Shown: one piece after another, positions 1 through 64,000 of the stretch
Layout of the letters: each line of letters begins with the position of its first letter
Position numbering within the stretch: position 1 is the first letter of the stretch
NCBI RefSeq assembly: GCF_003790525.1
Contig: NZ_CP033635.1
Length of the DNA stretch: 64,000 nucleotides
DNA from: Escherichia coli
GTDB lineage: Bacteria; Pseudomonadota; Gammaproteobacteria; Enterobacterales; Enterobacteriaceae
Strand: one strand, 5' to 3'
Translations under genes and position numbers: made by a program
The notes under the pieces: generated by a model
Databases searched by the model: none
What the model saw: the letters and a program-made list of their open reading frames with translations, nothing else
What the model was told of the DNA's origin: nothing

Positions 1-21084: not shown

Positions 21085-21821
21085 GCGTTTTCAGCCAGTT
21101 CCTGTGCCATCAGGGCGCGCACTTTTTCCAGGCATGCTGGGGTGTCGACGCCCGGACCGGTTGCGGCAACCTCAAATGTACGGATGTTGATCCCCGCGCT
21201 CATCAACCGCAGCTGCTCCAGTGATTCTGCCTGCTCCTGCATGGACTCCGGTAACTGGCTGTAGTTTTGCAGCACATCGCGACGATAAGCGTAAATACCA
21301 ACGTGTTTCAGGTAGCGCGCTTTTTCAGCATTACGCGGATAGGGAATCGGCGAACGGCTGAAATAAAGCGCATCCTGGCGGGTATTTACCACCACTTTTA
21401 CCGTGCTTGGCTCGGTCGCTTCTTCGGCAGAAATCGCGTGGCATAGCGTTGCCACTGGCAACGCGGGATCATCACGCATTCCTTGTAGCAGCGTTTCTAC
21501 ATCCCGCGGGCGAATCATTGGTTCGTCGCCCTGCAGGTTAATGTAGATATCTGCCTCGACTTTATGCATCACCTCGACCAGCCGATCGGTGCCGGATTCA
21601 TGATCGTTGCGCGTCATGATGGCTTTCCCGCCAAATGCCTGCACGGCCTTTTCAACACGCTGATCGTCTGTTGCCACCCAAACTTCTGCGACGCCCGCCA
21701 CCTGTAACGCACGCTCGTAAACATGCTGGATCATCGGTTTACCAACAATATCGAGCAGTGGCTTACCCGGCAGGCGCGATGAGCCATAACGAGCCGGGAT
21801 GACAATAACAGCTTTGCTCAT
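21081..21821 (-). CDS. kpsU: CMP-Kdo synthetase KpsU
   Basis: 246 aa; N-terminus [22 protein letters not shown] typical of KdsB/KpsU cytidylyltransferases. Confidence 0.9.
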
Positions 21822-21830
21822 TTCAACTCC

Positions 21831-23510
21831 TTACAAAGACAGAATCACTTTTGCACCCACCGCCAGCTGATAGAGGATGGTGGAAATACCACGGGTAACT
21901 TCAATGTTTTTCGATTCATATTTCGGCAGAACCATAATCTCATCGCCCGGTTTGAGTGAATCCACATCTTCTGCGTTGACGGCTGCACCGTTCTGACGAA
22001 TGACGATAATTCTGGCGTTACCCGATTTCTGCGTCAGGCCACCACATTTCTCGATGTAATCCTCGGTGGTCATACCCTTCTGCCAGCTCACCGCGTTCGG
22101 GAACAGCACTTCGCCATGAACCATAACCAGCGATGTTTTCTCCGGAATATTGATGACGTCGCCATCTTCAAGCAGAACAGAATCAATATTGGATTCGTTG
22201 AGGATCACTTCACCTTTCGGAACAACGGTGCGTGCTTTCGCCACAAAGCGGCTGATCAGTTGTGCTTCCTGCATTCGCAGGCTGGCTTCTTCTTTGGTCG
22301 ATGACTGGGCAGAAAGTGATGCTTCCTCCAGCTTTTGCAGCGAGAGATTCAGCATCTCTTTCTGACGCTGAGCCACTGATGGGCGATAAAGCTGAACTGC
22401 GTTCATCTGCGACATGCTGTTCGGGCGGACTTTTTCCAGAACCGCACGCATAGTGGAACCATAAGGCAGTACCATGGCATGTTCACCGGAGTGTGCGCCT
22501 TCAACCCGCACCTGAATGGTGCCGGCATAGCGGTCAGTGCTCACGATTAAGGTATCGCCATTTTGCAACATACGGCCTGGCGCAGAACTGATCGGATAGT
22601 ATTCGCTGCGTTTTTGCAGCCCCTGTTTACGCATAATCGTAATGTGAGTCGCGCCAGGCTTAGGGCGCGCCCAGCTCAACGCTTCCGTTACGGGAATGCT
22701 GCTTTCGCGGAACTCAAAGTCGTAGCTGTTAAAGACATCGCCCTGAACGCTGAAAGTATGCTGACGCGGCCCGACGATGATGGTGTCACCATCGGCGAAC
22801 TGCGAAAGCCCCAGTTTGCCGTTCAGCAGGAAGTCGTACAGGTTGACGTTGGAGCGCACGCGGTTACCGCGCTTGACCACAATATCAACGTAACTTCCGC
22901 GCTCTGGATCAACGCCGCCAGCCTTGATCAGATAATTGAGTAACGAATCAGACGTCACACCGCCATACAGACCAGGATTACGCACAAATCCGGTCACGTA
23001 CACTTTTACTGGCTGCGCCTGTAATAAGGAGGCGTAGACGTTGACGTTGGACTGGTACACTTCCTTCACTTTTGATGTAACCAGAGTGTTCAACTGACTA
23101 TTGCTAACCCCGGCAACTTTCACCGGACCAACGTTTGGCAGAAAAATATTACCTTTGGGATCAATCTGTAATGCACCATCAAAGGTGAACGCACCCCACA
23201 AGCGAACCTGAATGCTATCACCCGGATTCAGAATATAGTCAGGGTTGAATCCTACCGTCGCACCGCTATCCGCGCTGGTGCCGTTGAAAAGTTGAGCACC
23301 AAACATACGGCTCATTACCACCGGCGGTGCGGGCGGCGGGGTATTGTCGAAGCCGCTCATGTTTTGCGTATCCGACTGTTGCCCGTTCAGAATACCGGTA
23401 AGCGGCGCGGCTCCTGTAAGGTTTGGGTCAGCGTTAATATCAATGGCCGCGCTGGCCTGCGCCGCGTGACAGGCGGCAATCAGTAAAATTGATTTAAATA
23501 ATTTCATCAC
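21831..23510 (-). CDS. kpsD: capsule export outer-membrane protein KpsD
   Basis: 559 aa with signal peptide; region 1 order between kpsE and kpsU. Confidence 0.85.
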   Translation of the reverse strand: MMKLFKSILLIAACHAAQASAAIDINADPNLTGAAPLTGILNGQQSDTQNMSGFDNTPPPAPPVVMSRMFGAQLFNGTSADSGATVGFNPDYILNPGDSIQVRLWGAFTFDGALQIDPKGNIFLPNVGPVKVAGVSNSQLNTLVTSKVKEVYQSNVNVYASLLQAQPVKVYVTGFVRNPGLYGGVTSDSLLNYLIKAGGVDPERGSYVDIVVKRGNRVRSNVNLYDFLLNGKLGLSQFADGDTIIVGPRQHTFSVQGDVFNSYDFEFRESSIPVTEALSWARPKPGATHITIMRKQGLQKRSEYYPISSAPGRMLQNGDTLIVSTDRYAGTIQVRVEGAHSGEHAMVLPYGSTMRAVLEKVRPNSMSQMNAVQLYRPSVAQRQKEMLNLSLQKLEEASLSAQSSTKEEASLRMQEAQLISRFVAKARTVVPKGEVILNESNIDSVLLEDGDVINIPEKTSLVMVHGEVLFPNAVSWQKGMTTEDYIEKCGGLTQKSGNARIIVIRQNGAAVNAEDVDSLKPGDEIMVLPKYESKNIEVTRGISTILYQLAVGAKVILSL

Positions 23511-23530
23511 AAACTCATTCAGCGACAGCG

Positions 23531-24679
23531 TTAGTCTCGGTGATCTTCAATAACAGCCAGCAACAGTTTCAGGGTGCCGAACAGCAGGCAGCACACCAGT
23601 AACCAGCAGGCGATCAAATAAGGGATATTTGGAAAAGACGATTCCTGCGGCAACTGTGGCGAACTGATCACTGACAGCACCTTGAGCTTACGAGCCGCTT
23701 CTACACGGGTCTTTTCAATGGAGGTCAGGGTCAGTTTGTACAGCTCGGTGTTGAACTCTACTTTTGATTTGATTTCTTCAAAATCCACCGCCATACGGTT
23801 TAGCTTGTCACCCTGCGGCGCTGTGATTTTGCTTTTTTCTTCGTCAATTTGTGCCTGCAATGACTGAATCGCATTACGCGCACTCACAACTTGCGGGGCG
23901 TCCTCACGCAGATACGTCAGCAAGTTCCGCAGGTCCGCTTCCATCTGGATCTTCTGGCCCATCAGCGTATTCACTAACGTGCTCGCCGCCTGTGCCTGTG
24001 CCTGTGGATCCAGAACGTTGTTGTTGTCTTGATAAGAGAGCAATTCCGCTTTGCTGGCGTCCAGACGCTGGCGTGCCTTTTCCATCTCCGTTTCTGCAAA
24101 GGCAAGCTGGTCACGCGCGATGCGATGTGACATCTCATTGATAAAGCGCTCTGACTCTTTCAGCACGGTTTGGTTAAACTTAAGCGCAAATTCCGGGCTA
24201 AAGCCCTGCGTCTGAATATTCAGTAATCCGGTTTTATCGTCATACGAGACGTTGATACGGTCCTTGTAGTACTTCAGGAAGCCTTCTGCGGTTTCATCCT
24301 TGCTAAGATGATTAAGAAAATCGAGCCCGCTGTGGCTAAACGCTTCACGAAAATTTAGTTGCTTATCCAGCGCCGCCAGCATATCCGGCGAGTTGATGTA
24401 CTCTTTCAGATACAACGCATCTTCTGCGGAACTGGGGTTAGAGGCACCCAGAAGCAGACCAAAATTCAGGCTGCCGCTGTTTAAATCATCCGAGCGTTTA
24501 ATGGCGACTTTCGACTCGCTCATATAGCGAGGCTGGCTGAAGATAGCCAGATAGATCAGCAGCACCGCCATCGGTGTCAGAATGATGATTTTCGCCAGGT
24601 GTTTTTGGATATCTGCCAGTGAGATGGCAGACAGACGAGCACGCATCCAGGATACGGCAGACTTCACTTTTATCAACAT
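23531..24679 (-). CDS. kpsE: capsule export inner-membrane protein KpsE
   Basis: 382 aa, N- and C-terminal TM segments with coiled-coil middle; region 1 order. Confidence 0.85.
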   Translation of the reverse strand: MLIKVKSAVSWMRARLSAISLADIQKHLAKIIILTPMAVLLIYLAIFSQPRYMSESKVAIKRSDDLNSGSLNFGLLLGASNPSSAEDALYLKEYINSPDMLAALDKQLNFREAFSHSGLDFLNHLSKDETAEGFLKYYKDRINVSYDDKTGLLNIQTQGFSPEFALKFNQTVLKESERFINEMSHRIARDQLAFAETEMEKARQRLDASKAELLSYQDNNNVLDPQAQAQAASTLVNTLMGQKIQMEADLRNLLTYLREDAPQVVSARNAIQSLQAQIDEEKSKITAPQGDKLNRMAVDFEEIKSKVEFNTELYKLTLTSIEKTRVEAARKLKVLSVISSPQLPQESSFPNIPYLIACWLLVCCLLFGTLKLLLAVIEDHRD

Positions 24680-24750
24680 GTAACGATTATCAAAGTTTCA
24701 GTGGGGCGCAAACTCAATGAGAGACTAACCTCTCGAACCCCGTTGCTTAA

Positions 24751-25734
24751 TTAGTCGAAAATGCGCACAAGGCCAGTGACTTTATTTGCCTTGTTGGTCA
24801 CCAATAATGTTGAGACGCGGTGCTTTTGCATTTTTTCTTCCGCTTCAATGATCATGGTGTCTTCCGGTAGCGTCAGCGGTTCACGTGTCATCATCTGCGC
24901 AGCCGTGGCGGATGTCAGAGAATCCTCTTTTTCCATAAAGCGACGCAGGTCACCGTCGGTGATAATGCCCGCTAGCCCACCTTCTGCGTCTTCTACCATC
25001 ACCATTCCCTGGCATCCGCTGGTGATACGTTGAATCACGGTTTTAAATGACGCATCCAGCTGTACCGCAGGAACATCATGCTGCATGACATCAGCAACGC
25101 GGGTCAGCAGGCGACGACCTAATGAACCGCCCGGGTGATAGCGCGCAAAATCATTCGGCATAAATTTGCGTTGGTGGATCATGGCAATCGCCAGCGCATC
25201 GCCGATCGCCATCGTCAGCGTGGTAGACGTTGTTGGTGCAAGATTATTCGGGCAGGTTTCATTCGCCATGTGGAGTTCCAGCACGGCATCAGCATTTTTC
25301 GCCAGCGTGGAATTTCCATTATTGGTAATGGCGATAATTCGGTTGCCGAAATTTTTCAGTGAAGGAACTAGCTTGAGGATTTCATCCGTTTCACCGCTGG
25401 CAGAAATAAGGATCAGAAGATCGTAAGGCGTAATCATGCCCAGATCGCCATGGAAAGCTTCTGCAGGATGAATAAAGAAACTAGGCGTACCCGTAGAGGC
25501 CAGCGTCGCTGACATTTTACGACCGACATGCCCTGATTTACCCATTCCCGAAAGAATAACGTGACCTTTACAGTTCATTATCAAATTAAGGACTCGCTGG
25601 TACTGCCCGGAATCCAGTTGTTTAGACAAGTTTTGTAATGCTGCGCCTTGTTCTGCCAGAGTCTGGCGAACAGAGGTAATTAGATATGGATCGATAGTAC
25701 TGCTCTGGTCATCAGGTAAATGTCTTTCAGACAT
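24751..25734 (-). CDS. kpsF: arabinose-5-phosphate isomerase KpsF
   Basis: SIS domain plus tandem CBS domains; start set at ATG 25734 (MSERHL) preceded by AAGGAG SD rather than the longer track ORF. Confidence 0.85.
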   Translation of the reverse strand: MSERHLPDDQSSTIDPYLITSVRQTLAEQGAALQNLSKQLDSGQYQRVLNLIMNCKGHVILSGMGKSGHVGRKMSATLASTGTPSFFIHPAEAFHGDLGMITPYDLLILISASGETDEILKLVPSLKNFGNRIIAITNNGNSTLAKNADAVLELHMANETCPNNLAPTTSTTLTMAIGDALAIAMIHQRKFMPNDFARYHPGGSLGRRLLTRVADVMQHDVPAVQLDASFKTVIQRITSGCQGMVMVEDAEGGLAGIITDGDLRRFMEKEDSLTSATAAQMMTREPLTLPEDTMIIEAEEKMQKHRVSTLLVTNKANKVTGLVRIFD

Positions 25735-26500
25735 ATCAGCTCCTTTGCACGGAAATAATGCCACAGTCACAACAAACCCGAACCCACTATAATTTATTTA
25801 TGCTAAATCAATGGGTTGTAACAAAATTTTCAATGAATATAAAACCATGGTCAGTCCATGCTTATATGCAGGACTTATCACCTTCTTATTAAGTCGCAAT
25901 GTCTCATGGAGGTGCGAAGATGCTGCAATATTACAGGCGAGAAGGGGAACCAAATTTTGCCCACCTATTTAACACACCCCTACATTATGAACAAGGAATT
26001 TAGGATTTTTATCATTTATTAAAATGTTTCCTACTTGACTATTAAGGCAAAAAACAATTTATCAATTGATTATTTCCTTGTAAAAAAAGAACGTATGACT
26101 ATGTTATTAATAAATAAAACACGCAAATAATGGTGATGTTGTTTTGTGATTAACTATTTAAGTGCGGCATAATAAACAGGTTGACAATTTCTATGTAAAG
26201 AAGAGGAAAATAATAAAATTTTAGCGGTGACTATTGAATGATATGATAGTTGTGGTGTTGATTATTTCTGGTAATGAATGCGGAATTAAATCTGGCCGGA
26301 TTGTATTTTTGCTATATCTATTTTTCAGGAGATTATTATTAAATAGAAAAATAACAATGGTGATTATCTCCGATTGAGCTGGAGTCACGTATGCCAGCGA
26401 GTGCTTTCTTCCGGGCCTTCCTTCACTTCAGAGAAAGAGCCTATGGAAAAGAGGCAATCATCAGGCTCTTTTTGAGTCATATGCGCCGATAATCAACTGT
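25735..26500 (-). promoter_or_regulatory. AT-rich kps region 1 promoter/regulatory region upstream of kpsF
   Basis: ~0.75 kb AT-rich non-coding DNA 5' of kpsF; promoter elements not assigned. Confidence 0.4.
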
Positions 26501-26519
26501 CTTGAACGTAAAAATTATG

Positions 26520-26800
26520 GAGCAACATGATGCTACGATTCATTTCACTCTTCGTTCTTTCTGAGCATTGCGTTCAGGATGGTCAGCAATTTACGCATAC
26601 AGTCAACCAGCGCCACTTTTTTGGTTTTTCCGGCTGCTGGCAGATGCATGTAAAACGCCTTTATCACCGGATTAAACCAGGTTACCACAAGCGCTGCCAT
26701 GTGCAGGGCTGCTCTTGCCTCCGTACGCGCACTGGCGTCGTTCGGCCAGCAGATATGTGTGGGATAACAGGGATGTTATGTGAACTGAACTGTGTTTTGT
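26520..26800 (-). mobile_element. IS110-family transposase 3' fragment (remnant)
   Basis: Minus-strand translation ...[43 protein letters not shown] resembles the conserved C-terminus of IS110-family transposases; N-terminal part absent. Confidence 0.55.
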
Positions 26801-26881
26801 TAGCGGGGGATGTTTATTGATGATTCGGGAGTGTTTAAGACCTGATGGCGTTATGCTCCCAAGTTTATTTTATATAAAGAT

Positions 26882-26912
26882 CCAAAAGCAAAAACCCGCC
26901 TTGTGGGCGGGT
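26882..26912 (-). terminator. rho-independent terminator downstream of the tRNA-Phe 3' end
   Basis: Stem CCCGCC/GGCGGG (26895-26910) followed on the minus strand by a T-run. Confidence 0.6.
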
Positions 26913-26925
26913 TCTTAAGAATTAG

Positions 26926-26975
26926 TGGTGCCCGGACTCGGAATCGAACCAAGGACACGGGGATTTTCAATCCCC
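26926..26975 (-). other. pheV: 50-nt 3' fragment of tRNA-Phe (acceptor/T-arm through anticodon-stem region): island junction direct repeat
   Basis: Minus strand reads ...GGGGATTGAAAATCCCCGTGTCCTTGGTTCGATTCCGAGTCCGGGCACCA, matching the 3' ~50 nt of tRNA-Phe as I recall it; 5' part of the tRNA is replaced by unrelated/degenerate sequence. Confidence 0.75.
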
Positions 26976-27068
26976 ATGTCATAAAATTCAGATAGTTACG
27001 GGCATGTCAAGTTGTTGTCGAAGTCTTTCATGCGCATCCGATCACATAACTGTCGATAGGACGCAGAT

Positions 27069-27947
27069 ATGAAAATACTTCCCGTTGTCTCAACAAAAGG
27101 TGGCGAAGGTAAATCAACACAATCCGCTAACCTGGCTGGTTTTCTCGCCGATGCAGGTATCCGTACCCTGCTGATTGACGGAGATCATGCTCAGCCCACG
27201 GCAAGCAACATCTTTCCGCTGACATATGAAGCGTCAGCCGGTCTTTTTGAGTTGCTGATGCGCACGGCTGACCTCAGTTATCCCGATAACATCATTTCCC
27301 GCACAGCTATCGACGGACTCGATCTGATAGTCTCCAATGACCCTCATGAGCAGTTAAAAACTGCGATGCTTCACGCCCCGGATGGTCGTCTGCGCCTCCG
27401 GAATGTCCTGCAGCATCCGCTTTTTCTGAACAACTACGATGTCATTATAGTTGATTCTCAGGGTGCGCGTTCTGTCATGCTCGAAATGATTGTGCTGTCG
27501 GCCACTGATTCGGTTGTCGGGATGGTCAATCCGGTACTCCCTGATGTGCGCGAGTTTATTCGCGGCACTGTCAACGTTATGGAGAACCTGCTGCCTTACC
27601 GGGAACTGGGGATACCCCTGCCGAAAGTACGCACGCTGGTTAACTGCATGGATTATACGGCACTGGCCAGGAAGACGCTGGATGAGCTGGCCGGAATTAT
27701 TCAGACCGGTCGTTACAGCAGGCAGTTACCTGAAGGTGCGGTTTCCCTTCTTTCCACACAGATTTACGACCTGAATATTTACAAGCAGGGGCATGCGGCT
27801 GGTCAACCCGTACATCGTCTCGAAAAAGAATCCACACGTCGCAGTGATTCCGCGCTTGTCACGATGCACAGCCTGGCCTGTGAACTATTTCCTGAGTGGA
27901 AACAGGCGTTTGACGGGCTACTGGCTAACGGGGGAATACGTCAGTGA
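27069..27947 (+). CDS. parA: ParA/Soj-family partition ATPase (ICE end-proximal)
   Basis: 292 aa; deviant Walker A KGGEGKST; first gene inside the island next to the tRNA fragment, as in PAPI-1-type ICEs. Confidence 0.85.
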   Translation: MKILPVVSTKGGEGKSTQSANLAGFLADAGIRTLLIDGDHAQPTASNIFPLTYEASAGLFELLMRTADLSYPDNIISRTAIDGLDLIVSNDPHEQLKTAMLHAPDGRLRLRNVLQHPLFLNNYDVIIVDSQGARSVMLEMIVLSATDSVVGMVNPVLPDVREFIRGTVNVMENLLPYRELGIPLPKVRTLVNCMDYTALARKTLDELAGIIQTGRYSRQLPEGAVSLLSTQIYDLNIYKQGHAAGQPVHRLEKESTRRSDSALVTMHSLACELFPEWKQAFDGLLANGGIRQ

Positions 27948-28035
27948 TTCAGGTTAAGCGAGAACCATGCAGCTCCGTTACCCTGGCTTATGGACGTTAT
28001 CAATACCGGACAATATGACGTGAAGGATTAACCCT

Positions 28036-28530
28036 ATGAATAACAGCAGCAATACCACAACCCGTAATACGCTTTCACCCGTTGAGTCAGCCTGTCATGC
28101 CTTACTGGATTTTATTGCCCGGGAAGTTTTTGAGAATAAAGCACCGGAAGAGGACGTCAGGGAACGTTGCAAAGTATTTACAGCGCTGCTTAACGAAGGA
28201 TTTAAAGCCCTGCTTGATGAGGCAGGGCTGAATCTGTCAAACCTTCGTAAACAGTGTGAGGAACTGGAATCTCAGATAACCAGACTTGATTCTCAGTCCG
28301 ATGCTATTTGTCGCAGAGGTGCTCAAATTGAACGCTTCATTGGTCACCATTTACCTTTTTTCGATTTGAACAAAGTTTTTGATACTGCCAGTCAGTCATG
28401 TGAACCAGCGCCTTCTCCGGCTCAGTCGGCTGTGTCCAGTAGTCAGCCCAGTAATCTGTCAGAGCAAGGGACATCTCAGCGGGTGTCATCTGTTCAACCG
28501 TTGCAGGGAGCCAGTGATGTTGATGAATAA
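28036..28530 (+). CDS. hypothetical ICE protein with Ser/Gln-rich acidic tail
   Basis: 164 aa; position between parA and dnaB; C-terminal region overlaps a competing minus-strand ORF (see findings). Confidence 0.5.
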   Translation: MNNSSNTTTRNTLSPVESACHALLDFIAREVFENKAPEEDVRERCKVFTALLNEGFKALLDEAGLNLSNLRKQCEELESQITRLDSQSDAICRRGAQIERFIGHHLPFFDLNKVFDTASQSCEPAPSPAQSAVSSSQPSNLSEQGTSQRVSSVQPLQGASDVDE

Positions 28531-29021
28531 GAGCAAACTTAACGGCTTGTTGAACGCTGATACTGTTATCGTCCAGAAAAAACCAGCGGCGGCTGTTAAT
28601 CAGCCAGTGTCCGAGCCAGCAAAGTCGGTAAGCGAGCTTCCGGTCAGCTCCGGGAAAGATTTCTGTTCCCTGGTCAAAGAAGGTTTTGCACCGTTCCACA
28701 TCGTCGGTGCTCATACCTCCGACTTTCCAGTTTTCATAATATTTTGCCATGTTGCCATCCTCATCATGGTTGTTATCAATGCCGGACGGCAGTTGCTGAT
28801 GATTTGTGTTCATAAGGTATTTCTCTTCGTAAACATGTTGATTATGAGCGCAAATATGCTGTACGTACCTTCTGACCGGGGTCGGCAAACTTACCGGTCG
28901 GAAAATGTACAGAAAGTTATGGGCCTTTTATGCCCTGCAACTGTTCGTCCGGCACCCGTTTTCGTTTTTTTGCATGGTGGGTTTGCTGTGAAACAGGCTC
29001 CGTTTGCCCGGGAGGTGGCGT

Positions 29022-30410
29022 ATGTCTGAACGCTATATTCCATGCTCCGTTGATGCAGAGCAGGCCGTGCTGGGCGGCCTGATGCTCGATAATGAACGCT
29101 GGGATGAGGTGGTACTGATGCTCCGGGGGGAGGATTTTTCTCTGGCCGCACACCGGGTGATATTCCGCACCATGTCAGAGCTGGCAACCAGCGGTCAGCC
29201 GTTCGACCTCATCACGCTGAGTGAGCATATTGAGAAAACAAACAATATTGAGGCACTGGGTGGTTTCGCTTATCTGGCTGAACTCAGCAAAAATACGCCT
29301 TCTGCAGCCAATATTATCGCTTATGCCCGTATTGTTGCTGAAAAGAGCATGCTGCGTCAGTTGCAGGAGACGGGGAATGCGCTGATTACGGATGTGGCCG
29401 CACCGGATGCGACACCACGCACTGTTCTTGAATCCGCTGAACGTCGGCTCTTTTCACTTTCACAGACTGGCATGTTGCATGAGCGATGTGAAGTCAGTCT
29501 CACCTCGGCTATGGAGCTGGCGCTGCGTCAACTGGAAGAGGGACTGAACGCCGGCGGGATGACGGGCACGCCCACGGGATTTGATGAACTGGATGAGATG
29601 ACCTGTGGTCTGCAGCCCGGCGACCTCATTCTTCTGGCTGCACGCCCGTCTATGGGGAAAACAGCGCTGGGCCTTACCTTCTGTCTTAATGCCCTGTGTA
29701 ACCGGACCGATGAAACGGTATTTCTTTTCAGTATCGAAATGTCCCGGGAGCAGCTGATTCTGCGTGTCCTGTCAATGCTCTCCAGGGTGGAGCTGACACG
29801 TCTTCGCAGCAGCATGATGGATGATGAAGAGTGGGCGAGAGTCACGGCAACCATGGGACGCTTCATGAATGAAGCGTCATTCATCGGAGATGGAAACCGC
29901 CTGATAATTGATGACACCTCCTTCCAGACGCCGTCATCGCTGCGTGCCAGCGCCCGTCGTTATGTCCGTCTGTATGGCAGACCTTCCCTGATAATGGTTG
30001 ATTACCTCCAGCTGATTCGTTCTCCGGACCAGGAGAACCGAACGCAGGAAATTGCGGAAATATCCCGCGCGCTTAAGGCGTTAGGTAAAGAGCTGGGATG
30101 CCCGGTACTGGCACTGTCTCAGCTTAACCGTCAGGTGGAGCAGCGGGCGGATAAACGCCCCAATAACGGTGACCTGCGTGATTCCGGGGCGCTGGAGCAG
30201 GATGCTGACCTCATTATGTTTATTTACCGTGACGAGGTTTATAACTCCGGCACGCTGGATAAGGGCGTTGCTGAAATCATTGTGAGCAAACAGCGGCAGG
30301 GACCAACCGGAACGATACGGGTGAACTTCGACGGCCGCTACACCCTGTTTTCACCGTTTGAACGTGGATGGAATTTTGACCGTGCCGGAGGAAATGCGTA
30401 TGTCAATTAA
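29022..30410 (+). CDS. dnaB: DnaB-like replicative DNA helicase
   Basis: DnaB N-terminal domain plus RecA-like core (Walker A ARPSMGKTAL); start set at ATG 29022 with GGAGGTGG SD instead of the TTG at 29004. Confidence 0.85.
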   Translation: MSERYIPCSVDAEQAVLGGLMLDNERWDEVVLMLRGEDFSLAAHRVIFRTMSELATSGQPFDLITLSEHIEKTNNIEALGGFAYLAELSKNTPSAANIIAYARIVAEKSMLRQLQETGNALITDVAAPDATPRTVLESAERRLFSLSQTGMLHERCEVSLTSAMELALRQLEEGLNAGGMTGTPTGFDELDEMTCGLQPGDLILLAARPSMGKTALGLTFCLNALCNRTDETVFLFSIEMSREQLILRVLSMLSRVELTRLRSSMMDDEEWARVTATMGRFMNEASFIGDGNRLIIDDTSFQTPSSLRASARRYVRLYGRPSLIMVDYLQLIRSPDQENRTQEIAEISRALKALGKELGCPVLALSQLNRQVEQRADKRPNNGDLRDSGALEQDADLIMFIYRDEVYNSGTLDKGVAEIIVSKQRQGPTGTIRVNFDGRYTLFSPFERGWNFDRAGGNAYVN

Positions 30411-32049
30411 ACGAAATCATTCCGTTGATCTGGGGGCTGCCATCATGCAACCGGGCCGTCAGGCCAGCACGGCAGGTAACGTGGTGGCGCTGGGGGAAAC
30501 ACCGATGATTCTGACGCTGGATCAACTGCGCCCCAACCCGGATAACCCGAGGACCACGCGTAATCCACGGTACGACGATATTAAAAGTTCAATTTTCTCC
30601 CGTGGACTGGATACGGTGCCCAAAGTCACCCGGATACCTGAGAGTGAGCCGGATATCTATATTTTCAGCGATGGCGGTAACACGCGATATCAGATCCTGA
30701 AAGAGCTGTGGGAAGAGACCGGTGATCAGCGTTTCTACCGTATTCATGTGCTTTTCAAGCCATGGCCGGGACGGCTTCAGTGCGTCATTGGTCACCTGGC
30801 GGAGAATGAAGTCAGGGGCGAACTGACGTTTATTGAAAAGGCCCGGGGTATCCATAAAGCACGGATGATTTATGAAGAGCAGTTAAGCAAAAGTGTGTCC
30901 ATGCGAGAGTTGTCATCCCTTTTGACTGAGCAGGGATTACCGGTGGATGCATCCAGTATCAGCCGTATGGAGAACACCCTGAAATACCTGTATCCGTGGA
31001 TCCCCGAACTTCTGGAATCAGGAATGGGGAGTCCTCAGGTCAGGGCTTTACTGTCTCTCCGGCAGGATGCGGAACGTATCTGGGGACAGTTTGCGGTGGC
31101 AACAGAGAACGGGGGGGATTTTGACCGCGTGTTTGGTGAATGCTGCAGCAAATTCAATTCACCGGAGCTCTGGTCACTGGAGATGTTCCGGGATGAGCTG
31201 ATTGGTGATCTGCTGAAAGCGTTACCACATCCGGTGCTGGATTATGACCGCTGGCTGCTTGAACTGGATCCGCGGGAACGTAACCGACGTCATCATTTTG
31301 GTGAACCTGAACCGGTGCTCATTCCCGCAGACAGTGATGCGATGCCAGAGCCTGTGACTCACGGTACGTCGGCAGTGACGGTGGAGAAGGACAGCGGAAG
31401 GGAGCAGTCTGTGATTTCCGCACCGGCTGACCATGACACAGTCATGAATACGGAGCAATCCCCTGTTGGAAAGGCGGAGAGTTCAGTTACTGAACAACGC
31501 GAAGAACGCCGCAGAAAGGAAGTCCAGCCGGATATGTATGGTGGTGAAGAAACATACAGCGGCGATTACGAAGAGGATGGCGATACCCGTGATGCTGCGG
31601 ATCTGCCGGTAACGTCACCGGAAGAGGGTGCTCAGCAGAGCATCGGTGAAATTTTCAGTGAGCCGGAATTCAGTGTTGGTGAACTGGATGATATCGAATA
31701 TCTGCAGAATGAGGCATTTCACCTGGCATGGGAGCTGGCGTCACACACAGGCTGTGTCGATGAACTGGCTATGGACAGGGAAAGCGAACTGTCTGCGGGA
31801 TTCGGCGCGGCAGAGGCGAATTGTTCTCCGGTCATGGCATTTCTTGTCAGGCTGACCGGTGAGGAGGTTCTGCGGGTTAATCCGGTTTCTCTTGATGCAC
31901 TGATGATTGGTGGCAGTACTGAAGAAGAGCCACCACTGCTGGATGATGAGCATGCCGGGAAGTTACTCCGTCTGCTTGGGGTGTTGCGTCGTCTGCGGGG
32001 GCTGCAGCGCCAGGTGGAAGAAGAGAACGTGGAGGGGCGTGATGAATAA
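30400..32049 (+). CDS. parB: ParB-like nuclease-domain protein with long acidic C-terminal region
   Basis: ParB/Srx-like motif IFSDGGNTRY near N-terminus; start overlaps dnaB stop; alternative ATG at 30394. Confidence 0.7.
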   Translation: MSIKRNHSVDLGAAIMQPGRQASTAGNVVALGETPMILTLDQLRPNPDNPRTTRNPRYDDIKSSIFSRGLDTVPKVTRIPESEPDIYIFSDGGNTRYQILKELWEETGDQRFYRIHVLFKPWPGRLQCVIGHLAENEVRGELTFIEKARGIHKARMIYEEQLSKSVSMRELSSLLTEQGLPVDASSISRMENTLKYLYPWIPELLESGMGSPQVRALLSLRQDAERIWGQFAVATENGGDFDRVFGECCSKFNSPELWSLEMFRDELIGDLLKALPHPVLDYDRWLLELDPRERNRRHHFGEPEPVLIPADSDAMPEPVTHGTSAVTVEKDSGREQSVISAPADHDTVMNTEQSPVGKAESSVTEQREERRRKEVQPDMYGGEETYSGDYEEDGDTRDAADLPVTSPEEGAQQSIGEIFSEPEFSVGELDDIEYLQNEAFHLAWELASHTGCVDELAMDRESELSAGFGAAEANCSPVMAFLVRLTGEEVLRVNPVSLDALMIGGSTEEEPPLLDDEHAGKLLRLLGVLRRLRGLQRQVEEENVEGRDE

Positions 32050-32773
32050 TGATGCAGCACGTCAGGAGCAACTGATTAAACGGATAAGAAAACTGCTGGC
32101 GCTGAGCCGGAATAACAGTAATCCCCATGAGGCAGGTCAGGCTCTTTCCCGCGCACAGGCGCTGATGCGGAAGCATGGTATCACCGAACTGGATGCTGAT
32201 ATTTCGGTGATAAAAACCTCATCATCAAAGGGAGCACCGTCAGAAGCGGAAAAAGTTCCGGTATGGATGGGGCGTCTTATGAATGTTGTTGCAGGGGCAT
32301 TCGGATGCCATACATACCTGGATTGGCGTATCACAACCGGAGGATACTGGCGGCGGATTGTCACATTTTATGGTTTTGGGGAGCGTCCGGTTGTGGCTGC
32401 GTATGCCTTTGATGTTCTCTGCCGGCAGATGCAAAAGGCGACAAAAGAGTATCTCTCAACCCAGAGCCGGAAATTAAAACACTCAACCCGTCGTGCAAGA
32501 GCTGCGATGTTTCGTGACGGCTGGGTTTATGGGGTGCGTGATGTGGTGGATGCATTCCGGCTCACGGAAGATGAGACGCGTGTAATGAATACGTGGCTGC
32601 AGAACCAGCAATTTGAGGGAATGGTCGTCTTCCGGGAGGTAAAGGACTGCCATGGCGGTGACCATGCACGCTGGCAGGGATACAACGAGGGGAAAAAGGC
32701 AACGCTGAATCACGGTGTTGGTTCCCGGGATCTGAGACCGGAAAGCCTGATATCAGGCGGAGGTGAGGTATGA
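32042..32773 (+). CDS. conserved ICE hypothetical protein
   Basis: Start at ATG 32042 (MNNDAARQ) overlapping parB stop; the longer track ORF from 31907 is an upstream read-through. Confidence 0.6.
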   Translation: MNNDAARQEQLIKRIRKLLALSRNNSNPHEAGQALSRAQALMRKHGITELDADISVIKTSSSKGAPSEAEKVPVWMGRLMNVVAGAFGCHTYLDWRITTGGYWRRIVTFYGFGERPVVAAYAFDVLCRQMQKATKEYLSTQSRKLKHSTRRARAAMFRDGWVYGVRDVVDAFRLTEDETRVMNTWLQNQQFEGMVVFREVKDCHGGDHARWQGYNEGKKATLNHGVGSRDLRPESLISGGGEV

Positions 32774-33348
32774 GTAATAACTTGTCACAGGCCACCAACG
32801 GACTGTTGATGCAGCTGGTGATGGATCTCAAAAGTGGCTATCTGCGCCGCTGTGAAGCGCTGGGGCTTTCCCGGGAAGAAATGCAGATGCTGCAGGGGCT
32901 GAGTATTGAGGAAATTCACTATCTGTCAAATTCAGAGGTGTCAGTGCTGCGGCTGGATATTAACCACAATAACCTTGTACGCATGCTGCAGCAGGCCAGG
33001 ACTGAACAGAAACGCCTGCAGCGAATCGATCGCGCTCTTGCACTGGGGGGATCGATTGAACTCATGGCGTTTTATTTTGGCCTTTCCAGTGTGGACGTTG
33101 CAGCACGGCGCCGTATTTCAGGAATTGATGTGCGCCCGGGGCGGGGTATCACACTCAGCGATGATGAAAACTCTGAACTCTGGAGACTGTGGCAGAAAGC
33201 AGGGATTAACGATGTGGAGAGCGCTGACGGGCTGGACGTCATGATGCTCTGTGCAGAGCAGATGAATATCCCGCTCACGGCCGTCTGGCATGCTGTCAGG
33301 GGGTGGCATACAGCCGGAAGCCCTGAACAGGTAAGGAATGCGTCATGA
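32770..33348 (+). CDS. conserved ICE hypothetical protein
   Basis: 192 aa; ATGA start/stop overlap with neighbours. Confidence 0.55.
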   Translation: MSNNLSQATNGLLMQLVMDLKSGYLRRCEALGLSREEMQMLQGLSIEEIHYLSNSEVSVLRLDINHNNLVRMLQQARTEQKRLQRIDRALALGGSIELMAFYFGLSSVDVAARRRISGIDVRPGRGITLSDDENSELWRLWQKAGINDVESADGLDVMMLCAEQMNIPLTAVWHAVRGWHTAGSPEQVRNAS

Positions 33349-33593
33349 AGATGAAAGAGCTGGTTCCCGGTCTGCTGAGCTGTCCCGGGGTACCGCCAGC
33401 CTGCCAGCGGAAGGCGGTGGACCTCGTTAACCGGTTTCGTCGCGGGGAGAGGAATTACCATGAACTGAAGGAAAAGGGATTCGGGTATATCAAGATTAAT
33501 GTTGGTCCGGACTGGCGGTTACTGAGCAGGAACCGGGGACAAACCTGGGCGCTGTTGAGTCACGAGCGATACAACAATATGAGACTGAGGTAG
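33345..33593 (+). CDS. small hypothetical protein (cargo cluster gene 1)
   Basis: 82 aa; ATGA overlap with upstream gene. Confidence 0.5.
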   Translation: MKMKELVPGLLSCPGVPPACQRKAVDLVNRFRRGERNYHELKEKGFGYIKINVGPDWRLLSRNRGQTWALLSHERYNNMRLR

Positions 33594-33599
33594 AGCAAA

Positions 33600-33776
33600 A
33601 TGACTGATTTTGGTTCAACTAAATATAACGCCAGTTTTGAAGAATGGCATGAAGTGTTAATGGACTATGCCGGGTTACGTGGTGGAAGTGCCGCCGATGC
33701 CGAAGCATGGCGCGATGACTATGAAGCTGGAAAAACGCCTGTCGAAGCATATTGCGATGAGTGGGGTGATGAATGA
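33600..33776 (+). CDS. small acidic hypothetical protein, 58 aa (below the ORF-track size cutoff)
   Basis: ATG 33600 to TGA 33774-33776, translated MTDFGSTKYNASFEEWHEVLMDYAGLRGGSAADAEAWRDDYEAGKTPVEAYCDEWGDE; stop overlaps next start (ATGA at 33773). Confidence 0.5.
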   Translation: MTDFGSTKYNASFEEWHEVLMDYAGLRGGSAADAEAWRDDYEAGKTPVEAYCDEWGDE

Positions 33777-33985
33777 GCAAAATTGACTATCAGGAGCTGC
33801 GTGAGGCGGCAGAAAAGGCAATGCATGACGACTGGGGATTTGACACGGACCTTTTCTATGAGCTGGTAGAACCATCGATTGTGCTGGCTCTGCTGGATGA
33901 ATGCGAGACGCTGGCAACTGAGAATGCGAAGCTGAAGACAGCACACCCTCAACTGTTCGGGAAAGCTGAAGGAGCGACAAAATGA
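33773..33985 (+). CDS. small protein with Ead/Ea22-like N-terminal motif (MSKIDYQELRE)
   Basis: 70 aa; shares N-terminal motif with the 34190 gene. Confidence 0.55.
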   Translation: MSKIDYQELREAAEKAMHDDWGFDTDLFYELVEPSIVLALLDECETLATENAKLKTAHPQLFGKAEGATK

Positions 33986-34203
33986 GCAAGCCAACCGACG
34001 AAGAAATAGTTCGGGTGTTGGAAGAACACGGGCGCTGTATGACTTACGTCGTGACCAACTGGCTTAGGGATAAATATCGCACACTCAAAACGGCATACGT
34101 TTTGCGTCGTCTAAAGAAACTGGAGTTCGACGGGAAAGTAAAGCGCGTTAACAGTTCTTATATAAGACAAATTTGCTGGGAGGCAACCAGTGAGCGAGAT
34201 TGA
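33982..34203 (+). CDS. small basic hypothetical protein (possible DNA-binding)
   Basis: 73 aa; overlapping start/stop in operon. Confidence 0.5.
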   Translation: MSKPTDEEIVRVLEEHGRCMTYVVTNWLRDKYRTLKTAYVLRRLKKLEFDGKVKRVNSSYIRQICWEATSERD

Positions 34204-34789
34204 TTATCAGGCGCTACGGGAACGTTATTCACCTAAGCCAGTACCTGAATGCTCTGTTTGTGGCGAGGAAATGTCAATACAGCGCATATCTGGAGCACAT
34301 GTTGTTTATGCCTGTTCCGGTGAGGGTGATGACGGATATTTTAAGATAGGGCGTACTTTTGCAGACGAACATTATGAAGAATCACGCGTAACAGTAGTTG
34401 ATGATAGTGATCCCGATGTGATTGCACTACTGGACGAACTGGAGGCAGCAAAATCAAAACTCAACGAGCAGCGTGAATATTACGAGGGAGTAATCGCGGA
34501 TGGGAGTAAGCGTATTGCAGAACTGGAAGCACGGGAAATAAAACCAGCCAAAGGCGAAGTTCTTGTCGTTGTATCTGGTTTTACTGGTTGCGGAAAAAGC
34601 GCCATTGCCGGGGAAATAGAAATCGCGATGAAGGCTATTGGTGTGCCGGTTCTATGGACTAATGGCGATGCGGAAAAGCGCATGACAGGAGCTGACTGGC
34701 TGACAGCGATTGAGATGTACAAACCAAATGTGCGCATCGTGGAAGTTAATGTGCCACGCGTCGCTGGCATTCGCACCAAAGGAGAGTGA
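34190..34789 (+). CDS. Ead/Ea22-like prophage-type protein (assignment from memory of the N-terminal motif)
   Basis: 199 aa; N-terminus MSEIDYQALRE, CxxC...C zinc-ribbon-like segment, coiled-coil middle. Confidence 0.55.
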   Translation: MSEIDYQALRERYSPKPVPECSVCGEEMSIQRISGAHVVYACSGEGDDGYFKIGRTFADEHYEESRVTVVDDSDPDVIALLDELEAAKSKLNEQREYYEGVIADGSKRIAELEAREIKPAKGEVLVVVSGFTGCGKSAIAGEIEIAMKAIGVPVLWTNGDAEKRMTGADWLTAIEMYKPNVRIVEVNVPRVAGIRTKGE

Positions 34790-34790
34790 T

Positions 34791-35306
34791 ATGGCGTTAA
34801 CACACCGCGAACTCTGTCAGATTGCGTACAAGTTCCTTAAGCGCAACGGGTTCAAGGTTTGTTTTCATGACCGCTTTATAGCTGTAACCAGTACCGGAGA
34901 GCAGCCAGATGCTATGGGATTCAGAAATTCAGCATCATGCCTGATAGAGGCGAAATGTTCTCGTGCTGACTTGTTGGCAGATAGAAAAAAGCGTTTTCGT
35001 AAAAATCCATCTCTTGGAATGGGCGACTGGCGATTCTTTATTAGTGAGCCGGGAATTATTTCAATTGAGGATTTACCACCTGGCTGGGGATTACTTCACG
35101 TTGTTAACGGAAGAGTACGGAAAGTACATGGGTGGCCCAGGGGTAATTGCTGTTGGGGTAATCCTGACGATAAGCCATTTACTGGAAATAAGCAGGTTGA
35201 ATGCGATTACATGTTATCTGCATTAAGGCGCATGGAGTTGAGAGGGCACCTTAATGAAATATATGACGGTGTAATTGTTAATAAGAAAGAAGGAAACGCA
35301 GCATGA
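34791..35306 (+). CDS. hypothetical protein with PD-(D/E)xK nuclease-like motif
   Basis: 171 aa from ATG 34791 with GGAGAG SD; motif ...EQPDAMGF...CLIEAKCS... Confidence 0.5.
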   Translation: MALTHRELCQIAYKFLKRNGFKVCFHDRFIAVTSTGEQPDAMGFRNSASCLIEAKCSRADLLADRKKRFRKNPSLGMGDWRFFISEPGIISIEDLPPGWGLLHVVNGRVRKVHGWPRGNCCWGNPDDKPFTGNKQVECDYMLSALRRMELRGHLNEIYDGVIVNKKEGNAA

Positions 35307-35701
35307 TCACTATTACCAAAGAGCGACTGCTGACAATCCAGCAGTGGCGCGAAACATACGGACCTGGTAGCAACGTTGTATTGCCAGCAGAAGAAGCGGA
35401 AGAACTGGCACGAATTGCACTGGCATTGCTGGAAGCAGAACCGCTGGTGCCCGTCATGTATAAAGGAATGAAACTGTTAACAAAAGAGGGGCTTGAGCTT
35501 ATTCGTGACGGTATTGCTGAGGCTACAGGACTGGAAGCAATGTGTATGGCTGAGGCTTTGCTGTCTGGGGCGTCAGTGCCGTCAGTGCCAGAAGAAATGT
35601 ATTGGCAGGATGCGCCTGTTGGAGGCAGTAGCAAAGCAGCTGCATACGCGACAGGCTGGAATGCCTGTCGCGCCGCAATGCTTCAGGGAAAAGGAAAGTG
35701 A
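35303..35701 (+). CDS. hypothetical protein, paralog A of a shared N-terminal module
   Basis: 132 aa; first ~45 aa nearly identical to the 36134 gene. Confidence 0.55.
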   Translation: MITITKERLLTIQQWRETYGPGSNVVLPAEEAEELARIALALLEAEPLVPVMYKGMKLLTKEGLELIRDGIAEATGLEAMCMAEALLSGASVPSVPEEMYWQDAPVGGSSKAAAYATGWNACRAAMLQGKGK

Positions 35702-35702
35702 T

Positions 35703-35924
35703 ATGGCTAACTCGTTACTTGAAACCTGCAACAACTGGCAGATTCAGAGGGCGGAGATTTTATCTCGCAATCCAGATATGGCAATGACAATTGATAATCT
35801 GGACACGCTAATTGAACGGACCGTGCGTTCTGCAATTGATATAGCACATCGAGTGGATTGGGATTTCAGAGAAGCGGAGCGGCTTGCTAAAGAGCAGGAG
35901 AAAGCAGCGGGTAAAGGAGACTGA
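35703..35924 (+). CDS. small hypothetical protein
   Basis: 73 aa from ATG 35703 (MANSLLETC); track ORF 35493 is an upstream extension. Confidence 0.5.
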   Translation: MANSLLETCNNWQIQRAEILSRNPDMAMTIDNLDTLIERTVRSAIDIAHRVDWDFREAERLAKEQEKAAGKGD

Positions 35925-35925
35925 T

Positions 35926-36123
35926 ATGGATAAAAACACCACTGCTTACTGGAATCTGTCACTTGATACCGAATGCCCAAAATGCGGTCACAATTTCGAT
36001 CTGCTTTGTGATCCAGATTTCTGGGAATTTTCTGGAGCAAAACAGGCATGTGAAGAAATAAAAGGTTACGAAACATGCTGTCCAGAATGTAACCATGAAT
36101 TTAAAACAGATTTTGTGTATTGA
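35926..36123 (+). CDS. small zinc-ribbon protein (CPKCG...CCPECNH)
   Basis: 65 aa from ATG 35926; two CxxC pairs. Confidence 0.5.
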   Translation: MDKNTTAYWNLSLDTECPKCGHNFDLLCDPDFWEFSGAKQACEEIKGYETCCPECNHEFKTDFVY

Positions 36124-36133
36124 GGCATAACAA

Positions 36134-36547
36134 ATGACCACTATAACCAAAGAGCGACTGCTGACAATCAAGCAGTGGCGCGAAACATACGGACCGGGTA
36201 GCAACGTTGTACTGCCAGCAGAAGAAGCGGAAGAACTGGCACGGATTGTACTGGCATCGCTGGAAGCGGAACCGGTGGCGTGGATGTGTGATGACGAAGA
36301 TGGTCGTGAATATAACGGTCATAACGAGTTTTCTTATGGAAGACGCGGGATTCCCCTTTACGCCGTCCCGCCAGCGCCGAATGGATTGGTTAAAGCCGTA
36401 GCTTTCTATGAGCAGGTTAAACGTGAAAATCCGCCAGTTGAAACGGGAGCATGGAAAGACGCCGTTGACTGGGTGCTTAAACAAGCTTGTCAGGCTGTAA
36501 ACACTGGCATCAATGAAAGAAGAACAATTGAAGAAAATGATGATTGA
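36134..36547 (+). CDS. hypothetical protein, paralog B of a shared N-terminal module
   Basis: 137 aa; N-terminal ~45 aa shared with the 35303 gene, C-terminus unrelated. Confidence 0.55.
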   Translation: MTTITKERLLTIKQWRETYGPGSNVVLPAEEAEELARIVLASLEAEPVAWMCDDEDGREYNGHNEFSYGRRGIPLYAVPPAPNGLVKAVAFYEQVKRENPPVETGAWKDAVDWVLKQACQAVNTGINERRTIEENDD

Positions 36548-36595
36548 GCCGGAAGCAGCAAAAAAGCGCATTGCAGAACTGGAGGAGCGCCGGTC

Positions 36596-36811
36596 ATGAG
36601 AAAAATCAGTGGAATGTTGAACCTGGAGAAGGCCAGGATGCAGTTGCGTGTTTTGTTATCAGGACCGGTTCCTGCGATCACTCCGATGTCGCATGCCGTG
36701 GCAATTAAAGTTGTGCCTGATGCTCCGGATGCGAGTGAGCGGAGGGTGGCTGAACTGGAACAGGCCTGCGCTGCCGCGGGCATTCGTATCAAAGGGGAAC
36801 AAGTGAAATGA
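36596..36811 (+). CDS. small hypothetical protein
   Basis: 71 aa; operon context. Confidence 0.45.
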   Translation: MRKISGMLNLEKARMQLRVLLSGPVPAITPMSHAVAIKVVPDAPDASERRVAELEQACAAAGIRIKGEQVK

Positions 36812-37029
36812 AACTGAAGATGCAGGCAATGGACGGCCCGGTGATTATAGAGAGTAGTGATGTGACACAGTTTTACCCTGACCATGAAAGTGGCGGGGAA
36901 CTCACCGCTGTTGAGTACCTTGCTGACGGGGGAAGAATCACCGCGAGGGTGAGTCACTCTTTTTATCAGGTTGCTGCGGCACTTGCCGGGGCATGGCGTG
37001 CGGATGATGCATCAAAAAGCGGTGGGTGA
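36808..37029 (+). CDS. small hypothetical protein
   Basis: 73 aa; ATGA overlap with upstream gene. Confidence 0.45.
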   Translation: MKLKMQAMDGPVIIESSDVTQFYPDHESGGELTAVEYLADGGRITARVSHSFYQVAAALAGAWRADDASKSGG

Positions 37030-37289
37030 GGACTGTGCCGGAATGATTGTCTGTTCCGAAGCTGCTGAACCGCGACATAAATTTTTTATGTTGCGGTGAA
37101 GCAGCCGGCAAACGAAGAGCGTCAGCGTATCAACAGTTAAGGAAAATATCTTCTGAAGCCGGACGCGACAGTCAGTCCGGTGGTGCTCGTGTGGTGAAGT
37201 GTTTAGCCTGCATCTTTGACAGGGTTCAGTTATAAGCATTTCGGAAACCGTTCCCCGGCGCAGTCTGCCGGGATTTAAGGAGTTTATTT

Positions 37290-38555
37290 ATGGCGCTACC
37301 TGCAGAAAGCCTTATTGCGCATACGCTCAGAAAAATGAAGGCCAGCATGGCAGAGAAAGCCAGTCGTGAGGACGGGAGGATACGCAGTGGGCTGTTGTTT
37401 ACCGGCAATGTTCACGATTCGTATCCCCGCAGGCTGTTGCTGGATACGCGCCTTTCTCCCCTTGATAAAACTGCGTGGATGATGATTCGTCTGCATGCCC
37501 TGAATAATGAGGGCGCAGTATTTCCGACGTACGATGAACTGCAGTTACAACTGGCATCTCCCGGGTGCGGGAAGGCGTCCCGTGAAACAGTGAGCCGGGT
37601 GCTGACAATGCTGCGGCTTACGGGCTGGCTGAGTCTGTGTAAGCGGGTCAGGGATGAAAAAGGGCGGGTCCGGGGGAATATTTACGCCCTGCATGATGAG
37701 CCACTGACCTGCTGTGATGCAGAAAAGTTTGACCCACGATACCTGGATATGGTTCTGGATACTGTGAGCAGGAGCCGGAACAAGACAATCCGGCACACAG
37801 CCAGTGAAGTGCTCAGTGATATCAAAAATGAGCCCGGTATGCGGCATTACCACAGCCATATCACTCTGTTTGAATCGCGTATGGGGGCAGCACAGACACC
37901 TGGTCAGCTGGCGGCGCGTCAGCGGGTGAACCCGATGGTGAATGAAAACACAGGCAGAGAGAGTGGTTCGGATTCCGTACATACCCCTGCACCTGTCGTG
38001 CAGGTAACCGAACTCAGTGCTCCGTTAACCGAACTCAGTGAAAAACAGGAAATGAGCCCACTCAGTTCGGATTCCGTACCGCCTGAAAAATCAGTAACTT
38101 ATCACTCGGTTCGGAAACCGAACAATTACGTACGTAATATCACACACAGTGTGATTAAAAATACGTACGTATTGCCTGAGTCGGTGAAATCGCAAATCAG
38201 CACAGAAGACACGGACATGCTGACAAAACAACTGCAGGCGTTGCCGGAAGAACTGGCAGGTAGTGTGCTGAGCAGCCTGTCACAGATGCTCAGCAAAAAC
38301 ACGCTCCAGAATCCGGTTGGCTGGATGCTGGCTGTGATGAAACGTGCGCGTGAGGGAAGTTTTAATACGCCGGATATGTCCGTGCATGAATCCCGGTCGC
38401 CAGCCCGTGCACCATATCAGCCTGTGTACAACCGTGATGAACGTGAACGTCGTCGCAGGAAAGTGGCGTCACCTGAAACGGTGAGCAACATTGTCGCAGA
38501 ATTCCGTGCCAGCCTGAAACGTGCAAATGCTGCCCGTCTGGCGGCGCGTGTTTGA
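37290..38555 (+). CDS. putative ICE replication/regulatory protein (winged-helix-like N-terminal region), adjacent to repeat array
   Basis: 421 aa; stop lies 2 nt before the 36-bp repeat array; resembles pathogenicity-island replication proteins in position. Confidence 0.55.
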   Translation: MALPAESLIAHTLRKMKASMAEKASREDGRIRSGLLFTGNVHDSYPRRLLLDTRLSPLDKTAWMMIRLHALNNEGAVFPTYDELQLQLASPGCGKASRETVSRVLTMLRLTGWLSLCKRVRDEKGRVRGNIYALHDEPLTCCDAEKFDPRYLDMVLDTVSRSRNKTIRHTASEVLSDIKNEPGMRHYHSHITLFESRMGAAQTPGQLAARQRVNPMVNENTGRESGSDSVHTPAPVVQVTELSAPLTELSEKQEMSPLSSDSVPPEKSVTYHSVRKPNNYVRNITHSVIKNTYVLPESVKSQISTEDTDMLTKQLQALPEELAGSVLSSLSQMLSKNTLQNPVGWMLAVMKRAREGSFNTPDMSVHESRSPARAPYQPVYNRDERERRRRKVASPETVSNIVAEFRASLKRANAARLAARV

Positions 38556-38556
38556 T

Positions 38557-39384
38557 GGTTAAAAATCGTACGGTGTTGGCAGTGCCAACAGTGGTTAAAA
38601 ATTGTGCGGTGTTGGCAGTGCCAACAGTGATTAAAAAATGTACGGTGTTGGCAGTGCCAACAGTGGTTAAAAATTGCGCGGTGTTGGCAGTGCCAACAGC
38701 GGTTAAAAAGTGTACGGCGTTGGCAGTGCCAACAGTGATTGAAAAATGTACGGTGTTGGCAGTGCCAACAGTGATTAAAAAATGTACGGTGTTGGCAGTG
38801 CCAACGGTGATTAAAAAATGTACGGTGTTGGCAGTGCCAACAGTGGTTAAAAATTGCGCGGTGTTGGCAGTGTCAACAGTGGTTAAAAATTGTGCGGTGT
38901 TGGCAGTGCCAACAGTGATTAAAAAATGTACGGTGTTGGCAGTGCCAACAGTGGTTAAAAATTGCGCGGTGTTGGCAGTGCCAACAGCGGTTAAAAAGTG
39001 TACGGCGTTGGCAGTGCCAACAGTGATTGAAAAATGTACGGTGTTGGCAGTGCCAACAGTGATTAAAAAATGTACGGTGTTGGCAGTGCCAACGGTGATT
39101 AAAAAATGTACGGTGTTGGCAGTGCCAACAGTGGTTAAAAATTGCGCGGTGTTGGCAGTGCCAACAGTGGTTAAAAATTGTGCGGTGTTGGCAGTGCCAA
39201 CAGTGATTAAAAAATGTACGGTGTTGGCAGTGCCAACAGCGGTTAAAAAGTGTACGGCGTTGGCAGTAGCAACAGCGATTAAAAAATGTACGGTGTTGCC
39301 AGTGGCAACAGTGGTTAAAAAGTGTCCGGCGTTGCCAGTGGCAACAGTGTTTGAAAATTGTACTGAGTTGGCACTGCCAACATG
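38557..39384. repeat. array of 23 tandem 36-bp direct repeats, each with a 17-bp palindrome TGTTGGCAGTGCCAACA (iteron/centromere-like)
   Basis: Directly counted units of 36 bp from 38557; higher-order periodicity of 288 bp (8 units); last units degenerate. Confidence 0.9.
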
Positions 39385-39486
39385 ACGTAATTTCAGTCAT
39401 TCCTTTTTTTATTTTTGATTGTCAGATCTCCGTCTGCAGGCTGACTATTTCAGCCCGATATCCTTTTCTTTTGCCGGAGATATAAC

Positions 39487-40212
39487 ATGTCTGAAGAACA
39501 AATGAAGGAACCCGCATCCCGTCGTGTAGGTGCGCTTACTTCACCAGTGAATATCGAGTTGCACTCCCGTTATGCAATCATGCTGTGGGAAGGGAGACGA
39601 GGCACGAAAAGTAAAAGTGCTGAAGATCGCAGGGCAGCGAAAATAATGAGTATGCCGGAAGCTATTAAGATGACTGGCGGCCTCTACAGAGATTCTCTTG
39701 CTGATAATCCCTATGCGGATGAAACGATGTGGAAAGTTGAAAATGCGATTGTTGAGGCAACCGATAAAATTAATGCTGAAGTTCGTGTACTTGAAGGGAT
39801 CCTCAGAAATATTCCGTCAGTGATCACTGTCCGGGATGCTCTTTCTCGTTCTCCTGTCGATATTGGGGTTTTCAGCCGCTCTCCTCTGGGCTACCGCTGT
39901 GTATGGCTTCTTGTCGGGTATGATCAGCTTGCATTAAAAACGTTTCAGGCAGCACATCTGGGGCTTATTTCACGAAACAGGCGTGATGAGTTGTTGTCTT
40001 CTGGTGCGCATCTTATCCGCAAAATTTACGGTATTCTGCAGGGGTATCGCACTATGGCGGTAACTCGGGATGATATTGAGAATAAAACAGAAAAGGCAGA
40101 GAAAGCTATTGCCCGTTATGGTATGCCTCATGATGATATTCTATCCGGTAAGCTCAGATCTTCATTTTCTCCGCCCCTGAACCGTAAGTCCCGTGATGCA
40201 TCCCGGCAATGA
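39487..40212 (+). CDS. conserved ICE hypothetical protein upstream of topB
   Basis: 241 aa; GGAGAT SD. Confidence 0.6.
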   Translation: MSEEQMKEPASRRVGALTSPVNIELHSRYAIMLWEGRRGTKSKSAEDRRAAKIMSMPEAIKMTGGLYRDSLADNPYADETMWKVENAIVEATDKINAEVRVLEGILRNIPSVITVRDALSRSPVDIGVFSRSPLGYRCVWLLVGYDQLALKTFQAAHLGLISRNRRDELLSSGAHLIRKIYGILQGYRTMAVTRDDIENKTEKAEKAIARYGMPHDDILSGKLRSSFSPPLNRKSRDASRQ

Positions 40213-40228
40213 CAGGTGAGGAGAATTC

Positions 40229-42247
40229 ATGCGTCTCTTTTTGTGTGAGAAACCTTCACAGGCCGGTGATATAGCCAGAGTACTTGGGGCTGCCAGACGT
40301 GTTGATGGTGCGATTGAAGGTAAGGACTTTGTTGTGACCTGGGCCTTTGGTCACTTGCTGGAGCAGGCGCCACCGGAGGCGTATGGTGAGCAGTTTGGCA
40401 GTCCCTGGAAAATTGACGTTTTGCCGGTCTTTCCTGAACAGTGGCAGATGGTGGTGAAGGATAATGTCGGGAAGCAGTTTAATGTGATCAGCCGCCTTCT
40501 CCGTAAGGCTGATGAAGTGGTGATTGCCACTGACGCCGATCGTGAAGGCGAAATTATCGCAAGGGAACTGCTGGATTATTGTGGTTATACCGGCGTTGTG
40601 CGCCGTCTCTGGCTGTCCGCACTGGATGAGAGCAGTATCAGGGAGGCGCTGGGCAGGATACTGCCCGGAGAGGAGACCGAGAAGTTATATGAAGCCGGTA
40701 AGGGACGCAGCCGGGCTGACTGGCTGACGGGGATCAACCTGACGCGTCTGTATACCCTGAAAGCCAGGGAGTGTGGTGTGTCCGGCGTCCTCTCTGTTGG
40801 CAGGGTGCAGACGCCCACGCTTGCGATGGTGGTCAGACGGGATGCAGAAATCAAAAATTTTATTCCGGTACCTTACTGGCAACTGTATCTCTGGCTGGAG
40901 AAGGACAATGTGCGTTTTCGTACCTCCTGGATTGCGGCAGCGCAGTACTGCGATACTGAAAAACGGTGTGTGAATGTGCAGGCGGCAACAGCCGTCCTGT
41001 CACAGTGTCGTCAGGCCGGTGTTGCTGTTGTCAGGGATGTCAGCAGCAGACGGGAGAAAAAGCAGCCTCCGCTGTGTTTTTCGCTCGGAACGCTGCAGGA
41101 GGTCTGTTCGCGCAAATTTGGCCTCGGCGCGCAGGCCGTTCTTGATATAGCCCAGTCGCTGTACGAAAAGCATAAGGCGACAACATATCCGCGTACAGAT
41201 TGCGGTTATCTGCCTGTGTCGATGTACAAAGAAGTGCCTGACGTACTGGCAGCGCTGGAAAAAACCGATCCGGATATTGCCCCGGAGCTGGCAAAACTCA
41301 GTCCTGATATTGTGTCGGGGATCTGGAACGACAGGAAGATCACCGCGCATCATGCGATAATCCCCACCCGTCAGCCGTTTAATATTGGGGCGCTGAGTGA
41401 TAATGAGCTTAAGGTGTACCGGTTAATTCGTCAGCATTATCTGGCTCAGTTTTTACCCGTTCAGGAGCTGGATGTCACAGAGGCCACTTTTCTTGTTGCG
41501 GGGCAGTTGTTTGGAACGCGGGGGCGAGTGGAGGTTGTCAGGGGATGGCGTGCGCTTTTTGTGTCAGATTCGGCGGGAGAGGAAGAGGATGTTGCAGACG
41601 ATGAGCAGGCGATGCCCCTTCCCGTACTGGCAAAAGGCGATGAATGTCGTCCTGCTGAAGCTGAACTCAAAGAGATGCAGACCACGCCACCGCGTCATTA
41701 TACGGAAGGCACGCTGATTGCGGCGATGAAAAACGCTGCGGGGATGGTGAGTGATCCGGCACTGAAAAAAGTGTTACGCGAAAATGCGGGGCTGGGCACT
41801 GAAGCGACCCGCGCAGAAATACTGGAAACGTTGTTCACCCGCAAATATATCGAGAAGCAGGGTAAGCATATCCGTGCCACGCAACTGGGGGCGGAGCTGA
41901 TAGCGGGATTGCCGGAGGCGCTGACCAGTCCGGGGACAACGGCGCTGTGGGAACAGGCTCTGGATGATATTGCACAGGGTAAACTGTCACTGTCGTCATT
42001 TATGGAAAAGCAGAAACAGTGGCTTAACCACCTGGTGGCCGGTGCAAGGCAGCAGCAACTGCAGATCACGGCACCGGTTACGCCGGCATGCCCTCTTTGT
42101 GGGAGCAGAATGCGGAAAGTGAAGATGAAAAGCGGGAAAGGGGAATTCTGGAGCTGCCAGCGTTATCCGGAGTGTAAGGGAGTGATTTCAGAGCAGAAAC
42201 CGACATCCGGGAAACGGGGCGGCAGAAAAATTAAAAAGCATGGATGA
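40229..42247 (+). CDS. topB: DNA topoisomerase III
   Basis: 672 aa; Toprim N-terminus (MRLFLCEKPSQAGDIARVLG...ATDADREGE), C-terminal zinc ribbon CPLCG...C..C. Confidence 0.85.
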   Translation: MRLFLCEKPSQAGDIARVLGAARRVDGAIEGKDFVVTWAFGHLLEQAPPEAYGEQFGSPWKIDVLPVFPEQWQMVVKDNVGKQFNVISRLLRKADEVVIATDADREGEIIARELLDYCGYTGVVRRLWLSALDESSIREALGRILPGEETEKLYEAGKGRSRADWLTGINLTRLYTLKARECGVSGVLSVGRVQTPTLAMVVRRDAEIKNFIPVPYWQLYLWLEKDNVRFRTSWIAAAQYCDTEKRCVNVQAATAVLSQCRQAGVAVVRDVSSRREKKQPPLCFSLGTLQEVCSRKFGLGAQAVLDIAQSLYEKHKATTYPRTDCGYLPVSMYKEVPDVLAALEKTDPDIAPELAKLSPDIVSGIWNDRKITAHHAIIPTRQPFNIGALSDNELKVYRLIRQHYLAQFLPVQELDVTEATFLVAGQLFGTRGRVEVVRGWRALFVSDSAGEEEDVADDEQAMPLPVLAKGDECRPAEAELKEMQTTPPRHYTEGTLIAAMKNAAGMVSDPALKKVLRENAGLGTEATRAEILETLFTRKYIEKQGKHIRATQLGAELIAGLPEALTSPGTTALWEQALDDIAQGKLSLSSFMEKQKQWLNHLVAGARQQQLQITAPVTPACPLCGSRMRKVKMKSGKGEFWSCQRYPECKGVISEQKPTSGKRGGRKIKKHG

Positions 42248-42471
42248 TGATTACATGCTTTTTTTTATTTGTTAAAGTACATACGCTTTGATGTATACCC
42301 CCGTTATCAGCGGGAAACAGAGTGGCGATTAAACAACGGCGTTGCTCTGTTTCTGATACAGCAACGACCACTGCGTCCGGTTGTGTTGCAAGGCGCACGA
42401 ACTCCGTGAAAACCGCGTCGGGAGTGATCCCCGGAGAAAAGTGAGATAACCTCAGGGCTGGTAACCCGTGA

Positions 42472-42501
42472 CGGCGCTGAATTTTCAGCGCCGTTTTTTA
42501 T
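42472..42501 (+). terminator. rho-independent terminator
   Basis: Stem CGGCGCTGA/TCAGCGCCG followed by TTTTTTATT. Confidence 0.7.
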
Positions 42502-42559
42502 TGGTGTTTTCTGCTTGACTTTATTTATGGCTGTTTTAAAAATGAGCATGCTAAATAGC

Positions 42560-42725
42560 TGCTTTGCAGCCAACCAATCTCCCGGTGGTCTGAGAGGGAG
42601 GCTTACGCGACCACACTGTCATCTTCGGATGACCAGCCAATGTTCCAGCAGTCTGAGAGGAGCGCCTTCGGGTGACTGCCAGCCAATGTTTCAGCGATCT
42701 GAGAGAAACGCCTTCGGGTGATTGC
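42560..42725 (+). repeat. three imperfect direct repeats (~45-60 bp) each ending in a UUCG-tetraloop hairpin
   Basis: Units contain CAGCCAA...TCTGAGAG...(CATC TTCG GATG or CGCC TTCG GGTG). Confidence 0.6.
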
Positions 42726-42937
42726 AATATCCTCGTAGCCTGAAAGGGGATGCCTTTATGGCGGTACATCCGTTTAGCCTCTGGGAACGGATATCACCAC
42801 TGGTGATTGAGGTACGTTTAACTGCACAGACAGCCGGAAATTCAGCTGATTCCGGCATCCCCGACGGGAACTATCACTCCCGTCAGGGCTGGTGATGTTC
42901 TCCGTCATATCTTTTTTTACTCCATGGAGAAATCATC

Positions 42938-43402
42938 ATGTCTGCAACTAACTCTACTTCTGCAAAAACTGAATACTTCAACCTGACCATGAAAGGTCTT
43001 GGGTATCTCAGCAATGTACGTCAGGTTAACCATCAGAACGGTTCGTTCCTCAGCTGCGTGATTAACGCACTGAGTGGACCAACGGACAATCCGTCCTATA
43101 CGCGTTTTGATGTCACGGTTGCCGGTAAAGAGGCGACCACCCTGATCTCCCGCTGCCAGAAAGCAGTGGATGAGGACCGCAAGGTACTGCTTGGTTTTAC
43201 GTTAAGCAACCTTGCCACCGACATTTTCACCCTGAACAAGGGGGAGCATGCCGGTGAGCAACGCGTCAGCCTGAAAGCCCGCCTGATCAAGGTGGACTGG
43301 ATAAAAATAGGCCAGGAGCAGGTCTATAAGGCTGAAAAAGCGGAGTCCCAGCCACCGAGCCATGGCACCACAAAACGTGAATACGCAGAAGACTCCTTCT
43401 GA
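42938..43402 (+). CDS. conserved ICE hypothetical protein
   Basis: 154 aa; GGAGAAA SD; followed by hairpin terminator (~43410-43470). Confidence 0.6.
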   Translation: MSATNSTSAKTEYFNLTMKGLGYLSNVRQVNHQNGSFLSCVINALSGPTDNPSYTRFDVTVAGKEATTLISRCQKAVDEDRKVLLGFTLSNLATDIFTLNKGEHAGEQRVSLKARLIKVDWIKIGQEQVYKAEKAESQPPSHGTTKREYAEDSF

Positions 43403-43501
43403 TCGCGTATTTTTCTCACTGCCTCCCTGATAAAGAAAACAGACCACCATCAGGGAGGTCTGTTTTCTTATTGTTTTTACTGAACTTTAAGGAAACAAAT
43501 T

Positions 43502-43705
43502 ATGACTTCTACAAACGGTATTCTCGCAGCTGCGGCAGGTTATACATTACCTCTGGAAATACTCAAAAGTGGGCGCGGATATTATATTGGCACTCAGTGT
43601 TCTGAAGGACCGGTATCCCGTGAATCAGAAGAGTATTTCAAAAAATATGAGCAGGCTGAGCGGGCGCTGAAAAATGGCACCTGGACACAACGTCATGCCT
43701 GGTAA
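43502..43705 (+). CDS. small hypothetical protein
   Basis: 67 aa; AAGGAAA SD 8 nt upstream. Confidence 0.5.
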   Translation: MTSTNGILAAAAGYTLPLEILKSGRGYYIGTQCSEGPVSRESEEYFKKYEQAERALKNGTWTQRHAW

Positions 43706-43717
43706 TGAGGAGGTGCT

Positions 43718-44275
43718 ATGGCTTCACGCGGCGTAAACAAAGTTATCCTGATAGGACATCTGGGGCAGGATCCGGATATCCGGTATTTCCCCAATGGCGG
43801 TGGCGCTGTGGCGAATCTGTCACTGGCGACCAGCGACACCTGGCGGGATAAACAGAGCGGTGAAATGAAGGAAGTTACTGAATGGCACCGCGTTGTTCTC
43901 TATGGAAAACTGGCTGAAGTTGCCGGCGAGTACCTGCATAAGGGGTCGCAGGTGTATATAGAAGGCCAGCTTAAAACCCGTAAATGGTTTGACCAGCAGA
44001 ATGGTGTGGACCGTTATTCAACTGAGGTTGTTGTGGGCGTGAATGGTGTCATGCAGATGCTGGGTTCATCGCGTCAGCAGGGCGCTTCCGGTAATGGTGC
44101 TTCAGCACTGGCACAAGGGGGCCAGGGACATCCGCCGAAGACGACCGGACAGACTGGTCGTGCCACCCGGACGACGTCAACGGGTAATGGTGCTCCACCA
44201 ATGGACTTTGACGATGATATCCCCTTTATGGGGCTCGGGTATGGCATGGAACGACGAATTATTCATGCCATGTAA
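43718..44275 (+). CDS. ssb: single-stranded DNA-binding protein
   Basis: 185 aa; OB-fold N-terminus, Gly/Gln-rich linker, acidic tail ending DFDDDIPF. Confidence 0.9.
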
Positions 44276-44285
44276 TATTAACCAC

Positions 44286-44309
44286 GGGGCGTTACGCCCC
44301 ACTTTTTTA
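44286..44309 (+). terminator. rho-independent terminator after ssb
   Basis: GGGGCGTTACGCCCC stem-loop followed by TTTTTTAT. Confidence 0.7.
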
Positions 44310-44321
44310 TCCGGAGGTTCC

Positions 44322-45290
44322 GTGAGTGAAAAAGTTAACAAAATCACTATGATTCATGACGGGGCGTTCAAGAAGACGCTTGAAGATCCCGCCGCAGTAA
44401 GGGACTTTCTTGAACAGGTCTTGACACACGATCAGATATCCCGCTGTAATCTTGATACAATAGAAGTTGAAAAGAATTCGTTCGTGACGGAAAGTTTGCG
44501 TCAGCATGCCTGTGATGTTTTGATCAGCATGAAGACAAACGACGGCAGGGACGGATACATTTATACCTTAATCGAGCACCAGAGTTCGCCGGATAAATTC
44601 ATCCCGCTGCGTATGATGCGATATATCCTGGCTGTAATGGAGCAACATGTTGAAAAGCATAAGTGTGCACCTGTGGTGATCCCCGTGTTGTTTTATCATG
44701 GTGCAATGCGGCCATATCCGTATCCGCTGAACTGGGTGGATTGTCTGGATGACCCGGAGTACGGACGGGAGATTTATGGCGAGTCAAAGTCATTCAGTCT
44801 GGTGGATGTCAGTACGCTTGATGATGATGAAATTGAGCAGTATCGCCGGATGGCGGCGCTGATGTACACCATGAAGTCCGGAACTCAAGGTGATTTGATT
44901 GAGCTGATTGGTAAATCGATCACACTGACGGATAAGTATGGCAGTAGCATTCACCTGAATACGGTGCTTACTTATCTGATGGAACTTTACCAGATGGATG
45001 TTGCTGAACTTTTTGAAGCAATATCCACACACTATCCCAGCCATAAGGGGGTGATTATGACGATAGCGGAACAACTGGAAGAGAAAGGTCGGGTTGAAGG
45101 TCTGGAGAAAGGCCTTGAGAAAGGCCTTGAGAAAGGCCGTGCTGAAGGCCGTGCTGAAGAGCGTCAAAAAGCGCTTGCAGAAACTTATGCATCTGTCCGT
45201 CGCATGAGCGATATGGGGATGTCAACGGAAGTTATTAAGCAGGCACTTCATCTTTCTGATGAACAGATTCAGGAAGCGCTTAATAATTAA
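44322..45290 (+). CDS. Rpn (YhgA-like) family recombination-promoting nuclease
   Basis: GTG start at 44322 with GGAGG SD; N-terminal segment HDGAFKKTLEDPAAVRDFLE...GYIYTLIEHQSS resembles E. coli RpnA-E as recalled; the track ORF from 44043 is an upstream extension overlapping ssb. Confidence 0.7.
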   Translation: MSEKVNKITMIHDGAFKKTLEDPAAVRDFLEQVLTHDQISRCNLDTIEVEKNSFVTESLRQHACDVLISMKTNDGRDGYIYTLIEHQSSPDKFIPLRMMRYILAVMEQHVEKHKCAPVVIPVLFYHGAMRPYPYPLNWVDCLDDPEYGREIYGESKSFSLVDVSTLDDDEIEQYRRMAALMYTMKSGTQGDLIELIGKSITLTDKYGSSIHLNTVLTYLMELYQMDVAELFEAISTHYPSHKGVIMTIAEQLEEKGRVEGLEKGLEKGLEKGRAEGRAEERQKALAETYASVRRMSDMGMSTEVIKQALHLSDEQIQEALNN

Positions 45291-45768
45291 CCTCGCATCG
45301 TAATGATGTGGCAGAGCGCGACTGATGCGTCAGAACGTGTGATGCCCTGTGAACACAGCGCCTGCCATTGTGCAGGCGTTTTTTTATCAATCAGTCTGGT
45401 AAATTGTGATGGAACTTTACCAGATGGATTTTGCTGAACTTTCTGAAGCAATATTCACACACTATCCCAGCCACAAGGGGGTGATTATGACGATAGCGGA
45501 ACAACTGGAAGAGAAAGGCCTTGAGAAAGGCCGTGCAGAAGAGCGTCAAAAAGCGCTTGCAGAAACCTATGCATCTGTCCGTCGCATGAGTGATATGGGG
45601 ATGTCAACAGAAGTTATTAAGCAAGCTCTTCAGCTTTCTGATGAACAGATTCAGGAAGCGCTTAATAATTAACCTCACATCGTAATGATGTGGCAGAGCG
45701 CGACTGATGCGTCAGAATGCGTGATGCCCTGTGAACACAGCGCCTGCCATTGTGCAGGCGTTTTTTTT
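44979..45768 (+). repeat. near-tandem direct duplication (~0.36-0.41 kb per copy) of the rpn 3' end plus terminator
   Basis: Copy 1 44979-45385, copy 2 45409-45768; both end in hairpin GCCTGCCATTGTGCAGGC plus T-run. Confidence 0.85.
45409..45672 (+). CDS. stand-alone duplicate of the Rpn C-terminal domain (87 aa, RpnS-like)
   Basis: Near-identical to the last ~100 codons of the upstream rpn gene, with a short internal deletion of GLEKG repeats; own ATG; own terminator copy. Confidence 0.6.
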   Translation: MELYQMDFAELSEAIFTHYPSHKGVIMTIAEQLEEKGLEKGRAEERQKALAETYASVRRMSDMGMSTEVIKQALQLSDEQIQEALNN

Positions 45769-45862
45769 GTCAACCGGAAATCAGTTGTTCATTGAGCCTC
45801 CCCTCACTTCTTCTGCAAATTGACCTCTGACTTTATCACTTCACTGCAGAGGTAATTCCCTG

Positions 45863-46441
45863 ATGAAAATATCCCTTCTTTTTTCCGCGCTGTCTGTCTG
45901 TGTGTTGCTGGCGGGGTGCCAGAGTCCGCAAAAACTGCAGCAGAGGGCGGCTGCCGTCCCGGTACCGTCGGTGACAGTCAGCAACAATGTCCGTCCGGCA
46001 AATCCGGATGTGTACGCCGGTGCGGCGACACCGGAGGTGGTGCGTTATGACCGCTATCTGCTGGTTAACACGGCACCGGATACGGTACAGCGTGACCCGC
46101 TTTCCCAGGTGATTGACATCCGCATTCCGGCATCACTGAAGCCGACGGTGGCGGATGCGATGCGTTATGCCCTGAAACAGTCCGGCTACACACTCTGCGC
46201 CACGGGGCCTGCCAACGGTGTGCTCTACCGTCAGCCGCTACCGGCCGTGCAGTACCAGACCGGGCCGGTCAGACTGCGGAGCGCGCTGCAGATGATGGCG
46301 GGGCCGGCATGGCAGCTTGAGGTGGATGATGTGCAGCGCGTGGTCTGTCACAGTCTGCGTGAGGGTTATCAGTTACCGGCACGCCAGCTGGCGCCGGTAC
46401 CGGCGGTGGTGAAGGTATCCGGTGCGGAGCAGAAAAAATGA
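45863..46441 (+). CDS. pilL: PilL-like lipoprotein (first gene of ICE conjugation module)
   Basis: 192 aa; lipoprotein signal LLAGC; position as in PAPI-1-type ICEs. Confidence 0.65.
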   Translation: MKISLLFSALSVCVLLAGCQSPQKLQQRAAAVPVPSVTVSNNVRPANPDVYAGAATPEVVRYDRYLLVNTAPDTVQRDPLSQVIDIRIPASLKPTVADAMRYALKQSGYTLCATGPANGVLYRQPLPAVQYQTGPVRLRSALQMMAGPAWQLEVDDVQRVVCHSLREGYQLPARQLAPVPAVVKVSGAEQKK

Positions 46442-47217
46442 GTGAAAAGCAACAGGAGATATCAGCCGCTGCAGGTGGTTCAGGTGGCACCACACCGTCA
46501 GGAAGGGCGAAACGGCGTCCCTCTCCCGGTCTGTTCGCAGGGCTGGTGACGGTGGTGATGATGGCGATCGCGGTTGCCGGTCTGGTTCGTTATACGGGAG
46601 AGCAGGACAGGCGAATGACTGCGCTGGCGGTGCAGATGAAGGCGTATTCTGATGCGCTCGCCTTGTCCGGAACGGAACTGGTACCACTGAGGGAGAGGCT
46701 GGCTGAGACCGAAAAACAGCTGAAGAGTGTGGCGGAACGTATTTCTCAGCTGGAAAAGCGTCCTGCACTGACGGAGGAAGAGCATGCGCGTACGGGAGAG
46801 ATGGCCGCCAGCCTGGCATCACTGCAGACCTCACTGGCGCAACAGGGAGAAACGCTTCGCACGTATGAGCAGCGACTGGAGAAGGTGGAGAAGACTTCAG
46901 TCACCCCGGTATCACCGTCATCTGCGAAAGGCGCGGGCGGGACGATGAAGGGCACAGCGGCGGTTGCGCCACAGAAGAAACGAATGTCTGCCGGCGTGCC
47001 GGTGGTCAGTCGTACCGCGCCGTTTGTTCTGACCGGGACAGAGCAGCGGGGAGGCCGTACGTATGCGGCAGTGGCCCCCCGTGGATTCAGCAGTCTTGCT
47101 GATGTGACGTTACTGGGTGAAGGGGAGAGCACGACAGGCTGGGTGCTTGAGCGTGCAGGACGTGGCGAGGCCACGTTCCGGGTGAATGGTCGTCAGGTCC
47201 GGGTCATGGTGGAGTGA
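46438..47217 (+). CDS. ICE conjugation-module membrane protein
   Basis: 259 aa; N-terminal TM anchor, coiled-coil. Confidence 0.55.
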   Translation: MSEKQQEISAAAGGSGGTTPSGRAKRRPSPGLFAGLVTVVMMAIAVAGLVRYTGEQDRRMTALAVQMKAYSDALALSGTELVPLRERLAETEKQLKSVAERISQLEKRPALTEEEHARTGEMAASLASLQTSLAQQGETLRTYEQRLEKVEKTSVTPVSPSSAKGAGGTMKGTAAVAPQKKRMSAGVPVVSRTAPFVLTGTEQRGGRTYAAVAPRGFSSLADVTLLGEGESTTGWVLERAGRGEATFRVNGRQVRVMVE

Positions 47218-47221
47218 GAAA

Positions 47222-47941
47222 ATGAAGCTGAAAAGTCTGTCACTGGCGCTCATGCTGCTGTCCCTGCAGGCGATGGCCGCCGTACAGGAGAGTACGCAGC
47301 AGGGAACGCGCACCTCCTCATCCTCTCAGGTCAGTACCACCACACAGGAACTGCAGCAGCAGGCCGGGCAGTGGGGACTCAGTGAGGAAGATTACCGGCG
47401 TTACCGTACCCTGATGGAAGGTCCCCGCGGTATTCAGTCTCCGGGGCTGGACCCGCTGACGGTACTGGGGATTGAAGCGCGGACGGATGCAGAGCGCAGG
47501 GTGCTGGCCGAAAAATGGGTTAAAGCTGAGTATGAACGCACTGAGAAGGAACTGGCTTTCCAGCGTGAAGTGAATGCCGCCTGGAAACGGTTGTATCCGG
47601 GGGTGATGCCGGTCAGCCTGGGGAATTCTGCCGGCATCGCCCGTGACACCGGGGGACGTCTTGCCCTGTTTGTCAGGTCGAAAGACTGCAGTACCTGTGA
47701 TGCGCGGCTGGCCGCCGTGCTTTCATCCGGTCGTCAGGTGGATATTTACCTGGTCGACAGTCAGGGAAATGATGAAAAGCTGAGGCAGTGGGCCCGGGAG
47801 CACAGTATCCCGGCAGACCGTGTGCGCAGTCGCCACATCACGCTGAACCATGACGGCGGTCGCTGGCTGCGGTTTGGGGAGGGGAGAATGCCGGTGGTAC
47901 TTCAGCAGGGGGCTGACGGATGGCGCGTGGCAGCCTTCTGA
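47222..47941 (+). CDS. ICE conjugation-module periplasmic protein with thioredoxin-like CxxC (CSTC) motif
   Basis: Signal peptide from ATG 47222; CSTC motif. Confidence 0.55.
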   Translation: MKLKSLSLALMLLSLQAMAAVQESTQQGTRTSSSSQVSTTTQELQQQAGQWGLSEEDYRRYRTLMEGPRGIQSPGLDPLTVLGIEARTDAERRVLAEKWVKAEYERTEKELAFQREVNAAWKRLYPGVMPVSLGNSAGIARDTGGRLALFVRSKDCSTCDARLAAVLSSGRQVDIYLVDSQGNDEKLRQWAREHSIPADRVRSRHITLNHDGGRWLRFGEGRMPVVLQQGADGWRVAAF

Positions 47942-48576
47942 TGTCGCTGCTGCTGATGGCAGTCAGCATTCCGGCGGGGGCGGCGCTGCATGATATCCCG
48001 GAGGGATACGTGCGTGTGGCGGAACAGCATGGAGTTCCGGCAGAAGTACTCTATGCCGTCTCGCTGACCGAGACGGCCATGGTCCCCTCCGCCATTGGTG
48101 CTGTAATGAAAAAACGGAATGAGGATTACAGGGTACCAGCAGTGGCACGTCCCTGGCCCTGGACCATCAATGTGGCGGGCCGGGGATACCGCTATGCCAG
48201 TCGACTGGAGGCCTGGCAGGCCCTCCAGGTTTTTCTGAAACGATATCCGGCCCGACGGATTGATGTGGGGATAGCCCAGGTCAATCTGGGCTGGAACGGG
48301 CACCGTTTTGCGTCCACATGGGCGGCATTTGACCCGTACACCAGTCTGAACACGGCGGCGGTCATCCTGAGAGAATGTCGCCGTCGCCATCCTGACAGCT
48401 GGCTGCAGGCTGCCGGCTGTTATCACCATCCGGCAGGCGGCGCACCCGCAGTACGCTACATCGCGCTGGTGAGGCGGCATATTGACCGCCTCCACCGTGA
48501 TGCGGTCAGTACGTCAGGTGTGACTGCCATGAATCCCCGTTATATCCGGACAGAACCCCGGGAGTTAACCCCATGA
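47920..48576 (+). CDS. putative lytic transglycosylase-like protein (ICE conjugation module)
   Basis: 218 aa, signal peptide; EVLYAVSLTETAM segment suggestive of SLT-type catalytic region. Confidence 0.5.
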   Translation: MARGSLLMSLLLMAVSIPAGAALHDIPEGYVRVAEQHGVPAEVLYAVSLTETAMVPSAIGAVMKKRNEDYRVPAVARPWPWTINVAGRGYRYASRLEAWQALQVFLKRYPARRIDVGIAQVNLGWNGHRFASTWAAFDPYTSLNTAAVILRECRRRHPDSWLQAAGCYHHPAGGAPAVRYIALVRRHIDRLHRDAVSTSGVTAMNPRYIRTEPRELTP

Positions 48577-49100
48577 AACGATTTAAACGATATGTCATGA
48601 CGACCGCAACGGGTCTGTTGCTGTGCGCGGCTCAGGCCGGCGCGGAGCTCAGGGTGATTGCTGACCTTGGTGGCAGTGATGCCGGCAGGTTTTATGAAGC
48701 AATAAACCGCCAGGTGGACAGCGGAACGTCGTCGCCTGTCACGGCGCTGCTGCCGCAGGGGGAGAGTGCGATGCTGCCGGTTTCCACGCCGGAAATGTCT
48801 CCCGGAGAGGTGACGCCGAGGCCACTGCAGTTACCGGGGCTGGGGGCACTGTTCCTCGTGGGGGATGATGCACTCTCCCGTCAGTGGCTGCAGGCGAATG
48901 CGGCCGCGCTGCTTGAAAGGAAGGCTGCCGGTATGGTGGTGAGCGTGACGAATGAGAGCGGTCTGCAGGCGCTGCGGGCGCTGGCTCCCGGTGTGATGAT
49001 GGTACCGGCTTCCGGTTCAGCACTGGCCCGCCGTCTGCAGCTTGACCACTGGCCGGTGCTGATAACGGACAGTGGTATCAGCAGTGTGGTGATGCCGTGA
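48573..49100 (+). CDS. ICE conjugation-module secreted protein
   Basis: 175 aa, signal peptide. Confidence 0.5.
   Translation: MKRFKRYVMTTATGLLLCAAQAGAELRVIADLGGSDAGRFYEAINRQVDSGTSSPVTALLPQGESAMLPVSTPEMSPGEVTPRPLQLPGLGALFLVGDDALSRQWLQANAAALLERKAAGMVVSVTNESGLQALRALAPGVMMVPASGSALARRLQLDHWPVLITDSGISSVVMP

Positions 49101-64000: not shown

Follow-up and report, generated by a model that had tools for sequence, protein, structure and literature searches.

Tyrosine integrases use tRNA genes as integration sites, and an anticodon-loop class of such sites is distinguished, reportedly set out by Williams in 2002 in Nucleic Acids Res 30:866. The island SPI-7 of Salmonella Typhi sits at a tRNA-Phe gene and is flanked by a partial repeat of that tRNA. 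The original ICEEc2 of Roche et al. 2010 is said to have been described at pheU. An ICE of this kind at pheV/pheU, with a well-understood structure and a published site, is already represented by ICEEc2. This element, from the avian E. coli BEN374 (Roche et al. 2010, J Bacteriol 192:5026), is assigned to the pKLC102/PAGI-2 family and has pheV and pheU as its hotspots (PMC11537424); elsewhere it is described as a PAPI-like element in tRNA-Phe, which excises and transfers using a type IV pilus (PMC6761156, PMC4458695). ICEs of this type from clinical strains, attributed to Roche 2010, moved into pheV or pheU of MG1655 and gave rise to Hfr-like chromosome mobilisation (PMC13127887). The pheV/pheU ICEs of this family matter in practice since they can mobilise chromosomal DNA (PMC13127887).

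The locus considered here lies in a stretch of 64,000 nucleotides of Escherichia coli DNA (contig NZ_CP033635.1), referred to as the window. A sequence-only reading of it, made without database searches, had taken positions 26520-26980 for an island junction consisting of an IS110 transposase remnant, a native terminator and a 3' fragment of tRNA-Phe, the distal attachment repeat of an element integrated in pheV. The 3' part of pheV was very probably split off here by an ICE of ~76 kb, through site-specific recombination by a tyrosine integrase.

The orphan pheV fragment and its empty site

The interval does contain the three features named, and a capsule gene flanks them:

24751 to 25770, minus strand: kpsF, the first gene of group 2 capsule region 1, forming the flank on the terminator side (100% identical DNA is annotated as KpsF/GutQ isomerase)
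26545 to 26727, minus strand: IS110-family transposase pseudogene, C-terminal 60 codons only (NF033542 match; also annotated in the strain with the empty site)
26889 to 26917, minus strand: native pheV intrinsic terminator with a 12-pair stem, a 5-nt loop and a T-run (identical sequence after the intact pheV at the empty site)
26926 to 26975, minus strand: exact copy of the 3' 50 nt of tRNA-Phe (pheV) (identity with the empty site; no intact tRNA; same breakpoint in 7 complete genomes)

The identity and the boundaries of the fragment were established directly. Read on the minus strand from 26975 to 26926 it is GGGGATTGAAAATCCCCGTGTCCTTGGTTCGATTCCGAGTCCGGGCACCA, and within the tRNA it starts with the opening base of the anticodon stem, on the 5' side, and finishes with CCA. 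All of its 50 positions agree with the 3' 50 nt of the intact pheV found at the empty site of strain CUVET17-1418. Sub-patterns of 36, 23 and 22 nt taken from the fragment occur once each in the window, for a chance expectation of 0 (100 shuffles). The claim that only the 3' ~50 nt of tRNA-Phe is present was upheld by every search: no full 76-nt tRNA-Phe occurs in the window even with 3 mismatches, ARAGORN returned zero tRNAs across the whole 64 kb, and an intact tRNA-Phe at this position, which the same reading had named as evidence against itself, was looked for in the window and is absent. A second copy of the repeat is likewise absent from the window, as searched with the full tRNA and the 36-, 23- and 22-nt sub-patterns at up to 3 mismatches. 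Over the fragment the Rfam tRNA model reaches 14.6 bits, below its gathering score of 29, and a permissive Rfam scan of 26800-27100 gave only sub-threshold matches, which came from the terminator hairpin and the partial tRNA.

The segment 25800-28000 of the window was used as a query against 5,426 complete E. coli genomes. The whole junction was present in seven of them, with a best identity across the junction of 99.5% and none identical. Many genomes matched query positions 1-1176 only, i.e. up to window position 26975, where an intact tRNA-Phe is annotated in them. Among these empty-site strains, the best match is CUVET17-1418, a canine urinary isolate, with 100% identity to window 21800-26975 and 99.996%, or one mismatch, over window 1-22782. 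Past 26975, its sequence passes into the 5' 26 nt of a pheV that is intact, and on to yqgA and speC. The genes follow one another as gsp genes, kps regions 3-2-1, kpsF, IS110 remnant, tRNA-Phe, yqgA, speC and nupG, so that an intact pheV stands on the same flank with no island; a comparison with empty pheV sites had been suggested as a check. The unoccupied site diverges exactly at the boundary of the repeat, in CUVET17-1418 and in many other genomes. The tRNA is therefore pheV, the insertion breakpoint lies exactly at 26975/26976, and the left 27 kb of the window belongs to the normal chromosome, in a lineage whose kps locus immediately adjoins pheV. The flank is 99.996-100% identical to that of an ICE-free strain, which indicates a very recent acquisition; judged against this near-isogenic strain, the comparison shows an apparently recent and clean ICE insertion.

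As is found at attachment sites, the fragment thus reproduces the 3' portion of the targeted tRNA and continues into the DNA that naturally lies downstream of that tRNA. It represents the distal repeat of the ICE attachment site and derives from the host, in keeping with what had been proposed for an element in pheV; it would be called attR when attL denotes the intact tRNA (naming of PMC11537424).

The terminator begins 8 nt past the CCA end of the fragment and its 12-pair hairpin occupies 26917-26889 on the minus strand, on the kps side, where it had been placed. When translated, 26545-26727 aligns with NF033542 over profile positions 282-342 of 343 only (E 1.4e-08, 34.3 bits for a cut-off of 140), hence the remnant is restricted to the C-terminal 60 residues; no complete IS110 transposase (~340 aa) is encoded at 26545-26727, and RefSeq labels the identical DNA 'IS110 family transposase, incomplete, missing N-terminus'. 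As both the remnant and the terminator also occur at the empty site, they belong to the chromosome and not to the inserted element. Their presence was correctly noted, but not their role as features of the ICE junction: to judge from the empty site, they are pre-existing DNA of the pheV-kpsF spacer, outside the ICE and its junction. On the same chromosomal flank, kpsE lies beyond kpsF. The GC content goes down to 37-39% in the kpsF-pheV spacer and is 48-55% in the ICE; GC does not tell the ICE from the chromosome and is for this reason uninformative for the boundary.

The inserted element and its far end in relatives

The DNA to the right of 26975 is an ICE of the SPI-7 / pKLC102 / ICEEc2 kind, an identity that was likewise established directly. 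The following features were located in it:

26976 to 64000, plus strand: parA-proximal 37,025 bp of an ICEEc2 / SPI-7-type ICE, cut by the right edge of the window (collinear with the GF4 ICE)
27069 to 27947, plus strand: parA, a Soj-like partition ATPase and the first ICE gene, 93 bp inside the junction (100% identical to WP_001696181.1, 'ParA family protein')
29004 to 30410, plus strand: SPI-7-type replicative DNA helicase, dnaB-PI (NF040583, 685.5 bits, cut-off 655)
42617 to 42770, plus strand: STAXI RNA motif (the Rfam family name), between topoisomerase III and a STY4534-family gene (139.2 bits, gathering score 40.5)

The start of dnaB-PI as annotated in relatives corresponds to window position 29022.

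As had been stated, ICE genes begin on this side with parA, at 27069, and the SPI-7-type dnaB comes next. The stretch 26976-64000 comprises a maintenance and replication module, together with the greater part of the ICE-type type IV secretion genes. Protein names were taken from the RefSeq annotation of near-identical proteins (98-100% for the maintenance and replication set). On the replication side these are ParA, SPI-7-type DnaB, ParB, members of the STY4528, STY4534 and PFL_4669 families, topoisomerase III and Ssb; on the transfer side they are PilL, TraD, a conjugative ATPase and a run of TIGR03745-03759 'integrating conjugative element' proteins. The maintenance and replication genes of the family are accordingly all found (parA at the att end, SPI-7-type dnaB, parB, STY4528/STY4534-type genes, topB and ssb), and the type IV secretion module, with the TraD coupling protein, the conjugative ATPase and the TIGR03745-03759 proteins, is full length throughout, at 45863-63873.

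Over 24345-64000, the window runs collinear with GF4, a strain from chicken meat (Switzerland), at 99.2-99.7% identity. All 49 intact GF4 CDSs of this stretch were found in the window, 47 of them full length, and they are 96.9-100% identical to those of GF4 save for a tandem-repeat protein (85.5%, with 24 extra residues). The differences from GF4 are extra copies of a 36-nt tandem repeat at 38556-39382, where the repeat protein has 276 aa, and a deletion of ~260 bp near 49730, which truncates a hypothetical gene. The change in repeat number and this deletion could conceivably affect function.

The far end of the element was observed in close relatives: an intact tRNA and an integrase had been predicted beyond the right edge of the window, and both were found in GF4, VTB96815v, YZLc1-3 and EC17CM6. 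In GF4, the ICE continues ~38.7 kb past the equivalent of window base 64000 with ArdA, a shufflon recombinase, a type IVb pilus cluster, a UvrD-like helicase, TraI and a site-specific integrase of 329 aa. The integrase gene is followed by 197 bp, an intact tRNA-Phe, yqgA and speC, and the GF4 element measures 75,890 bp with one repeat copy counted. The GF4 integrase has the tyrosine-recombinase catalytic domain PF00589 (E 4.3e-20); its best NCBIfam match is the archaeal XerA/integron-integrase model, followed by XerD and XerC, all below their curated cut-offs. A tyrosine recombinase gene is absent from the window itself. In VTB96815v, YZLc1-3 and EC17CM6, both junctions are present in the same genome, 77-82 kb apart, and a far end with an integrase and an intact tRNA-Phe is also found in VTB96815v at pheV and in SF-088 at pheU. 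The predicted second copy of the 50-nt repeat was recovered in GF4 and VTB96815v (pheV) and, for the integrase-proximal end, in SF-088 (pheU), but as a 46/50 match and not as an exact one.

The junction between integrase and tRNA was detected in 36 of the 5,426 complete E. coli genomes. It adjoins yqgA (pheV) in most of them and dicD (pheU) in some, e.g. SF-088; many of the genomes that carry it are of poultry origin. CH4804, the donor in PMC13127887, carries a GF4-type junction of this sort at 99.2%.

Repeat asymmetry and the probable segment of strand exchange

Only one long part of the repeat is shared without change by the two ends:

26954 to 26975, minus strand: 22-nt block GGGGATTGAAAATCCCCGTGTC, anticodon stem-loop and variable loop (the sole long stretch identical at both ICE ends in relatives)

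Within this block, the anticodon stem is formed by 5-bp inverted arms around a 7-nt loop. The remainder of the repeat differs in the T-arm. The T-stem of the integrase-proximal tRNA in GF4, VTB96815v and SF-088 is GGTGG/CCGCC, whereas that of the parA-proximal fragment is CTTGG/CCGAG, which is of the E. coli type, as is the DNA downstream of it. The difference amounts to four compensatory changes that keep the base pairs, hence the identity of 46/50 between the repeats. At the integrase end, the 5' 26 nt of the tRNA and the DNA upstream of it are host DNA, and ICE DNA starts after the CCA end. The T-arm asymmetry was seen at pheV in GF4 and VTB96815v and, for the integrase-proximal end, at pheU in SF-088. 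That independent insertions share it is the pattern expected if strand exchange always takes place 5' of the T-arm. In the ICE variant of AH19B041, a T occupies the position of the first G of the block; the exchange would therefore also be bounded on the 5' side, which leaves ~21 nt centred on the anticodon loop. ICE variants with other end sequences (TUM1886 and AH19B041) break at the same position of the tRNA. Strand exchange is thus inferred to occur within the 21-22 nt of the anticodon stem-loop block. A distant ICE variant in NCTC9112 has an E. coli-type T-arm.

The T-arm also bears on the past of the element. The 33-mer GTGTCGGTGGTTCGATTCCGCCTCCGGGCACCA was found in at least 120 DNA stretches of representative genomes, often in two or more per genome, and its carriers include Vibrio, Aliivibrio, Photorhabdus, Xenorhabdus, Marinobacter and Alcanivorax. 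At each of the ten loci checked, it was part of a normal tRNA-Phe gene, and in Vibrio and Aliivibrio some of these lie in tRNA arrays. The chimeric pheV is identical at 76 of 76 positions to the native tRNA-Phe of Xenorhabdus ehlersii. It looks as if attP was shaped in a host whose tRNA-Phe is of the Xenorhabdus/Vibrio type. The rebuilt pheV should be functional, because its sequence already exists as a natural tRNA-Phe gene; with a Xenorhabdus/Vibrio-type T-arm it might behave slightly unlike the native tRNA.

The mechanism proposed for the locus combines these elements. The circular ICE would carry an attP resembling the portion of tRNA-Phe that extends from the anticodon stem through CCA, and recombination between attP and pheV, acting as attB, would fall within the anticodon stem-loop block. 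The 5' part of the host pheV would be joined at the integrase end to the ICE-borne 3' part, to give a tRNA-Phe that is complete and can be expressed. At the parA end, the 3' part displaced from the host gene would be left as a promoterless orphan of 50 nt with its own terminator, the IS110 remnant and kpsF behind it. The ICE would in this way retain its own T-arm at every cycle, and the host T-arm would stay in the orphan. The orphan has no coding role and would serve as one of the two recombination substrates from which the integrase excises the ICE and restores the native pheV, and the present copy of the ICE is probably still excisable.

Alternative readings and comparison with known systems

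Three other readings of the fragment were weighed against integration of an ICE in pheV. According to the least improbable of them, itself very unlikely, the window carries a decayed and fixed ICE-derived island whose integrase end was deleted or rearranged in the source strain, the fragment being a fossil. The far end falls outside the window, and rearranged copies are met with elsewhere: TUM1886 has the parA junction at pheV-kps and a GF4-type junction of integrase and tRNA at the other Phe tRNA locus, and in strain 64.1 the integrase adjoins an alpha-amylase gene. Arguments against decay are an ICE that is nearly undamaged in the window, as counted above over the GF4 CDSs, and the very recent acquisition indicated by the flank; four relatives with the same junction also have an intact far end, 76-82 kb off.

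It is scarcely credible that the fragment is instead the attR remnant of a GI-pheV island with a P4 integrase, unrelated to the neighbouring ICE. Islands of this type are commonly situated between pheV and kps, and they do end before kps in a partial pheV repeat (PMC11537424), and the fragment of GF4 has a 1-nt deletion (TCCGG-CACCA) that is typical of GI-pheV attR repeats. Their repeats measure 19-23 bp (PMC11537424), however, and not 50 nt with an exact match as here; ICE DNA begins right at the break, 26975/26976; and neither a P4-type integrase nor a second repeat was found in the window, which thus lacks the combination of P4-type integrase and 19-23-bp distal repeat that marks a GI-pheV. 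The length of the repeat, together with the empty-site strain, which joins an intact pheV straight to the same flank without any island, led to the rejection of this candidate. Nor is there any appreciable chance that the fragment forms, with 26 nt of the ICE end, a real but unusual tRNA gene. PGAP does annotate a 78-nt 'tRNA-Ser', equivalent to window 26924-27001, in VTB96815v, YZLc1-3 and EC17CM6, but ARAGORN finds nothing in the window or at the loci of these relatives, the Rfam score is the sub-threshold one given above, and the predicted fold comprises the anticodon and T hairpins only, with no acceptor or D stem. By the present reading of the sequence, 'Ser' also requires the Phe anticodon loop to be read one base off register. 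The annotation was rejected, as ARAGORN, Rfam and the predicted fold are all against it.

With integration of an ICE in pheV retained, the result has mainly annotation value: one boundary of a conjugative element of ~76 kb is fixed to the base, at 26975/26976, its insertion site is pheV, and a recurrent RefSeq mis-annotation as 'tRNA-Ser' is flagged at such junctions. The T-arm asymmetry is a cheap locator of the crossover segment that requires sequence only, and it gives hints of the previous hosts of the ICE. The known workings of such elements are unchanged by the result. Because the ICE directly adjoins the group 2 kps locus and pheV ICEs drive Hfr-like transfer (PMC13127887), kps could be among the first or last markers to be mobilised, which is an unlikely though conceivable outcome; if true, conjugation would be a route of capsule switching in this lineage.

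The element presents every feature of the ICEEc2, pKLC102/PAGI-2 and SPI-7 kind that the window can show, and the relaxase, the pilus and the integrase are seen in relatives (GF4). It resembles ICEEc2 in being an E. coli ICE at a tRNA-Phe gene with a PAPI/pKLC102-type core; its relatives have a pil cluster, TraI and an XerC-like integrase, occupy both pheV and pheU, and come in many cases from poultry. It differs in that the present copy is at pheV, directly beside kps, and it is likened to the BEN374 element by description and not by nucleotide identity. With SPI-7 of Salmonella Typhi, PAPI-1 and pKLC102, it shares a SPI-7-type DnaB above cut-off, the STY4528/STY4534 families and ParA/ParB, as well as topoisomerase III, Ssb and TIGR037xx ICE proteins. 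SPI-7 differs in its host species and its cargo, no viaB/Vi locus being present in the stretch examined, and PAPI-1 and pKLC102 differ in their use of tRNA-Lys (PMC6761156 / PMC4458695). The GI-pheV islands (PMC11537424) have in common with the element the tRNA gene, the kps side and a distal partial pheV repeat. They have a P4-type integrase and 19-23-bp repeats and are non-self-conjugative, in contrast to the 50-nt repeat, the XerC/D-like integrase of 329 aa (in relatives) and the conjugation module found here. Finally, the locus agrees with the anticodon-loop class of integration sites in its symmetric anticodon stem around a 7-nt loop and in an element that brings a replacement 3' part and leaves the tRNA intact. 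There is no difference in kind from that class; the detail added here is an ICE-borne replacement with four compensatory changes in the T-stem.

The chromosomal flank and its capsule locus

The chromosomal part of the window (1-26975), which comprises gsp genes, kps regions 3-2-1 and a spacer, differs by one base from the corresponding sequence of the canine UPEC strain CUVET17-1418. Since CUVET17-1418 is devoid of the ICE, this single difference makes the source strain look like a very recent ICE recipient within the CUVET17-1418 lineage. The capsule type encoded by kps region 2 is of the CDP-glycerol glycerophosphotransferase type. Two short elements were detected in this locus:

4256-4294, plus strand: JUMPstart element (53.6 bits)
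17137-17279, plus strand: Rfam match to isrN (123.7 bits)

A kpsM-type ABC permease gene (about 4323-5099) lies immediately downstream of the JUMPstart element, the arrangement that a region 3 promoter would be expected to have in a group 2 capsule locus. The isrN match is located within a frameshifted IS3-family transposase pseudogene (~16435-17544) between kps regions 1 and 2, and this 'sRNA' is probably IS sequence.

tRNA sequences at the ICE ends

At the chromosome-ICE junction, the RefSeq/PGAP annotation of three relatives (VTB96815v, YZLc1-3 and EC17CM6) contains a 78-nt 'tRNA-Ser' that spans the orphan tRNA-Phe fragment and 26 nt of the ICE end:

26924-27001, minus strand (2625-2702 in relative locus L002): equivalent of the annotated 'tRNA-Ser'

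This gene was not supported by ARAGORN, scored 14.6 bits with the Rfam tRNA model (gathering score 29) and folded without an acceptor or D stem. It is therefore probably a mis-annotation, one that recurs at such ICE/tRNA junctions.

Rebuilt or matching tRNA-Phe genes were located in four loci:

L004 29470-29545
L005 1621-1696
L006 1971-2046
L082 677-752

Four compensatory T-stem changes (GGTGG/CCGCC) are present in pheV/pheU as rebuilt by the ICE. The rebuilt tRNA-Phe agrees with the one native to Xenorhabdus ehlersii at 76 of 76 positions, and its 3' 33-mer is also native to Vibrio, Photorhabdus, Marinobacter and others. The native occurrence of this 33-mer hints at earlier hosts of the ICE.

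Repeats, RNA motif and deletion within the ICE

Three features of the ICE part of the window involve a motif or repeated sequences:

38556-39382, plus strand: 36-nt tandem repeat (23 copies, 89% matches)
42617-42770, plus strand: STAXI RNA motif (139 bits), between topoisomerase III and a STY4534-family gene
45129-45385 and 45511-45767: 257-bp direct repeat (94.6% identical)

The tandem repeat belongs to an ORF coding for 12-residue repeats (…TVLAVPTVIKKC…), whose product is 276 aa long in the window versus 252 aa in the closest occupied relative, GF4; an exact-protein look-up returned no other record of the 276-aa form. The GF4 ICE has a second STAXI copy (249 bp, 99.6% identical; L004 497-745) in its part beyond the window equivalent, upstream of the ArdA region. 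The direct repeat overlaps an Rpn-family nuclease gene at its 3' end, as well as the small ORF that follows. Downstream of a restriction-endonuclease-like gene, a 170-aa hypothetical gene lacks its first half through a ~260-bp deletion relative to GF4 (window ~49684-49930).

Variant junctions and other pheV elements

On the pheV-kps side, TUM1886 (L009 1424-1464) carries a different ICE-end sequence attached at an unchanged position in the tRNA, and it has its GF4-type integrase junction at the other Phe tRNA locus. In TUM9803, the integrase match ends short of the tRNA, and the annotation under it contains neither tRNA nor amylase. In strain 64.1, the integrase adjoins an alpha-amylase gene, for which the 'ICE in malS' offers a comparison (PMC13127887). 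The orphan fragment at the parA end of GF4 (L003 2582-2629) carries a 1-nt deletion (TCC-GGCACCA) that is absent from the window's fragment. For many GI-pheV islands of the P4 type, the 23-bp attR is given as this same variant (PMC11537424), and the shared deletion suggests past interplay between the ICE and P4-type GI-pheV elements at pheV.

Follow-up and report, generated by a model that had tools for sequence, protein, structure and literature searches.

The interval between parA and dnaB-PI, the replicative helicase gene of a SPI-7-type conjugative island of Escherichia coli, probably contains a translated 'bridge' ORF with a conserved gene nested in it in antisense, both features being maintained; the comparative data favour this reading to a moderate degree. 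The window, that is, the whole analysed stretch of 64,000 nucleotides, is such an island, and islands of the SPI-7/ICEPm1 type spread virulence and resistance genes in the Enterobacterales. Nearly all genes of the island are on the plus strand, and the nested gene, denoted here gene C, is among the very few minus-strand ones. On the plus strand, parA is followed by an 88-nt untranslated gap, then by ORF-A and ORF-B, and the latter runs into dnaB-PI (Table 1). PGAP annotates identical DNA in two ways, either with the two plus ORFs or with the minus ORF only, ORF-A and ORF-B being chosen in most annotations of the exact window sequence. The statement of the original prediction that the sequence alone does not decide between the frames holds.

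Table 1. Features of the parA–dnaB-PI interval, with positions in the window
Feature	Position	Strand	Basis or comment
parA	27069-27947	+	Pfam AAA_31/CbiA/ParA; PGAP 'ParA family protein'; first gene of the plus-strand series
ORF-A, constrained part, ~100 codons	28036-28336	+	Sole open frame of six; lowest dN/dS
ORF-A tail, 64 unconstrained codons	28337-28530	+	Overlaps the 3′ end of C in antisense; first part of the bridge
Gene C, WP_001354423.1, 158 aa	28337-28813	-	dN/dS, homologues, synteny, AF2 model, conserved SD and ATG
ORF-B, 170-codon 'bridge' ORF	28517-29029	+	Open in all relatives; coupling overlaps; mirror-stop depletion; AGGGAG at 28505-28510
Structured element, three-way junction, unannotated	28776-28958	+	Covariance-model match of 170.7 bits; once in the window
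Closing stem (17 bp), 5′ arm	28780-28796	+	Pairs with 28937-28954; its minus strand is C codons 6-11 (QLPSGI)
Closing stem, 3′ arm	28937-28954	+	Pairs with 28780-28796
Hairpin	28802-28855	+	Stem covers the C start codon; loop contains the complement of the C SD
Long imperfect hairpin, about 22 bp	28858-28917	+	Helices 4-5; double changes at 11 pairs
Small hairpin	28921-28936	+	GGGC...GCCC here, CGGGA...TCCCG in relatives
Relic, 3′ end of gene D (REVAYV*)	29008-29029	+	100% identical to L006 5026-5058
dnaB-PI	29022-30410	+	Pfam DnaB and DnaB_C; PGAP; ATG overlaps the ORF-B stop

Substitution patterns demonstrate that gene C behaves as a conserved protein gene under purifying selection. Its dN/dS is 0.12–0.24 against four orthologues and 0.22 overall; among the six frames it is the lowest in both sub-regions (0.09 and 0.29), and in the region overlapped by ORF-A the C frame yields 0.09–0.14. 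A profile search retrieved 29 representative relatives, and both paralogues and distant homologues exist. The family is small, and in this ICE family its members are always antisense between parA and the helicase gene; this arrangement is seen in loci L169, L172, L174 and L175. Truncated versions occur in some lineages of E. coli (L003, L004, L005). Family members found elsewhere (L168, L170) carry stops in the mirror frame; therefore the C family exists independently of ORF-B. The AF2 model is all-helical, with pLDDT of 78, exceeding 90 in the core. A consensus scan for a gene C promoter yielded none.

The minus ORF noted in the original prediction (28337–28888, with the ATG at 28750) is present and does read like a real soluble protein, but its start has to be moved. 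Gene C starts with MNTNHQQLPSGID, the ATG at 28813–28811, and neither at 28750 nor at the TTG at 28888: in the relatives, an in-frame stop is situated just 5′ of the ATG equivalent to that at 28813, and the SD is stronger, which marks this as the conserved start. The gene starting at 28036 does overlap gene C, by 194 nt; both are conserved ORFs, and the overlap is no conflict. The original prediction was to fall if conservation supported a single frame, and at the amino-acid level this is the outcome of the dN/dS calculation per frame: only the minus ORF is conserved as a protein.

ORF-A (28036–28530) is a real gene over its first ~100 codons and is narrowly distributed, with homologues in E. 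coli only. In the constrained part, dN/dS is 0.25–0.31 (dS about 0.9–1.3) against an orthologue with 54% identity, and the ORF is intact in all ten loci carrying it. In the tail, dN/dS in the A frame is 2–5, and yet no stop interrupts this frame in either of the two diverged clades. The antisense register at the tail is stop-free across 64 codons in just 4.8% of control windows.

ORF-B occupies the stop-to-stop span 28379–29029, with ATG codons at 28517 and 28523. Both follow the AGGGAG motif and are situated 3–12 nt 5′ of the ORF-A TAA (28528–28530), and the ORF-B TGA (29027–29029) overlaps the ATG of dnaB-PI (29022) as ATGTCTGA; the coupling to both neighbours was described correctly in the original prediction. 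The ORF is composite. Codons 1–99 mirror gene C, about 60 codons cross the structured element, and the last seven come from gene D, which in L006 is situated between the structured element and dnaB (4322–5047). Compared to this locus, gene D, formerly coupled to dnaB, has been deleted in the window, and the deletion has left ORF-B in frame with the final seven D codons. The codon registers of ORF-B and gene C coincide, that is, ORF-B is the codon-aligned mirror frame of C. Its dN/dS is about 0.7–1.2, and the products of B-type ORFs are Cys/Phe/His-rich and 28% identical, with motifs merely mirroring those of C. The product indeed reads like junk, with no conservation of the amino-acid sequence. 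An interpretation of ORF-B as a chimeric artefact, composed of the C shadow, the non-coding element and the D relic, was dropped once the maintenance of the frame emerged.

Both the openness of this plus-strand frame and its coupling are preserved among the lineages to a degree far exceeding chance. In a shadow ORF, stops would accumulate in the relatives at the rate set by the local codon usage, and this is not observed for the B frame. Among seven lineages at 30–40% protein identity, the nested gene lacks TTA, CTA and TCA codons in all seven, with 0.9–4.8 such codons expected in six of them from local reference genes. In the E. coli C-type genes, these codons occur only at codons 143–149, where the plus-strand reading is that of the A frame. 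The fractions of 140-codon control windows from parA, dnaB and parB free of mirror stops are 0/886, 0/469, 0/872, 18/479, 15/920, 235/496 and 20/497, which amounts to 0–4% at most loci and 47% in the GC-rich L174. Across the structured element, the ORF-B frame has no stop in any of 11 diverse copies, and the element length is a multiple of three in 7/7 cases. As the lineages are related, combined probabilities overstate their independence. The dS of gene C is 0.38–0.44 under ORF-B, compared to 0.99 under the ORF-A tail and 0.98–1.09 in parA and dnaB, mosaic recombination being possible (L133). Between distant relatives, however, the synonymous sites of C are only slightly more conserved, with a third-base identity of 0.50 versus 0.43 and 0.47. 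A tiling metric based on open stretches of 40 codons or more, in whichever frame, gave perfect coverage at the locus and was dropped after a control, because antisense strands of real genes also score 0.6–1.0.

The junctions of the bridge are conserved as well. The bridge ORF starts on the upstream stop in L008 (GGAGG...ATGA) and in L172 (GGGGAGGGG...TAATG), with a GGAGG-type SD before the start in both; in L004 its ATG is at 3536 and the upstream stop ends at 3539, and in L169 the ATG is at 959, 8 nt before the end of parA (966). At the 3′ end, the junction is ATGTCTGA in L172, as in the window, ATGCATAA in L008, ATGGCTGA in the L007 type, ATGA in L169 and GTGA in L175. The exception to the 3′ overlap is copy a of L004, with a 19-nt gap before ORF-A; given this gap and the 88-nt gap between parA and ORF-A in the window, the coupling is not seamless everywhere. 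In simpler relatives, a single bridge ORF fills the interval between the stop of parA and the start of dnaB. In this comparison, the conserved features of the bridge are its openness, SD and stop/start overlaps, and its amino-acid sequence is dictated by gene C and the structured element. Since the openness of the plus frame and its junctions are conserved beyond chance, it appears that each frame is maintained for a reason of its own, and the original view of the two ORFs as mutually exclusive is not supported.

The structured element is demonstrably conserved as a base-paired structure, and the substitution pattern indicates that it favours the plus strand. Compensatory changes are observed at 26 of its 51 base pairs, 96.5% of cells are paired versus 31–39% in slid controls, and none of 500 shuffles attains the values observed. 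The alignment was fitted to the covariance model, which favours structure; an independent MAFFT alignment produced the same helices. The strands differ in wobble pairs (218 G.T versus 20 A.C), in pairing, which drops to 86.9% if the element is read on the minus strand, and in the folding energy of the plus and minus strands, −77.8 versus −64 kcal/mol for RNA and −36 versus −30.6 for DNA. With the DNA folding parameters, the z-score is −4.8. The element is mostly helices, with few conserved unpaired bases. The closing-stem arm and the C peptide co-vary in L169, L172 and L175, with the pairing retained, and the hairpin covering the C start codon is missing in L174, where the C ATG falls outside the element.

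Several known types of signals were considered for this element and rejected. The Rfam covariance search of 28700–29050 at E ≤ 1 gave no match. Scans for intrinsic terminators found none at the element, and in L008, L171, L172 and L174 the T-run 3′ of the closing stem is not retained. Consensus scans for the −35 and −10 boxes of a sigma-70 promoter in the stems and nearby were negative, and the comparison with plasmids, including their leading regions, revealed no similarity. The asymmetry of the wobble pairs disfavours folding of the element as part of a minus-strand mRNA leader. Finally, we saw no evident link to the small RNAs of the S. Typhi SPI-7 (StyR-9 and others, PMC2943607), as judged without coordinates or sequences.

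In the window, the plus-strand bridge would consist of the unconstrained ORF-A tail and ORF-B. Ribosomes leaving the upstream gene would re-initiate on the bridge, read through the antisense image of gene C and the structured element, and be delivered to dnaB-PI. In this way the series from parA to dnaB would contain no untranslated stretch of 0.7–1 kb, and Rho-dependent polarity would therefore be avoided. We infer from the conserved openness and junctions that the bridge is translated and is kept open for that reason; the element may tune the expression of either the plus or the minus strand. At that, a stable structure of 175 nt inside a translated ORF sits uneasily with the model. A further-reaching version, which we put forward tentatively and with some doubt, is that the ICE keeps a sequence-indifferent frame of 0.7–1 kb open over a wrong-strand gene in an essential operon, relaying ribosomes from parA to the helicase, and that the element, lying within the bridge and holding the start site of C, is a switch making the expression of gene C and dnaB-PI mutually dependent.

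An alternative is that only gene C is expressed, and ORF-B is an untranslated shadow extended by chance through the non-coding element and the D relic, its openness in the relatives being a by-product of the C codon usage and of sequence conservation. This would account for the position of ORF-B in the codon-aligned mirror frame, for dN/dS of 0.7–1.2 for B versus 0.12–0.29 for C, for junk-like products whose only conservation is as mirror images of C, for the tail being a deletion relic, and for the omission of B-type ORFs by PGAP in L005–L008; further, the element is strongly conserved, and therefore stop-free frames are partly inherited. However, the mirror-stop codons absent from the nested gene in 7/7 lineages are used freely by the flanking genes of the same loci and are present in C-family members outside the parA–dnaB setting. 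Moreover, the bridge retains its ATGA/TAATG starts at one end and its overlapped stops at the other, all indels in the element preserve the frame, and, allowing for possible mosaic recombination, C has a reduced dS under B. Given this, we consider the shadow explanation unlikely. The reverse assignment, with a functional protein encoded by the plus-strand ORF and gene C as the shadow, is very improbable, even though ORF-B is co-oriented and coupled with the operon in an island of mostly plus-strand genes and is, together with ORF-A, the prevailing PGAP choice for the exact sequence. It is the C frame that has the lowest dN/dS, with dS near neutral where only A overlaps, and that gives a confident predicted fold; the profile search finds C-family proteins in other contexts with the mirror frame closed, and the B-type products share nothing but mirror motifs.

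The third possibility concerns the element, which could be a single-stranded DNA signal of the putative transferred strand, such as a single-strand origin or priming site or an Frpo-like promoter, rather than a part of the operon RNA. It would prime the synthesis of the complementary strand and/or allow for transcription of the C family from the incoming ssDNA. The strand-specific pairing and the wobble asymmetry, the good fold with the DNA parameters, the predominance of helices with few conserved unpaired bases and the adjacency to the island replication genes all agree with such a role; C, a rare minus-strand gene, would have the plus strand as its template, and analogues are known in plasmid leading regions (PMC11541004). 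At the same time, the −35/−10 consensus and plasmid similarity are lacking, as described above, and the frame-preserving indels and the stop-free frame through the element point to a translated RNA, so that we regard this role as quite improbable.

Long antisense embedded overlapping genes have been described in E. coli O157:H7 (PMC9927249) and in Pseudomonas aeruginosa (olg1/olg2, PMC8850804). As there, the locus has two long ORFs on opposite strands, one of which is discarded by pipelines as a shadow. In those systems, however, a young, poorly conserved ORF lies inside an old conserved 'mother' gene and has Ribo-seq support, whereas here the embedded gene is conserved, conservation of the enclosing ORF is confined to its openness and junctions, and the support is comparative only. 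The coupled translation of adjacent genes through termination-reinitiation at ATGA/TGATG overlaps (PMC6728339, PMC10666635, PMC12548453) shares with the locus stop/start overlaps of 1–8 nt and an SD inside the upstream gene, seen at both bridge ends and in several lineages. Such coupling usually joins two functional cistrons, whereas here the middle cistron appears to lack a conserved product, and its only role would be that of a relay past an antisense gene.

ICEclc, from the same ICE superfamily, carries the module parA–shi–bisD(parB-like)–bisC (PMC12409273), and has the same gene order of parA, small gene(s), a ParB-like gene and regulators at the integrase-distal end; the likeness is one of gene order, bisD is described as lying downstream of parA, and neither an antisense gene nor a structured element has been reported there. 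Like the Frpo/ssi ssDNA promoters (PMC11541004), single-strand origins and FinP-type cis-antisense RNAs, the element is a ~180-nt multi-hairpin structure with strand-specific pairing, recurs in a mobile element and overlies the ribosome-binding site of a gene in the opposite orientation. It differs in having no sequence similarity and no recognisable −35/−10 boxes in the stems, and in lying within a stop-free frame.

As for annotation, pipelines flip between two incompatible versions of identical DNA; gene C is missing from the majority of the E. coli records, and no annotation exists for the structured element. If the bridge reading is true, the locus would be a clean antisense overlap with both frames maintained, conserved across genera and testable by comparison alone, in which the target of selection is the open state of a frame and not the encoded product. 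It would thereby be relevant to the debate on the number of bacterial 'shadow' ORFs that are translated, and on why they are. For the ICE biology, the analysis defines two conserved features, a protein family and a structured element, where the parA–dnaB–parB replication and partition module of the SPI-7/ICEPm1-type islands begins.

A scan of genome contigs with a 17-nt pattern yielded 120 matches, mostly due to chance, the real ones being only in Providencia (L039) and Proteus (L114). In the metagenome pattern scan, 9 of 37 loci were chance matches within an unrelated gene.

Gene C resembles the ECs1072 family phage-associated protein (NF033230) in that both are small mobile-element proteins. 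Gene C itself does not match the HMM of this family, whereas two distant members of the C family match its core, P0025 with 43 bits (E = 4.5e-11) and P0011 with 23 bits (E = 6e-5), both under the curated cut-off of 70 bits.

Gene C, on the minus strand between parA and dnaB-PI, is on comparative sequence evidence a real, conserved gene. E. coli chromosomes match the window at 100% identity, and PGAP labels this part of them ParA, hypothetical protein(s), "dnaB-PI: SPI-7-type island replicative DNA helicase" and ParB, nearly all island genes from parA to the type IV secretion genes lying on the plus strand. The calls on this identical DNA are inconsistent: some genomes have two plus-strand frames, ORF-A and ORF-B, and others just the minus-strand C (WP_001354423.1). 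The overlaps described in the original prediction are found in the sequence. The ATGs at 28517 and 28523 of ORF-B, preceded by AGGGAG, lie directly 5' of the ORF-A TAA (28528–28530), its TGA overlaps the dnaB ATG as ATGTCTGA, and the minus-strand ORF (28337–28888) overlaps ORF-A by 194 nt. The ATG at 28750, suggested as the start of the latter, is present, but in relatives all versions start at the ATG equivalent to 28813.

The same minus-strand gene occurs in diverged E. coli relatives (loci L003–L009) and in metagenomes. All versions share the N-terminus MNT(N/E)..QLPSGID, and the start in relatives has an AAGGAG-type SD and an in-frame stop upstream. The dN/dS of C is 0.12–0.24 (Nei–Gojobori; orthologues of about 74% identity and the close variant L133). 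Comparison of dN/dS between frames had been proposed as one way to choose between the strands; when all six frames of the window were compared with L009, the ratio was lowest for C in each sub-region, 0.09 over ORF-A (dS 1.13) and 0.29 over ORF-B, versus 0.93 in the B frame, which is nonetheless kept open in relatives.

A profile of C and its 142/143-aa paralogues matched 29 representative proteins among 1.8 billion. They are small, 90–163 aa, with the common core L.YRL.WLG.WL ... H.WLP..V..MT..EM.LALT. In the distant members (L169, L172/L173, L174, L175) the gene is still opposite-oriented between parA and dnaB; in L170 it is at a variant position. The AlphaFold model of C is all-helical, with pLDDT 78, above 90 at 63 residues and of low confidence over the first ~20 residues. 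C has no Pfam, PHROG or PADLOC match, a structural neighbour search found none, and the sole family link, via C relatives, is a sub-threshold match to the NCBIfam "ECs1072 family phage-associated protein".

The 90-aa family member P0025, in a phage-like region (L168), is divergent from a DnaG-zinc-ribbon/VapE primase gene, and its mirror frame, the plus frame codon-aligned with C, is closed. Since P0025 adjoins the primase gene, the C family appears tied to replication modules beyond ICEs. The representative search also gave the giant protein P0009 (2848 aa), which the core profile matched in 37 separate places. Pfam finds fragments in it, with no stretch passing alone (Mpo1-like, best at 263–296, and weak Microcin-immunity); P0009 may be built of repeats, or its matches may be a compositional artefact.

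The first ~100 codons of ORF-A (28036–28336) are the sole open frame there and have dN/dS 0.25–0.31. ORF-A is unbroken wherever it occurs (ten loci), and its homologues were found in E. coli only. Its last 64 codons, antisense to the C 3' end, have dN/dS 2–5, and thus the sequence of this tail is dictated by C. ORF-B is the codon-aligned mirror frame of C, with dN/dS 0.70–1.19. The equivalent products in other lineages are Cys/Phe/His-rich and 28% identical, and the sole motifs common to B-type products are mirror images of C motifs. Judged by these comparisons, the B protein sequence is not conserved. Its final seven codons are those of the plus-strand gene D, present in L003, L004, L006 and L009 and deleted in the window.

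The B frame is stop-free through the structured element (144–189 nt) in 11 of 11 diverse copies, and 7 of 7 element lengths are multiples of three. In simple lineages a single ORF fills the whole gap, from the stop of the upstream gene to the start of the next one. One of these, L008, shares an identical element copy with Proteus mirabilis (L114) and Providencia stuartii (L039). Of the codons of C, only TTA, CTA and TCA could put a stop in the mirror frame. None occurs in the seven nested genes tested, with 0.9–4.8 expected from parA/dnaB usage (six genes with local reference genes); the flanking-gene windows of 140 codons that lack them number 0/886, 0/469, 0/872, 18/479, 15/920, 235/496 and 20/497. 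C-family members outside the parA–dnaB setting (L168, L170) have two such codons each. In the E. coli C-type they are seen at codons 143–149 only, exactly where the plus reading uses the frame of ORF-A, a register stop-free over 64 codons in just 4.8% of control windows. The dS of C is 0.38–0.44 under ORF-B versus 0.99 under the ORF-A tail and 0.98–1.09 in parA/dnaB, while over long range the third bases of conserved residues are hardly more identical (0.50 vs 0.43 and 0.47). Taken together, this argues that selection holds the plus frame open and coupled, whereas its product is not conserved.

Our initial view of ORF-B as an artefact was overturned by the evidence of plus-frame maintenance. 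A cruder tiling statistic for open frames looked impressive, failed its control and was dropped.

Coordinates of the features at the parA–dnaB locus and in related loci
Locus	Feature	Position	Remarks
window	ORF-A	28036-28530	plus
window	ORF-B	28517-29029	plus
window	gene C	28337-28813	minus
window	structured element	28776-28958	~180 nt
window	motif 3' of closing stem	28959-28975
window	tRNA-Phe fragment	26905-27005	minus
L003	repeats in modular interval	4391-4606, 5674-5890
L003	third-type minus ORF	~5327-5722
L004	repeats in modular interval	4001-4219, 5008-5223, 6125-6339
L005	repeats in modular interval	3639-3857, 4646-4862
L008	bridge ORF	3528-4259	GGAGG, ATGA at parA stop; ATGCATAA at dnaB start
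L172	bridge ORF		TAATG at parA stop; ATGTCTGA at dnaB
L169	bridge ORF		ATGA at start of next gene
L175	bridge ORF		GTGA at start of next gene
L174, L004	ORFs similar to single-ORF bridges
L009	sporadically called ORF	4588-4944	reverse-complement coordinates
L169	sporadically called ORF	3375-3776
L133	gene C, B frame and element	8912-9563
L168	P0025 gene	4001-4273

In the model that we propose, the conserved gene C lies antisense within a translated bridge, which would consist of the ORF-A tail and ORF-B in the window and of a single ORF in simpler islands, and would hold parA and dnaB-PI translationally linked. We infer translation of ORF-B, an anti-polarity rationale and a role for the element. 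Stop–start overlap is a well-known means of translational coupling (PMC6728339, PMC12548453), and Ribo-seq supports published cases of long overlapping genes in antisense (PMC9927249, PMC8850804). Here, by contrast, the conserved gene is the embedded one, and selection on the enclosing ORF seems to concern its readability only.

Conserved across more than 100 E. coli genomes, the element is mostly unannotated. Relatives have two or three copies per locus, each followed after 40–190 nt by a gene on the plus strand (A, D, dnaB or another) and each also starting a minus-strand ORF or its remnant. RNAalifold and a covariance model yield a three-way junction closed by a 17-bp stem; one hairpin covers the SD and start codon of C, and two more hairpins are long and small, respectively. 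The model finds the element in all distant relatives (E 1e-13 to 1e-34) and once in the window. In the alignment of 42 distinct sequences, itself fitted to the model, 96.5% of cells are paired versus 31–39% in slid controls, and 26 of 51 pairs feature compensatory double changes, the observed values being reached by 0 of 500 shuffles. The wobble cells, 218 G.T versus 20 A.C (4–7 versus 0–2 per copy in nine diverse copies), favour the plus strand, which also folds better than the minus strand. The 5' arm of the closing stem encodes the C leader (QLPSGI). In L169, L172 and L175 the pairing is retained despite an altered leader peptide, and in L174 the stem is in the 5' UTR, over the SD; hence the leader is constrained by nucleic-acid structure.

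The element has no Rfam match, no similarity to plasmids, no terminator and no sigma-70 consensus. Its place in a stop-free frame and its better folding on the strand with operon sense lead us to favour a plus-strand RNA feature that would modulate ribosome flow to dnaB and/or mask the C start region; less probably, it may be a single-stranded-DNA signal, that is, a priming site or an Frpo-like promoter (PMC11541004).

Most lineages, the distant L174 and L175 among them, have the short motif CACCCTTT(T/A)(C/A) 3' of the closing stem; it does not look like a clear terminator or like a full promoter. In L133, C is 95% identical to that of the window and dS is 0.05 in the B frame and 0.36 in the adjoining element; the far greater divergence of the element points to a recombination breakpoint there.

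The parA–dnaB interval of relatives is modular, with up to three repeats of a plus-strand gene facing a minus-strand gene with the element. Deletion and recombination variants between element copies occur: A and C are missing in L006 and D in the window, and L007 has an 86-aa gene and the element only. A third type of minus-strand ORF (131–132 aa, MNTSYQQLPSGIGSEVKYTLQFW...), fused to a C-type leader, is seen in L003, L009, L133, L148, L160 and L165. This candidate is antisense to the low-complexity tail of D, the architecture of the A/C pair, and has no NCBIfam or PHROGs match. The sporadically called ORFs of L009 and L169 (118–133 aa), situated over or just past an element copy and overlapping the dnaB start, are further bridge-type ORFs, inconsistently annotated.

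Upstream of parA, PGAP places a 78-nt 'tRNA-Ser' or 'tRNA-OTHER' where ARAGORN finds no tRNA. The segment joins a foreign 5' part to tRNA-Phe sequence covering the 3' two-thirds of that gene (GAA anticodon arm, T arm and CCA) and its terminator, which marks it as an att junction. Next to it, in the 3' direction, lie an integrase and a pap/tia pathogenicity island; hence two islands stand in tandem at a phe tRNA site.

Follow-up and report, generated by a model that had tools for sequence, protein, structure and literature searches.

The window, a stretch of 64,000 nucleotides of Escherichia coli DNA (contig NZ_CP033635.1), holds an E. coli ICE of the SPI-7/PAPI-1 type, which is inserted at a tRNA-Phe gene. 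NCBIfam models in this ICE were matched by a DnaB of the SPI-7 type (685 bits), an ICE_PFGI_1 ParB (379 bits) and, also above cut-off, PFL_4669 and TopB, and the gene names given by PGAP in a 99.9% identical genome record agree with the ICE identity. A cluster of small genes (g1 to g12) follows the genes for ParA, DnaB, ParB, DUF2786 and DUF2857 and precedes a rep gene of the STY4528 type; the NCBIfam matches thus bear out its placement between partition and replication modules in the initial annotation, which was also right in describing twelve tightly packed, co-directional genes, as all 12 ORFs are present on the + strand. Junctions between neighbours run from -14 to +48 nt (four are ATGA overlaps and three are 1-nt spacers), and a Shine-Dalgarno-like sequence lies 5' of every start. 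Because 11 of the 12 proteins match PHROG families, the array is not a product of chance. The genes ssb and topB lie 5-7 kb downstream of the block. The features are:

32770..33348, + strand: DUF2857 backbone gene, left flank (PGAP name in the 99.9% identical record)
33345..33593, + strand: g1, ParE-like small protein, 82 aa (Pfam ParE_like, 1.2e-17)
33594..36595, + strand: variable phage-derived insert proper, g2 to g10 plus a relic (comparison with the divergent ICE L023; prophage and phage-plasmid matches of 76-100%)
33600..33776, + strand: g2, phage protein, 58 aa, phrog_519 (PHROG; DNA identity)
33773..33985, + strand: g3, truncated Ead/Ea22-like protein, 70 aa (Pfam Ead_Ea22, 3.7e-06; alignment)
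33982..34203, + strand: g4, 73 aa, phrog_9799 (1.9e-43)
34190..34789, + strand: g5, chimeric Ead/Ea22-like protein, 199 aa, GTG start (Pfam Ead_Ea22, 4.6e-19)
34778..34795, + strand: conserved gene-boundary joint AAAGGAGAGTGATATGGC (SD, stop and start), with further copies at 35690-35707 and 35913-35930
34791..35306, + strand: g6, PD-(D/E)xK, MmcB-like putative nuclease, 171 aa
35303..35701, + strand: g7, 132 aa (145-nt repeat in common with g10)
35303..35447, + strand: direct repeat copy 1, 145 nt (93% identical to copy 2)
35703..35924, + strand: g8, phage protein, 73 aa, phrog_10585 (222 of 222 nt identical to the P1-like plasmid pMB4926_2)
35926..36123, + strand: g9, 65 aa, two CxxC pairs (phrog_4173, 9.4e-28)
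36134..36547, + strand: g10, paralogue of g7, 137 aa (common N-terminal block, other C-terminal module)
36134..36278, + strand: direct repeat copy 2, 145 nt (pairs with copy 1)
36537..36599, + strand: 20-codon mini-ORF MMIEPEAAKKRIAELEERRS, Ea22 coiled-coil relic (sequence; 89-91% identity to Ea22-like coil segments)
36596..36811, + strand: g11, orphan, 71 aa (7 relatives only; every named one is from E. coli)
36808..37029, + strand: g12, 73 aa, phrog_5994 (1.7e-25)
37061..37105, no strand: imperfect palindrome at the insert end (DNA fold -22 kcal/mol, z -4.96)
37195..37289, + strand: ancestral leader of rep, containing an inverted repeat that is conserved (alignment to the g1-rep spacer of other ICEs)
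37290..38555, + strand: ICE replication protein of the STY4528 family, flanking on the right (NCBIfam 392 bits; cut-off 130)

The cluster had been taken as one mosaic of shuffled modules. Mosaic and shuffled it is, but it is not one unit: it has three components, namely g1, g2-g10 with the relic, and a fixed rep-proximal part, g11-g12. A g1 homologue (52-60% amino acid identity) sits directly between DUF2857 and rep, always immediately 5' of the latter, in every one of 16 related ICEs, which come from five other genera (Kluyvera, Erwinia, Edwardsiella, Chimaeribacter and Xenorhabdus), and none of these has g2-g12. DUF2857 itself is 62-78% identical across the 16 and its end overlaps the g1 start by 4 nt. 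The ancestral spacing places rep ~70-130 bp after g1, and in the window the final ~95 bp 5' of rep align with the g1-rep spacer of the other-genus ICEs. Compared with the divergent E. coli ICE L023, g1 has a dN/dS of 0.07. Conserved backbone status therefore holds for g1, which lies outside the phage-derived insert, and fails for g2-g12. Comparison with L023 also gives exact insert ends: the two ICEs correspond as far as the g1 stop, differ in what follows, and correspond once more beginning at the g11 ATG; the palindrome is also kept in L023.

The rep-proximal pair, g11-g12, is fixed in the slot across E. coli ICE lineages. The g11 gene is 94% identical in L023, its product ends in the Ea22-type tail AGIRIKGE, and judging from its few sequence relatives it appears confined to E. 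coli ICEs. Relatives of g12 (53-60% amino acid identity) occur in the nin regions of lambdoid prophages, where they either follow the O/P replication genes directly or have a DUF551 gene as neighbour, and g12 is an older phage-derived resident of the slot.

An N-terminal motif of the Ead/Ea22 type had been noticed in two proteins, and the Pfam matches of g3 and g5 confirm it. Published work pictures Ea22 as a mosaic protein that favours lysogeny, built from an N-terminal segment, a coiled coil and a C-terminal domain that varies (PMC10834534, PMC7093339), though the alleles and domains in published Ea22 and DUF551 work differ from the ICE copies. In g3 only the N-terminal block and the start of the coil are present, with no C-terminal domain. 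In g5 the N-terminal block is followed by a 4-Cys insert, the coiled coil and a C-terminal module of ~75 aa that bears a Walker-A-like motif; this module is contained in 435 protein clusters, and the 3' half of the gene is 94-97.5% identical to P1-like Ea22 genes. The g2 gene (dN/dS 0.11) has 88% DNA identity to a 58-aa gene that, in the nin region of a lambdoid prophage, lies 5' of an Ea22-like gene. The g4 gene is 99.1-99.6% identical to DNA of P1-like phage-plasmids and its product matches a transcription-regulator PHROG at only 1.1e-3, so that it might possibly be a winged-helix protein. The coiled-coil relic reported between g10 and g11 is real, but its frame had been given one base off; its start codon shares bases with the g10 stop, as its stop codon does with the g11 ATG.

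For g6, which had been read as a PD-(D/E)xK-like protein, we likewise arrive at a PD-(D/E)xK, MmcB-like putative nuclease. A Pfam search gave no match of g6 to PD-(D/E)xK families, and identity to the MmcB-like/YraN-like protein SPO1766 (PDB 3dnx) is 23%; in contrast to such proteins, g6 carries the extra conserved motifs GMGDWRF and GWGLL. We place its start at 34791, a listed TTG ORF from 34710 being an upstream extension. Some Salmonella homologues have the domain fused to an Ea22 N-terminus. The gene is under purifying selection and is 96.5% identical in a second E. coli ICE lineage, where the backbone is ~82% identical and where, apart from g6, the slot content differs.

The N-terminus said to be common to two paralogs proved to be encoded by the 145-nt direct repeat that begins g7 and g10. 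The first of these joins the N-terminal 48 aa of the DUF551/EaA-type family to an unrelated C-terminal module (residues 37-132 are similar to nin-region phage proteins); profile search found no DUF551 domain in g7. A full-length relative of g10 lies in a prophage pL operon (L027, 5380-5838). The g9 gene is 98% identical to that of pMB4926_2 (dN/dS 0.06-0.07); it had been called a zinc-ribbon protein, for which the two CxxC pairs are in the sequence but profile matches are only below threshold.

Where do these genes come from? Segments covering most of g2-g10 have 76-100% DNA identity, in conserved gene order, to Stx and other lambdoid prophages and P1-like phage-plasmids, among them Stx phage 75/02, prophage pL and nin regions and P1/P7-like plasmids. 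The block thus does more than resemble a prophage early region: most of g2-g10 is lambdoid early-region DNA. Its families, and partly the same DNA, are those of the lambdoid exo-xis or 'ea' stretch of pL (lambda ea22, P22 ead/eaA, Stx-phage Ea22 variants) and of nin, where the order Ea22-like, 171-aa PD-(D/E)xK protein, DUF551-type N-terminus is shared with the ICE, as are tight packing, overlapping stops and starts and a mosaic of conserved N-termini with swapped C-terminal domains (PMC10834534). Unlike its lambdoid counterparts, the ICE block follows par/dnaB and precedes the ICE rep rather than lying between exo and xis under pL/N control, lacks a DUF551 domain, xis/int, kil and cIII, and has several truncated or chimeric members. 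P1/P7-like phage-plasmids (P7 upf88.3-upf89.5) carry g4, the 3' half of g5, g6, g8, g9 and the start of g10 in the same order at 93-100% identity; they differ in replicon and life style, and their Ea22-like and DUF551 genes are full-length, in contrast to the fragments in the ICE.

The matching stretches start and stop at conserved gene-boundary blocks, and BLAST segment ends coincide with the joints. The slot was compared across related ICEs for variability, as had been proposed. Among near-identical sister ICEs, three Ea22 alleles occur at the position of g5, and sisters with slot deletions occur in complete genomes: two of them (L002 and L003) have an 831-bp deletion framed by the 145-nt repeats, with 35448-36133 missing, and L003 has also lost the 5' part of g3 (33781-33894 of the window, start codon included), so that residues 42-70 are left. 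Since sister ICEs differ in Ea22 allele or by repeat-to-repeat deletion, the slot is a recombination hotspot, supplied by the phage gene pool.

Could the contents be functionless debris of repeated ICE-prophage recombination, hitch-hiking and tolerated because the slot is neutral? Several members do look like recombination debris (g3, the chimeras g5 and g7, and the relic), PGAP calls g5, g6, g7 and g10 partial or frameshifted in the 99.9% identical record, sister ICEs do without g8, g9 and one paralogue or without the g3 start, and the block occurs only in E. coli lineages, with g11 an orphan. We nevertheless consider this quite unlikely. None of the twelve reading frames is interrupted, SD sequences and the coupling of starts to stops are kept even at chimeric joints, two ICE lineages ~18% apart each keep a filled slot with different contents, and in ICE-versus-ICE comparisons, too, the changes in g6, g11 and g12 are mostly synonymous. 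Informative comparisons (at least about 10 substitutions) gave dN/dS values of 0.03-0.31, and the genes are therefore functional as families; these low values mostly reflect the past of the genes in phages, not selection within the ICE.

A role in anti-defence, or as a plasmid-type leading region (PMC11541004), had also been proposed. The block would then be the ICE counterpart of an establishment island, first expressed in the recipient and shielding incoming DNA (for example from restriction, RecBCD or abortive infection) or readying the host for replication of the element. The same families lie in phage early operons beside anti-RecBCD, kil and cIII genes; the block, like leading-region islands, is a small co-directional array on a conjugative element, with ssb and topB downstream and the strong hairpin at 37061..37105 after it. 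In IncI2 plasmids such as pHN1122-1 a g6-family gene (97.7% amino acid identity), preceded by a g7-like ORF, lies just past traL-like leader genes, ~3 kb from mobC/relaxase on the relaxase/oriT side, and the g6 family is present in 108 plasmids typed as conjugative. This location is the only hint of a leading-region role and is circumstantial, the label 'leading region' being applied to IncI2 by analogy; ICEclc, for its part, has two oriTs. Against the proposal, Pfam, NCBIfam, PHROG annotations and PADLOC gave no match to known defence or anti-defence proteins, Ea22, DUF551 and MmcB were not found in the text supplementary files of PMC11541004, and 16 related ICEs do without the block, which, unlike leading regions, has no recognised anti-defence, psiB, ardA or ssb genes and sits inside a replication/partition operon. 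We think the proposal unlikely, if worth keeping in mind.

More speculative is cross-talk with lambdoid prophages, in which Ea22-like or truncated ICE proteins would alter prophage induction or lysogeny, or the patches would serve mainly as recombination homology. Ea22 is pro-lysogenic and forms tetramers via its N-terminal and coiled-coil parts (PMC7093339, PMC10834534), which are the parts kept in g3, so g3 might co-assemble with phage Ea22; moreover, in 2196 of 5426 complete E. coli genomes there are stretches that match parts of the block at 80% identity or more. Purely inferential as it is, this reading seems to us highly improbable.

The whole is best explained, we believe with moderate confidence, by a fixed accessory slot in the ICE maintenance operon that is fed by phages, read through and filled with dispensable modulators. 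In the E. coli lineages this slot would have opened exactly at the g1 stop codon and been filled by small early-operon genes of lambdoid phages, from the pL ea/exo-xis stretch and the nin region, g11-g12 being older fixed residents and g2-g10 recent arrivals whose exchange would be ongoing. We infer that the partners in this exchange, by homologous recombination, are co-resident prophages, P1-like phage-plasmids and, probably, IncI2 plasmids, and that it would work through short common blocks: the Ea22 MSxIDYQALRE and LALLDE blocks and coiled coil, the Ea22 tail AGIRxKGE, into which an SD-stop-start joint is built, and the 48-codon DUF551-type N-terminus. The genes are unbroken and their translation is coupled. 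On the + strand between 28.0 and 38.6 kb, prediction gave no consensus sigma-70 promoter, and the sole terminator-like signal predicted there is a weak 5-bp hairpin (36012-36025) inside g9; from this absence of consensus signals, the block may be read through from the ICE par/dnaB promoter when the maintenance operon is on.

These are genuine genes that continue to be exchanged, and their families are already known from phages rather than new biology. No member of the block matched any protein of demonstrated function. When a CPS-53 cluster with a DUF551 protein among its products is overexpressed, initiation at oriC is inhibited (PMC4776307). Core replication or transfer functions seem not to be among their tasks. 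Candidates for a role are coiled-coil scaffolds of the Ea22 type, whose end domains can be swapped, the MmcB-like PD-(D/E)xK nuclease, the possible winged-helix protein and the 4-Cys protein; these would do for the ICE what they do in early phage development, namely modulate host DNA transactions or the lysis/lysogeny state without being essential.

The genes on either side of the twelve-gene block (33345-37029) identify the element in the window as an integrative conjugative element (ICE) of the SPI-7/PAPI-1/ICEclc type. In NCBIfam their products scored above the curated cut-offs of dnaB_SPI-7_type (685 bits; cut-off 655), ICE_PFGI_1_parB (379; 144), STY4528_fam (392; 130) and ICE_PFL4669 (238; 111), as did topoisomerase III (TopB), and the genes for DnaB, ParB, the STY4528 Rep, the PFL_4669 protein and TopB form a single co-directional block. 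Other ICE genes are recognizable by their PGAP names in E. coli AR_0089 (DUF2786, DUF2857, ssb and T4SS genes). Because the flanking genes are identified by NCBIfam and PGAP, the initial annotation was correct in placing the cluster between partition and replication modules. A literature search gave no published description of an E. coli SPI-7-type ICE specific to this element. The following features, outside the genes of the block, are used below:

26916-26966, minus strand: 3' 51 nt of tRNA-Phe, the ParA-side end of the ICE and attachment-site repeat at pheV/pheU
32770-33348, plus strand: DUF2857 gene
37061-37105, directly 3' of the last gene of the block: imperfect palindrome GCTGCTGAACCGCGACATAAATTTTTTATGTTGCGGTGAAGCAGC; single-stranded DNA fold -22 kcal/mol, z -4.96
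~37205-37240, upstream of rep: inverted repeat found by alignment, CTGCATC...GGGTTCAG then TAAGCAT
37290-38555, plus strand: rep, the STY4528-family replication gene
38556-39382, directly after rep: 23 tandem copies of a 36-bp unit (89% matches)

Similarity to the reference ICE begins exactly at the tRNA-Phe fragment (26916), whose sequence PGAP labels a 78-nt 'tRNA-Ser' in AR_0089. The integrase end falls outside the window, in which ARAGORN and Rfam found no complete tRNA; between 26 and 40 kb Rfam gave no RNA family at E <= 0.1. The left flank of the ICE is a kps capsule locus in the window and a pap island in AR_0089. This group-2 capsule locus (4263-25770) has kpsF, E, D, U, C and S on the minus strand (17790-25770) and a serotype-specific region on the plus strand (~4.2-16.2 kb, GC 28-31%); the 1244-aa and 833-aa proteins encoded in the latter region matched no family beyond an acetyltransferase repeat. 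On the other side of the block, the 36-bp array is iteron-like and probably the vegetative origin of the ICE. Two ORFs (38552-39385, plus, 277 aa; 38873-39400, minus, 175 aa) are almost certainly spurious, since both run across the array. PGAP places a 'hypothetical protein' there, and the AR_0089 copy of the array is ~180 bp (5 units) shorter but otherwise 99.4-99.9% identical. The ICE also carries an Rpn-family recombination-promoting nuclease (PGAP name; 44142-45098 in the window, 30798-31754 in locus L001), with repeats of ~257 nt and ~112 nt (94-96% identical, ~44.98-45.77 kb) inside and just 3' of its gene.

The twelve ORFs of the block, all on the plus strand, are:

33345-33593: g1, ParE_like protein
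33600-33776: g2
33773-33985: g3, Ea22-type fragment
33982-34203: g4
34190-34789: g5, Ea22-type protein
34791-35306: g6, putative PD-(D/E)xK protein
35303-35701: g7, paralog of g10
35703-35924: g8
35926-36123: g9, protein with CxxC pairs
36134-36547: g10, paralog of g7
36596-36811: g11
36808-37029: g12

They encode proteins of 58-199 aa, and neighbours overlap by up to 14 nt or lie up to 48 nt apart, with four ATGA overlaps and three single-base spacers among the junctions. A Shine-Dalgarno-like sequence precedes all twelve starts. Three ORFs of the raw list were upstream extensions; their likely starts (g6 34791, g8 35703, g9 35926) are those annotated by PGAP in a genome of 99.9% identity. 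Since 11 of the 12 proteins match PHROG families, every one of unknown function, the tight packing noticed in the initial annotation is real and no chance pattern. Consensus scans found no sigma-70-like promoter on the plus strand from 28.0 to 38.6 kb, and their sole match to a terminator within the block was a weak 5-bp hairpin inside g9.

Was the block acquired as one unit, or does part of it belong to the ICE backbone? Sixteen related ICE loci from Kluyvera, Erwinia, Edwardsiella, Chimaeribacter and Xenorhabdus were retrieved via the DUF2857 protein. In all sixteen, DUF2857 is followed by a homologue of g1 (52-60% aa identity) and this, after roughly 70-130 bp, by rep; relatives of g2-g12 are absent from every one. 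Given this constant order, g1 is a backbone gene. Conservation as ICE backbone, which would have counted against the initial annotation had it extended to every gene, is thus confined to g1 and does not hold for g2-g12 in the 16 ICEs compared. In the window, the final ~95 bp 5' of rep can be aligned to the spacer between g1 and rep in the other genera, inverted repeat included, and because this spacer aligns and g2-g12 are absent in the relatives, the stretch from the g1 stop to ~37190 is an insertion peculiar to E. coli lineages. The g1 protein matches Pfam ParE_like (1.2e-17), its start codon overlaps the DUF2857 stop codon (genes at 32770-33593), and the pair is kept in every related ICE examined. 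DUF2857 is no known antitoxin; the two genes may be a backbone pair with a regulatory or toxin-antitoxin-like role.

A second E. coli ICE lineage (JNEC-KY177), with a backbone ~82% identical to that of the window ICE, narrows the limits further. The two match as far as the g1 stop codon and resume matching at the g11 ATG; between these junctions JNEC-KY177 has g6 together with DUF7446, a different allele of Ea22 and a segment that resembles g10 but has diverged from it (76% identity). As the two lineages agree outside 33594-36595 and differ inside it, this interval is the exchanging part; what stays in place is g11 and g12 together with the hairpin (37061-37105) and the leader of rep. A single acquired unit of twelve genes is ruled out by the conservation of g1, by the segment map given below and by these shared junctions. 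The hairpin is kept in the divergent lineage; with no T-run after it, it was rejected as a canonical terminator; possible roles are in RNA processing, in attenuation or as a signal in single-stranded DNA. The inverted repeat upstream of rep, which has one right-arm mismatch in the window, is kept in nearly all aligned g1-rep spacers of the other-genus ICEs (right arm GGGTGCAG), the Edwardsiella ictaluri spacer being one that did not align to it. It is likely an operator or promoter element for rep.

To trace the variable part, the window was compared with the fetched loci by local BLAST, and the best match was kept for each segment.

Best matches of plus-strand segments of the block among fetched loci (nucleotide identity)
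33587-33821: g2 and start of g3; nin region of a lambdoid prophage, where the order 58-aa gene then Ea22 also occurs; 87.7%
33961-34194: g4; P1-like phage-plasmids; 99.1-99.6%
34436-34795: 3' half of g5; Ea22-like genes of P1-like plasmids and Stx phages; 94-97.5%
34763-35447: g6 and first 145 nt of g7; Stx phage 75/02, P1-like plasmids and wrbA prophage; 96-98%
35641-36153: end of g7, g8, g9 and start of g10; plasmid pMB4926_2; 97.3%
36134-36284: start of g10; N-termini of DUF551-type genes; 93-95%
36383-36521: 3' part of g10; prophage gene sharing the g10 N-terminus; 80.6%
36545-36589: relic between g10 and g11; Ea22 coiled-coil segments; 89-91%

The g8 gene is identical to the pMB4926_2 copy over 222 of 222 nt. 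About 140 bp of g3, ~210 bp of the 5' half of g5 and ~125 bp in mid-g7 had no match among the fetched loci. The order Ea22-like gene, 171-aa protein, DUF551-type gene in the Stx phage and the prophage is the same as in the block; in the prophage it lies in the pL operon, between an anti-RecBCD gene and xis/int. Lambdoid prophages have relatives of g12 (53-60% aa identity) either next to a DUF551 gene or directly downstream of the O/P replication genes, and g11 is an orphan known from these E. coli ICEs only. Parts of the block are present at >= 80% identity in 2196 of 5426 complete E. coli genomes, 305 phage records and 567 plasmids. The full twelve-gene version (~99.9% identity) is found in only 24 of the 5426 genomes, many from avian or extra-intestinal isolates, and the rep-proximal part in 48. 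We have high confidence in the phage origin and architecture of the block.

Comparison of sister ICEs (98-99% backbone identity to the window ICE) bore out the suspicion that this slot varies. Some lack 35448-36133, the exact interval between two 145-nt direct repeats that encode the common N-termini of g7 and g10; one lacks the first part of g3; and three different Ea22 alleles occupy the g5 position. In the divergent lineage g6 is 96.5% identical against ~82% for the backbone, which implies that it was acquired independently or repeatedly. Ea22 alleles share an N-terminal MSxIDYQALRE, a LALLDE block, a KRIAELE coil and a tail, AGIR[T/I]KGE, within whose codons sits the Shine-Dalgarno sequence of the next gene. 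An 18-nt joint (AAAGGAGAGTGATATGGC) is found at three gene boundaries, and the ends of BLAST segments coincide with the conserved Ea22 blocks and these joints. Exchange would proceed by homologous recombination at short blocks common to these genes, a mechanism that fits the published mosaicism of Ea22 genes, in which a constant N-terminus and coil are joined to unrelated C-terminal domains (PMC10834534).

The Ead/Ea22 kinship proposed for two of the proteins was borne out by Pfam (Ead_Ea22, PF13935: g5 4.6e-19, g3 3.7e-06). The alignment of g5 with phage Ea22 alleles spans all three parts of the known architecture, N-terminal segment, coiled coil and C-terminal domain (PMC10834534). The C-terminal part of g5 is a portable module of ~75 aa (34550-34789, plus strand, residues ~118-199) with a Walker-A-like GxTGxGKS and the invariants GEVLV.V.G.TG.GKSA.AGEIEI and V.I.E. 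It recurs in 435 clusters (50% identity), in phage-type proteins 110-620 aa long, some carrying it C-terminally and others N-terminally, and has no Pfam family of its own. Its AlphaFold model is poor (pLDDT 62), its matches to P-loop profiles are weak, and an NCBIfam match of the P-loop to APS kinase is sub-threshold noise. The g3 product is a 70-aa fragment that ends inside the coil and lacks the C-terminal domain. The relic, a 20-codon mini-ORF (36537-36599) whose start overlaps g10 and whose stop overlaps g11, is a piece of Ea22 coil, as its resemblance to the g5 coil had suggested. The C-terminus of g11 is AGIRIKGE, an Ea22-type tail, and the relic and g11 together resemble what is left of a third gene of the Ea22 type.

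The g6 protein belongs to a conserved Enterobacterales family of ~170 aa with invariant E37, D40, E53 and K55. Its earlier description as PD-(D/E)xK-like stands as regards the conserved D...(D/E)xK motif and a restriction-endonuclease-like fold, and finds no counterpart in Pfam or NCBIfam, neither of which gave a family match; the PHROG match, 'DNA repair protein', is weak (3.2e-3). Neighbours in AFDB bear the names MmcB, YraN or Holliday junction resolvase, and on structural models g6 would be a putative nuclease of an MmcB-like branch of the PD-(D/E)xK superfamily. In some Salmonella homologues the g6 domain is fused to an Ea22 N-terminus. In all E. coli records inspected (e.g. L001 21447-21625), PGAP gives g6 as a pseudogene of 179 bp, tagged 'frameshifted'. 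Is the gene dead, as these 'frameshifted' and 'partial' flags imply? The 171-codon (516-bp) ORF is intact in every element examined, with pairwise dN/dS of 0.03-0.13, and the flag is an annotation artefact, probably caused by a short reference protein.

Outside phages and ICEs, g6 is found at 96-99% DNA identity in 108 plasmids typed as conjugative. One such locus is in the IncI2 plasmid pHN1122-1:

8280-9833 of pHN1122-1: g7-like ORF then g6 orthologue (97.7% aa identity), adjoining hicAB, after traL-like genes

This locus is ~3 kb from mobC/relaxase and, by analogy with IncP and IncI plasmids, would be on the leading side. The reviews consulted give no oriT polarity for the ICE family.

Of the remaining proteins, g7 and g10 are indeed paralogs with a common N-terminus, as first noted, over a 48-aa block only. 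This block is the N-terminus of genes that PGAP calls DUF551, and neither protein matches the DUF551 domain itself (PF04448). The zinc ribbon ascribed to g9 is half upheld: two CxxC pairs are present, but no zinc-ribbon profile matched significantly, and an NCBIfam match to YnfU is sub-threshold noise. The g4 product may be a winged-helix protein. Pfam gave nothing at E < 0.1 for g7-g12, and a PDB sequence search with g1, g4, g5 and g6 gave nothing significant. Pairwise dN/dS lies at 0.06-0.11 in g2 and g9 and at 0.09-0.31 in g11 and g12; with g6 the range is 0.03-0.31, and these gene families are therefore under purifying selection. The block does include a truncated gene and a relic, and could in principle be neutral debris; we regard this as quite unlikely.

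What might the block do? The gene families, mosaicism and tight packing are the same as in the exo-xis/ea and nin regions of lambdoid phages, where all are well known. Ea22 of lambda and of Stx phages favours lysogeny (PMC7093339), transcription of the exo-xis genes takes place very early (PMC10834534), and initiation at oriC is inhibited when the CPS-53 cluster yfdQRST, one of whose products is a DUF551 protein, is overexpressed (PMC4776307). Since these papers concern other alleles and domains, they serve as leads only. Our preferred reading, held with low confidence, is that the block consists of dispensable early genes that would modulate the host or its prophages and be read through from the ICE maintenance operon. 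Cross-talk specifically between ICE and prophage, to which the shared genes and the lysogeny phenotype could be referred, strikes us as highly improbable.

The initial annotation had likened the block to clusters that often encode anti-defence or host-takeover functions. The neighbourhood of the prophage copy and the possible leading-side site in IncI2 would suit an anti-defence or establishment island, yet PADLOC, NCBIfam and Pfam show no link to defence or anti-defence. PADLOC matched none of the ten block proteins submitted; no recognised anti-defence, SOS-inhibition or ssb gene is among the twelve (ssb lies ~7 kb downstream); and Ea22, DUF551 and MmcB do not appear in the text supplementary files of the leading-region paper PMC11541004. 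We consider such an island unlikely. A broader proposal, which we rate a long shot, is that the g1-rep junction is a dedicated exchange site sampling the early-gene pool of lambdoid phages, P1-like phage-plasmids and IncI2 plasmids, and that g6 with Ea22-type scaffolds would be an establishment or anti-defence module common to very different elements in the first minutes after cell entry. Host or prophage modulation by dispensable genes remains our preferred reading.

The gene families themselves are not new, being catalogued in PHROG, Pfam and PGAP, and several of the genes already have PGAP names. Modestly new are their location, in a precisely bounded slot of the replication/partition operon of an SPI-7-type ICE that is empty in 16 relatives; the evidence for continuing exchange of this slot with prophages and phage-plasmids; and the finding of g6-family genes in mobile elements of four kinds. 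That related ICEs manage without the block limits its importance. The locus nonetheless documents recent, repeated gene flow among lambdoid prophages, P1-like phage-plasmids, IncI2 plasmids and an SPI-7-type ICE in E. coli, passing via one precisely bounded slot and using short conserved blocks at gene boundaries. Present in thousands of genomes, always in an early or entry-proximal position and under purifying selection, g6 is a reasonable candidate for experiments on element establishment.

Follow-up and report, generated by a model that had tools for sequence, protein, structure and literature searches.

A 145-bp head shared with phage accessory genes joins dissimilar tails in two neighboring genes of an Escherichia coli conjugative island

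Two short genes on the plus strand of a 64,000-nt stretch of Escherichia coli DNA (the window), orfA (35303 to 35701, 132 aa) and orfB (36134 to 36547, 137 aa), were found to start with nearly the same sequence. A repeat search of positions 33000-37500 returned this direct 145-nt repeat, present in two copies with a spacing of 831 and 93% identical (135/145), as the sole long repeat, and found no inverted repeats of ≥18 nt. Copy A of this head (35303 to 35447, plus strand), the reference copy, encodes residues 1-48 of orfA (MITITKERLLTIQQWRETYGPGSNVVLPAEEAEELARIALALLEAEPL), and copy B (36134 to 36278, plus strand) encodes residues 1-48 of orfB; the DNA identity between them begins at the ATG and drops away past codon 48 in a pairwise alignment. 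Similarity of this length and level within 64 kb excludes a chance match. The 10 differences correspond to approximately 5 synonymous and 4 non-synonymous changes (Nei-Gojobori estimate), and BLASTP aligned 43 identical residues out of the 48 at the N-terminus (E = 5e-28), with no further alignable segment past residue 48. A preliminary description had placed the repeat at 35306-35445 and 36137-36276, with ~93% identity and a common encoded peptide, which was essentially right, and the alignment showed the similarity to be neither shorter nor weaker than estimated. In both AF2 models, the head is predicted to fold as a two-helix hairpin (helices 6-19 and 29-45 in orfA, 6-19 and 28-44 in orfB); the model of orfB has a pLDDT of 74, and that of orfA, with a pLDDT of 49, is usable for secondary structure alone.

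Several small genes, all on the plus strand, accompany the heads. Ead/Ea22-like genes (33773 to 34789, comprising 33773-33985 and 34190-34789 with a 73-aa gene between; phrog_250/368/1138 and PGAP names) have a short common N-terminal motif of their own, MSxIDYQxLRE, and are followed by a 171-aa gene of the P7 Upf89.0 family (34791 to 35306; phrog_9263, E = 8e-123), the stop codon of which overlaps the ATG of orfA (ATGA). An Upf89.0-type gene is the usual left neighbor of head-bearing genes in phages, and the order Ead/Ea22-like gene, Upf89.0-like gene, head gene is the same in the window, the Stx1 phage AU5Stx1, and P7; upstream type U0 is found in most of 90 head copies. Two further genes lie between orfA and orfB, one of 73 aa (35703 to 35924; phrog_10585, E = 1e-42) and one encoding a 65-aa zinc ribbon (CxxC...CxxC; 35926 to 36123; phrog_4173, E = 9e-28, with a weak YnfU-family match). 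The zinc-ribbon gene is the left neighbor of head B and stands directly 5' of the EaA head in P22-like phages (96%). Both genes are missing from single-head variants of the element (the 73-aa gene is absent from L084 and L085). The layout around the 73-aa gene is the same in phage contigs L037 and L045, both of which carry the 831-bp interval and its flanking modules at 98.5%, and the four-gene layout of the window is repeated in L037. A 17-nt gene-boundary linker, AAAGGAGAGTGATATGG, made up of a Shine-Dalgarno site, a stop, and a start, occurs at 34778 to 34794 (plus strand) and again at 35690-35706 and 35913-35929, where it marks the edges of the cassettes between the heads (three matches with ≤2 mismatches versus 0.02 expected); of 91 loci, 73 have conserved it at the corresponding boundary.

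This phage exo-xis/ea-like block, with orfA and orfB in it, sits inside a conjugative island of the SPI-7/pKLC102 type. Its genes include an SPI-7-type DnaB (NF040583, 685.5 bits; cutoff 655), a PFGI-1-type ICE ParB (TIGR03764, 379.1 bits; cutoff 143.75), and, as the right backbone flank of the variable block, an STY4528-family island replication protein (37290 to 38555, plus strand; NF040582, 391.9 bits; cutoff 130). The left flank consists of a DUF2857 gene and a ParE-like gene (32770 to 33593, plus strand), named from the PGAP annotation of a matching locus, and is conserved across all ICE variants, whereas the cargo differs. The PGAP-annotated locus is 41 kb long and 99.4%-99.7% identical to the window from 26916 onward; TraD (a type IV coupling protein) and TIGR037xx ICE conjugation genes are placed downstream by PGAP annotation only. 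The element belongs to the SPI-7/pKLC102-PAGI-2/ICEEc2 type and may be ICEEc2 itself. The arrangement of orfA and orfB is identical in 24 complete genomes, so an assembly artefact can be rejected as the source of the repeat.

Start/stop overlaps, Shine-Dalgarno sites, full-length relatives with the same ends, and PHROG matches together indicate, at the level of sequence, that orfA and orfB are real ORFs. They have been annotated otherwise: PGAP labels 35303-35437 and 36134-36268 of the near-identical locus as "incomplete, missing C-terminus". Together with the absence of a DUF551 domain from both ORFs, and with a majority of orfA relatives that are 200-230 aa long and carry DUF551 (PF04448), this label would fit heads that are remnants of truncated DUF551 pseudogenes, followed by tails of non-coding read-through junk. 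We consider such decay very unlikely. Both are uninterrupted, and their translation is coupled to that of the adjacent genes. The full length of orfB is conserved in many proteins of 124-165 aa from E. coli and Salmonella (18 invariant columns, mostly in the C-module), and orfA-like short forms ending in "...AMLQGKGK" or "...AMLHGKGE" recur at other loci (P0382, P0400, P0357, P0460, L037, and L088). The identical arrangement in the complete genomes also argues against decay, and the truncated-gene call is explained by best matches that align over the head alone.

Pfam returned zero matches for orfA and orfB even at E ≤10, including none to DUF551 (PF04448) or Ead_Ea22 (PF13935/IPR025153); the two are thus head-sharing relatives rather than DUF551 proteins. 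NCBIfam gave no match for either, PADLOC none for eight cluster proteins, and sequence-profile searches of the PDB nothing meaningful for orfA or orfB. By PHROG search, orfA matches phrog_60/3323/660/5117 and orfB matches phrog_660 (E = 3e-43), the matches to phrog_60, phrog_3323, and phrog_660 covering residues 1-48 and further.

Behind its head, orfA has a rare middle (LVPVMYKGMKLL...) and then, before the stop, a common "VPEEMYWQDAP...GWNACRAAMLQ" module, whose DNA (35574 to 35686, plus strand) is shared with Stx-phage DUF551 genes (86% match to L002, L011, L016, L021, and L032-L035). In orfB, a middle of the form "VAWMCDDEDGREYN...IPLYAVPPAP" leads into a conserved C-terminal module (GLVKAVAFYEQVKRENPPVETGAWKDAVDWVLKQACQAVN) that matches phrog_26213 and is the only segment to match the C-terminal part of phrog_250 (residues 41-130, E = 2e-7). 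The DNA of this module (36383 to 36513, plus strand) is a shuffled cassette that, in sister ICEs, also follows Ead/Ea22-type heads, with BLAST matches of 83%-87% to L086, L087, and L089 (ORFs at 1783-2097 of L086 and 1793-2494 of L089). When relatives are aligned, and only then, both tails are seen to contain a variable middle, a Pro-rich "VP" linker, and a helical end module with a W..AC.A motif. The tails are themselves mosaics, in which a middle that varies and a Pro-rich linker are combined with either of two end modules, DUF551 being an optional addition. The view that the two proteins diverge completely after the head thus holds at the level of BLAST but not for the architecture of the family.

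The head itself is widespread. A representative search found it in 567 protein clusters (50% identity; 402 at E ≤1e-10), some of which are fragments or frameshift variants (e.g., P0128), so truly distinct tails are fewer than these raw counts. Almost all of the 150 best matches have it at residues 1-48 (81%-96% identity, proteins of 60-418 aa), and the conserved form in orfA and orfB, MTTITKERLL..WRETYGPGSNVVLPAEEAEELARIALASLEAEP, is 85%-100% identical to hundreds of clusters. Heads were also detected in 185 phage and 277 plasmid records by tblastn, which masked the low-complexity half of the head and gave matches spanning residues 1-26 only, and in at least 542 viral-contig stretches. The plasmid records are mostly non-mobilizable replicons of ~90-110 kb, a size and class typical of P1-like phage-plasmids. 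A short-query protein search gave only proteins of ≤90 aa (tail diversity was taken from the representative search instead) and contained divergent heads from Klebsiella and Citrobacter (65%-80% amino acid identity) that keep the protein pattern. In the literature on EaA/EaD/P22 and Ea22-like proteins, nothing was found on the EaA-type head.

Compared across elements, the head stands out as a block of ~95% DNA identity (94%-100% among loci) with abrupt edges, beyond which the DNA on either side is unrelated. Among 231 locus pairs differing in both flanks, mean identity was 0.25-0.35 upstream, 0.92-1.00 at +11 to +130, and ~0.3 from +146. The head is also a protein module under protein-level purifying selection, not just a DNA recombination site: pN/pS was 0.13, and variable sites fell 6/7/20 over the three codon positions. 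The 80 viral loci behind these identity and pN/pS values are the closest matches, so both describe the near-identical core of the family. The same data bear on whether the 145 bp could be kept for a function in DNA or RNA (an antisense promoter, an operator, or a structured RNA), with the coding likeness secondary. A consensus scan did find sigma-70-like sites on the minus strand of both heads (36167-36140, 10/12; 35336-35309, 9/12), but the region has 7 promoter-like sites versus 5.5 expected, which is within chance. Since substitutions are mostly at third codon positions, divergent heads retain the protein pattern, and an Rfam search of the heads gave no family match, we regard a nucleic acid function as highly improbable.

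Nor did the two heads arise side by side. Local tandem duplication of one gene in the island, with rapid divergence of the 3' half afterwards, would suit two copies only 831 bp apart in the same orientation, but is effectively refuted. The tails are unalignable despite heads that are 93% identical, and close relatives of each tail, likewise attached to heads, occur elsewhere. Moreover, head A is no closer to head B than the heads of unrelated phages are to each other (mean identity 94.6%), the genes to the left of A (Upf89.0) and of B (the zinc ribbon) are left neighbors of heads in different phages, and two unrelated genes occupy the interval. Concerted evolution between the two heads can likewise be rejected because their divergence equals that among phages. 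The 145-bp repeat is, rather, the N-terminal module of the "EaA / DUF551-type" accessory family of lambdoid, P22, and P1 phages.

Within this family, the head acts as a joint for homologous recombination and is tied to many tails and upstream genes. Further tails on the same head, which the preliminary description had suggested looking for in other genomes, were indeed found: 90 head copies carried 21 tail types and 10 upstream types, and 107 representatives had 47 types of post-head segment. At the protein level, all six combinations of three heads (canonical, MTELT, and ELFIK) with two middles (A and B) were observed, in a set biased towards relatives of orfA and orfB; such quartets were seen at the protein level only, a complete four-gamete quartet being absent from the DNA-level table of upstream by tail types for the 90 copies.

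Sister elements preserve the product of such recombination. ICEs L084 and L085 align to 34436/34762-35447 and 36134-38555 of the window, with a 145-nt overlap, and each has a single gene that combines the upstream context of orfA, a head with an A-type 5' and a B-type 3' part, and the tail of orfB. In L084, the first 3 diagnostic sites are A-type and the last 7 are B-type; in L085, the switch from A to B is one block earlier. Both chimeric genes are intact in-frame ORFs of 137 aa. Crossover within the 24-25-bp identical blocks of the two heads accounts for the chimera and for the loss of 831 bp, namely the tail of orfA and the two small genes.

We infer that the two-head layout probably came first and gave the single-head form by deletion, the two-head form being less likely a product of insertion. 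The two-gene layout is also established in phages, which favors deletion. The converse, in which a single-head ICE is ancestral and recombination at the head brought in a phage segment made up of tail A, the 73-aa and zinc-ribbon genes, and a head, is compatible with the chimeric SNP pattern, which is symmetric as to direction, and with the phage contigs that hold the interval and its flanking modules at 98.5%. It seems unlikely nonetheless: insertion requires two crossovers or a two-head donor, whereas deletion is one intramolecular event, and the different switch points in L084 and L085 are easier to obtain by independent deletions. Whichever the direction, the head remains a substrate for recombination.

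Cassette exchange by recombination within the cluster, as first proposed from the constant-head, variable-tail pattern, therefore needs revision in one respect. The constant head is indeed a recombination joint, as the L084/L085 chimeras, the 21 tails, and the full set of head and middle combinations show, but the heads are direct repeats, so recombination between them deletes 831 bp and exchanges no cassette within the cluster. Exchange as such takes place at the level of populations, among phages, phage-plasmids, and ICEs, and nothing points to a programmed switch. An in-cell switch of the shufflon or phase-variation kind, alternating tails on one expressed head, would share with shufflons and tail-fibre inversion a constant 5' module and alternative 3' parts, a likeness that is superficial. 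We give it almost no credence: the repeats are direct, with no inverted repeats in the region searched, no site-specific recombinase gene is present among the cluster genes, both heads come with a start codon and a ribosome-binding site of their own, a crossover between the copies is an irreversible deletion, and the arrangement is the same in all 24 genomes.

Taken together, we consider it probable (roughly three in four) that orfA and orfB are paralogous members of the EaA / DUF551-type family carried into a SPI-7/pKLC102-type ICE with a phage exo-xis/ea-like block. On this account, the block would have brought both genes into the ICE, the conserved 145-bp head would serve as a homologous crossover site that joins many tails and upstream genes, and head-to-head crossover in the ICE would leave one in-frame chimera without the 831-bp interval. 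The head may serve for docking or oligomerisation, as a constant part on which interchangeable modules are presented for target binding, and the two proteins may be non-essential factors that act early to modulate the host. If Ea22 and YfdS/T are a guide, this modulation might concern the lysogeny decision, replication, or counter-defence. A broader proposal, which we regard as doubtful, is that the EaA-head family forms a combinatorial effector system and that the ICE block is an array for counter-defence or host takeover early after entry. The 145-bp head, the Pro-rich "PLYAAPPAPVVP" linker, the C-modules, and the 17-nt gene-boundary linker would then be joints kept for swapping hypervariable middles among lambdoid phages, P1-like phage-plasmids, and ICEs, and the host targets bound by the variable cassettes would be fast-evolving ones, for instance defence proteins.

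The orfA/orfB pair is a clear but ordinary case of phage gene mosaicism. It is nonetheless an unusually clean, base-resolved example of how a mosaic phage accessory gene is rebuilt, and it shows that the lambdoid exo-xis/ea gene pool extends to a conjugative island carried by extra-intestinal E. coli, both avian and human. It also exposes a systematic annotation error, in which intact mosaic genes are labeled pseudogenes when best matches cover the head only. With hundreds of tail types on one head, the family would be a sensible choice when early genes of phages and ICEs are screened for function.

Shufflons and invertible tail-fibre cassettes (Rci, Gin/Cin/Min) rely on inverted repeats and a dedicated site-specific recombinase for reversible in-cell switching. 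The orfA/orfB cluster resembles them in its constant 5' coding part and alternative 3' parts but lacks both the inverted repeats and the recombinase. A diversity-generating retroelement is not indicated either, as the annotated 41-kb locus has no reverse-transcriptase gene and copy A has an A at only 2 of the 10 A/B differences, which are scattered through the head.

The closest counterparts are P22 EaA, DUF551 domain-containing proteins, P7 Upf89.5, and Stx-phage gp11-type proteins, which share the 48-aa head (85%-96% identity). They also share the Upf89.0-like left neighbor with its ATGA overlap and the "GWNACRAAMLQ" module; orfA and orfB differ in ending before any DUF551 domain and in being housed by an ICE instead of a phage or phage-plasmid. 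Ea22, encoded in the exo-xis region of lambda and Stx phages, is likewise mosaic, with a common amino-terminal segment and coiled coil followed by dissimilar C-terminal domains, and the study that describes this also calls DUF551 portable (Goddard et al. 2024, PMC10834534). In both families, C-terminal domains can be exchanged behind a constant N-terminus, and DUF551 serves as one such portable domain; they also have in common the orfB C-module, which follows Ead/Ea22 heads too, and Ead/Ea22-like genes lie immediately upstream of the heads in the window and in phages. However, the head of orfA and orfB is distinct in sequence, without an Ead_Ea22 Pfam match, both proteins are far smaller and lack the long coiled coil, and a pro-lysogenic effect has been reported for Ea22 only.

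YfdT of the K-12 CPS-53 prophage, next to which the DUF551 protein YfdS is encoded, starts with MTTFT... and has the "...IALVSLEVEP" junction; its tail (DEREAYELFMEKR) is found on a canonical head in P0229. The genes yfdS and yfdT are the only family members with any phenotype: on overexpression, YfdS or YfdT is required with YfdQR to inhibit replication initiation (PMC4776307). The core of the YfdT head is divergent, however, and there is no evidence that orfA or orfB acts on DnaA or replication.

A final comparison is with the mosaicism of lambdoid phages in general, for which short conserved boundary sequences at module joints were reportedly described by Juhala et al. in 2000 and, in HK620, by Clark et al. 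in 2001. At the locus studied here, near-identical DNA likewise gives way sharply to unrelated DNA where genes or domains meet, and a 17-nt Shine-Dalgarno/stop/start linker recurs at gene borders. The difference is that the joint here is part of a coding region and itself forms a protein module under selection, and that the gene pool reaches an ICE.

A repeat search found a direct repeat of two 145-nt copies on the + strand (head A, 35303-35447; head B, 36134-36278), 93% identical and spaced 831 nt start to start. Each copy opens an intact plus-strand ORF, orfA (132 aa, 35303-35701) and orfB (137 aa, 36134-36547), and the ATG of each is the exact first base of its copy. In a DNA alignment of the two genes, identity runs from the start codon and is lost past codon 48, and BLASTP finds 43/48 identities (E=5e-28) and no further alignable part. 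A repeat of this length and identity cannot be a chance match. The coordinates, the ~93% identity and the shared peptide proposed in the preliminary description were therefore correct, and the comparison of both loci that it named as a check revealed a similarity (145 nt, 93%) neither shorter nor weaker than estimated.

Both ORFs look like real genes because the orfA ATG overlaps the stop of the upstream gene (ATGA), a GAGG ribosome-binding site lies 9 nt 5' of the orfB start, and the surroundings form a tight same-strand gene array with start/stop overlaps. PGAP, in its annotation of NZ_CP032265, nonetheless calls both head genes (35303-35437, 36134-36268) pseudogenes with a "missing C-terminus", as its best hits are longer DUF551 proteins that align over the head only. 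Pseudogenes are unlikely here, given two intact, coupled ORFs whose full lengths are conserved among relatives; the PGAP calls are probably systematic mis-annotation of mosaic genes. The same annotation lists the Upf89.0-like gene (34791-35306) as "frameshifted"; in the window, this ORF and both head ORFs are intact with strong PHROG matches (e.g., phrog_9263, E=8e-123).

The 48-aa head belongs to a very large family, of which it forms the N-terminal module. The preliminary description had called for a search for further homologs with different tails, and an exhaustive search recovered the head in 567 clusters (representatives clustered at 50% identity), 402 of them at E<=1e-10, with 47 unrelated types of post-head segment among 107 representatives. 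As head-bearing proteins fall in separate 50% clusters, their remainders differ, although fragments or frameshift variants make up some of the clusters (e.g., representative P0128). In the top 150 representatives (60-418 aa), the head is 81-96% identical and occupies residues 1-48 in all but a few. It is present in 185 phage records (from Stx1/Stx2 phages, P22-like phages, P1/P7 and one Yersinia phage), in at least 542 viral-contig stretches and in 277 plasmid records, 268 of which are non-mobilizable replicons of ~90-110 kb, matching P1-like phage-plasmids in typical size and class. In their source records, the head-bearing proteins go by the names EaA, Eaa or "DUF551 domain-containing protein". 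orfA and orfB share the head with EaA/DUF551 proteins but not DUF551: a Pfam search found neither this nor any other Pfam domain in either one. Domain, defence-system and structure searches with the cluster proteins gave no functional lead.

At the DNA level, the head is a box-shaped, sharply bounded island of identity. Across 231 pairs of loci differing in upstream as well as downstream type, mean identity is 0.25-0.35 upstream, 0.92-1.00 at +11 to +130 and ~0.3 from +146. Among 36 distinct head DNAs (the viral loci used being the 80 closest matches), variable sites number 6/7/20 by codon position and pN/pS is 0.13, which shows the head, on this substitution pattern, to be a conserved peptide under selection. 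A DNA- or RNA-level element is an unlikely alternative reading: both heads contain minus-strand promoter-like sites, but the number of these is within chance and head substitutions follow the codon pattern. Helices 6-19 and 28/29-45 are predicted alike in both AlphaFold models, with AF2 confidence medium for orfB (pLDDT 74) and poor for orfA (pLDDT 49). Within the head, at least five alternative cores exist (canonical, MTELTKEQL.., ..ELFIKNP.., ..IKSFITGF.. and ..EWLQQTI..), which have in common an MTxxT start and an "(I/L)ALASLEAEP" end; a sixth, MTTFTKEQLIEMIK...IALASLEAEP, is found in the phage locus L037.

Complete divergence after the head, as first described, holds insofar as the tails are unalignable by BLASTP, but they are mosaics of modules common to relatives rather than simply unrelated. 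In orfA, the head is followed by a rare middle (LVPVMYKGMKLL...), the common "VPEEMYWQDAP...GWNACRAAMLQ" module and a stop. Most orfA relatives (200-230 aa) extend further, with a linker and then a DUF551 domain; short forms ending in "...AMLQGKGK" or "...AMLHGKGE" also occur at other loci. In orfB, the head leads into a "VAWMCDDEDGREYN...IPLYAVPPAP" middle and the C-terminal module GLVKAVAFYEQVKRENPPVETGAWKDAVDWVLKQACQAVN, which is almost invariant in many 124-165-aa E. coli and Salmonella proteins with hypervariable middles, and which also stands behind Ead/Ea22-type heads in related conjugative islands (L086 1783-2097, L089 1793-2494). Local duplication of one gene followed by divergence is rejected, as the two tails cannot be aligned, each has its own relatives, and head A and head B are no less divergent than heads from different phages. 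The neighboring Ead/Ea22-like ORFs (33773-33985 and 34190-34789) likewise have a common N-terminal motif (MSKIDYQELRE/MSEIDYQALRE) and differ downstream, and are a second constant-head, variable-tail family. orfB is joined to the next gene by a 20-codon mini-ORF (MMIEPEAAKKRIAELEERRS, 36537-36599), through stop and start codons that overlap; 20 nt of the Ea22-like gene (34508-34527) recur at 95% identity in its "KRIAELE" DNA, and the mini-ORF may be left over from another Ea22-type module.

A 17-nt linker, AAAGGAGAGTGATATGG, is a joint of another kind; it contains a Shine-Dalgarno sequence, stop and start and recurs at three gene/cassette borders (34778-34794, 35690-35706 and 35913-35929; 3 matches vs 0.02 expected). 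Of 91 fetched loci, 73 keep it at the Upf89.0 border, and it is the reason that many genes here end in ...KGE or ...GKGK.

The orfA/orfB block is inside an integrative conjugative element (ICE). To its left are ParA, SPI-7-type DnaB (685.5 bits, cutoff 655), ICE-type ParB (379 bits, cutoff 144), DUF2786, DUF2857 and ParE-like genes, and to its right are an STY4528-family replication protein (392 bits, cutoff 130), topoisomerase III, Ssb, TraD and TIGR037xx conjugation genes. Twenty-four complete E. coli chromosomes, many of poultry origin, share the 5.8 kb around orfA/orfB at 100% identity. The stretch from DUF2857/ParE to STY4528 holds ~10 small genes that all match phage-only PHROG families of unknown function, several of them named ead/Ea22-like. 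The order Ead/Ea22-like gene, 171-aa Upf89.0-like gene, head gene (ATGA overlap) is as in Stx1 phage AU5Stx1 and P7; these matches and this common order identify the block, at the sequence level, as lambdoid exo-xis/ea-type accessory DNA carried by the ICE.

The left end of the ICE is near 26916, adjoining kpsF/kpsE-like genes. Similarity to E. coli AR_0089 starts at 26916, which sets the left boundary at ~26916-27003; beyond it are kpsF/kpsE-like capsule genes in the window versus an integrase and pap island in AR_0089. PGAP annotates a 78-nt "tRNA-Ser" at this boundary in AR_0089, while ARAGORN found no tRNA in the whole window and Rfam none in 26700-27200. The chromosomal part further left contains a JUMPstart element (54 bits, 4256-4294) and the Hfq-binding sRNA isrN (124 bits, 17137-17279). 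Directly 3' of the STY4528-family gene is a 36-bp tandem repeat (38556-39382; 23 copies, 89% matches), also readable as a 277-aa repetitive ORF (38552-39385), which may serve the ICE as an iteron or origin array; alignments between the window and AR_0089 overlap across it, suggesting different copy numbers. The topoisomerase III and STY4534/ssb genes are separated by a full-length STAXI RNA (Rfam RF01728, 139 bits, 42617-42770), which is overlapped by 46-nt repeats (42570-42724). The part of the ICE that matches the Rpn-family nuclease gene of AR_0089 contains, at 44977-45767, two direct-repeat pairs (257 nt, 95%; 153 nt, 85%) spaced 382-430 nt, alongside 12- and 24-nt tandem repeats (45081-45159).

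Modules on either side of the head are shown to reassort. Ninety head copies combine 10 upstream types with 21 tail types. Via the head, 17 of the tail types connect to the most common upstream gene, and several tails are found with two or three upstream types. At the protein level, canonical, MTELT and ELFIK heads occur with orfA-type and orfB-type middles in 6/6 combinations, forming complete four-gamete quartets.

Recombination between the heads themselves is recorded in the ICE family, in which the backbone is conserved and cargo varies at the orfA/orfB site. Two sister ICEs, L084 (NZ_CP182371) and L085 (NZ_CP190349), match the window at 98-99% identity on either side and align to it up to 35447 and again from 36134. 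These alignments overlap by exactly the 145-nt head; hence, each has a single head gene and is missing the 831-bp interval, comprising the orfA tail, a 73-aa gene (35703-35924) and a zinc-ribbon gene (35926-36123). At 10 A/B-distinguishing sites, the first three in the L084 head are A-type and the last seven B-type, placing the switch inside a 25-bp identity block (35339-35365); in L085, it falls one block earlier. Both products are intact 137-aa ORFs with the orfB tail, and three further genomes share the coverage pattern of L085. Homologous crossover between head A and head B is thus shown to explain the single-head variants. At 24-31 bp, the identical blocks are about as long as the shortest homology reported to support RecA-dependent recombination in E. 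coli.

The head is a crossover substrate whichever the direction. The single-head form would derive from a two-head ancestor by deletion in one intramolecular event; the reverse, insertion, is the alternative, and the existence of the four-gene layout (head gene, 73-aa gene, zinc-ribbon gene, second family member) in phage contigs fits deletion. A programmed switch does not match what was found: searches around orfA/orfB gave no inverted repeats, the cluster has no recombinase, and the head-to-head event would be an irreversible deletion. Phage locus L037 (3001-5091, IMG/VR contig 2778261352_000001) has the same four-gene layout as 35303-36547, with the sixth core and a DUF551 end in its second family member; its heads are divergent, so this contig could not undergo the deletion that the ICE variants show.

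By analogy, we infer that the head may be a constant docking or oligomerization unit for exchangeable target-binding modules, and that head-bearing proteins may be non-essential early modulators of the host. Ea22 proteins, from the same phage region, have a common N-terminus and dissimilar C-terminal domains; Ea22 promotes lysogeny, and DUF551 was called a portable domain by the authors (PMC10834534). In prophage CPS-53, YfdS (DUF551) or YfdT, together with YfdQR, is needed to inhibit replication initiation on overexpression (PMC4776307); the head of YfdT is divergent, and its tail occurs on the canonical head in representative P0229. The lambda exo-xis genes are non-essential (PMC10695390). 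The arrangement in orfA and orfB follows the mosaic pattern already known from lambdoid early-left accessory genes, specifically Ea22; new here are the scale of documentation for their head, the base-resolved recombinant in sister elements and an ICE as host of head genes.

Follow-up and report, generated by a model that had tools for sequence, protein, structure and literature searches.

MmcB-like proteins and archaeal Holliday-junction resolvases

The described proteins closest to the one considered here belong to the MmcB-like family (PF06319, DUF1052 or COG5321), represented by SPO1766 (PDB 3DNX) and by MmcB of Caulobacter crescentus. Members of PF06319/DUF1052 were predicted in 2005 to be active nucleases related to the AHJR group, and ‘AD-E(V/I/C)K’ was given as the PF06319 motif (PMC1189080). 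MmcB of Caulobacter is an SOS-regulated endonuclease that protects against mitomycin C and cisplatin (PMC9578287). The archaeal Holliday-junction resolvases are in turn relatives of the MmcB-like family; of these resolvases, Hjc and Hje (PF01870; PDB 1HH1, 1OB8 and 2EO0) are likewise minimal PD-(D/E)xK nucleases, in which a first helix is followed by the D...ExK residues. Three other nucleases share genomic niches with the gene described below, namely the replication or nin modules of phages: T7 endonuclease I, NinG/Rap of λ, and RusA. T7 endonuclease I is a PD-(D/E)xK enzyme whose gene lies near that of the primase-helicase.

The window, which is the whole 64,000-nt stretch of DNA analysed, is that of an integrative conjugative element (ICE) of the SPI-7/PAPI-1 type in an E. 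coli chromosome. In it, the original prediction picked out a 171-aa protein in which the segment GEQPDAMGF...SCLIEAKCS has the spacing of a PD-x(n)-(D/E)xK catalytic motif, and suggested a resolvase-like or a defence/anti-defence nuclease. No biochemical or genetic study came to light in the literature on the P7 homologue Upf89.0, related accessions and members of the same branch.

The gene and its immediate neighbours

The features of the locus, all on the plus strand, are as follows.

34190..34789, +, upstream neighbour, an Ead/Ea22-like ORF of 199 aa (PGAP annotation of the near-identical AR_0089 locus)
34779..34784, +, AAGGAG, Shine-Dalgarno-like, 6 nt 5′ of the ATG (read directly from the sequence)
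34791..35306, +, gene with predicted nuclease fold, complete, 171 aa, stop included (ORF list and sequence)
34791..35129, +, predicted nuclease core domain, residues 1-113 (model secondary structure; tblastn)
34899..34955, +, codons of the candidate catalytic motif E37-x-P39-D40 ... E53-x-K55 (invariance in 105 relatives)
34959..35033, +, post-catalytic conserved segment S57-R58-x-D60-(F/L)61-x-x-D64-x-x-K67-x-x-R70 ... G76-x-G78-x-x-R81 (columns invariant or at least 90% conserved)
35190..35267, +, C-terminal helical region, residues 134-159, with conserved E137, S143, R146 and R147
35303..35701, +, downstream neighbour, an ORF of 132 aa (start overlaps the nuclease stop, ATGA)

The reading frame is intact, as originally proposed: it runs uninterrupted from the ATG at 34791-34793 to the stop at 35304-35306, with the product MALTHRELCQ...KKEGNAA. 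The TGA of the upstream ORF (34787-34789) lies 1 nt ahead of the nuclease ATG, the nuclease stop overlaps the start of the downstream ORF in an ATGA at 35303-35306, and the gene is translationally coupled to both neighbours. A scan of 32500-37500 gave no plus-strand promoter and no convincing terminator; the gene thus appears to lie within a long plus-strand operon, a result that fits co-transcription but is uninformative. Co-transcription with the partition and replication genes of the ICE is probable. A search for LexA boxes near the gene gave no credible site, unlike the SOS-regulated mmcB; the nearest matches with one mismatch, at 33187 and 33380, fall within upstream coding sequence.

The first 145 nt of the 132-aa downstream ORF recur at 36134-36278 (a direct repeat with 35303-35447, 145 nt, 93% identity). 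The repeat encodes the common N-terminus MxTITKERLLTIxQWRETYGPGSNVVLPAEEAEELARI of two short ORFs, which is also common to DUF551/EaA-type genes, and PGAP handles both ORFs as truncated genes. Mosaic recombination among ea-type genes is probably driven by common 5′ ends of this sort.

Public annotation of the gene is inconsistent. RefSeq/PGAP presents it in AR_0089 as a 179-nt ‘frameshifted’ pseudogene, corresponding to 34791-34969 of the window (12792-12970 of L001). The flag is an annotation artefact, because the 516-nt ORF is intact there, one synonymous base away from that of the window, with an identical protein. Relatives are named variously as uncharacterised, YraN family, MmcB family, endonuclease, Holliday junction resolvase or adenylosuccinate synthase. 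The label ‘putative adenylosuccinate synthase’ is widespread on homologues from Vi01-like and related phages (L007 3980-4597, L009 2980-3588 and other Ackermannviridae); neither fold nor sequence supports it, and it appears to be a propagated misannotation.

Catalytic motif and fold

Taken alone, the PD...ExK pattern is weak evidence and within chance: of the 157 stretches in the window that run for 100 aa or more without a stop, 12 contain PD-x(8-30)-[DE]xK, which also arises in 6.2% of shuffles of the 171-aa protein. The motif is counted as real because it is conserved across 105 diverse relatives, aligned at a mutual identity below 70% and a mean column identity of 31%. The two halves of the motif, GEQPDAMGF and SCLIEAKCS, are residues 36-44 and 49-57; the candidate catalytic residues are D40 and, 12 residues apart from it, E53 with K55. 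These three and E37 are invariant in the alignment, which bears out the catalytic motif of the original prediction, as are D60, K67, R70, G78, R81 and W99; conservation reaches at least 90% at H5, L8, P39, G43, S49, S57, R58, F61, D64, G76, P96, G100, L101, E137, R146 and R147. Homologues in lytic phages retain the catalytic residues. The basic residues of the post-catalytic segment, of which the SRxDFxxDxK stretch is common to MmcB-like proteins, probably contact DNA.

The fold, whose prediction had been proposed as a check, was modelled with AlphaFold2 from the alignment of 105 relatives (pLDDT 95.7, pTM 0.89), and the model has a PD-(D/E)xK, or restriction-endonuclease-like, fold, an outcome that upholds the original prediction. 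Its N-terminal part comprises a helix (residues 5-18), three strands (23-26, 41-45 and 48-54) and two helices (58-64 and 68-71); its later part comprises strands 80-85, 100-105 and 108-113, then helices 134-150 and 154-159. D40 starts the second strand, and E53 and K55 end the third, a placement that in the model is the canonical PD-(D/E)xK geometry. The modelled core (residues 1-113) is the portion common to the homologues of large lytic phages: tblastn matches to Ackermannviridae cover residues 4-113. By Foldseek, 3DNX is matched at E 9.5e-6; Can2/Cdn1, which are CRISPR-ancillary nucleases, and restriction enzymes are also among the structural neighbours.

Family assignment

Single-sequence searches of Pfam, NCBIfam, PADLOC and PDB sequences returned no match for the query, and in Pfam, PF06319 included, it stayed unmatched even at E≤10. 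In PHROGs it matches the unknown-function families 9263 and 631, with a weak match to ‘DNA repair protein’ (E 0.003). The alignment of relatives reaches further. A profile of the family finds 3DNX among PDB sequences (E 2.3e-4), with the D, E and K residues aligned and the ECK-SR-DF-x-D-K stretch in common, and reaches Hjc at E of about 0.06. When the 105 members were scanned against Pfam at E≤0.1, 37 matched Hjc, 20 MmcB-like and three UPF0102; PF06319 was reached by a single relative at E≤0.001. Every protein that the 3DNX segment retrieved has the PF06319 domain, and hhalign of the family against PF06319 proteins gives a probability of 97.2% (E 3.6e-11). The consensus sequences are ECKxSRxDFLADxKK for the family and IECKSSRADFxSDxKW for PF06319 proteins, and the query itself, with D40...E53-A-K55-C-S-R-A-D-L-L-A-D-R-K-K, agrees with the combination of D...E(V/I/C)K and S-R-A-D-F-x-x-D-x-K.

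The protein is very probably a PD-(D/E)xK homologue of the MmcB-like proteins. Its catalytic residues align with the D...E-C/A-K of that family, the S-R-x-D-F-x-x-D-x-K helix that follows them is common to both, and some relatives at 35-40% identity are already called ‘MmcB family DNA repair protein’ in UniProt. There are also differences: the query branch has ‘GE-x-PD’ where MmcB-like proteins have ‘G-L-R-V-D’; it has an inserted R70...P-x-x-G-M-G loop; and conserved H5, W99 and E137 are particular to it. Whereas mmcB is a chromosomal SOS gene, the query branch resides on phages, phage-plasmids and ICEs, and the query gene has no LexA box nearby. As judged from sequence comparison, the query belongs to a sister branch of the MmcB-like family that has diverged from it and has no model of its own; the protein is homologous to the family and distinct from its Pfam-defined membership. 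The term ‘sister branch’ is preferred to formal membership because Pfam, NCBIfam and PADLOC contain no model that the query matches.

Likeness to Hjc is marginal by comparison, and the query itself has no Hjc match. Where Hjc has its canonical glutamate in helix 1, the query has H5 (with E/D7), and it adds the C-terminal helical region. Neither sequence searches nor the top 60 structural matches included T7 endonuclease I, NinG/Rap or RusA. Identity with YraN/UPF0102 (PF02021; PDB 3FOV) was also considered; one of the 105 relatives matches it at E≤0.001, support far weaker than that for MmcB-like proteins, and the name is unjustified. Placing the gene in an MmcB-like/AHJR-like nuclease clade corrects the labels ‘hypothetical’, ‘frameshifted pseudogene’, ‘YraN family’ and ‘adenylosuccinate synthase’, and the unmodelled branch is a family worth modelling for Pfam and NCBIfam.

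Distribution

The family is large. An HMMER scan with the single query sequence against 1.84 billion cluster representatives (at 50% identity) returned 2614 relatives at E≤0.001, of which 1384 fall at E≤1e-10, and tblastn found homologues in 641 phage records. Matches in AFDB come from Enterobacterales, Xanthomonas, Burkholderia, Marinobacter, Bacteroidota, Deinococcus and cyanobacteria. Close copies are also frequent: Upf89.0 of P7 and proteins of Stx-converting phages are 99.4% identical across all 171 residues, and a cluster of 171-aa proteins (P0003, 1363 sequences) is 99% identical to the query. At the nucleotide level, 909 of 5426 complete E. coli genomes have the gene (minimum identity 95%, over no less than 80% of its length), at as many as six sites in one genome; 289 plasmid records have it too. 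The gene is thus carried by hundreds of plasmids and phage-plasmids, by Shiga-toxin phages and by roughly a sixth of complete E. coli genomes. Many of the E. coli copies are truncated or chimeric, and the gene is therefore dispensable there.

Fusions of the nuclease domain are rare. In five Salmonella proteins (P0093, P0097, P0099, P0103 and P0109) it follows in frame an Ea22-like coil at the N-terminus and lacks a start codon of its own; P0142 has a TniB/AAA_22-like ATPase N-terminal to the domain, and P0188 a dATP/dGTP pyrophosphohydrolase C-terminal to it; the C-terminal tails of P0211 and P0248 contain a GS...DxD pattern reminiscent of nucleotidyltransferases, which Pfam does not recognise; DUF551 is also among the partners. 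As a clue to function these fusions were set aside: they are heterogeneous as well as rare, and most seem to be products of mosaic recombination or artefacts of gene calling.

Setting in the ICE

In the ICE, the gene order is ParA, dnaB-PI, ParB, DUF2786, DUF2857 and a ParE-like gene; then comes a patch of phage ea-type genes, followed by the STY4528 replication protein, topoisomerase III, SSB and the pilus genes. The patch comprises Ead/Ea22-like genes, the nuclease gene and two truncated DUF551-like ORFs with the 145-nt repeat. The exact 2.2-kb arrangement of the window was found in only 24 genomes, and the nuclease gene is 96-99% identical in nucleotide sequence to genes of lambdoid and P1/P7-type phages. 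It reached the ICE through recent exchange with such phages. The ‘cargo cluster’ in which the gene was originally placed is only roughly right: the patch is phage-derived and sits inside the partition/replication module of the ICE.

Setting in phages and phage-plasmids

In temperate phages the gene occupies the ea region, or nin regions alongside NinB and NinG. An Ead/Ea22-like gene, the nuclease and a DUF551-like gene form a recurrent trio, present in Shigella phage Ss-VASD and in P7. In Ss-VASD the trio lies in the early-left operon, with RecT-exo-ssb on one side and xis-int on the other, the nuclease being downstream of RecT-exo-ssb; in P7 it belongs to the C1-controlled (C1-repressed) hea operon. 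Neighbours were surveyed in 80 viral loci of IMG/VR, upstream in 79 and downstream in 77. The immediate neighbours (about 78 viral loci) fall into 47 clusters upstream and 41 downstream, the largest being Ea22-like upstream (14 of 79) and DUF551-like downstream (14 of 77). NinG/Rap is a neighbour in eight of the roughly 78 loci and NinB/Orf in five; a methyltransferase is the upstream neighbour in two of 79. A search of the 80 loci for a conserved partner gene found no obligate partner. The nin region of the lambdoid Vibrio phage D277 has the order NinB, hypothetical gene, methyltransferase, nuclease gene, HNH.

Large lytic phages present a more regular picture: in all six records inspected, the nuclease gene lies directly upstream of a gp61-like DNA primase gene. 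The primase-linked records, which belong to two size classes, are those of the Ackermannviridae S118 and Coodle, the syntenic 158-kb Klebsiella phage phi1_146021, the Vibrio phages D507 and Bakedbeans (155-157 kb) and Mardecavirus C2. In Coodle a homing endonuclease is inserted between the nuclease and primase genes; in Mardecavirus C2, DNA polymerase I and two helicases precede the nuclease gene, and the primase follows it. In a published comparison, the homologue next to the primase (‘putative adenylosuccinate synthase’) is a conserved protein of Vi01-like phages, which also encode a RuvC-like Holliday-junction resolvase. Additional PHROG scans of the neighbours in Vibrio and Kuttervirus phages returned unknown-function families only.

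Proposed function and alternatives

We propose, as a reading somewhat better than an even bet, that the protein is a stand-alone, metal-dependent PD-(D/E)xK DNA endonuclease of the MmcB-like sister branch, serving replication, recombination or repair. The parts of the proposal differ in strength. Invariance of the catalytic set makes it likely that the protein is catalytically active; a role in replication, recombination or repair is an evenly balanced proposition, put forward because of the primase, helicase, NinB/NinG and RecT-exo contexts. In the window, the gene lies between dnaB-PI/ParB and the genes for the STY4528 replication protein, topoisomerase III and SSB. Mechanistically, D40, E53 and K55, with E37 and/or H5/E7, would bind Mg2+ and hydrolyse phosphodiester bonds, while K67, R70, R81, R146 and R147 would grip the DNA backbone. 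The predicted substrate is a branched, stalled or damaged intermediate of replication or recombination, recognised by structure and not by a specific sequence; the enzyme would act in replication, recombination or repair of the element’s own DNA after induction, infection or transfer. Against this explanation stand the very variable neighbours in temperate phages and the ea region itself, a typical home of dispensable accessory genes, together with the lack of a model match for the query, the missing LexA box and the many truncated or chimeric copies in E. coli.

Of the two roles first suggested, ‘resolvase-like’ is the closer, since the nearest families are the MmcB-like proteins and the archaeal Holliday-junction resolvases; it needs qualifying, as the gene co-occurs with resolvases. 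The simple statement that this is the element’s Holliday-junction resolvase was rejected, a RuvC-like resolvase or NinG/Rap being encoded alongside. The co-occurring resolvases, the truncation of E. coli copies and the ea region together make a simple junction resolvase unlikely and a role in conflict possible. A more specific version of the proposal, in which a primase-coupled MmcB-like nuclease clears crosslinks, stalled forks or blocked intermediates during replication of phages, phage-plasmids and ICEs, is speculative and on present evidence doubtful.

One way to understand the mosaic surroundings is to regard the protein as an accessory conflict nuclease, moron-like, which attacks competing or host DNA in defence, superinfection exclusion, anti-defence or host-DNA degradation. 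The lambdoid ea-type accessory region, the patchwork of recombined phage genes in the ICE, the highly variable neighbours and the frequent truncation or chimerism of the E. coli gene are all congenial to this idea, as is the presence of Can2/Cdn1 and restriction enzymes among the structural neighbours. Yet PADLOC-DB 2.0 gave no match to the nuclease and only noise for its neighbours (E≥0.03); the nuclease has no conserved partner that is a sensor, an ATPase or a methyltransferase; and the primase-adjacent homologues of large lytic phages fit housekeeping DNA metabolism. We regard such a role as unlikely; the defence/anti-defence half of the original suggestion has found no positive support, there being neither a PADLOC match nor a conserved partner gene. 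A sequence-specific endonuclease of restriction or homing type is more improbable still. A few loci do have a DNA methyltransferase upstream, and Ss-VASD carries methyltransferases about 2.5 kb downstream; but the cluster in the window has no annotated methyltransferase, and one is adjacent in only two of 79 viral loci. Moreover, 171 aa without a separate recognition domain resembles the minimal structure-specific nucleases; the nearest relatives are MmcB-like proteins and Hjc and not restriction enzymes; and strong conservation, as seen in the 2614 representatives of the single-sequence search, is atypical of restriction enzymes.

The remaining alternatives question activity, or the gene itself. 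Inactive PD-(D/E)xK derivatives exist, and activity in this branch is so far predicted from sequence and model; a catalytically inactive DNA-binding or scaffold protein that keeps the nuclease fold is nevertheless very improbable, as the full acidic/lysine catalytic set is invariant in 105 sequences, which would be unexpected after loss of catalysis. RefSeq annotates no more than the initial 179 nt and calls them a frameshifted pseudogene, and about 6% of shuffles contain the motif by chance; both could be taken to mean that the motif is accidental and the ORF spurious or decayed. That reading was rejected, and its probability is negligible: the AR_0089 ORF is intact, identity to Upf89.0 of P7 and to the 1363-sequence cluster is 99% over the full length, homologues are conserved by the thousand, and the model is very confident.

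The nuclease gene reveals no new kind of system. If the more specific, primase-coupled version of the proposal is true, the family would be an unrecognised and widely conserved component of mobile-element replication and repair, common to lytic Ackermannviridae, Vibrio phages, lambdoid and P1/P7 phages and ICEs, and phages would offer tractable models for the biochemistry of MmcB; the primase synteny suggests an experimentally easy entry to that of MmcB-type repair nucleases.

Other features of the window

A tandem array begins directly after the gene for the STY4528-family island replication protein (37290-38555). At 38556-39382, within an ORF of 38552-39385, 23 copies of a 36-nt unit (consensus TGGTTAAAAAATGTACGGTGTTGGCAGTGCCAACAG; 89% matches) follow one another, each with a short palindrome, and the copy number differs between the window and AR_0089. 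The array could be iteron- or origin-like, or could encode a repeat protein.

Just upstream of the parA gene of the ICE, PGAP annotates a tRNA-Ser of 78 nt (26924-27001; 4927-5004 of L001), a site at which ARAGORN calls no tRNA, in the window or in L001; the annotation may reflect an incomplete tRNA or what is left of an att site. Collinearity between the window and AR_0089 starts only at about 26916, the left flank differing by strain.

Three Rfam families match the plus strand of the window above their gathering scores: the STAXI RNA at 42617-42770 (139 bits), which lies in the ICE with the gene for topoisomerase III on one side and that for STY4534 on the other; the Hfq-binding sRNA isrN at 17137-17279 (124 bits); and a JUMPstart element at 4256-4294 (54 bits). 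Near 45 kb, BLAST against L001 aligns the segments 45129-45385 / 45511-45767 and 44977-45088 / 45407-45518 each at two offsets, about 380-430 nt apart and at 94-96% identity; these double alignments point to an internal duplication near the Rpn-family nuclease/transposase gene.

Follow-up and report, generated by a model that had tools for sequence, protein, structure and literature searches.

The iterons of plasmids such as RK2, pSC101 and P1 are asymmetric repeats of ~17–22 bp to which Rep binds as a monomer, and these origins also contain DnaA boxes and an AT-rich region. The sopC centromere of plasmid F consists of a 43-bp unit repeated 12 times in tandem, and the ParB-family protein SopB binds the 7-bp inverted repeat found in every unit; a single site is enough for function, the copies being amplified. 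Many plasmid centromeres directly adjoin the par genes. Repeats are also a feature of the integrative conjugative elements (ICEs) of the SPI-7/pKLC102 family, which disseminate genes for virulence and resistance in Enterobacterales and Pseudomonas, and the putative oriV of pKLC102 reportedly has 16 repeats of 57 bp. Arrays similar to the one studied here were labelled ‘putative oriV’ in related elements ~20 years ago, in the accessible papers from sequence features alone. In PFGI-1, four 46-bp repeats containing AGTGTTGTGGGCCACACCACT lie just 5′ of PFL_4669 and were called a putative oriV (PMC2647930). The iteron-like repeats in the replication module of ICEHin1056 received the same name, with pKLC102, SPI-7 and PAPI cited as similar (PMC2258188). 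Among the accessible papers on such ICEs, we came across none that put the oriV assignment to an experimental test, and the names ‘replication protein’ and ‘oriV’ are unproven in this ICE family.

In ICEclc, the CTP clamp BisD, a ParB-like protein, binds a palindrome named bisS (Antar et al., NAR 2025, PMC12409273). There are two single 23-bp sites, bisS-1 within inrR and bisS-2 within ssb, and BisD is reported to carry GNTR at residues 92–95 and ENELR at 136–140 (PMC12409273). BisC, the partner of BisD, is a DUF2857 protein (PMC7423338).

We analysed a window of 64,000 nt from Escherichia coli (NZ_CP033635.1) that carries an ICE of the SPI-7/pKLC102/ICEEc2 type. A tandem array lies between a STY4528-family gene and an AcaB-family regulator gene, occupying most of the region upstream of the latter (Table 1). 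The dnaB, ssb and topB genes are close to the array and a DUF2786 gene lies between the ParB-family and DUF2857 genes; the ICE subfamily also encodes DnaB, DUF2786 and TopB. The region at 33.3–37.2 kb is variable and contains small ORFs. A megablast search of positions 37000–40500 against plasmid and phage collections gave no match, an Rfam search of 36000–42000 likewise gave none, and no tRNA gene was found across the window.

Table 1. Features of the array and its gene neighbourhood in the window.
Feature	Position	Strand	Evidence
ParA-family ATPase, left end of element; possible partition partner of ParB/array	27069..27947	+	
ParB-family protein, 549 aa, TIGR03764; proposed BisD-like palindrome binder	30400..32049	+	NCBIfam, motifs, AF2/Foldseek, covariation
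DUF2857 protein (Pfam family of BisC)	32770..33348	+	RefSeq annotation of identical relatives
STY4528-family ‘replication protein’, 421 aa, N-terminal winged helix	37290..38555	+	NCBIfam NF040582
Tandem array, 23 × 36-bp units	38557..39384	+	TRF, unit table, pattern search, same architecture in relatives
8-unit block, copy 1 (units B C D E F G C H)	38593..38880	+	Unit strings
8-unit block, copy 2 (units B C D E F G C I)	38881..39168	+	Unit strings, lag-288 identity 0.939
Units L + M, symmetric double-change palindrome TGTTGCCAGTGGCAACA	39277..39348	+	Unit table, pattern search
Terminal unit N (AGTTGGCACTGCCAACA), closest to downstream promoter	39349..39384	+	Unit table, comparison with relatives
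AcaB-family transcriptional regulator (PFL_4669 family, TIGR03761)	39487..40212	+	Pfam PF08900 E=8.8e-74, NCBIfam

The locus shares with PFGI-1 the ICE family, the position just 5′ of a PFL_4669-family gene and the presence of an inverted repeat within each direct repeat, and it has the ParA-DnaB-ParB...SSB-TopB module of a putative oriV-type region. It differs from the putative oriV repeats of PFGI-1, pKLC102 and ICEHin1056 in its 36-bp period, its 23 copies and its palindrome sequence. ICEclc belongs to the same ICE superfamily and has a similar neighbourhood, with a ParB-like gene, a DUF2857 gene, a STY4528-family gene and a palindrome; the palindromes have odd centres in both elements, and both encode a protein of ~550 aa with GNTR/ENxxR motifs. 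In contrast to the two single 23-bp intragenic sites of ICEclc, the 23 sites here are in tandem, intergenic, 17 bp long and flanked by A-tracts, and the site sequences are unrelated (GAGCTATCCCC... in ICEclc and TGTTGGCA... here). The full 23-bp bisS pattern was found in none of the retrieved loci and its 19-bp core (GCTATCCCCnGGGGATAGC) in L086 only, a 2-kb metagenome contig from a distant relative that encodes a DUF2857 protein and then a STY4528 homologue; there, the core takes the place that the array has in the window, 9 nt after the stop of the STY4528 homologue.

A sequence-only reading of this DNA had described 23 contiguous 36-bp units starting 2 nt after the stop codon (TGA) of the 421-aa ORF, and this was confirmed by Tandem Repeats Finder and by a table of the units, which run head-to-tail and were read in register from 38557. 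Tandem Repeats Finder reported one array (38556–39382) of period 36 with 23.0 copies, 89% matches, no indels and a score of 1234. Each unit has the layout G-R-T-T-A5-6, then ~8 nt, then a 17-bp palindrome with the consensus TGTTGGCA-G-TGCCAACA. The palindrome, said by that reading to be in each unit, does occur in all 23, a dyad-symmetric site within the ~16–23 bp expected of ParB-type loading sites, but it is exact in only 14 and has one to three changes in the other nine. When TGTTGGCANTGCCAACA was searched for with up to three mismatches, the 64-kb window had 23 matches against 0.48 expected by chance, and all 23 fell within the array; none of 100 shuffles reached 23 matches.

The order of unit types along the array is A BCDEFGC H BCDEFGC I B JKLMN, and identity within the array at a lag of 288 bp is 0.939 compared with ~0.89 at other lags. 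Thus the proposed 288-bp super-repeat holds insofar as an 8-unit block recurs, but it is a single duplication of that block rather than a long-range higher-order structure. In the variant units L and M both arms of the palindrome are altered together, which fits recognition by a dimer, and in E. coli EC17CM2 and EC554 most of the array has palindromes of this type. The odd-centred palindromes have in common with the canonical parS consensus the outer TGTT...AACA. The A-tracts beside every palindrome are invariant. The units are contiguous and there are no spacers, so a CRISPR array was rejected, as it had been from the sequence. A promoter array was also rejected, the ten TTGGCA-16-AAAAAT matches being a by-product of the repeat.

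The position of the array is conserved in at least 80 related loci and, in nearly all relatives, it adjoins the stop codon of the STY4528-family gene. At the equivalent position there are from 1 to ~26 units, with palindromes that differ between elements. Its size, thought earlier to be unusual, is matched among E. coli relatives, which have 18, 18.6, 24 and 25.6 units. The same array is present in complete E. coli genomes with 18 and 24 units, so the possibility that it is an assembly artefact can be set aside. The expected expansion and contraction were borne out by the comparison of copy number across ICEs, since relatives differ in steps of entire units or of the block of eight; in strain 64.1 (L001) this block is single rather than duplicated.

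Copy number changes of this kind would also suit an array in which one or two palindromes are functional and the ~20 others are neutral, satellite-like amplification. In many relatives a single flanked palindrome suffices as the complement, E. coli elements with the same proteins have from ~2 to ~26 units, and steps of whole units or of eight units are what unequal recombination predicts. However, the units remain 89–92% alike with palindrome and A-tract retained, and the variant palindromes keep their symmetry. Moreover, whole arrays have switched type jointly with the ParB helix-turn-helix (HTH; below), which argues that many copies are seen by the protein. A related view gives the palindromes a role, such as priming, as hairpins of the single strand that is transferred. 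It draws on single-strand folding well above shuffled controls (z-scores of −6.0 and −5.1), but hairpin potential is automatic for palindromes and the covariation with ParB is left unexplained. We regard neutral amplification or a hairpin role as very unlikely.

The ParB-family protein of the element contains the CTP-pocket motifs GNTR and ENEVR and predicted HTH helices at residues 168–177 and 184–197, so that a candidate cognate protein with both a CTP pocket and an HTH is encoded by the same element as the array. Its length of 549 aa compares with the 550 aa reported for BisD. Pfam gave nothing significant for this protein and a single-sequence search against PDB gave no matches, while a profile search against PDB sequences matched KorB weakly (E=0.039). 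The fold is that of ParB: the AF2 model (pLDDT 82.5) matched Noc, KorB and ParB in Foldseek over ~240 columns with a probability of 1.0. By BLASTP, the C-terminal half had no similarity to that of a distant homologue, so a counterpart of the C-terminal BisD activation domain (BisDact) is putative here.

Among close relatives, three palindrome switches are accompanied by changes in the ParB HTH region. The first is between the E. coli elements L083, of STEC2018-553, and L084, of 2013C-3033, where the site switches from TGTTGGCA to TGGTGGCA and 47 SNPs within 250 bp produce 13 substitutions at ParB residues 161–192, in the HTH; DUF2857 is identical in this pair and the STY4528 differences are confined to residues 176–377. 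In the second, L001 and the window have GGCA sites where the E. coli elements L082 and L096 have GCCA sites. Here the AcaB-like protein, DUF2857, DnaB and TopB are all identical, and ParB changes at residues 209, 211, 215 and 216, where the helix that follows the HTH begins. The third involves Serratia/Morganella ICEs, with GCTGCCA sites in L031 and L040 and G(T/C)TGACA sites in L067 and L035. An unbiased four-way SNP scan of these found 100 class-linked sites in ParB with a peak over the HTH region, and no class-linked change in the structured domains of STY4528, the AcaB-like protein or DUF2857. Conversely, L083, L094 and L095 share the same HTH and the same palindrome, and L082 and L096 the same ParB and the same palindrome.

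A matched-pair test was made on 78 ICE pairs with a backbone identity of ≥90%. Identity of the ParB HTH segment separated pairs with the same half-sites from those with different half-sites with an AUC of 0.846, the pairs not being independent; every other segment gave 0.715 or less, including the AcaB-like protein (0.654), DUF2857 (0.580) and the STY4528 N-terminus (0.484). There are two exceptions to the co-change. The Xenorhabdus locus L030 has a ParB HTH of one class beside palindromes of another, and L056 has an HTH near-identical to that of the window, yet most of its units are TGTTGCCCCGGGCAACA. Across the whole set, a partial Mantel analysis did not single out ParB (ParB HTH 0.425, DUF2857 0.468, TopB 0.354). 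Per-column mutual information for the whole set was dominated by phylogeny and likewise did not single out ParB, and the plain comparison of same-class with different-class identity was confounded in the same way.

The array is probably, in our estimation, an amplified loading or centromere array, similar to bisS or parS, for the ICE's own ParB-family CTP clamp. The earlier suggestion of a centromere-like site bound by ParB gains support from the three HTH/palindrome switches, the matched-pair test and the bisS core in L086. ParB binding, clamp loading, gene activation and partition at the array are what we infer from these comparisons. On activation of the element, ParB dimers would read the 17-bp palindromes through the HTH, close as CTP-bound clamps and slide onto the flanking DNA. 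Sliding would be mostly downstream, with the direction of transcription, over the AcaB-like gene, topB, ssb and the transfer genes, where the clamps may help the BisC-like DUF2857 protein to turn on transfer genes. Together with ParA, the clamps could also partition the excised circle. Many copies of the unit would give a greater loading capacity, and unequal recombination would let the copy number drift.

Such an array would resemble sopC in its tandem units with one palindromic ParB-family site in each. It differs in lying 6.5 kb from parB, a distance that counts against the ParB reading and where sopC is directly 3′ of sopB, in its unit of 36 bp rather than 43 bp, in belonging to an integrative element, and in a possible gene-activation role, as reported for BisD and KorB.

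The alternative that follows from the older literature is that the excised element replicates vegetatively from the array (oriV), the repeats being iterons bound by the STY4528-family protein, which would recruit the island's DnaB helicase. It has in its favour the earlier labels on the PFGI-1 and ICEHin1056 repeats (PMC2647930, PMC2258188), the NCBIfam description of the STY4528 neighbour as a replication protein, its winged helix with weak likeness to DnaD_N and HTH_36, the proximity of dnaB, ssb and topB, and the adjacency to the STY4528 stop codon. As with plasmid iterons, these are tandem direct repeats of variable copy number beside an annotated replication-protein gene. Furthermore, the STY4528 winged helix, itself invariant, could recognise the invariant A-tract in each unit.

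None of the features listed above for plasmid iterons was found here, however. Each 36-bp frame holds a dyad-symmetric 17-bp palindrome, not an asymmetric repeat of 17–22 bp. There is no DnaA box within 10 kb (the nearest TTWTNCACA is at 49545) and no strongly AT-rich stretch near the array that could serve as an unwinding element, the minimum GC being 0.425. No covariation links the repeats to the DNA-reading motif of the adjacent putative initiator: the winged helix of STY4528 stays essentially invariant while palindromes differ completely, for example TGATTAGAGTCTAATCA in Photorhabdus, and in all three close-relative comparisons the palindrome switched without a shared change in the STY4528 N-terminus, whose AUC is given above. 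The STY4528 protein therefore appears not to set palindrome specificity. Pfam gave nothing significant for it, with weak HTH/DnaD_N matches, and its AF2 model was poor (pLDDT 54). In ICEclc, moreover, the model element of the family, the excised form relies on oriT1 and the TraI relaxase for its replication (bioRxiv 10.1101/451864). The oriV label of the PFGI-1 and ICEHin1056 papers was drawn from sequence features, and the evidence here favours ParB over a Rep protein. We therefore consider an origin distinctly unlikely, and the sequence-only suggestion of iterons bound by the adjacent 421-aa protein is not upheld.

ParB binding leaves the A-tracts unexplained. A reading that accommodates them, though we think it rather unlikely, is that each unit is a two-part module, with a variable palindrome for a fast-evolving ParB/BisD-like clamp and an invariant A-tract for another, conserved factor, which may be the STY4528 protein with its winged helix. 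In that case, clamp loading at the array would be coupled to DnaB-dependent replication or to activation of the excised ICE. Under this reading, the repeated switching of the ParB site would be an orthogonality or incompatibility code that lets related ICEs coexist in one genome. Among genomes with at least two such ICEs, the palindrome classes differ in five of eight.

The array fills the region directly 5′ of the AcaB-family gene, and it could be an operator or enhancer for this gene to which either the AcaB-like protein itself or the BisC-like DUF2857 activator binds. A GGCA-type terminal unit beside the AcaB-like gene start is retained even in relatives in which the bulk units have switched to another type. 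The ICEclc promoter PinR, that of the gene at the corresponding position, is among those activated by BisDC (PMC7423338). However, between L001 and L082 the type has changed in 17 of the 19 palindromes, yet neither the AcaB-like protein nor DUF2857 differs at all. L083 and L084 likewise encode one and the same DUF2857 protein, and the matched-pair AUCs of the AcaB-like protein and DUF2857 are below that of the ParB HTH. The BisC motif of ICEclc, too, is a 15-nt sequence carrying a weak inverted repeat at a 12-bp distance and not a perfect 17-bp palindrome (PMC12409273). An operator bound by either protein thus seems highly improbable.

If the array is a BisD-like loading platform, the mechanism of ICEclc would extend to the SPI-7/ICEEc2 branch. 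The array and ParB would then offer a direct handle on the switching-on of transfer and on the stability of these islands after excision. The relatives would also provide a natural series of ParB/site specificity switches, made of single symmetric base changes and small HTH blocks, for the study of how specificity evolves.

Finally, a 277-aa ORF (38552–39385) spans the array, and it is open because 36 is a multiple of three. A coding repeat was rejected: the variable positions have no third-codon bias, and the RefSeq ‘hypothetical protein’ is annotated on opposite strands in different genomes. Spurious hypothetical ORFs of this sort are often overlaid on such arrays in NCBI annotation.

Tandem Repeats Finder reported a single array at 38556–39382. 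It has a period of 36 and 23.0 copies, which match at 89% without indels. In the register starting at 38557, 2 bases past the TGA of the 421-aa ORF, we counted 23 units, which run A BCDEFGC H BCDEFGC I B JKLMN, confirming the contiguous 36-bp units with a palindrome described by the sequence-only reading. That reading placed the 17-bp palindrome (TGTTGGCA-G-TGCCAACA) in every unit; it is present in 23/23 with ≤3 mismatches, but is exact in only 14/23, with 1–3 changes in the other nine. At ≤3 mismatches there are 23 matches in the window, all within the array (0.48 expected). Units L and M have TGTTGCCAGTGGCAACA, a symmetric variant with the same change on both arms. Identity at a lag of 288 is 0.939, compared with ∼0.89 at other lags; the 288-bp ‘super-repeat’ noted earlier is a single duplication of an 8-unit block.

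RefSeq/PGAP places ‘hypothetical proteins’ over the array at 38552–39385 (+) and 38873–39400 (−), and array-spanning ORFs are also annotated in the related ICE loci of strain 64.1 (L001; 13556–14206, +) and 2013C-3033 (L084; 11540–12151, −). The array was rejected as coding sequence, as the ORFs sit on opposite strands in different genomes. They are almost certainly spurious products of a stop-free 36-bp repeat, arising because the period is divisible by three.

The array region matches 109 E. coli chromosomes, and no match to it was found in plasmid and phage collections. Gene order comes from NCBIfam and from how RefSeq annotates a copy with 98% identity. The host belongs to the SPI-7/pKLC102/PFGI-1 family of integrative conjugative elements, whose published E. 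coli member is ICEEc2.

Coordinates of the module around the array
ParA	27069–27947
SPI-7-type DnaB	29022–30410
ParB family (TIGR03764)	30400–32049
DUF2786	32042–32773
DUF2857	32770–33348
Variable block, small genes	about 33.3–37.2 kb
STY4528-family ‘replication protein’	37290–38555
Array	38557–39384
PFL_4669-family protein	39487–40212
Topoisomerase III	40229–42247
STY4534 family	42938–43402
SSB	43718–44275
Type IV pilus and conjugation genes	farther downstream

The PFL_4669-family protein is an AcaB-family regulator (Pfam PF08900, E = 8.8e-74). IncC plasmids have an AcaB/AcaCD activation circuit, which the AcaB-family gene and the DUF2857 (FlhC-like BisC family) gene parallel here. Between the DUF2857 and STY4528 genes, 33345–37240 holds many small ORFs; in relatives this block encodes ParE toxin-like, ead/Ea22-like, DUF7446 and hypothetical proteins, and no other part of the module varies as much among close relatives, with many indels. 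No tRNA gene was found anywhere in the window. EC17CM2 and 5CRE51 have a tRNA-Ser gene ∼65 bp upstream of parA, whereas the element's neighbour in strain 64.1 is a truncated alpha-amylase gene with avtA alongside; the left junction of the window's copy (near 26900–27069) may be rearranged.

For this family of ICEs, the repeat region to which the array belongs had already been described as a ‘putative oriV’. In PFGI-1 this was sited just upstream of PFL_4669 and described as four copies of a 23-bp palindrome together with four direct repeats of 46 bp that each hold a 21-bp inverted repeat (PMC2647930); in ICEHin1056, and for the wider family, it was named from iteron-like repeats (PMC2258188). 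Both assignments rest on sequence features only (PMC2647930, PMC2258188). In ICEclc, the family's model element, replication of the excised form needs oriT1 and the relaxase (bioRxiv 10.1101/451864). An oriV with iterons, the less likely reading, lacks its defining features here: the units are not asymmetric iterons, and neither a DnaA box nor an AT-rich element was found by the array. An oriV role could still fit the half of each unit that holds the invariant A-tract.

We collected relatives by scanning one genome per species with a STY4528 alignment, which gave 80 loci. Many have a similarly built array directly after the STY4528 homologue (G-R-Y-T-A5-6, ∼8 nt, 17-bp palindrome), with a period of 36 or a composite one of 105–250 bp; others have one or two sites only, with A-tracts on both sides on the same strand (single-site examples are L011, L021, L034 and L062). 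An A5-6 tract flanks every palindrome at fixed distances, on both sides and the same strand, the window array included. This flank is invariant across elements, and ParB binding would leave it unexplained. The palindromes vary: TGTTGGCA occurs in the window, Mixta and several Xenorhabdus, further examples are TGTTGCCA, TG(C/T)TGACA, TGTTGCCC, TG(C/T)TGCGG, GTGTGCCC and TGTTTCCC, and Photorhabdus has TGATTAGA.

The sequence-only reading had offered the adjacent 421-aa protein as one possible binder of the array. This STY4528-family protein has an N-terminal winged helix, whose recognition motif (ASRETVSRVLLMLRITGWLS...GRVRGNIYAQH) hardly varies from one palindrome class to another, even where the site is the unrelated one of Photorhabdus. 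Because the motif is essentially invariant while the palindromes differ, palindrome specificity, as judged from these alignments, cannot be set by the STY4528 protein. The absence of covariation between this protein and the units also speaks against iterons of an oriV.

Three comparisons of close relatives implicate the ParB-family protein as the probable reader. Among Serratia/Morganella loci with backbone proteins 96–99% identical, we compared L031 and L040 (GCTGCCA) with L067 (GTTGACA), adding the more distant L035, of the same site class as L067. An unbiased four-way SNP scan gave 100 class-linked sites within parB, peaking over the HTH region, and only small clusters outside parB. At the protein level, class-linked substitutions were seen in ParB only; none fell in the structured domains of STY4528, the AcaB-like protein or DUF2857. 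Between the E. coli loci L083 (STEC2018-553) and L084, the palindrome changes from TGTTGGCA to TGGTGGCA at one symmetric position, and does so in each of the 14 bulk units. A spike of 47 differences within 250 bp stands out in the pairwise SNP profile, giving 13 substitutions at ParB residues 161–192; DUF2857 is identical and STY4528 changes are confined to residues 176–377. Between 64.1 and the window on one side and EC17CM2 and EC554 on the other, the bulk half-site switches, from GGCA in the first pair to GCCA in the second. No difference is seen in the AcaB-like protein, DUF2857, DnaB or TopB. ParB has changes at 209, 211, 215 and 216 (the start of the helix after the HTH) and in the linker, and STY4528 differences are confined to residues 205–390. 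Conversely, the E. coli loci L083, L094 and L095 share both HTH and palindrome, and EC17CM2 and EC554 share both ParB and palindrome.

In a matched-pair test of 78 ICE pairs with ≥90% backbone identity (half-site same, n = 34; different, n = 44), identity over ParB residues 144–232 separated the two groups with an AUC of 0.846 (means 0.938 and 0.835), which is supporting evidence and not a probability, as the pairs are not independent. The next best segment gave 0.715, the AcaB-like protein 0.654, DUF2857 0.580 and the STY4528 N-terminus 0.484. Neither global mutual information nor a global partial Mantel test told the candidate proteins apart. Two loci, L030 and L056, are exceptions to the HTH–palindrome agreement; L056 has a window-like HTH, yet the bulk of its array consists of TGTTGCCCCGGGCAACA units, and GGCA-type units occur at either end.

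The ParB-family protein has GNTR and ENEVR motifs, similar to BisD of ICEclc, for which GNTR and ENELR are reported; its C-terminal half, which may correspond to the BisD activation domain, did not align with that of distant homologues by BLASTP. Its AF2 model is confident (pLDDT 82.5), matches structures of Noc, KorB and ParB, and has HTH helices at residues 168–177 and 184–197. BisD is a 550-aa ParB-like, CTP-dependent clamp; two palindromic bisS sites (GAGCTATCCCCnGGGGATAGCTC) serve for its loading, after which it spreads ∼50 kb and, with BisC, activates transfer promoters (PMC12409273); BisC is a DUF2857 protein (PMC7423338).

Distant STY4528 homologues (29–36% identity) lie in compact loci ordered ParA, DnaB, a 530–580-aa ParB-like protein, DUF2857, STY4528 homologue, palindrome, AcaB-like, DUF3158 and SSB. 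The reported ICEclc order, bisD-bisC-orf96323...inrR-ssb (PMC7423338), matches this, from which we infer that orf96323 is probably a STY4528-family gene. In the distant relative L086, GGCTATCCCCAGGGGATAGCC, which includes the 19-bp core of bisS, lies 9 nt past the stop of the STY4528 homologue; other loci have TGCCACCCAGGGTGGCA, TGTTTCCACTGGAAACA, TTATGCCAGTGGCATAA or AGTGTTGCGGGCCGCAACACT at the array position. Canonical chromosomal parS (TGTTTCACGTGAAACA) is one insertion away from TGTTTCCACTGGAAACA of locus L088 (5870–5935), and sequence likeness suggests that the ICE sites derive from parS.

In the best-supported interpretation, the array is a putative set of amplified sites at which the element's BisD-like ParB clamp loads, and it may also be a centromere with ParA. 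Computation demonstrates the protein fold and CTP motifs, that the position of the site is conserved, and that site and HTH covary. The ParB-family protein would bind the palindromes and load as a clamp in a CTP-dependent manner; clamps would slide towards the AcaB-like gene as well as the transfer genes, co-activating the latter with the DUF2857 protein, and ParB and the array may partition the element together with ParA. Of the earlier interpretation, ParB binding, offered as an alternative, gains comparative support, while the adjacent protein and iterons are not supported. What is new is comparative evidence for a ParB/BisD-type site array whose specificity has repeatedly switched.

Array copy number and bulk half-site or palindrome in complete E. 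coli genomes
64.1	18 units	GGCA
Window	23 units	GGCA
5CRE51	24 units	GGCA
EC17CM2	18.6 units	GCCA
EC554	25.6 units	GCCA
L083	6.3 units	GGCA
L094	5.3 units	GGCA
L095	1.9 units	GGCA
2013C-3033	14.3 units	TGGTGGCA

Single units and one 8-unit block distinguish the unit strings of the window, 5CRE51 and 64.1. Together with the copy numbers, this indicates that the array is real, unstable in copy number and ordinary in size for the lineage. The predicted expansion and contraction is borne out (1.9–25.6 units across E. coli loci); the supposedly unusual size is not, 23 units falling among the 18–25.6 of close E. coli relatives. Short-read contigs stop 30–80 bp after the STY4528-family gene in six loci (L005, L063, L073, L086, L087 and L088). 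The array downstream appears to break short-read assemblies routinely, so copy numbers from draft genomes are underestimates.

Where the bulk has switched in E. coli relatives, the last 1–2 units beside the AcaB-like gene stay GGCA-type (12158–12245 in L082, the EC17CM2 locus; 12076–12111 in L084); the window counterpart is 39349–39384. This suggests separate constraint on the promoter-proximal unit. Palindrome classes differ in five of the eight genomes with at least two ICEs of the family, which hints at selection for non-cross-reacting ParB–site pairs, five of eight being too few to conclude. The differing pairs are L012/L016, L024/L026, L040/L067, L046/L056 and L004/L077; class is alike in L014/L015, L042/L052 and L034/L041.

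Follow-up and report, generated by a model that had tools for sequence, protein, structure and literature searches.

We analysed a 64,000-nt stretch of the Escherichia coli contig NZ_CP033635.1 (hereafter the window) and, within it, the ~680 bp that follow topB. The stop codon of topB lies at 42245-42247 and the next gene, at 42938-43402 on the + strand, encodes a STY4534/DUF3577 'ICE replication protein' (NCBIfam NF040584, 197.9 bits; Pfam PF12101); it is followed by a 67-aa ORF and then by a canonical ssb gene (43718-44275, TIGR00621). The original prediction, made from the sequence alone, had seen no convincing ORF in the gap and had read it as non-coding, with either a small RNA or a structured leader of regulatory function. 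The mechanical ORFs of the gap are indeed no longer than 88 aa, and both halves of the proposal were supported, each for a separate element on the gene (+) strand: the small RNA corresponds to a self-contained structured RNA at ~42270-42500, here called element X, whose end is a conserved, covarying intrinsic terminator, and the regulatory leader corresponds to the stretch that follows, in which the repeats are those of the Rfam motif STAXI, placed behind a conserved promoter and ahead of a conserved helix sequestering the Shine-Dalgarno (SD) sequence. The features named in that prediction had coordinates that were right or off by a few bases. It had not recognised that the gap holds two transcription units, with a terminator between them.

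The structure of the region is not a product of chance, and the basis for this statement is comparison (Rfam E-value and covariation), not folding energy. Folds of the whole region were significant, with z-scores of about -4.5 and -4.2, and did not distinguish the strands. In nested minimum free energy (MFE) folding the array of repeats alone had a z-score of -0.47 for the + strand, which is not significant, and one of -1.52 for the - strand; since pseudoknots lie outside the nested model, these values are uninformative for the array and we relied on covariation instead. The comparison drew on 76 ICE loci, all from Enterobacterales, with the promoter followed in 64 unique loci and the switch in 67 leaders. 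Conserved, covarying structure was found in these homologs, and published RNA-seq and RT-qPCR data report transcripts (PMC4710047, PMC12370729).

To characterize the product of the downstream gene we used an AlphaFold2 model built from a 78-sequence alignment (mean pLDDT 89), for which the top Foldseek matches were almost all SSBs, with E-values from 1.7e-4. The DUF3577 protein thus models as an SSB-like OB fold. An earlier model from a 16-sequence alignment (pLDDT 58), which gave no significant fold match, is superseded by this one, and a sequence search of the PDB with the DUF3577 protein returned no match. The position of the DUF3577 gene next to ssb is that of inrR in ICEclc.

Element X between topB and the STAXI promoter

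An A+U-rich hairpin with a T8 run (42226-42275, + strand) spans the topB stop codon. It coincides with the inverted repeat I1, whose arms at 42226-42242 and 42254-42270 are 82% complementary, and it is possibly a weak topB terminator. Element X (~42270-42500, + strand, ~230 nt) follows and lies between topB and the STAXI promoter. A long-range helix closes it, several hairpins lie inside and an intrinsic terminator stands at its end; 21 of the 64 ICE loci carry it, as a 270-400-nt insert. In the alignment of these copies (A5), RNAalifold predicted a structure of 22 pairs, 13 of them with compensatory changes. The pairing is kept in 91.7% of cells, as against 25-44% when the partners are slid, and the covariation score was 0.491 vs 0.278 in shuffles, with none of 500 shuffles reaching it (the shuffles ignore phylogeny). 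A cmscan search of 41500-43800 with permissive filters and E ≤ 1 gave no Rfam match over 42248-42470.

The best-conserved stretch of the alignment, with at least 70% identity, is the core of element X at 42403-42436 (+ strand), a CUCCG...CGGAG helix around the asymmetric loop UGAAAACCGCGUC together with a GGGA/UCCC hairpin; helix 4 of the consensus is paired in 94.3% of cells. The long hairpin at 42314-42353 (+ strand) described in the original prediction is present, with a 14-bp stem GAAACAGAGUGGCG/CGUUGCUCUGUUUC (-20.1 kcal/mol, z = -3.7). It is a variable arm of the element, outside the RNAalifold consensus, and at the same alignment position locus L013 carries, by eye, a 14-bp stem of other sequence. 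The strong terminator that had been predicted was also recovered by terminator scan and folding at 42470-42500 (+ strand), as an 11-bp G+C-rich stem (42470-42495) and a T-run, with -19.9 kcal/mol and z = -4.95. Its stem sequence varies among loci and the hairpin plus T-run is retained in 21/21. This terminator stops element X and any read-through from topB, insulating the STAXI promoter from upstream transcription.

The RNA of element X would be either a topB 3' UTR or the product of a promoter of its own, for which inspection by eye of the conserved 5' part of the element gave no convincing sigma-70 or sigma-54 match. We also considered base pairing between element X and the switch of the downstream leader, as positions 42419-42428 and 42873-42882 form a perfect 10-nt complementarity in the window (inverted pair I7). 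I7 is not conserved and the duplex energies equal those of shuffled controls in the 21 loci, and it was treated as chance.

The STAXI array and its promoter

A sigma-70-type promoter, TTGACT-17 nt-AAAAAT, was matched by the scan at 42515-42543 on the + strand. A promoter of the type TTGACA-17-AANNAT is kept in all 64 unique ICE loci, with TTGAC in at least 90% of them, a -10 of the form AANNAT, a constant spacing and a variable spacer sequence, and in Xenorhabdus and Pantoea it lies immediately next to the stop codon of topB. Transcription would start near 42550. The terminator scan found no terminator between 42510 and 42938, and the resulting leader to the STY4534/DUF3577-ssb genes is ~390 nt long, with STAXI as its 5' part. 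The leader opens with a 5'-proximal hairpin, GCUGC-UUU-GCAGC (42558-42570, + strand; sequence reading and fold), and other arrays open with an analogous hairpin, UGUCGC-UUNN-GCGACA.

The Rfam STAXI model (RF01728) matched 42617-42770 (+ strand) with 139.2 bits against a gathering threshold of 40.5 (E = 1.7e-31), over model positions 1-153 of 153. The STAXI RNA motif was described in 2010 (Weinberg et al., PMC2864571), and in the literature that we searched no function, promoter or expression platform is reported for it. Added here are its status as a leader, the five-unit array, the expression platform and element X. The locus resembles the described family in the full match to the model, in the tandem pseudoknots with UUCG loops and in its occurrence in Enterobacterales, as well as in its neighbours, with topB upstream and the SSB-like DUF3577 gene and ssb downstream; the neighbours typical of the family are Ssb, topoisomerase, antirestriction or XerDC-type integrase genes, and in the related ICE SGI4 the neighbours include ArdC and a Xer-like recombinase. 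It differs from the model, which holds one hairpin and three units, in having five H-type pseudoknot units beside the UUCG hairpin, one of the units being a conserved large terminal pseudoknot; the family unit is repeated at least two times, usually three. It differs further in forming the 5' part of a promoter-driven leader that closes in an SD-sequestering switch.

The original prediction had reported three imperfect direct repeats, each ending in a UUCG hairpin. The repeats are there, with 42633-42678 as the reference copy and copies at 42570-42615 (61% identity) and 42679-42724 (87% identity). UUCG hairpins lie at 42618-42633, 42660-42669 and 42706-42715 (loops at 42624-27, 42663-66 and 42709-12), and the assignment of one to each repeat did not hold: the first repeat has a UUAC loop, and the UUCG hairpin attributed to it is a separate stem-loop immediately 3' of the repeat. 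The prediction had not recognised the repeats as pseudoknots of a named family.

All units lie on the + strand. Unit 0 (42574-42614; 31.4 bits with our unit model R1) carries the UUAC loop and is an extra unit, missing from most related ICEs (its column block has 90% gaps elsewhere) and identical in plasmid NZ_CP059920.1. The simple hairpin GUCAUC-UUCG-GAUGAC follows at 42617-42634 (Rfam model positions 1-17; fold -7.3 kcal/mol). Unit 1 (42637-42679; R1 70 bits) is a canonical pseudoknot unit, with covariation supporting both pseudoknot and stems, and runs in the order CCAAU, PK5 GUUCC, S1, UGAGA, PK3 GGAGC, the hairpin GCC-UUCG-GGU and S1'. In the equally canonical unit 2 (42683-42725; R1 67.4 bits) both sides of the pseudoknot helix are changed relative to unit 1 in a compensating manner (PK5 GUUUC, PK3 GAAAC). 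Unit 3 (42726-42767; Rfam model positions ~110-153), of the 'CUGAAAG' type, is the last unit within the Rfam model, and its pseudoknot pairing (PK5 AUCCUC, PK3 GGGGAU) comes from reading the sequence.

The terminal pseudoknot (42768-42814) is conserved and lies outside the Rfam model, which is incomplete in this respect. It consists of PK5 AUCCGUU, S1 UAGCCUC, PK3 AACGGAU, the inner hairpin AUCACC-ACU-GGUGAU and S1' GAGGUA. By structural parse, 6/6 pairs form in 29 of 33 unique leaders vs 13% of shuffled sequences, and the pairing is kept with differing sequences, such as AUCUGC/GCAGAU, CCGUUU/AAACGG and UCUGCU/AGCAGA. BLAST matches in other replicons reach 42818.

The pseudoknot fold was documented over 89 distinct units. 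The pseudoknot helix, which was outside the search model, is paired in 96.8% of cells, with 5/5 pairs changed on both sides and a score reached by 0/500 shuffles (which ignore phylogeny); for S1 the figure is 95.5%, and no pair of S1 or of the pseudoknot helix lacks compensatory changes. The strand is shown as well: all 127 unit matches, from 86 sources, have the orientation of the gene that follows. In 68 of the 89 distinct units S2 is closed by a G.U pair, and G.U pairs occur throughout; on the opposite strand these would be C.A mismatches, which favours an RNA of the sense strand. C(UUCG)G loops are present in 50 of the 89.

The 45-aa RefSeq 'hypothetical protein' at 42758-42895 sits within the covarying RNA structure. 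Two other coding readings were rejected. Units 1 and 2 could be translated into MFQ(Q/R)SER(S/N)AFG; the substitutions between them are compensating changes of the pseudoknot and the AUG is absent in many units. As for a conserved upstream ORF that would open the SD hairpin on termination, neither start nor stop codons are conserved in the 67 leaders, and the window ORF at 42722-42895 terminates within the anti-SD arm. Related leaders are 229-387 nt long, with length differences that are not multiples of 3.

Sequestration of the Shine-Dalgarno sequence and an alternative helix

The further stem-loops that had been noted ahead of the start codon were recovered by folding at 42833-42856, 42859-42888 and 42890-42938. 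The first is hairpin P_a (+ strand, -11.7 kcal/mol), paired in ~90% of cells in the 67 leaders with 4/6 pairs changed on both sides. The second is hairpin P_b (CCC-C-GACGGGA...UCCCGUC-A-GGG, + strand), paired in 92.9% of cells with four pairs showing compensatory changes; it is present in every leader examined, with a mean duplex energy of -19.2 kcal/mol vs -7.0 when shuffled. In the third, the anti-SD strand UGGUGAUGUUCUCCGU (42890-42905, + strand) pairs in the MFE structure with 42924-42938, so that a 15-bp helix covers the SD and the first base of the start codon. The SD strand AUGGAGAAAUCAUC, followed by the AUG at 42938-42940 (feature 42924-42940, + strand), is sequestered in this default fold. 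The loop of the hairpin (42906-42923, + strand) contains a U-run (42912-42918) and ACUCC, and its U-rich tract is partly conserved (0.6-0.9 identity).

The sequestration of the SD is conserved. The anti-SD:SD core UUCUCC/GGAGAA is 96.3% paired, the helix has a mean duplex energy of -15.6 kcal/mol in 67/67 leaders vs -6.2 when shuffled, and the lengths of the two arms change in step, as with GAUGUGU and ACACAUC in L060. In the 64 kb of the window a single copy of the combined motif TTCTCCGT...TGGAGA was found, vs 0.01 expected. A mutually exclusive structure that frees the SD is also conserved: the 5' half of P_b (42863-42877) is an alternative partner of the anti-SD strand, in a helix that is 94.8% paired with five compensatory pairs and has a mean energy of -16.8 vs -6.6 kcal/mol when shuffled. 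The closed state (~-35 kcal/mol) is far more stable at equilibrium than the open one (~-17 kcal/mol), so that some input is needed to open the switch. Taken together, the conserved promoter before it and the conserved SD-sequestering helix after it make the STAXI region the structured 5' leader of the next gene; no terminator precedes the gene, the SD lies in a covarying helix, and in the 76 ICE loci the array is always upstream of this one gene, in its orientation, with a constant distance to the start codon.

STAXI arrays are also found in other contexts. The complete ICE SGI4 has three, all on the gene strand; one of them carries the P_a/P_b/anti-SD platform and stands before another ORF, with ardC and a methylase gene further downstream, and array 1 lacks the platform and is followed by EFASI and a Xer-like recombinase gene. 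Further platform-free arrays occur on small plasmids and in O157 islands: STAXI is present in the O157 ter/ure islands of ~580 E. coli genomes, a 3.1-kb Rep_1 rolling-circle plasmid carries a 100% identical array, and ColE1-like plasmids carry arrays too. Conversely, a P_b-like hairpin with an SD-sequestering hairpin was also seen without an array. As each occurs without the other, array and platform are separable. EFASI (RF02957) is the known companion of STAXI; in five small plasmids and at SGI4 array 1 it lies 320-530 nt downstream of STAXI and shares its strand. The Rfam search found none in this window, where the P_a/P_b/anti-SD platform follows the array instead.

A proposed translational control leader and its alternatives

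We propose, as the explanation that on balance has the somewhat better case, that the region is a cis-acting leader for translational control, in which the pseudoknots bind a putative factor and the P_b/anti-SD switch gates the SD. The promoter at 42515-42543 would start the STY4534/DUF3577-ssb mRNA directly after the terminator of element X. By default the gene would be transcribed and its translation closed by the SD helix, since the SD and the first start-codon base are paired to the anti-SD strand; a swap of the anti-SD strand to the 5' half of P_b would then free the ribosome-binding site. The pseudoknots in tandem, in which CCAA and UGA-A are invariant and unpaired, could serve as a multi-site platform for a putative trans-acting factor that would set the activity or the stability of the leader. 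By analogy with T4 gene 32, candidate factors are the SSB-like proteins encoded just downstream, and the output of ssDNA-handling 'establishment' proteins would in this way be tied to the state of the element. Against the cis-acting leader stand the separability of array and switch in other replicons and the closed state lying so far below the open one; moreover, the stretch from the pseudoknots to the SD is structured, not single-stranded as in the T4 gene 32 leader.

The phage T4 gene 32 mRNA carries a leader pseudoknot and is under autogenous translational control by its ssDNA-binding protein. In that leader an A/U-rich tract without structure comes after a single pseudoknot. Both there and here a pseudoknotted 5' leader precedes the gene of an SSB-type protein, whose free form plausibly reports the ssDNA load, whereas here there are three to five pseudoknots, then stable hairpins, and this leader type also precedes genes that do not encode SSBs. 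IncI plasmids have a repZ/repY leader (Rfam PK-repZ) with a sequestered SD, in which a pseudoknot takes part in translational control; that pseudoknot involves the SD region, and opening needs translation of a leader peptide. The STAXI leader shares a sequestered SD and pseudoknots ahead of a replication gene, but it has no conserved upstream ORF, and its pseudoknots are self-contained and far upstream. ToxI arrays and the CsrB/RsmZ sponges are similar in that tandem structured units can bind several protein copies. The ToxI repeats, however, are near-identical and paired with an endoribonuclease gene, unlike the diverged and ordered STAXI units, and CsrB presents GGA in hairpin loops, whereas the GGA-like runs of STAXI are base-paired in the pseudoknot: the unit loops are UUCG, GGAGC and GAAAC are paired and unit 2 has no GGA. 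The Frpo/ssi elements of F- and I-type leading regions take their fold in the template strand that is transferred, and serve in place of a duplex promoter. Like STAXI they are repeated structures ahead of ssb and anti-restriction genes, two or three per conjugative element; STAXI differs in folding in the sense strand, with RNA-type tetraloops and an ordinary duplex promoter upstream.

Among the alternatives, a role in trans carries the most weight, although we consider it unlikely: the array would be cut out or separately transcribed as a stable sRNA acting as a sponge or decoy, and the downstream gene would be incidental. Arrays without an adjacent regulated gene, on the 3.1-kb rolling-circle plasmid, the ColE1-like plasmids and in the O157 ter/ure islands, fit this, as do the promoter-like sequences ahead of stand-alone arrays, the published finding that STAXI ranks with the most abundant small RNAs of vesicle preparations, its Rfam class (sRNA) and the repeated units with invariant loop bases, which suit multivalent binding. 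Several stand-alone copies are, however, IS-flanked or IS-truncated and so may be remnants, there is no known processing site, within the window the array is not followed by a terminator (terminator scan, fold), and the 76 ICE loci keep the array at its fixed distance from one gene and strand, joined to a covarying SD platform. It is rather improbable that the array is a cis transcription-elongation module conferring Rho protection or terminator resistance, like the put RNA of phage HK022. Such a module would suit the arrays' place between a promoter and a long series of genes in one orientation, here with ~20 kb of transfer genes downstream on the + strand, and the three arrays in one ICE, and a U-run after the alternative helix could terminate; this U-run, however, starts 5-7 nt beyond the stem, which makes a poor intrinsic terminator, no resemblance in sequence or structure to known antitermination RNAs was found and there is none among the Rfam matches, and arrays on 3-kb plasmids would be left unexplained.

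A function as single-stranded DNA, namely as a priming site, single-strand origin or ssDNA promoter in transfer or rolling-circle replication, was an alternative raised by the discoverers of STAXI (PMC2864571), and we hold it to be very unlikely. STAXI has ssb, topoisomerase, ArdC and replication genes among its neighbours and occurs on Rep_1 rolling-circle and ColE1-like plasmids, both of which have ssDNA stages. Each unit also contains a CTG trinucleotide, a putative DnaG start site. Yet a duplex sigma-70-type promoter is conserved directly upstream, transcripts are detected, and the array is fused to an SD-sequestering helix that is meaningful only in RNA. The enriched C(UUCG)G loops stabilise RNA and not DNA (PMC2864571). 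Together with the G.U pairs of the sense strand, these loops and the promoter separate the array from ssi, sso or Frpo-like elements, a distinction that is not absolute. Furthermore, the motif is antisense to rep on the Rep_1 plasmid and opposite to the direction of RNAII, inferred from RNAI matches, in three ColE1-like plasmids, so that the fold-competent strand would be neither the displaced nor the lagging-template strand; a single-strand origin on the Rep_1 plasmid was rejected on this orientation. We give as little credence to a tandem riboswitch, in which each pseudoknot would be a small ligand aptamer and P_b/anti-SD the expression platform. Its aptamer-plus-platform layout with mutually exclusive helices and its compact H-type pseudoknots with invariant unpaired bases are set against a freely variable number of units in leaders of very different length, arrays that exist without an expression platform, regulated genes that handle DNA and are not metabolic or transport genes, and the judgement of the discoverers that STAXI is not a riboswitch (PMC2864571). 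Close to refuted is the reading of the array as the RNA antitoxin of a type III toxin-antitoxin-like pair, neutralising the downstream protein as in ToxIN: a mobile element does carry tandem pseudoknot repeats immediately before the gene of a small protein, but the units are 61-87% identical in an ordered architecture and not near-identical repeats, no terminator separates array and gene, the downstream protein is modelled as an SSB-like OB fold and not as ToxN/AbiQ-type, PADLOC gave no match, and arrays precede several unrelated genes.

A wider extension of the translational control leader is speculative, and we would place it between the trans-acting sRNA and the elongation module in likelihood. 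STAXI leaders would form a post-transcriptional regulon of SPI-7/ICEclc-type elements with one putative factor, most plausibly DUF3577, switching by the amount of ssDNA, and element X would be an additional, undescribed RNA class feeding the same locus. A single putative factor would read the arrays ahead of ssb-like, anti-restriction and recombinase gene sets, and the P_b/anti-SD switch, set by the amount of ssDNA, would allow the establishment proteins to be made only during transfer or replication. If it is true that DUF3577 reads the array, this may be relevant to InrR of ICEclc, whose part in regulation is unexplained.

Beside STAXI, element X is a second conserved structured RNA, one without an Rfam match. 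The ICE promoter-driven leader with its covarying SD switch turns an orphan Rfam motif from 2010 into a testable regulatory device. The proteins made from the genes under this leader serve in ssDNA binding, anti-restriction and recombination and are the first that an element needs on entry, and the carriers of STAXI include hundreds of E. coli genomes, among them those with O157:H7 islands, as well as metal- and drug-resistance ICEs and small plasmids.

The STAXI array between topB and STY4534

The gap under study (42248-42937) separates the topoisomerase III gene topB (40229-42247, + strand) from STY4534, a 154-aa gene of the DUF3577 family (42938-43402, + strand; NCBIfam NF040584, 197.9 bits); ssb, PFL_4669 and STY4528 were also confirmed in the window by NCBIfam. 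The 690 gap bases are 100% identical in E. coli AR_0089 (NZ_CP032265.1), and outside the gap the two sequences differ by ~180 nt. The AR_0089 copy is located in an SPI-7-type integrative conjugative element (ICE) adjoining a tRNA-Ser gene and, according to the annotation, is preceded on one strand by ParA, DnaB-PI, ParB, DUF2786, DUF2857, STY4528, PFL_4669 and topB and followed by STY4534, a small ORF, ssb, pilL, traD and type IV secretion genes. From the annotation of this near-identical record, window ~30358-33348 encodes a ParB-family and a DUF2857 protein; BisD and BisC, the master activators of ICEclc, belong to these families. Rfam also matched the Hfq-binding island sRNA isrN (17137-17279, +, 123.7 bits) and a JUMPstart element (4256-4294, +, 53.6 bits).

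The original prediction of a small RNA or structured leader was supported, as was its claim that no convincing ORF is present (the longest mechanical ORF in the gap has 88 aa). The 14-bp hairpin (42314-42353, -20.1 kcal/mol, z = -3.7), the terminator (G+C-rich stem at 42470-42495 and then a T-run, -19.9 kcal/mol, z = -4.95), the three 46-nt direct repeats (42570-42615, 42633-42678 and 42679-42724), the UUCG hairpins and three more stem-loops 5′ of the start codon were all recovered. The repeats are the STAXI motif; the hairpin and terminator lie outside it and are part of a separate element (element X, ~42270-42500). Rfam STAXI (RF01728) matched 42617-42770 on the + strand over the whole model (139.2 bits, E = 1.7e-31; gathering score 40.5). 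STAXI was first described as a pseudoknot in two or three copies, neighbouring Ssb, topoisomerase, antirestriction and XerDC integrase genes (Weinberg et al., 2010; PMC2864571). It was later listed as 'STAXI sRNA, 3' UTR: topB' in strand-specific RNA-seq of Pectobacterium atrosepticum (PMC4710047) and its RNA was detected by RT-qPCR in E. coli vesicle preparations (PMC12370729); these later papers did not address its function.

The array exceeds the Rfam model in length. It comprises, on the + strand, a 5′ hairpin (42558-42570), an extra unit 0 (42574-42614), a UUCG hairpin (42617-42634), the canonical units 1 (42637-42679) and 2 (42683-42725), a 'CUGAAAG' unit (42726-42767) and a larger terminal pseudoknot (42768-42814). 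Of these, unit 0 and the UUCG hairpin form an insertion missing from 90% of related loci. The terminal pseudoknot lies beyond the Rfam model, yet it is conserved: in a structural parse 6/6 pairs were formed in 29 of 33 distinct leaders vs 13% of shuffled sequences, the pairing is kept by differing sequences, and BLAST matches in other replicons extend to 42818, past 42770.

Each unit consists of CCAAU, PK5 (5 nt), one spacer base, the 5′ arm of stem S1 (6 nt), UGAGA, PK3 (5 nt), an inner hairpin (GCC-UUCG-GGU) and the S1 3′ arm, and the pairing of PK5 with PK3 makes it an H-type pseudoknot. A 43-nt covariance model of 31 canonical units, containing nested stems only and leaving out the pseudoknot helix, was run over the window and 85 fetched loci and gave 127 matches; those in the window and 76 ICE loci all had the orientation of the downstream gene. 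The seed units had been picked for pairing and are hence biased, but the matches were not selected on the pseudoknot, and in their alignment this helix was 96.8% paired, with all 5/5 pairs changed on both sides (for example, U-A 40, C-G 22 and A-U 14 at one pair). The covariation score of the whole unit structure was 0.577 (reached by 0/500 shuffles) vs 0.270 shuffled, and pairing dropped to 28-64% with partners slid.

Promoter, leader and SD pairing

The leader was compared across 76 genomic loci of Enterobacterales that encode a DUF3577 relative and across four ICEs submitted as plasmid records. The unit motifs stand at a constant distance, ~200-300 nt 5′ of the start codon. Among 64 distinct upstream regions, the best-conserved bases outside the platform (hairpins P_a and P_b and an anti-SD strand 3′ of the array) are a -35 TTGAC and a -10, and TTGACN, 17 variable nt and AANNAT occur in every one of the 64 loci. 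The gap between the topB stop codon and this promoter is -4 to 15 nt in Xenorhabdus and Pantoea, so that the two adjoin or overlap. The leaders are 229-387 nt long, a spread that fits ~46-nt units being gained and lost and cannot be reconciled with conservation of a reading frame. We infer a transcription start near 42550 and, judging from these conserved sequences, the STAXI array appears to be part of a promoter-driven leader. A RefSeq 45-aa 'hypothetical protein' at 42758-42895, called on the identical AR_0089 sequence and overlapping the terminal pseudoknot, P_a, P_b and the anti-SD strand, is probably spurious.

The platform was compared in 67 distinct leaders. P_a (42833-42856, +) is ~90% paired with compensatory changes in 4/6 pairs and P_b (42859-42888, +) 92.9% paired with such changes in four; the anti-SD strand (42890-42905, +) pairs with 42924-42938, that is the SD, the spacer and the first start-codon base, and the core UUCUCC/GGAGAA is 96.3% paired. 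The arm lengths covary (GAUGUUUUCUCC with GGAGAAAACAUC, GAUGUUUCUC with GAGAAACAUC and GAUGUGUUCUCC with GGAGAUAACACAUC). The P_b 5′ arm and loop (42863-42877) are also complementary to the anti-SD, and pairing in this alternative helix reaches 94.8%, with compensatory changes at five pairs. Calculated per sequence, mean energies were -15.6 kcal/mol for the anti-SD:SD duplex (range -10.2 to -21.7; shuffled control -6.2), -19.2 kcal/mol for P_b (control -7.0), -16.8 kcal/mol for the alternative helix (control -6.6) and -6.4 kcal/mol for an unrelated control pair (control -5.0). The closed state (P_b and anti-SD:SD, ~-35 kcal/mol) and the open state (alternative helix and free SD, ~-17 kcal/mol) are mutually exclusive, and the far lower energy of the former means that the predicted switch is closed by default and needs some input to open.

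The SD is also overlapped by a 10-bp palindrome, CTCCATGGAG, at window 42917-42932, kept in most leaders as ACCTCCATGGAGAA; its loop is too short for a hairpin and it could serve in RNA dimerisation or as a DNA site. Positions 42419-42428, in the core hairpin of element X, are a perfect 10-nt complement of 42873-42882 (P_b loop and 3′ arm), and an 11-nt direct repeat, TCAGGGCTGGT, occurs at window 42452 and 42883; conservation of both was checked in other loci and none was found.

Element X and arrays at other sites

Element X is a 270-400 nt insert between topB and the promoter in 21 of 64 loci. Eleven sequences have GUAC/GUAC and nine GCAC/GUGC as its long-range closing helix, seven pairs of a 9-bp helix show compensatory changes, a CUCCG-[UGAAAACCGCGUC]-GGGA...UCCC-CGGAG hairpin (window 42403-42436) is strongly conserved, and the 3′ end is a hairpin with a U-run whose stem differs among loci. 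In the RNAalifold structure 91.7% of cells are paired vs 25-44% with partners slid, and the covariation score is 0.491 vs 0.278 shuffled (0/500), both figures being biased in favour of a structure derived from the same alignment. No Rfam family matched at E<=1, and a convincing promoter was sought for element X and not found. A Pectobacterium transcript, '3' UTR: topB, 228 nt' (PMC4710047), may correspond to it.

The complete ICE SGI4 (NZ_CP061046.1) carries three STAXI arrays, all on the gene strand. One lies 5′ of STY4534-ssb. A second, with the same P_a/P_b/anti-SD platform, runs into a 112-aa ORF that lacks annotation (4525-5140 of the fetched SGI4 locus, ATG at 4802; the record has a 49-aa ORF on the other strand instead); 3′ of this ORF lie hypothetical genes, ardC, DUF1281 and a methylase gene. 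The third array has no platform, and 3′ of it come a conserved spacer, the companion RNA EFASI (RF02957) and a Xer-like recombinase gene. A fourth SGI4 gene, without an array, is also preceded by a P_b-like hairpin and an SD-sequestering hairpin; at 5180-5280 of the locus, one arm of the GGGGAUAAAUCCCC hairpin complements GAGGAUUUAUCC, the SD region of the gene at 5278. Array and platform are thus separable modules, which weakens any case for the array as the switch's sensor. In one Xenorhabdus innexi locus two same-strand arrays (2050-2140 and 3174-3264 of the fetched sequence) are separated by ~1.1 kb.

Window 42631-42818 recurs at ~96% identity in ~580 of 5,426 complete E. coli genomes, including the O157:H7 ter/ure islands, where the copy has no adjacent annotation and IS elements on its flanks; an IncK2/Z plasmid has a copy truncated by an IS. 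A 100% identical copy of window 42570-42818 occupies 2862-3110 of the 3,140-bp plasmid NZ_CP059920.1, suggesting recent module exchange between ICE and small plasmid. This plasmid has a single substantial gene, for a Rep_1 rolling-circle initiator (PF01446, E = 4e-89), to which the array and then EFASI (2261-2383) are antisense. In three ColE1-like plasmids of Rahnella and Pantoea, STAXI and EFASI run opposite to RNAII, whose direction was deduced from RNAI matches.

The downstream protein and the proposed role of the leader

By sequence, DUF3577 has no relative in the PDB. A 16-sequence model was poor (pLDDT 58); an AlphaFold2 model from 78 diverse homologs reached pLDDT 89, with the topology beta1-3, alpha, beta4-5. 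Nearly all of its best 50 Foldseek matches in the PDB were bacterial, mitochondrial or organellar SSBs (E from 1.7e-4, probability 1.0, TM-scores 0.3-0.66), which suggests an SSB-like OB-fold protein. A canonical ssb lies 3′ of the DUF3577 gene. The neighbour of ssb in ICEclc is inrR (gene order, PMC2892462), which is needed for transfer-competence promoters and 'is unlikely to be a direct transcription activator' (PMC7423338; PMC9286271).

We propose, with a confidence somewhat above even, that the leader acts in cis to control translation, the pseudoknots providing a platform for a binding factor. Its main rival, a sponge or sRNA acting in trans, is kept alive by the array copies outside ICEs and seems to us the less probable reading, though a serious one. 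Weinberg et al. left action as RNA or as single-stranded DNA undecided and preferred RNA given the UUCG loops (PMC2864571). The inner hairpin is closed by G.U in 68 of 89 distinct units and 50 of 89 have a C(UUCG)G loop, which fixes the strand and favours RNA; the orientations in the Rep_1 and ColE1-like plasmids argue against a single-strand origin, and action as single-stranded DNA is very unlikely.

The core feature belongs to an already known family. To this family the present analysis adds the putative leader status, the extra and terminal pseudoknots, a covarying SD switch with an alternative helix, three arrays in one ICE, the predicted SSB-like fold of DUF3577 and element X.

Follow-up and report, generated by a model that had tools for sequence, protein, structure and literature searches.

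The window analysed here, a stretch of 64,000 nucleotides of E. coli contig NZ_CP033635.1, contains a duplicated rpn locus that sits between ssb and pilL2 on a conjugative, chromosomal ICE of the PFGI-1/SPI-7 class, which we take to be ICEEc2-like. A megablast search of the locus against PLSDB plasmids gave no match; the element is chromosomal and ICE-borne. All features given below lie on the + strand. The first gene of the locus, rpnL (44322..45290), starts with GTG, has GGAGG ahead of it and encodes full-length Rpn (322 aa), a recombination-promoting nuclease of the PD-(D/E)XK type; the same CDS is called by PGAP. The protein scored 124.4 bits against TIGR01784 (cut-off 52.1) and matched Pfam PF04754 over residues 12-204 (E 1.1e-60). 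The RpnA residues that have been shown to matter in the PD-(D/E)XK active site and PDDE motif are D11, D63, E82, Q84, R94 and D165 (PMC5350276), and these align with D13, D65, E85, Q87, R97 and D168 of RpnL in columns that are invariant. Judged by its sequence, the upstream gene is thus a bona fide Rpn/YhgA-like nuclease gene, in agreement with the preliminary description of this DNA, and its product would be a DNA endonuclease with nuclease toxicity. It may be noted that its identity to K-12 RpnA and RpnE is only about 37-39%, and that it is not an RpnC orthologue. A terminator-like hairpin with a T-run follows ssb at 44286..44309, only about 12-22 nt before the Shine-Dalgarno and start of rpnL, so that there is no room for a promoter of its own; no sigma-70-like site was found between this hairpin and 44322.

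A small protein, RpnS, is encoded in nested fashion by the C-terminal part of rpn genes and blocks RpnL, the full-length toxin (Zhong et al., PNAS 2023, PMC10400941), and the plasmid-borne RpnP2LS of ECOR13 protects against T-even phages (PMC10400941). Both points had been put forward in the preliminary description, and both are borne out by this paper, the phage defence being that of one plasmid Rpn. By alignment with known RpnS starts we located an internal Shine-Dalgarno in the window rpnL (AAGGGGG-N5-ATG, 45045..45059), the ATG of which encodes M246 and is the predicted RpnS start. M246 and the MTIAE motif are invariant across RpnA, RpnE and two other ICE alleles in the alignment, and M246 aligns with 'MTIAERL' of K-12 RpnE/YpaA as well as with the validated M244 of RpnA, the mutation of which abolishes RpnAS (Zhong et al. 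2023, PMC10400941). The chain of PDB 7TH0 (RpnAS, 49 aa) begins in the same alignment column; the profile used here contained RpnAS itself and matched 7TH0 by construction, and it was used solely to verify that the aligned methionine is the first residue of the crystallised chain. Its PPR matches were repeat artefacts. From M246 the last 77 codons of rpnL would also be translated separately, in frame, as a 77-aa RpnS (45057..45290), predicted from homology to published RpnS modules to be the cognate antitoxin. A hypervariable tract of seven 12-nt (four-residue) units (EEKG RVEG LEKG LEKG LEKG RAEG RAEE, 45078..45161; TRF period = 12) begins at residue 8 of RpnS, which fits the published rule that the repeats start 8-20 residues past the initiating Met and differ in number between strains (PMC10400941). 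The rpnL/rpnS unit is closed by an intrinsic terminator at 45357..45385, with a 9-bp stem that includes 6 GC pairs and is followed by T7.

The source segment of the duplication (44977..45385) holds the last 314 nt of rpn; it takes in 81 nt ahead of the internal start as well as the rpnS module, a 96-nt 3'UTR and the terminator. The segment recurs at 45407..45767 as a copy that is ~96% identical outside the repeat tract and 48 nt shorter, separated from it by a 21-nt junction spacer, ATCAATCAGTCTGGTAAATTG (45386..45406). The near-tandem duplication of the rpn 3' end with its terminator therefore stands as it had been described, except that the copy had been said to start exactly at the MELYQ ATG and the homology in fact begins 2 nt earlier. 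The spacer contains the remnant CTGGTAAAT, a piece of rpn that related ICEs with longer duplications still have; part of the upstream sequence retained in other lineages has been deleted in the window lineage. Outside the repeats (~330 nt) the copies differ by 13 substitutions, of which 4 fall in the 81 nt that precede the internal start, 6 affect the 43-codon tail and 3 lie in the 3'UTR. The 48 nt missing from the copy correspond to four 12-nt units, and its tract has three, EEKG LEKG RAEE (45508..45543). At the protein level the copy has three replacements ahead of the methionine of MTIAEQ (V->F, F->S and S->F) and one, H->Q, in the tail. The hairpin and T-run that close the source segment (45357-45385) close the copy as well (45739-45768), and this duplicated intrinsic terminator (T8) lies upstream of pilL2, which starts at 45863. 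The first terminator separates rpnL from the copy. In a promoter consensus scan upstream of the nested and stand-alone starts no site of at least 9/12 was found, and ahead of the copy, too, there are only weak promoter-like sites (7/12). A search of Rfam with 44200-45900 returned sub-threshold matches only.

The maximal ATG ORF of the copy (MELYQMD..., 45409-45672, 87 aa) is the one annotated by PGAP, and it had been described as a protein equal to the Rpn C-terminus with some repeats lost. The ORF exists and is a copy of the C-terminal module, but it carries the four replacements listed above and its translation probably starts further in. Translation from the MELYQMD ATG was rejected, as no Shine-Dalgarno is found there, whereas the ATG at 45487 has AAGGGGG ahead of it (45475..45489) and aligns with RpnA M244. 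The product of the copy, hereafter Ss, is thus probably a stand-alone RpnS paralogue of 61 aa (rpnSs, MTIAEQL..., 45487..45672) with a start homologous to the published one, and not the 87-aa protein. This Shine-Dalgarno and the ORF from MTIAEQ are intact even in allele L009, in which stops have destroyed the upstream frame. Between L and Ss, the 43-codon tail has 5 synonymous and 1 non-synonymous change (synonymous divergence ~0.18), while the 27 codons upstream of MTIAEQ have 1 synonymous and 4 non-synonymous changes, a contrast that comprises 11 substitutions in all. The pattern points to protein-level constraint on Ss from MTIAEQ onward, and we counted it in support of the explanation preferred below. 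Outside the repeat indel, Ss is 98% identical to the nested S, and its identity to the RpnA, RpnE and YpaA modules is 28-35%. By sequence, therefore, Ss fits the definition of rpnSs, that is, a separate ORF downstream of rpn on the same strand whose nearest counterpart is the S module in the gene upstream of it.

An AlphaFold2 model of Ss (pLDDT 80) has a long helix at 3-36 and short helices at 41-48 and 52-60, and the published RpnS fold (PDB 7TH0) is a three-helix bundle with a long first helix and two short ones. When Foldseek was run with this model, 7TH0 was found only at rank 12 (E 2.4, TM 0.47/0.60); none of the matches was significant and HTH-like ones dominated, with which the HHpred remark in PMC10400941 agrees. 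In a phmmer search of PDB with the 61-aa Ss, RpnAS was not matched. The 87-aa ORF had no match to Pfam DUF4351 (PF14261) at E <=10, a label that is given to stand-alone RpnS in some species only (PMC10400941) and is not a defining trait of rpnSs.

Stand-alone downstream copies have been published as rpnSs, namely ypaA after rpnE and rpnCSs after rpnC, which are independent duplications that can be lost by fusion (PMC10400941). The window locus is another rpnSs case, and the main outcome of our analysis is a correction, in that the seemingly new idea of a split toxin/antitoxin belongs to an arrangement already published in 2023. The locus is also not a split pair, because the cognate antitoxin is still inside the rpn gene, which retains the nested RpnS start and its Shine-Dalgarno.

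In K-12 rpnE-ypaA, as in the window, a stand-alone S copy lies on the same strand directly downstream of rpn, has a Shine-Dalgarno of its own ahead of the conserved methionine of MTIAE at which it starts, is closest to its own upstream gene and has a unit number unequal to it, YpaA having one extra KLEG unit. YpaA of K-12 is expressed and translated, and only YpaA was tagged (PMC10400941). The K-12 copy, however, begins 14 nt before the ATG, right after the rpnE stop and with no terminator between, whereas the window copy lies beyond a terminator, brings with it 81 nt of upstream coding sequence that is now dead together with the 96-nt 3'UTR and a terminator of its own, and has four units fewer than RpnL. 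The K-12 pair is also part of the core chromosome and RpnE is annotated inactive, as opposed to the ICE location and the complete set of catalytic residues of the window RpnL. In the rpnC-rpnCSs pair of some E. coli strains, too, the S module has been duplicated downstream, in an independent event, and it was with the paralogue RpnC that L-S specificity was shown to be set by repeat number (PMC10400941). Plasmid RpnP2 (ECOR13) and the IncI-type 'ygdB' rpn resemble the window gene in being carried by conjugative elements. The nearest plasmid relatives of the window S module were found on conjugative E. coli and Salmonella plasmids (44% identity, 1148 records); these plasmid rpn genes belong to other replicons and a distant subfamily, and no downstream Ss was seen under those matches. 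By analogy of mechanism and not of membership, the TAEL repeats of EcoR124I/II HsdS are comparable, where the number of a four-residue helical repeat sets specificity. The silent hsdS cassettes of phase-variable type I R-M systems, in which a partial downstream copy donates an alternative specificity module, offer a further analogy only, since the window locus has neither a recombinase nor inverted repeats, and the exchange that we see is an irreversible deletion-fusion and not a switch that can be reversed.

An identical locus of 1469 nt was found in 12 complete E. coli chromosomes from independent laboratories, and at >=99.2% identity the locus is present in at least 28 complete E. coli chromosomes; the exact 87-aa mini-ORF protein occurs on 306 contigs. 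The ICE is present in only ~1% of E. coli genomes. The carrier ICE class is frequent among avian and extra-intestinal E. coli. Also, rpn and Ss occupy the interval from ssb to pilL2 in ICE lineages that are no more than ~81-89% identical in their rpn genes; the duplication boundaries vary by lineage and yet the common remnant is kept. In all 24 Ss-bearing loci inspected, which include diverged ICE lineages, the ORF from MTIAEQ and its Shine-Dalgarno are intact. The stand-alone copy is missing from ICE alleles L002, L008 and L012, and a rare disrupted variant of Ss (P0029) was also seen. When the internal-start region was searched as an exact degenerate DNA pattern in one genome per species we obtained 0 matches, the pattern being too narrow for an ICE that is this rare. 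A word-indexed protein search with Ss gave 47 candidates, all short, which sample the diversity of Ss and are no census of full-length relatives. A tblastn search of 50,697 phage records with Ss gave no match, and these records thus hold no evidence of a phage-encoded RpnS mimic of the window's Rpn subfamily. PADLOC-DB v2 has no Rpn model, and its sole match was a spurious 'putative invertase'.

In the window, RpnL has 7 units and Ss has 3, besides the H->Q change in the tail, so the two lack the matching repeat number of a cognate pair. Among near-identical ICEs the unit number is 4, 6 or 7 for L and ranges from 2 to 9 for Ss. An L of 7 units is paired with an Ss of 2, 3, 3', 4 or 5, an L of 6 with an Ss of 3, and an L of 4 with an Ss of 4, 4', 5 or 9, while in the tail-B lineages L has 5 or 2 units and Ss has 3. 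Altogether 10 of the 13 distinct L/Ss haplotype pairs are unequal in unit number, and one more pairs different tail types. The repeat numbers of L and Ss are therefore decoupled and vary independently in related ICEs. In L004 the repeat tracts of L and Ss are identical, and from the sequences cognate neutralisation is possible in some ICEs. Two alleles that consist of a single gene, L002 with 5 units and L008 with 9, have repeat tracts identical to those of the Ss copies of L005/L015 and of L014. Over the 420 nt that follow the internal start they differ from these copies at just 1-2 positions, and ahead of about -44 to -13 their bases are of the L type. Both are exact fusions in which an Ss module has been joined to the N-terminal part of rpn, and a single such step creates an rpn gene whose repeat number and tail are new. 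The decoupled repeat numbers and the fusion alleles go slightly beyond the main text of PMC10400941. They also provide a natural series (7/3, 7/5, 4/4, 4/9 and fused 5 and 9) for L-S specificity and for the role of the orphan copy.

We consider it probable that the locus is an ICE-borne Rpn toxin-antitoxin gene of the phage-defence type followed by rpnSs, and that the copy is a spare specificity module and not the antidote of its neighbour. The downstream element is a partial duplication, of old date, that comprises the rpnS module, 3'UTR and terminator, and on this reading it evolves separately and codes for protein. From the comparison of alleles it has recurrently been fused onto the rpn N-terminal domain by deletion between the two homologous blocks, which has given rise to rpn alleles that are new in both repeat number and tail. 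Ss is most likely not the cognate antidote of the neighbouring RpnL. With 3 units against 7 it is probably no working antidote for it, because a mismatch of one unit abolished neutralisation in RpnC (PMC10400941), although this rule comes from experiments on RpnC and a one-unit difference only and may not carry to the window subfamily or to four units. As the repeat numbers are not tied to each other, by the published specificity rule Ss cannot simply be a spare antidote. It seems unlikely that Ss is an extra cognate antitoxin which supplies RpnS in trans and so buffers RpnL toxicity or sets an activation threshold, in effect the split pair of the preliminary description. RpnS does neutralise RpnL in trans from a second plasmid (PMC10400941), and the translation of K-12 YpaA, the conserved Shine-Dalgarno and ORF of Ss and the equal tracts of L004 all speak for such a role; yet a matched nested RpnS is already in the gene, a terminator lies between the two genes, and a mismatch such as that of the window locus is found in most of the haplotype pairs. 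We give about the same low probability to a possible role in trans on other Rpn alleles, for which Ss would be kept mismatched; an ICE could, for instance, encode it as a decoy that neutralises an RpnL with the matching repeat number and tail, be it from a rival ICE, a resident one or the host. The Ss alleles with 5 and 9 units do match exactly the RpnL of the single-gene variants L002 and L008. If this were true, an arms race among mobile elements would lie behind the free variation of Ss from 2 to 9 units while the RpnL backbone stays unchanged at 7, and the hypervariability of Rpn repeats would be partly a matter of conflict between elements and not of phage alone.

The copy could also be a non-functional relic that persists only through its recent origin or by hitch-hiking, whether it is a partial duplicate in decay or what is left of the 3' end of a second rpn in tandem. 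K-12 ypaA is flagged as a pseudogene in RefSeq, the window copy has a terminator upstream and no convincing promoter, some alleles have lost it and one rare variant is disrupted, and repeat slippage is in frame by construction, which makes an open frame weak evidence. We nevertheless hold this to be even less probable than a role in trans, since the ORF and Shine-Dalgarno persist throughout the loci inspected, the tail has only one amino-acid change despite its synonymous divergence while the upstream remnant has gained replacements, a deletion and, in L009, stops, and YpaA is translated in K-12 (PMC10400941). An artefact in which a tandem copy arises from mis-assembly or collapse of repeats, which had been named as a finding that would overturn the description, has nothing in its favour beyond the generic risk of repeats and a negligible probability. 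The two copies differ at 13 positions and by the 48-nt indel, and the locus is not an assembly error because the same structure is found in at least 28 complete genomes, and in hundreds of contigs, from independent projects. For annotation, a product of probably 61 aa would replace the 82-125 aa entries that are named 'transposase' or 'hypothetical protein' in databases; in some genomes the PGAP name of the window mini-ORF is 'RpnC/YadD family protein'.

The 322-aa product of the rpn ORF (969 nt, 44322-45290, plus strand) matches NCBIfam TIGR01784, 'Rpn family recombination-promoting nuclease/putative transposase' (124 bits, cut-off 52), and Pfam Transposase_31 (PF04754, E 1e-60). Mutation of RpnA residues D11, D63, E82, Q84, R94 and D165 (PDDE motif) alters activity (Kingston et al. 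2017, PMC5350276), and on alignment with K-12 RpnA and RpnE all six are conserved as D13, D65, E85, Q87, R97 and D168. The gene therefore encodes an Rpn-family nuclease, as first described; its active site and nested start are both conserved, and it contains a hypervariable repeat tract. Alignment of the two halves of the locus also confirms the near-tandem duplication of its 3′ end. The source segment (44977-45385, holding the last 314 nt of the ORF, a 96-nt 3′UTR and the terminator) and the duplicate (45407-45767) are separated by a 21-nt spacer, and both end in the same hairpin and T-run (45357-45385 and 45739-45768), all on the plus strand. The copy had been taken to equal the Rpn C-terminus except for lost repeats, yet we found 13 differences in about 330 positions outside the 12-nt repeat tract (period 12 by TRF), from which the copy lacks 48 nt or four units. 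An assembly error was considered and rejected, as the identical 1469-nt locus occurs in 12 complete E. coli chromosomes, 28 carry it at an identity of at least 99.2%, and records of the 87-aa protein exist for 306 contigs. The 3′UTR (45291-45385 and 45673-45768) has three predicted hairpins (z about -2.5 against shuffles) and gave only sub-threshold Rfam matches (Hrs13 21.6 bits, RyhB 20.9 bits).

Zhong et al. 2023 (PMC10400941) bear out the internal C-terminal antitoxin and the phage-defence role that the preliminary description had mentioned. According to that paper, a promoter and a translation start inside each of the five K-12 rpn genes give rise to a small C-terminal protein, RpnS; by binding the full-length RpnL, RpnS prevents its toxicity, SOS induction and DNA cleavage. 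The C-terminal helix shared by the two carries four-residue repeats in strain-variable number, RpnCS with one more repeat no longer blocks RpnCL and the reverse also holds, and the plasmid-encoded RpnP2 protects against T-even phages. Separately encoded copies downstream of rpn, named rpnSs, appear in the same paper, and the arrangement is therefore already known and not new; our literature search for later work on rpnSs found none. The locus in the window is a further case, borne by an integrative conjugative element (ICE) and with a clear natural allele series; its repeat decoupling and explicit fusion alleles add detail, though that source foreshadows both.

The M-T-I-A-E motif is invariant among the window protein, RpnA, RpnE and two other ICE alleles. 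Its methionine (window M246) aligns with RpnA M244, with the 'MTIAERL' that opens the K-12 RpnE tail and YpaA, and with the first residue of 7TH0, the crystallised RpnAS chain; joint mutation of M244 and the Shine-Dalgarno abolished RpnAS in the experiments of PMC10400941. It corresponds to ATG 45057 in rpnL and ATG 45487 in the copy, with AAGGGGG five bases upstream of each. When rpnL is compared with the copy, the 43 codons of tail that follow the repeats show 5 synonymous and 1 non-synonymous changes against 1 and 4 in the 27 codons before MTIAEQ, the counts being small in both. In another ICE locus (L009) the copy has a frameshift and two stops before MTIAEQ, and the Shine-Dalgarno and ORF from MTIAEQ are intact. 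Because of the aligned methionine, its Shine-Dalgarno, this substitution contrast and the intact L009 ORF, the stand-alone product is likely to start at 45487 and have 61 aa instead of 87; the MELYQMD... ORF originally described does exist (45409-45672, plus strand), but its ATG has no Shine-Dalgarno. Database calls for the product vary between 61, 82, 87 and 120-125 aa under the names 'transposase', 'hypothetical protein' and 'RpnC/YadD family protein'. AlphaFold2 gives the stand-alone protein a long helix (residues 3-36) plus a pair of short helices (pLDDT 80), a predicted layout agreeing with the description of RpnAS, and the Foldseek match of this model to 7TH0 is below significance.

For comparison, 27 loci in the same ssb-rpn-pilL2 frame were drawn from two sources, complete genomes and contigs that encode variant Ss proteins, and were gathered by distinct haplotype and not by frequency. 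Duplicates at other rpn loci, a point raised in the preliminary description, are present in related ICE lineages and in K-12 (YpaA, downstream of rpnE). The duplication is old and common to diverged lineages: rpn identity between those bearing it is only about 81-89%, their C-terminal tails are of two types (A and B), and all have rpn, then a terminator, then a partial copy. The first gene nucleotide included in the copy is 577 in tail-B lineages as opposed to 656 in the window lineage, whose spacer retains a remnant (CTGGTAAAT) of the stretch missing from the copy. The tails of L and Ss keep to distinct, stable types (QALHLS in L, QALQLS in Ss) with a synonymous divergence of about 0.18, and the copies are therefore not being homogenised. 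An L of 7 units is paired with an Ss of 2, 3 (two compositions), 4 or 5 units, an L of 6 with 3, an L of 4 with 4 (identical tract), 4 (different composition), 5 or 9, and a tail-B L of 5 or 2 with 3. Full matches amount to 1 of 13 distinct pairs, and the repeat numbers of L and Ss are decoupled; they differ likewise in K-12, where YpaA has one unit more than RpnE. A heterologous pair (L003:1501-2862, NZ_CP075852.1 and 7 similar genomes) joins an L with a type-B tail (RSRLVLMMRQKGKSLEEIKDF...) to an Ss with a type-A tail (RKKALEATYASVRRMSDMG...), each with 3 units, which indicates that ICE lineages have recombined within the locus. In L026:1-1792 (GCA_025472115.1) an IS with an rve-domain transposase has cut rpnL short at its 5′ end, and the nested S region and stand-alone copy are intact.

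Three ICE alleles (L002, L008 and L012) consist of a single gene with no copy. In L002 (5 units) and L008 (9 units) the sequence is of L type until some 13-44 nt ahead of the internal start; from that point on it agrees with the Ss copies of L005/L015 and L014, respectively, through the whole hypervariable tract, tail, terminator and flank with 1-2 differences in 420 nt. Both alleles are deletion-fusions of one homologous block with the other, of a kind mentioned in one sentence of PMC10400941. At the position of window 44322-45860, L012:1586-2740 (NZ_CP182371.1) has an rpn allele only 45% identical, with GIQQ/GVQL repeats, beside the same 3′UTR, terminator and flank as other ICE loci; the ssb-pilL2 gap is therefore a hot spot at which rpn alleles are replaced.

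By homology, RpnL would be a toxic DNA endonuclease and the nested 77-aa RpnS its cognate inhibitor, the pair forming a putative toxin-antitoxin type defence. A downstream copy of the S module that evolves apart from the gene is indeed present, but the split toxin/antitoxin-like configuration proposed earlier is not supported: the arrangement is a published one, and it is unlikely that the copy simply supplies a second antidote, since it has 3 units against 7 and a matched nested RpnS lies inside the gene. From the published repeat rule (PMC10400941, restated in a commentary) the 3-unit protein is predicted not to pair with the 7-unit RpnL, which would not need it, since the nested RpnS, being part of the same gene, is bound to match. 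We put the chance that the copy has no neutralising effect on the neighbouring RpnL at roughly even. Expression is the weak point of a functional reading. A 9-bp terminator lies upstream of the copy, and the promoter scan before its start gave only 7/12-match sites, one of which (TTGTGA-17-GATTTT, 45404-45432) spans the duplication junction; the window lineage has lost a candidate internal promoter region that the longer duplications retain. This terminator and these poor sites would suit a functionless relic, yet that is less likely still, as the copy looks protein-constrained, judging from its substitutions, and has persisted through ICE divergence. We consider it probable, taken as a whole, that the copy is a spare specificity module that drifts independently, is sometimes moved onto the nuclease domain by deletion, and may also act in trans. 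The repeat tracts of some Ss copies exactly match RpnL tracts of other ICEs, though action of the orphan copy on other Rpn alleles, such as the RpnL of rival ICEs, is doubtful.

Between the ssb terminator hairpin and T-run and rpnL, whose Shine-Dalgarno and GTG follow within about 12-22 nt (44286-44322), there is no promoter-like site, and rpnL transcription would therefore need read-through from the ssb operon or a promoter inside ssb. In annotated E. coli genomes rpn lies between ssb and pilL2 within a chromosomal ICE; PGAP gives the genes of this element the labels PFGI-1 class, SPI-7-type or STY45xx family. The ORF that follows at 45863 is a match to TIGR03748 (PilL2), and the locus has no DNA-level match among PLSDB plasmids. 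The left part of the ICE begins at about 26.9 kb with ParA, an SPI-7-type DnaB helicase, ParB, an STY4528 replication protein and topoisomerase III. ARAGORN finds no tRNA gene in the 64-kb window, so the attachment-site tRNA would lie outside it. In L001, a comparison locus, the flanks (1204-1452 and 16779-17369) carry a ParE-family toxin-like gene and a gene annotated 'restriction endonuclease' in the transfer region, equivalent to window positions some 10.8 kb before and 4.8 kb after 44322, and the same ICE has a run of ead/Ea22-like genes and pseudogenes. Window positions 1-25000 hold a kps-type capsule cluster, including a CDP-glycerol glycerophosphotransferase and an acyltransferase. This region is 100% identical to that of canine E. 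coli (CUVET17-1418 and others), strains that did not turn up among the genomes with the ICE rpn locus.
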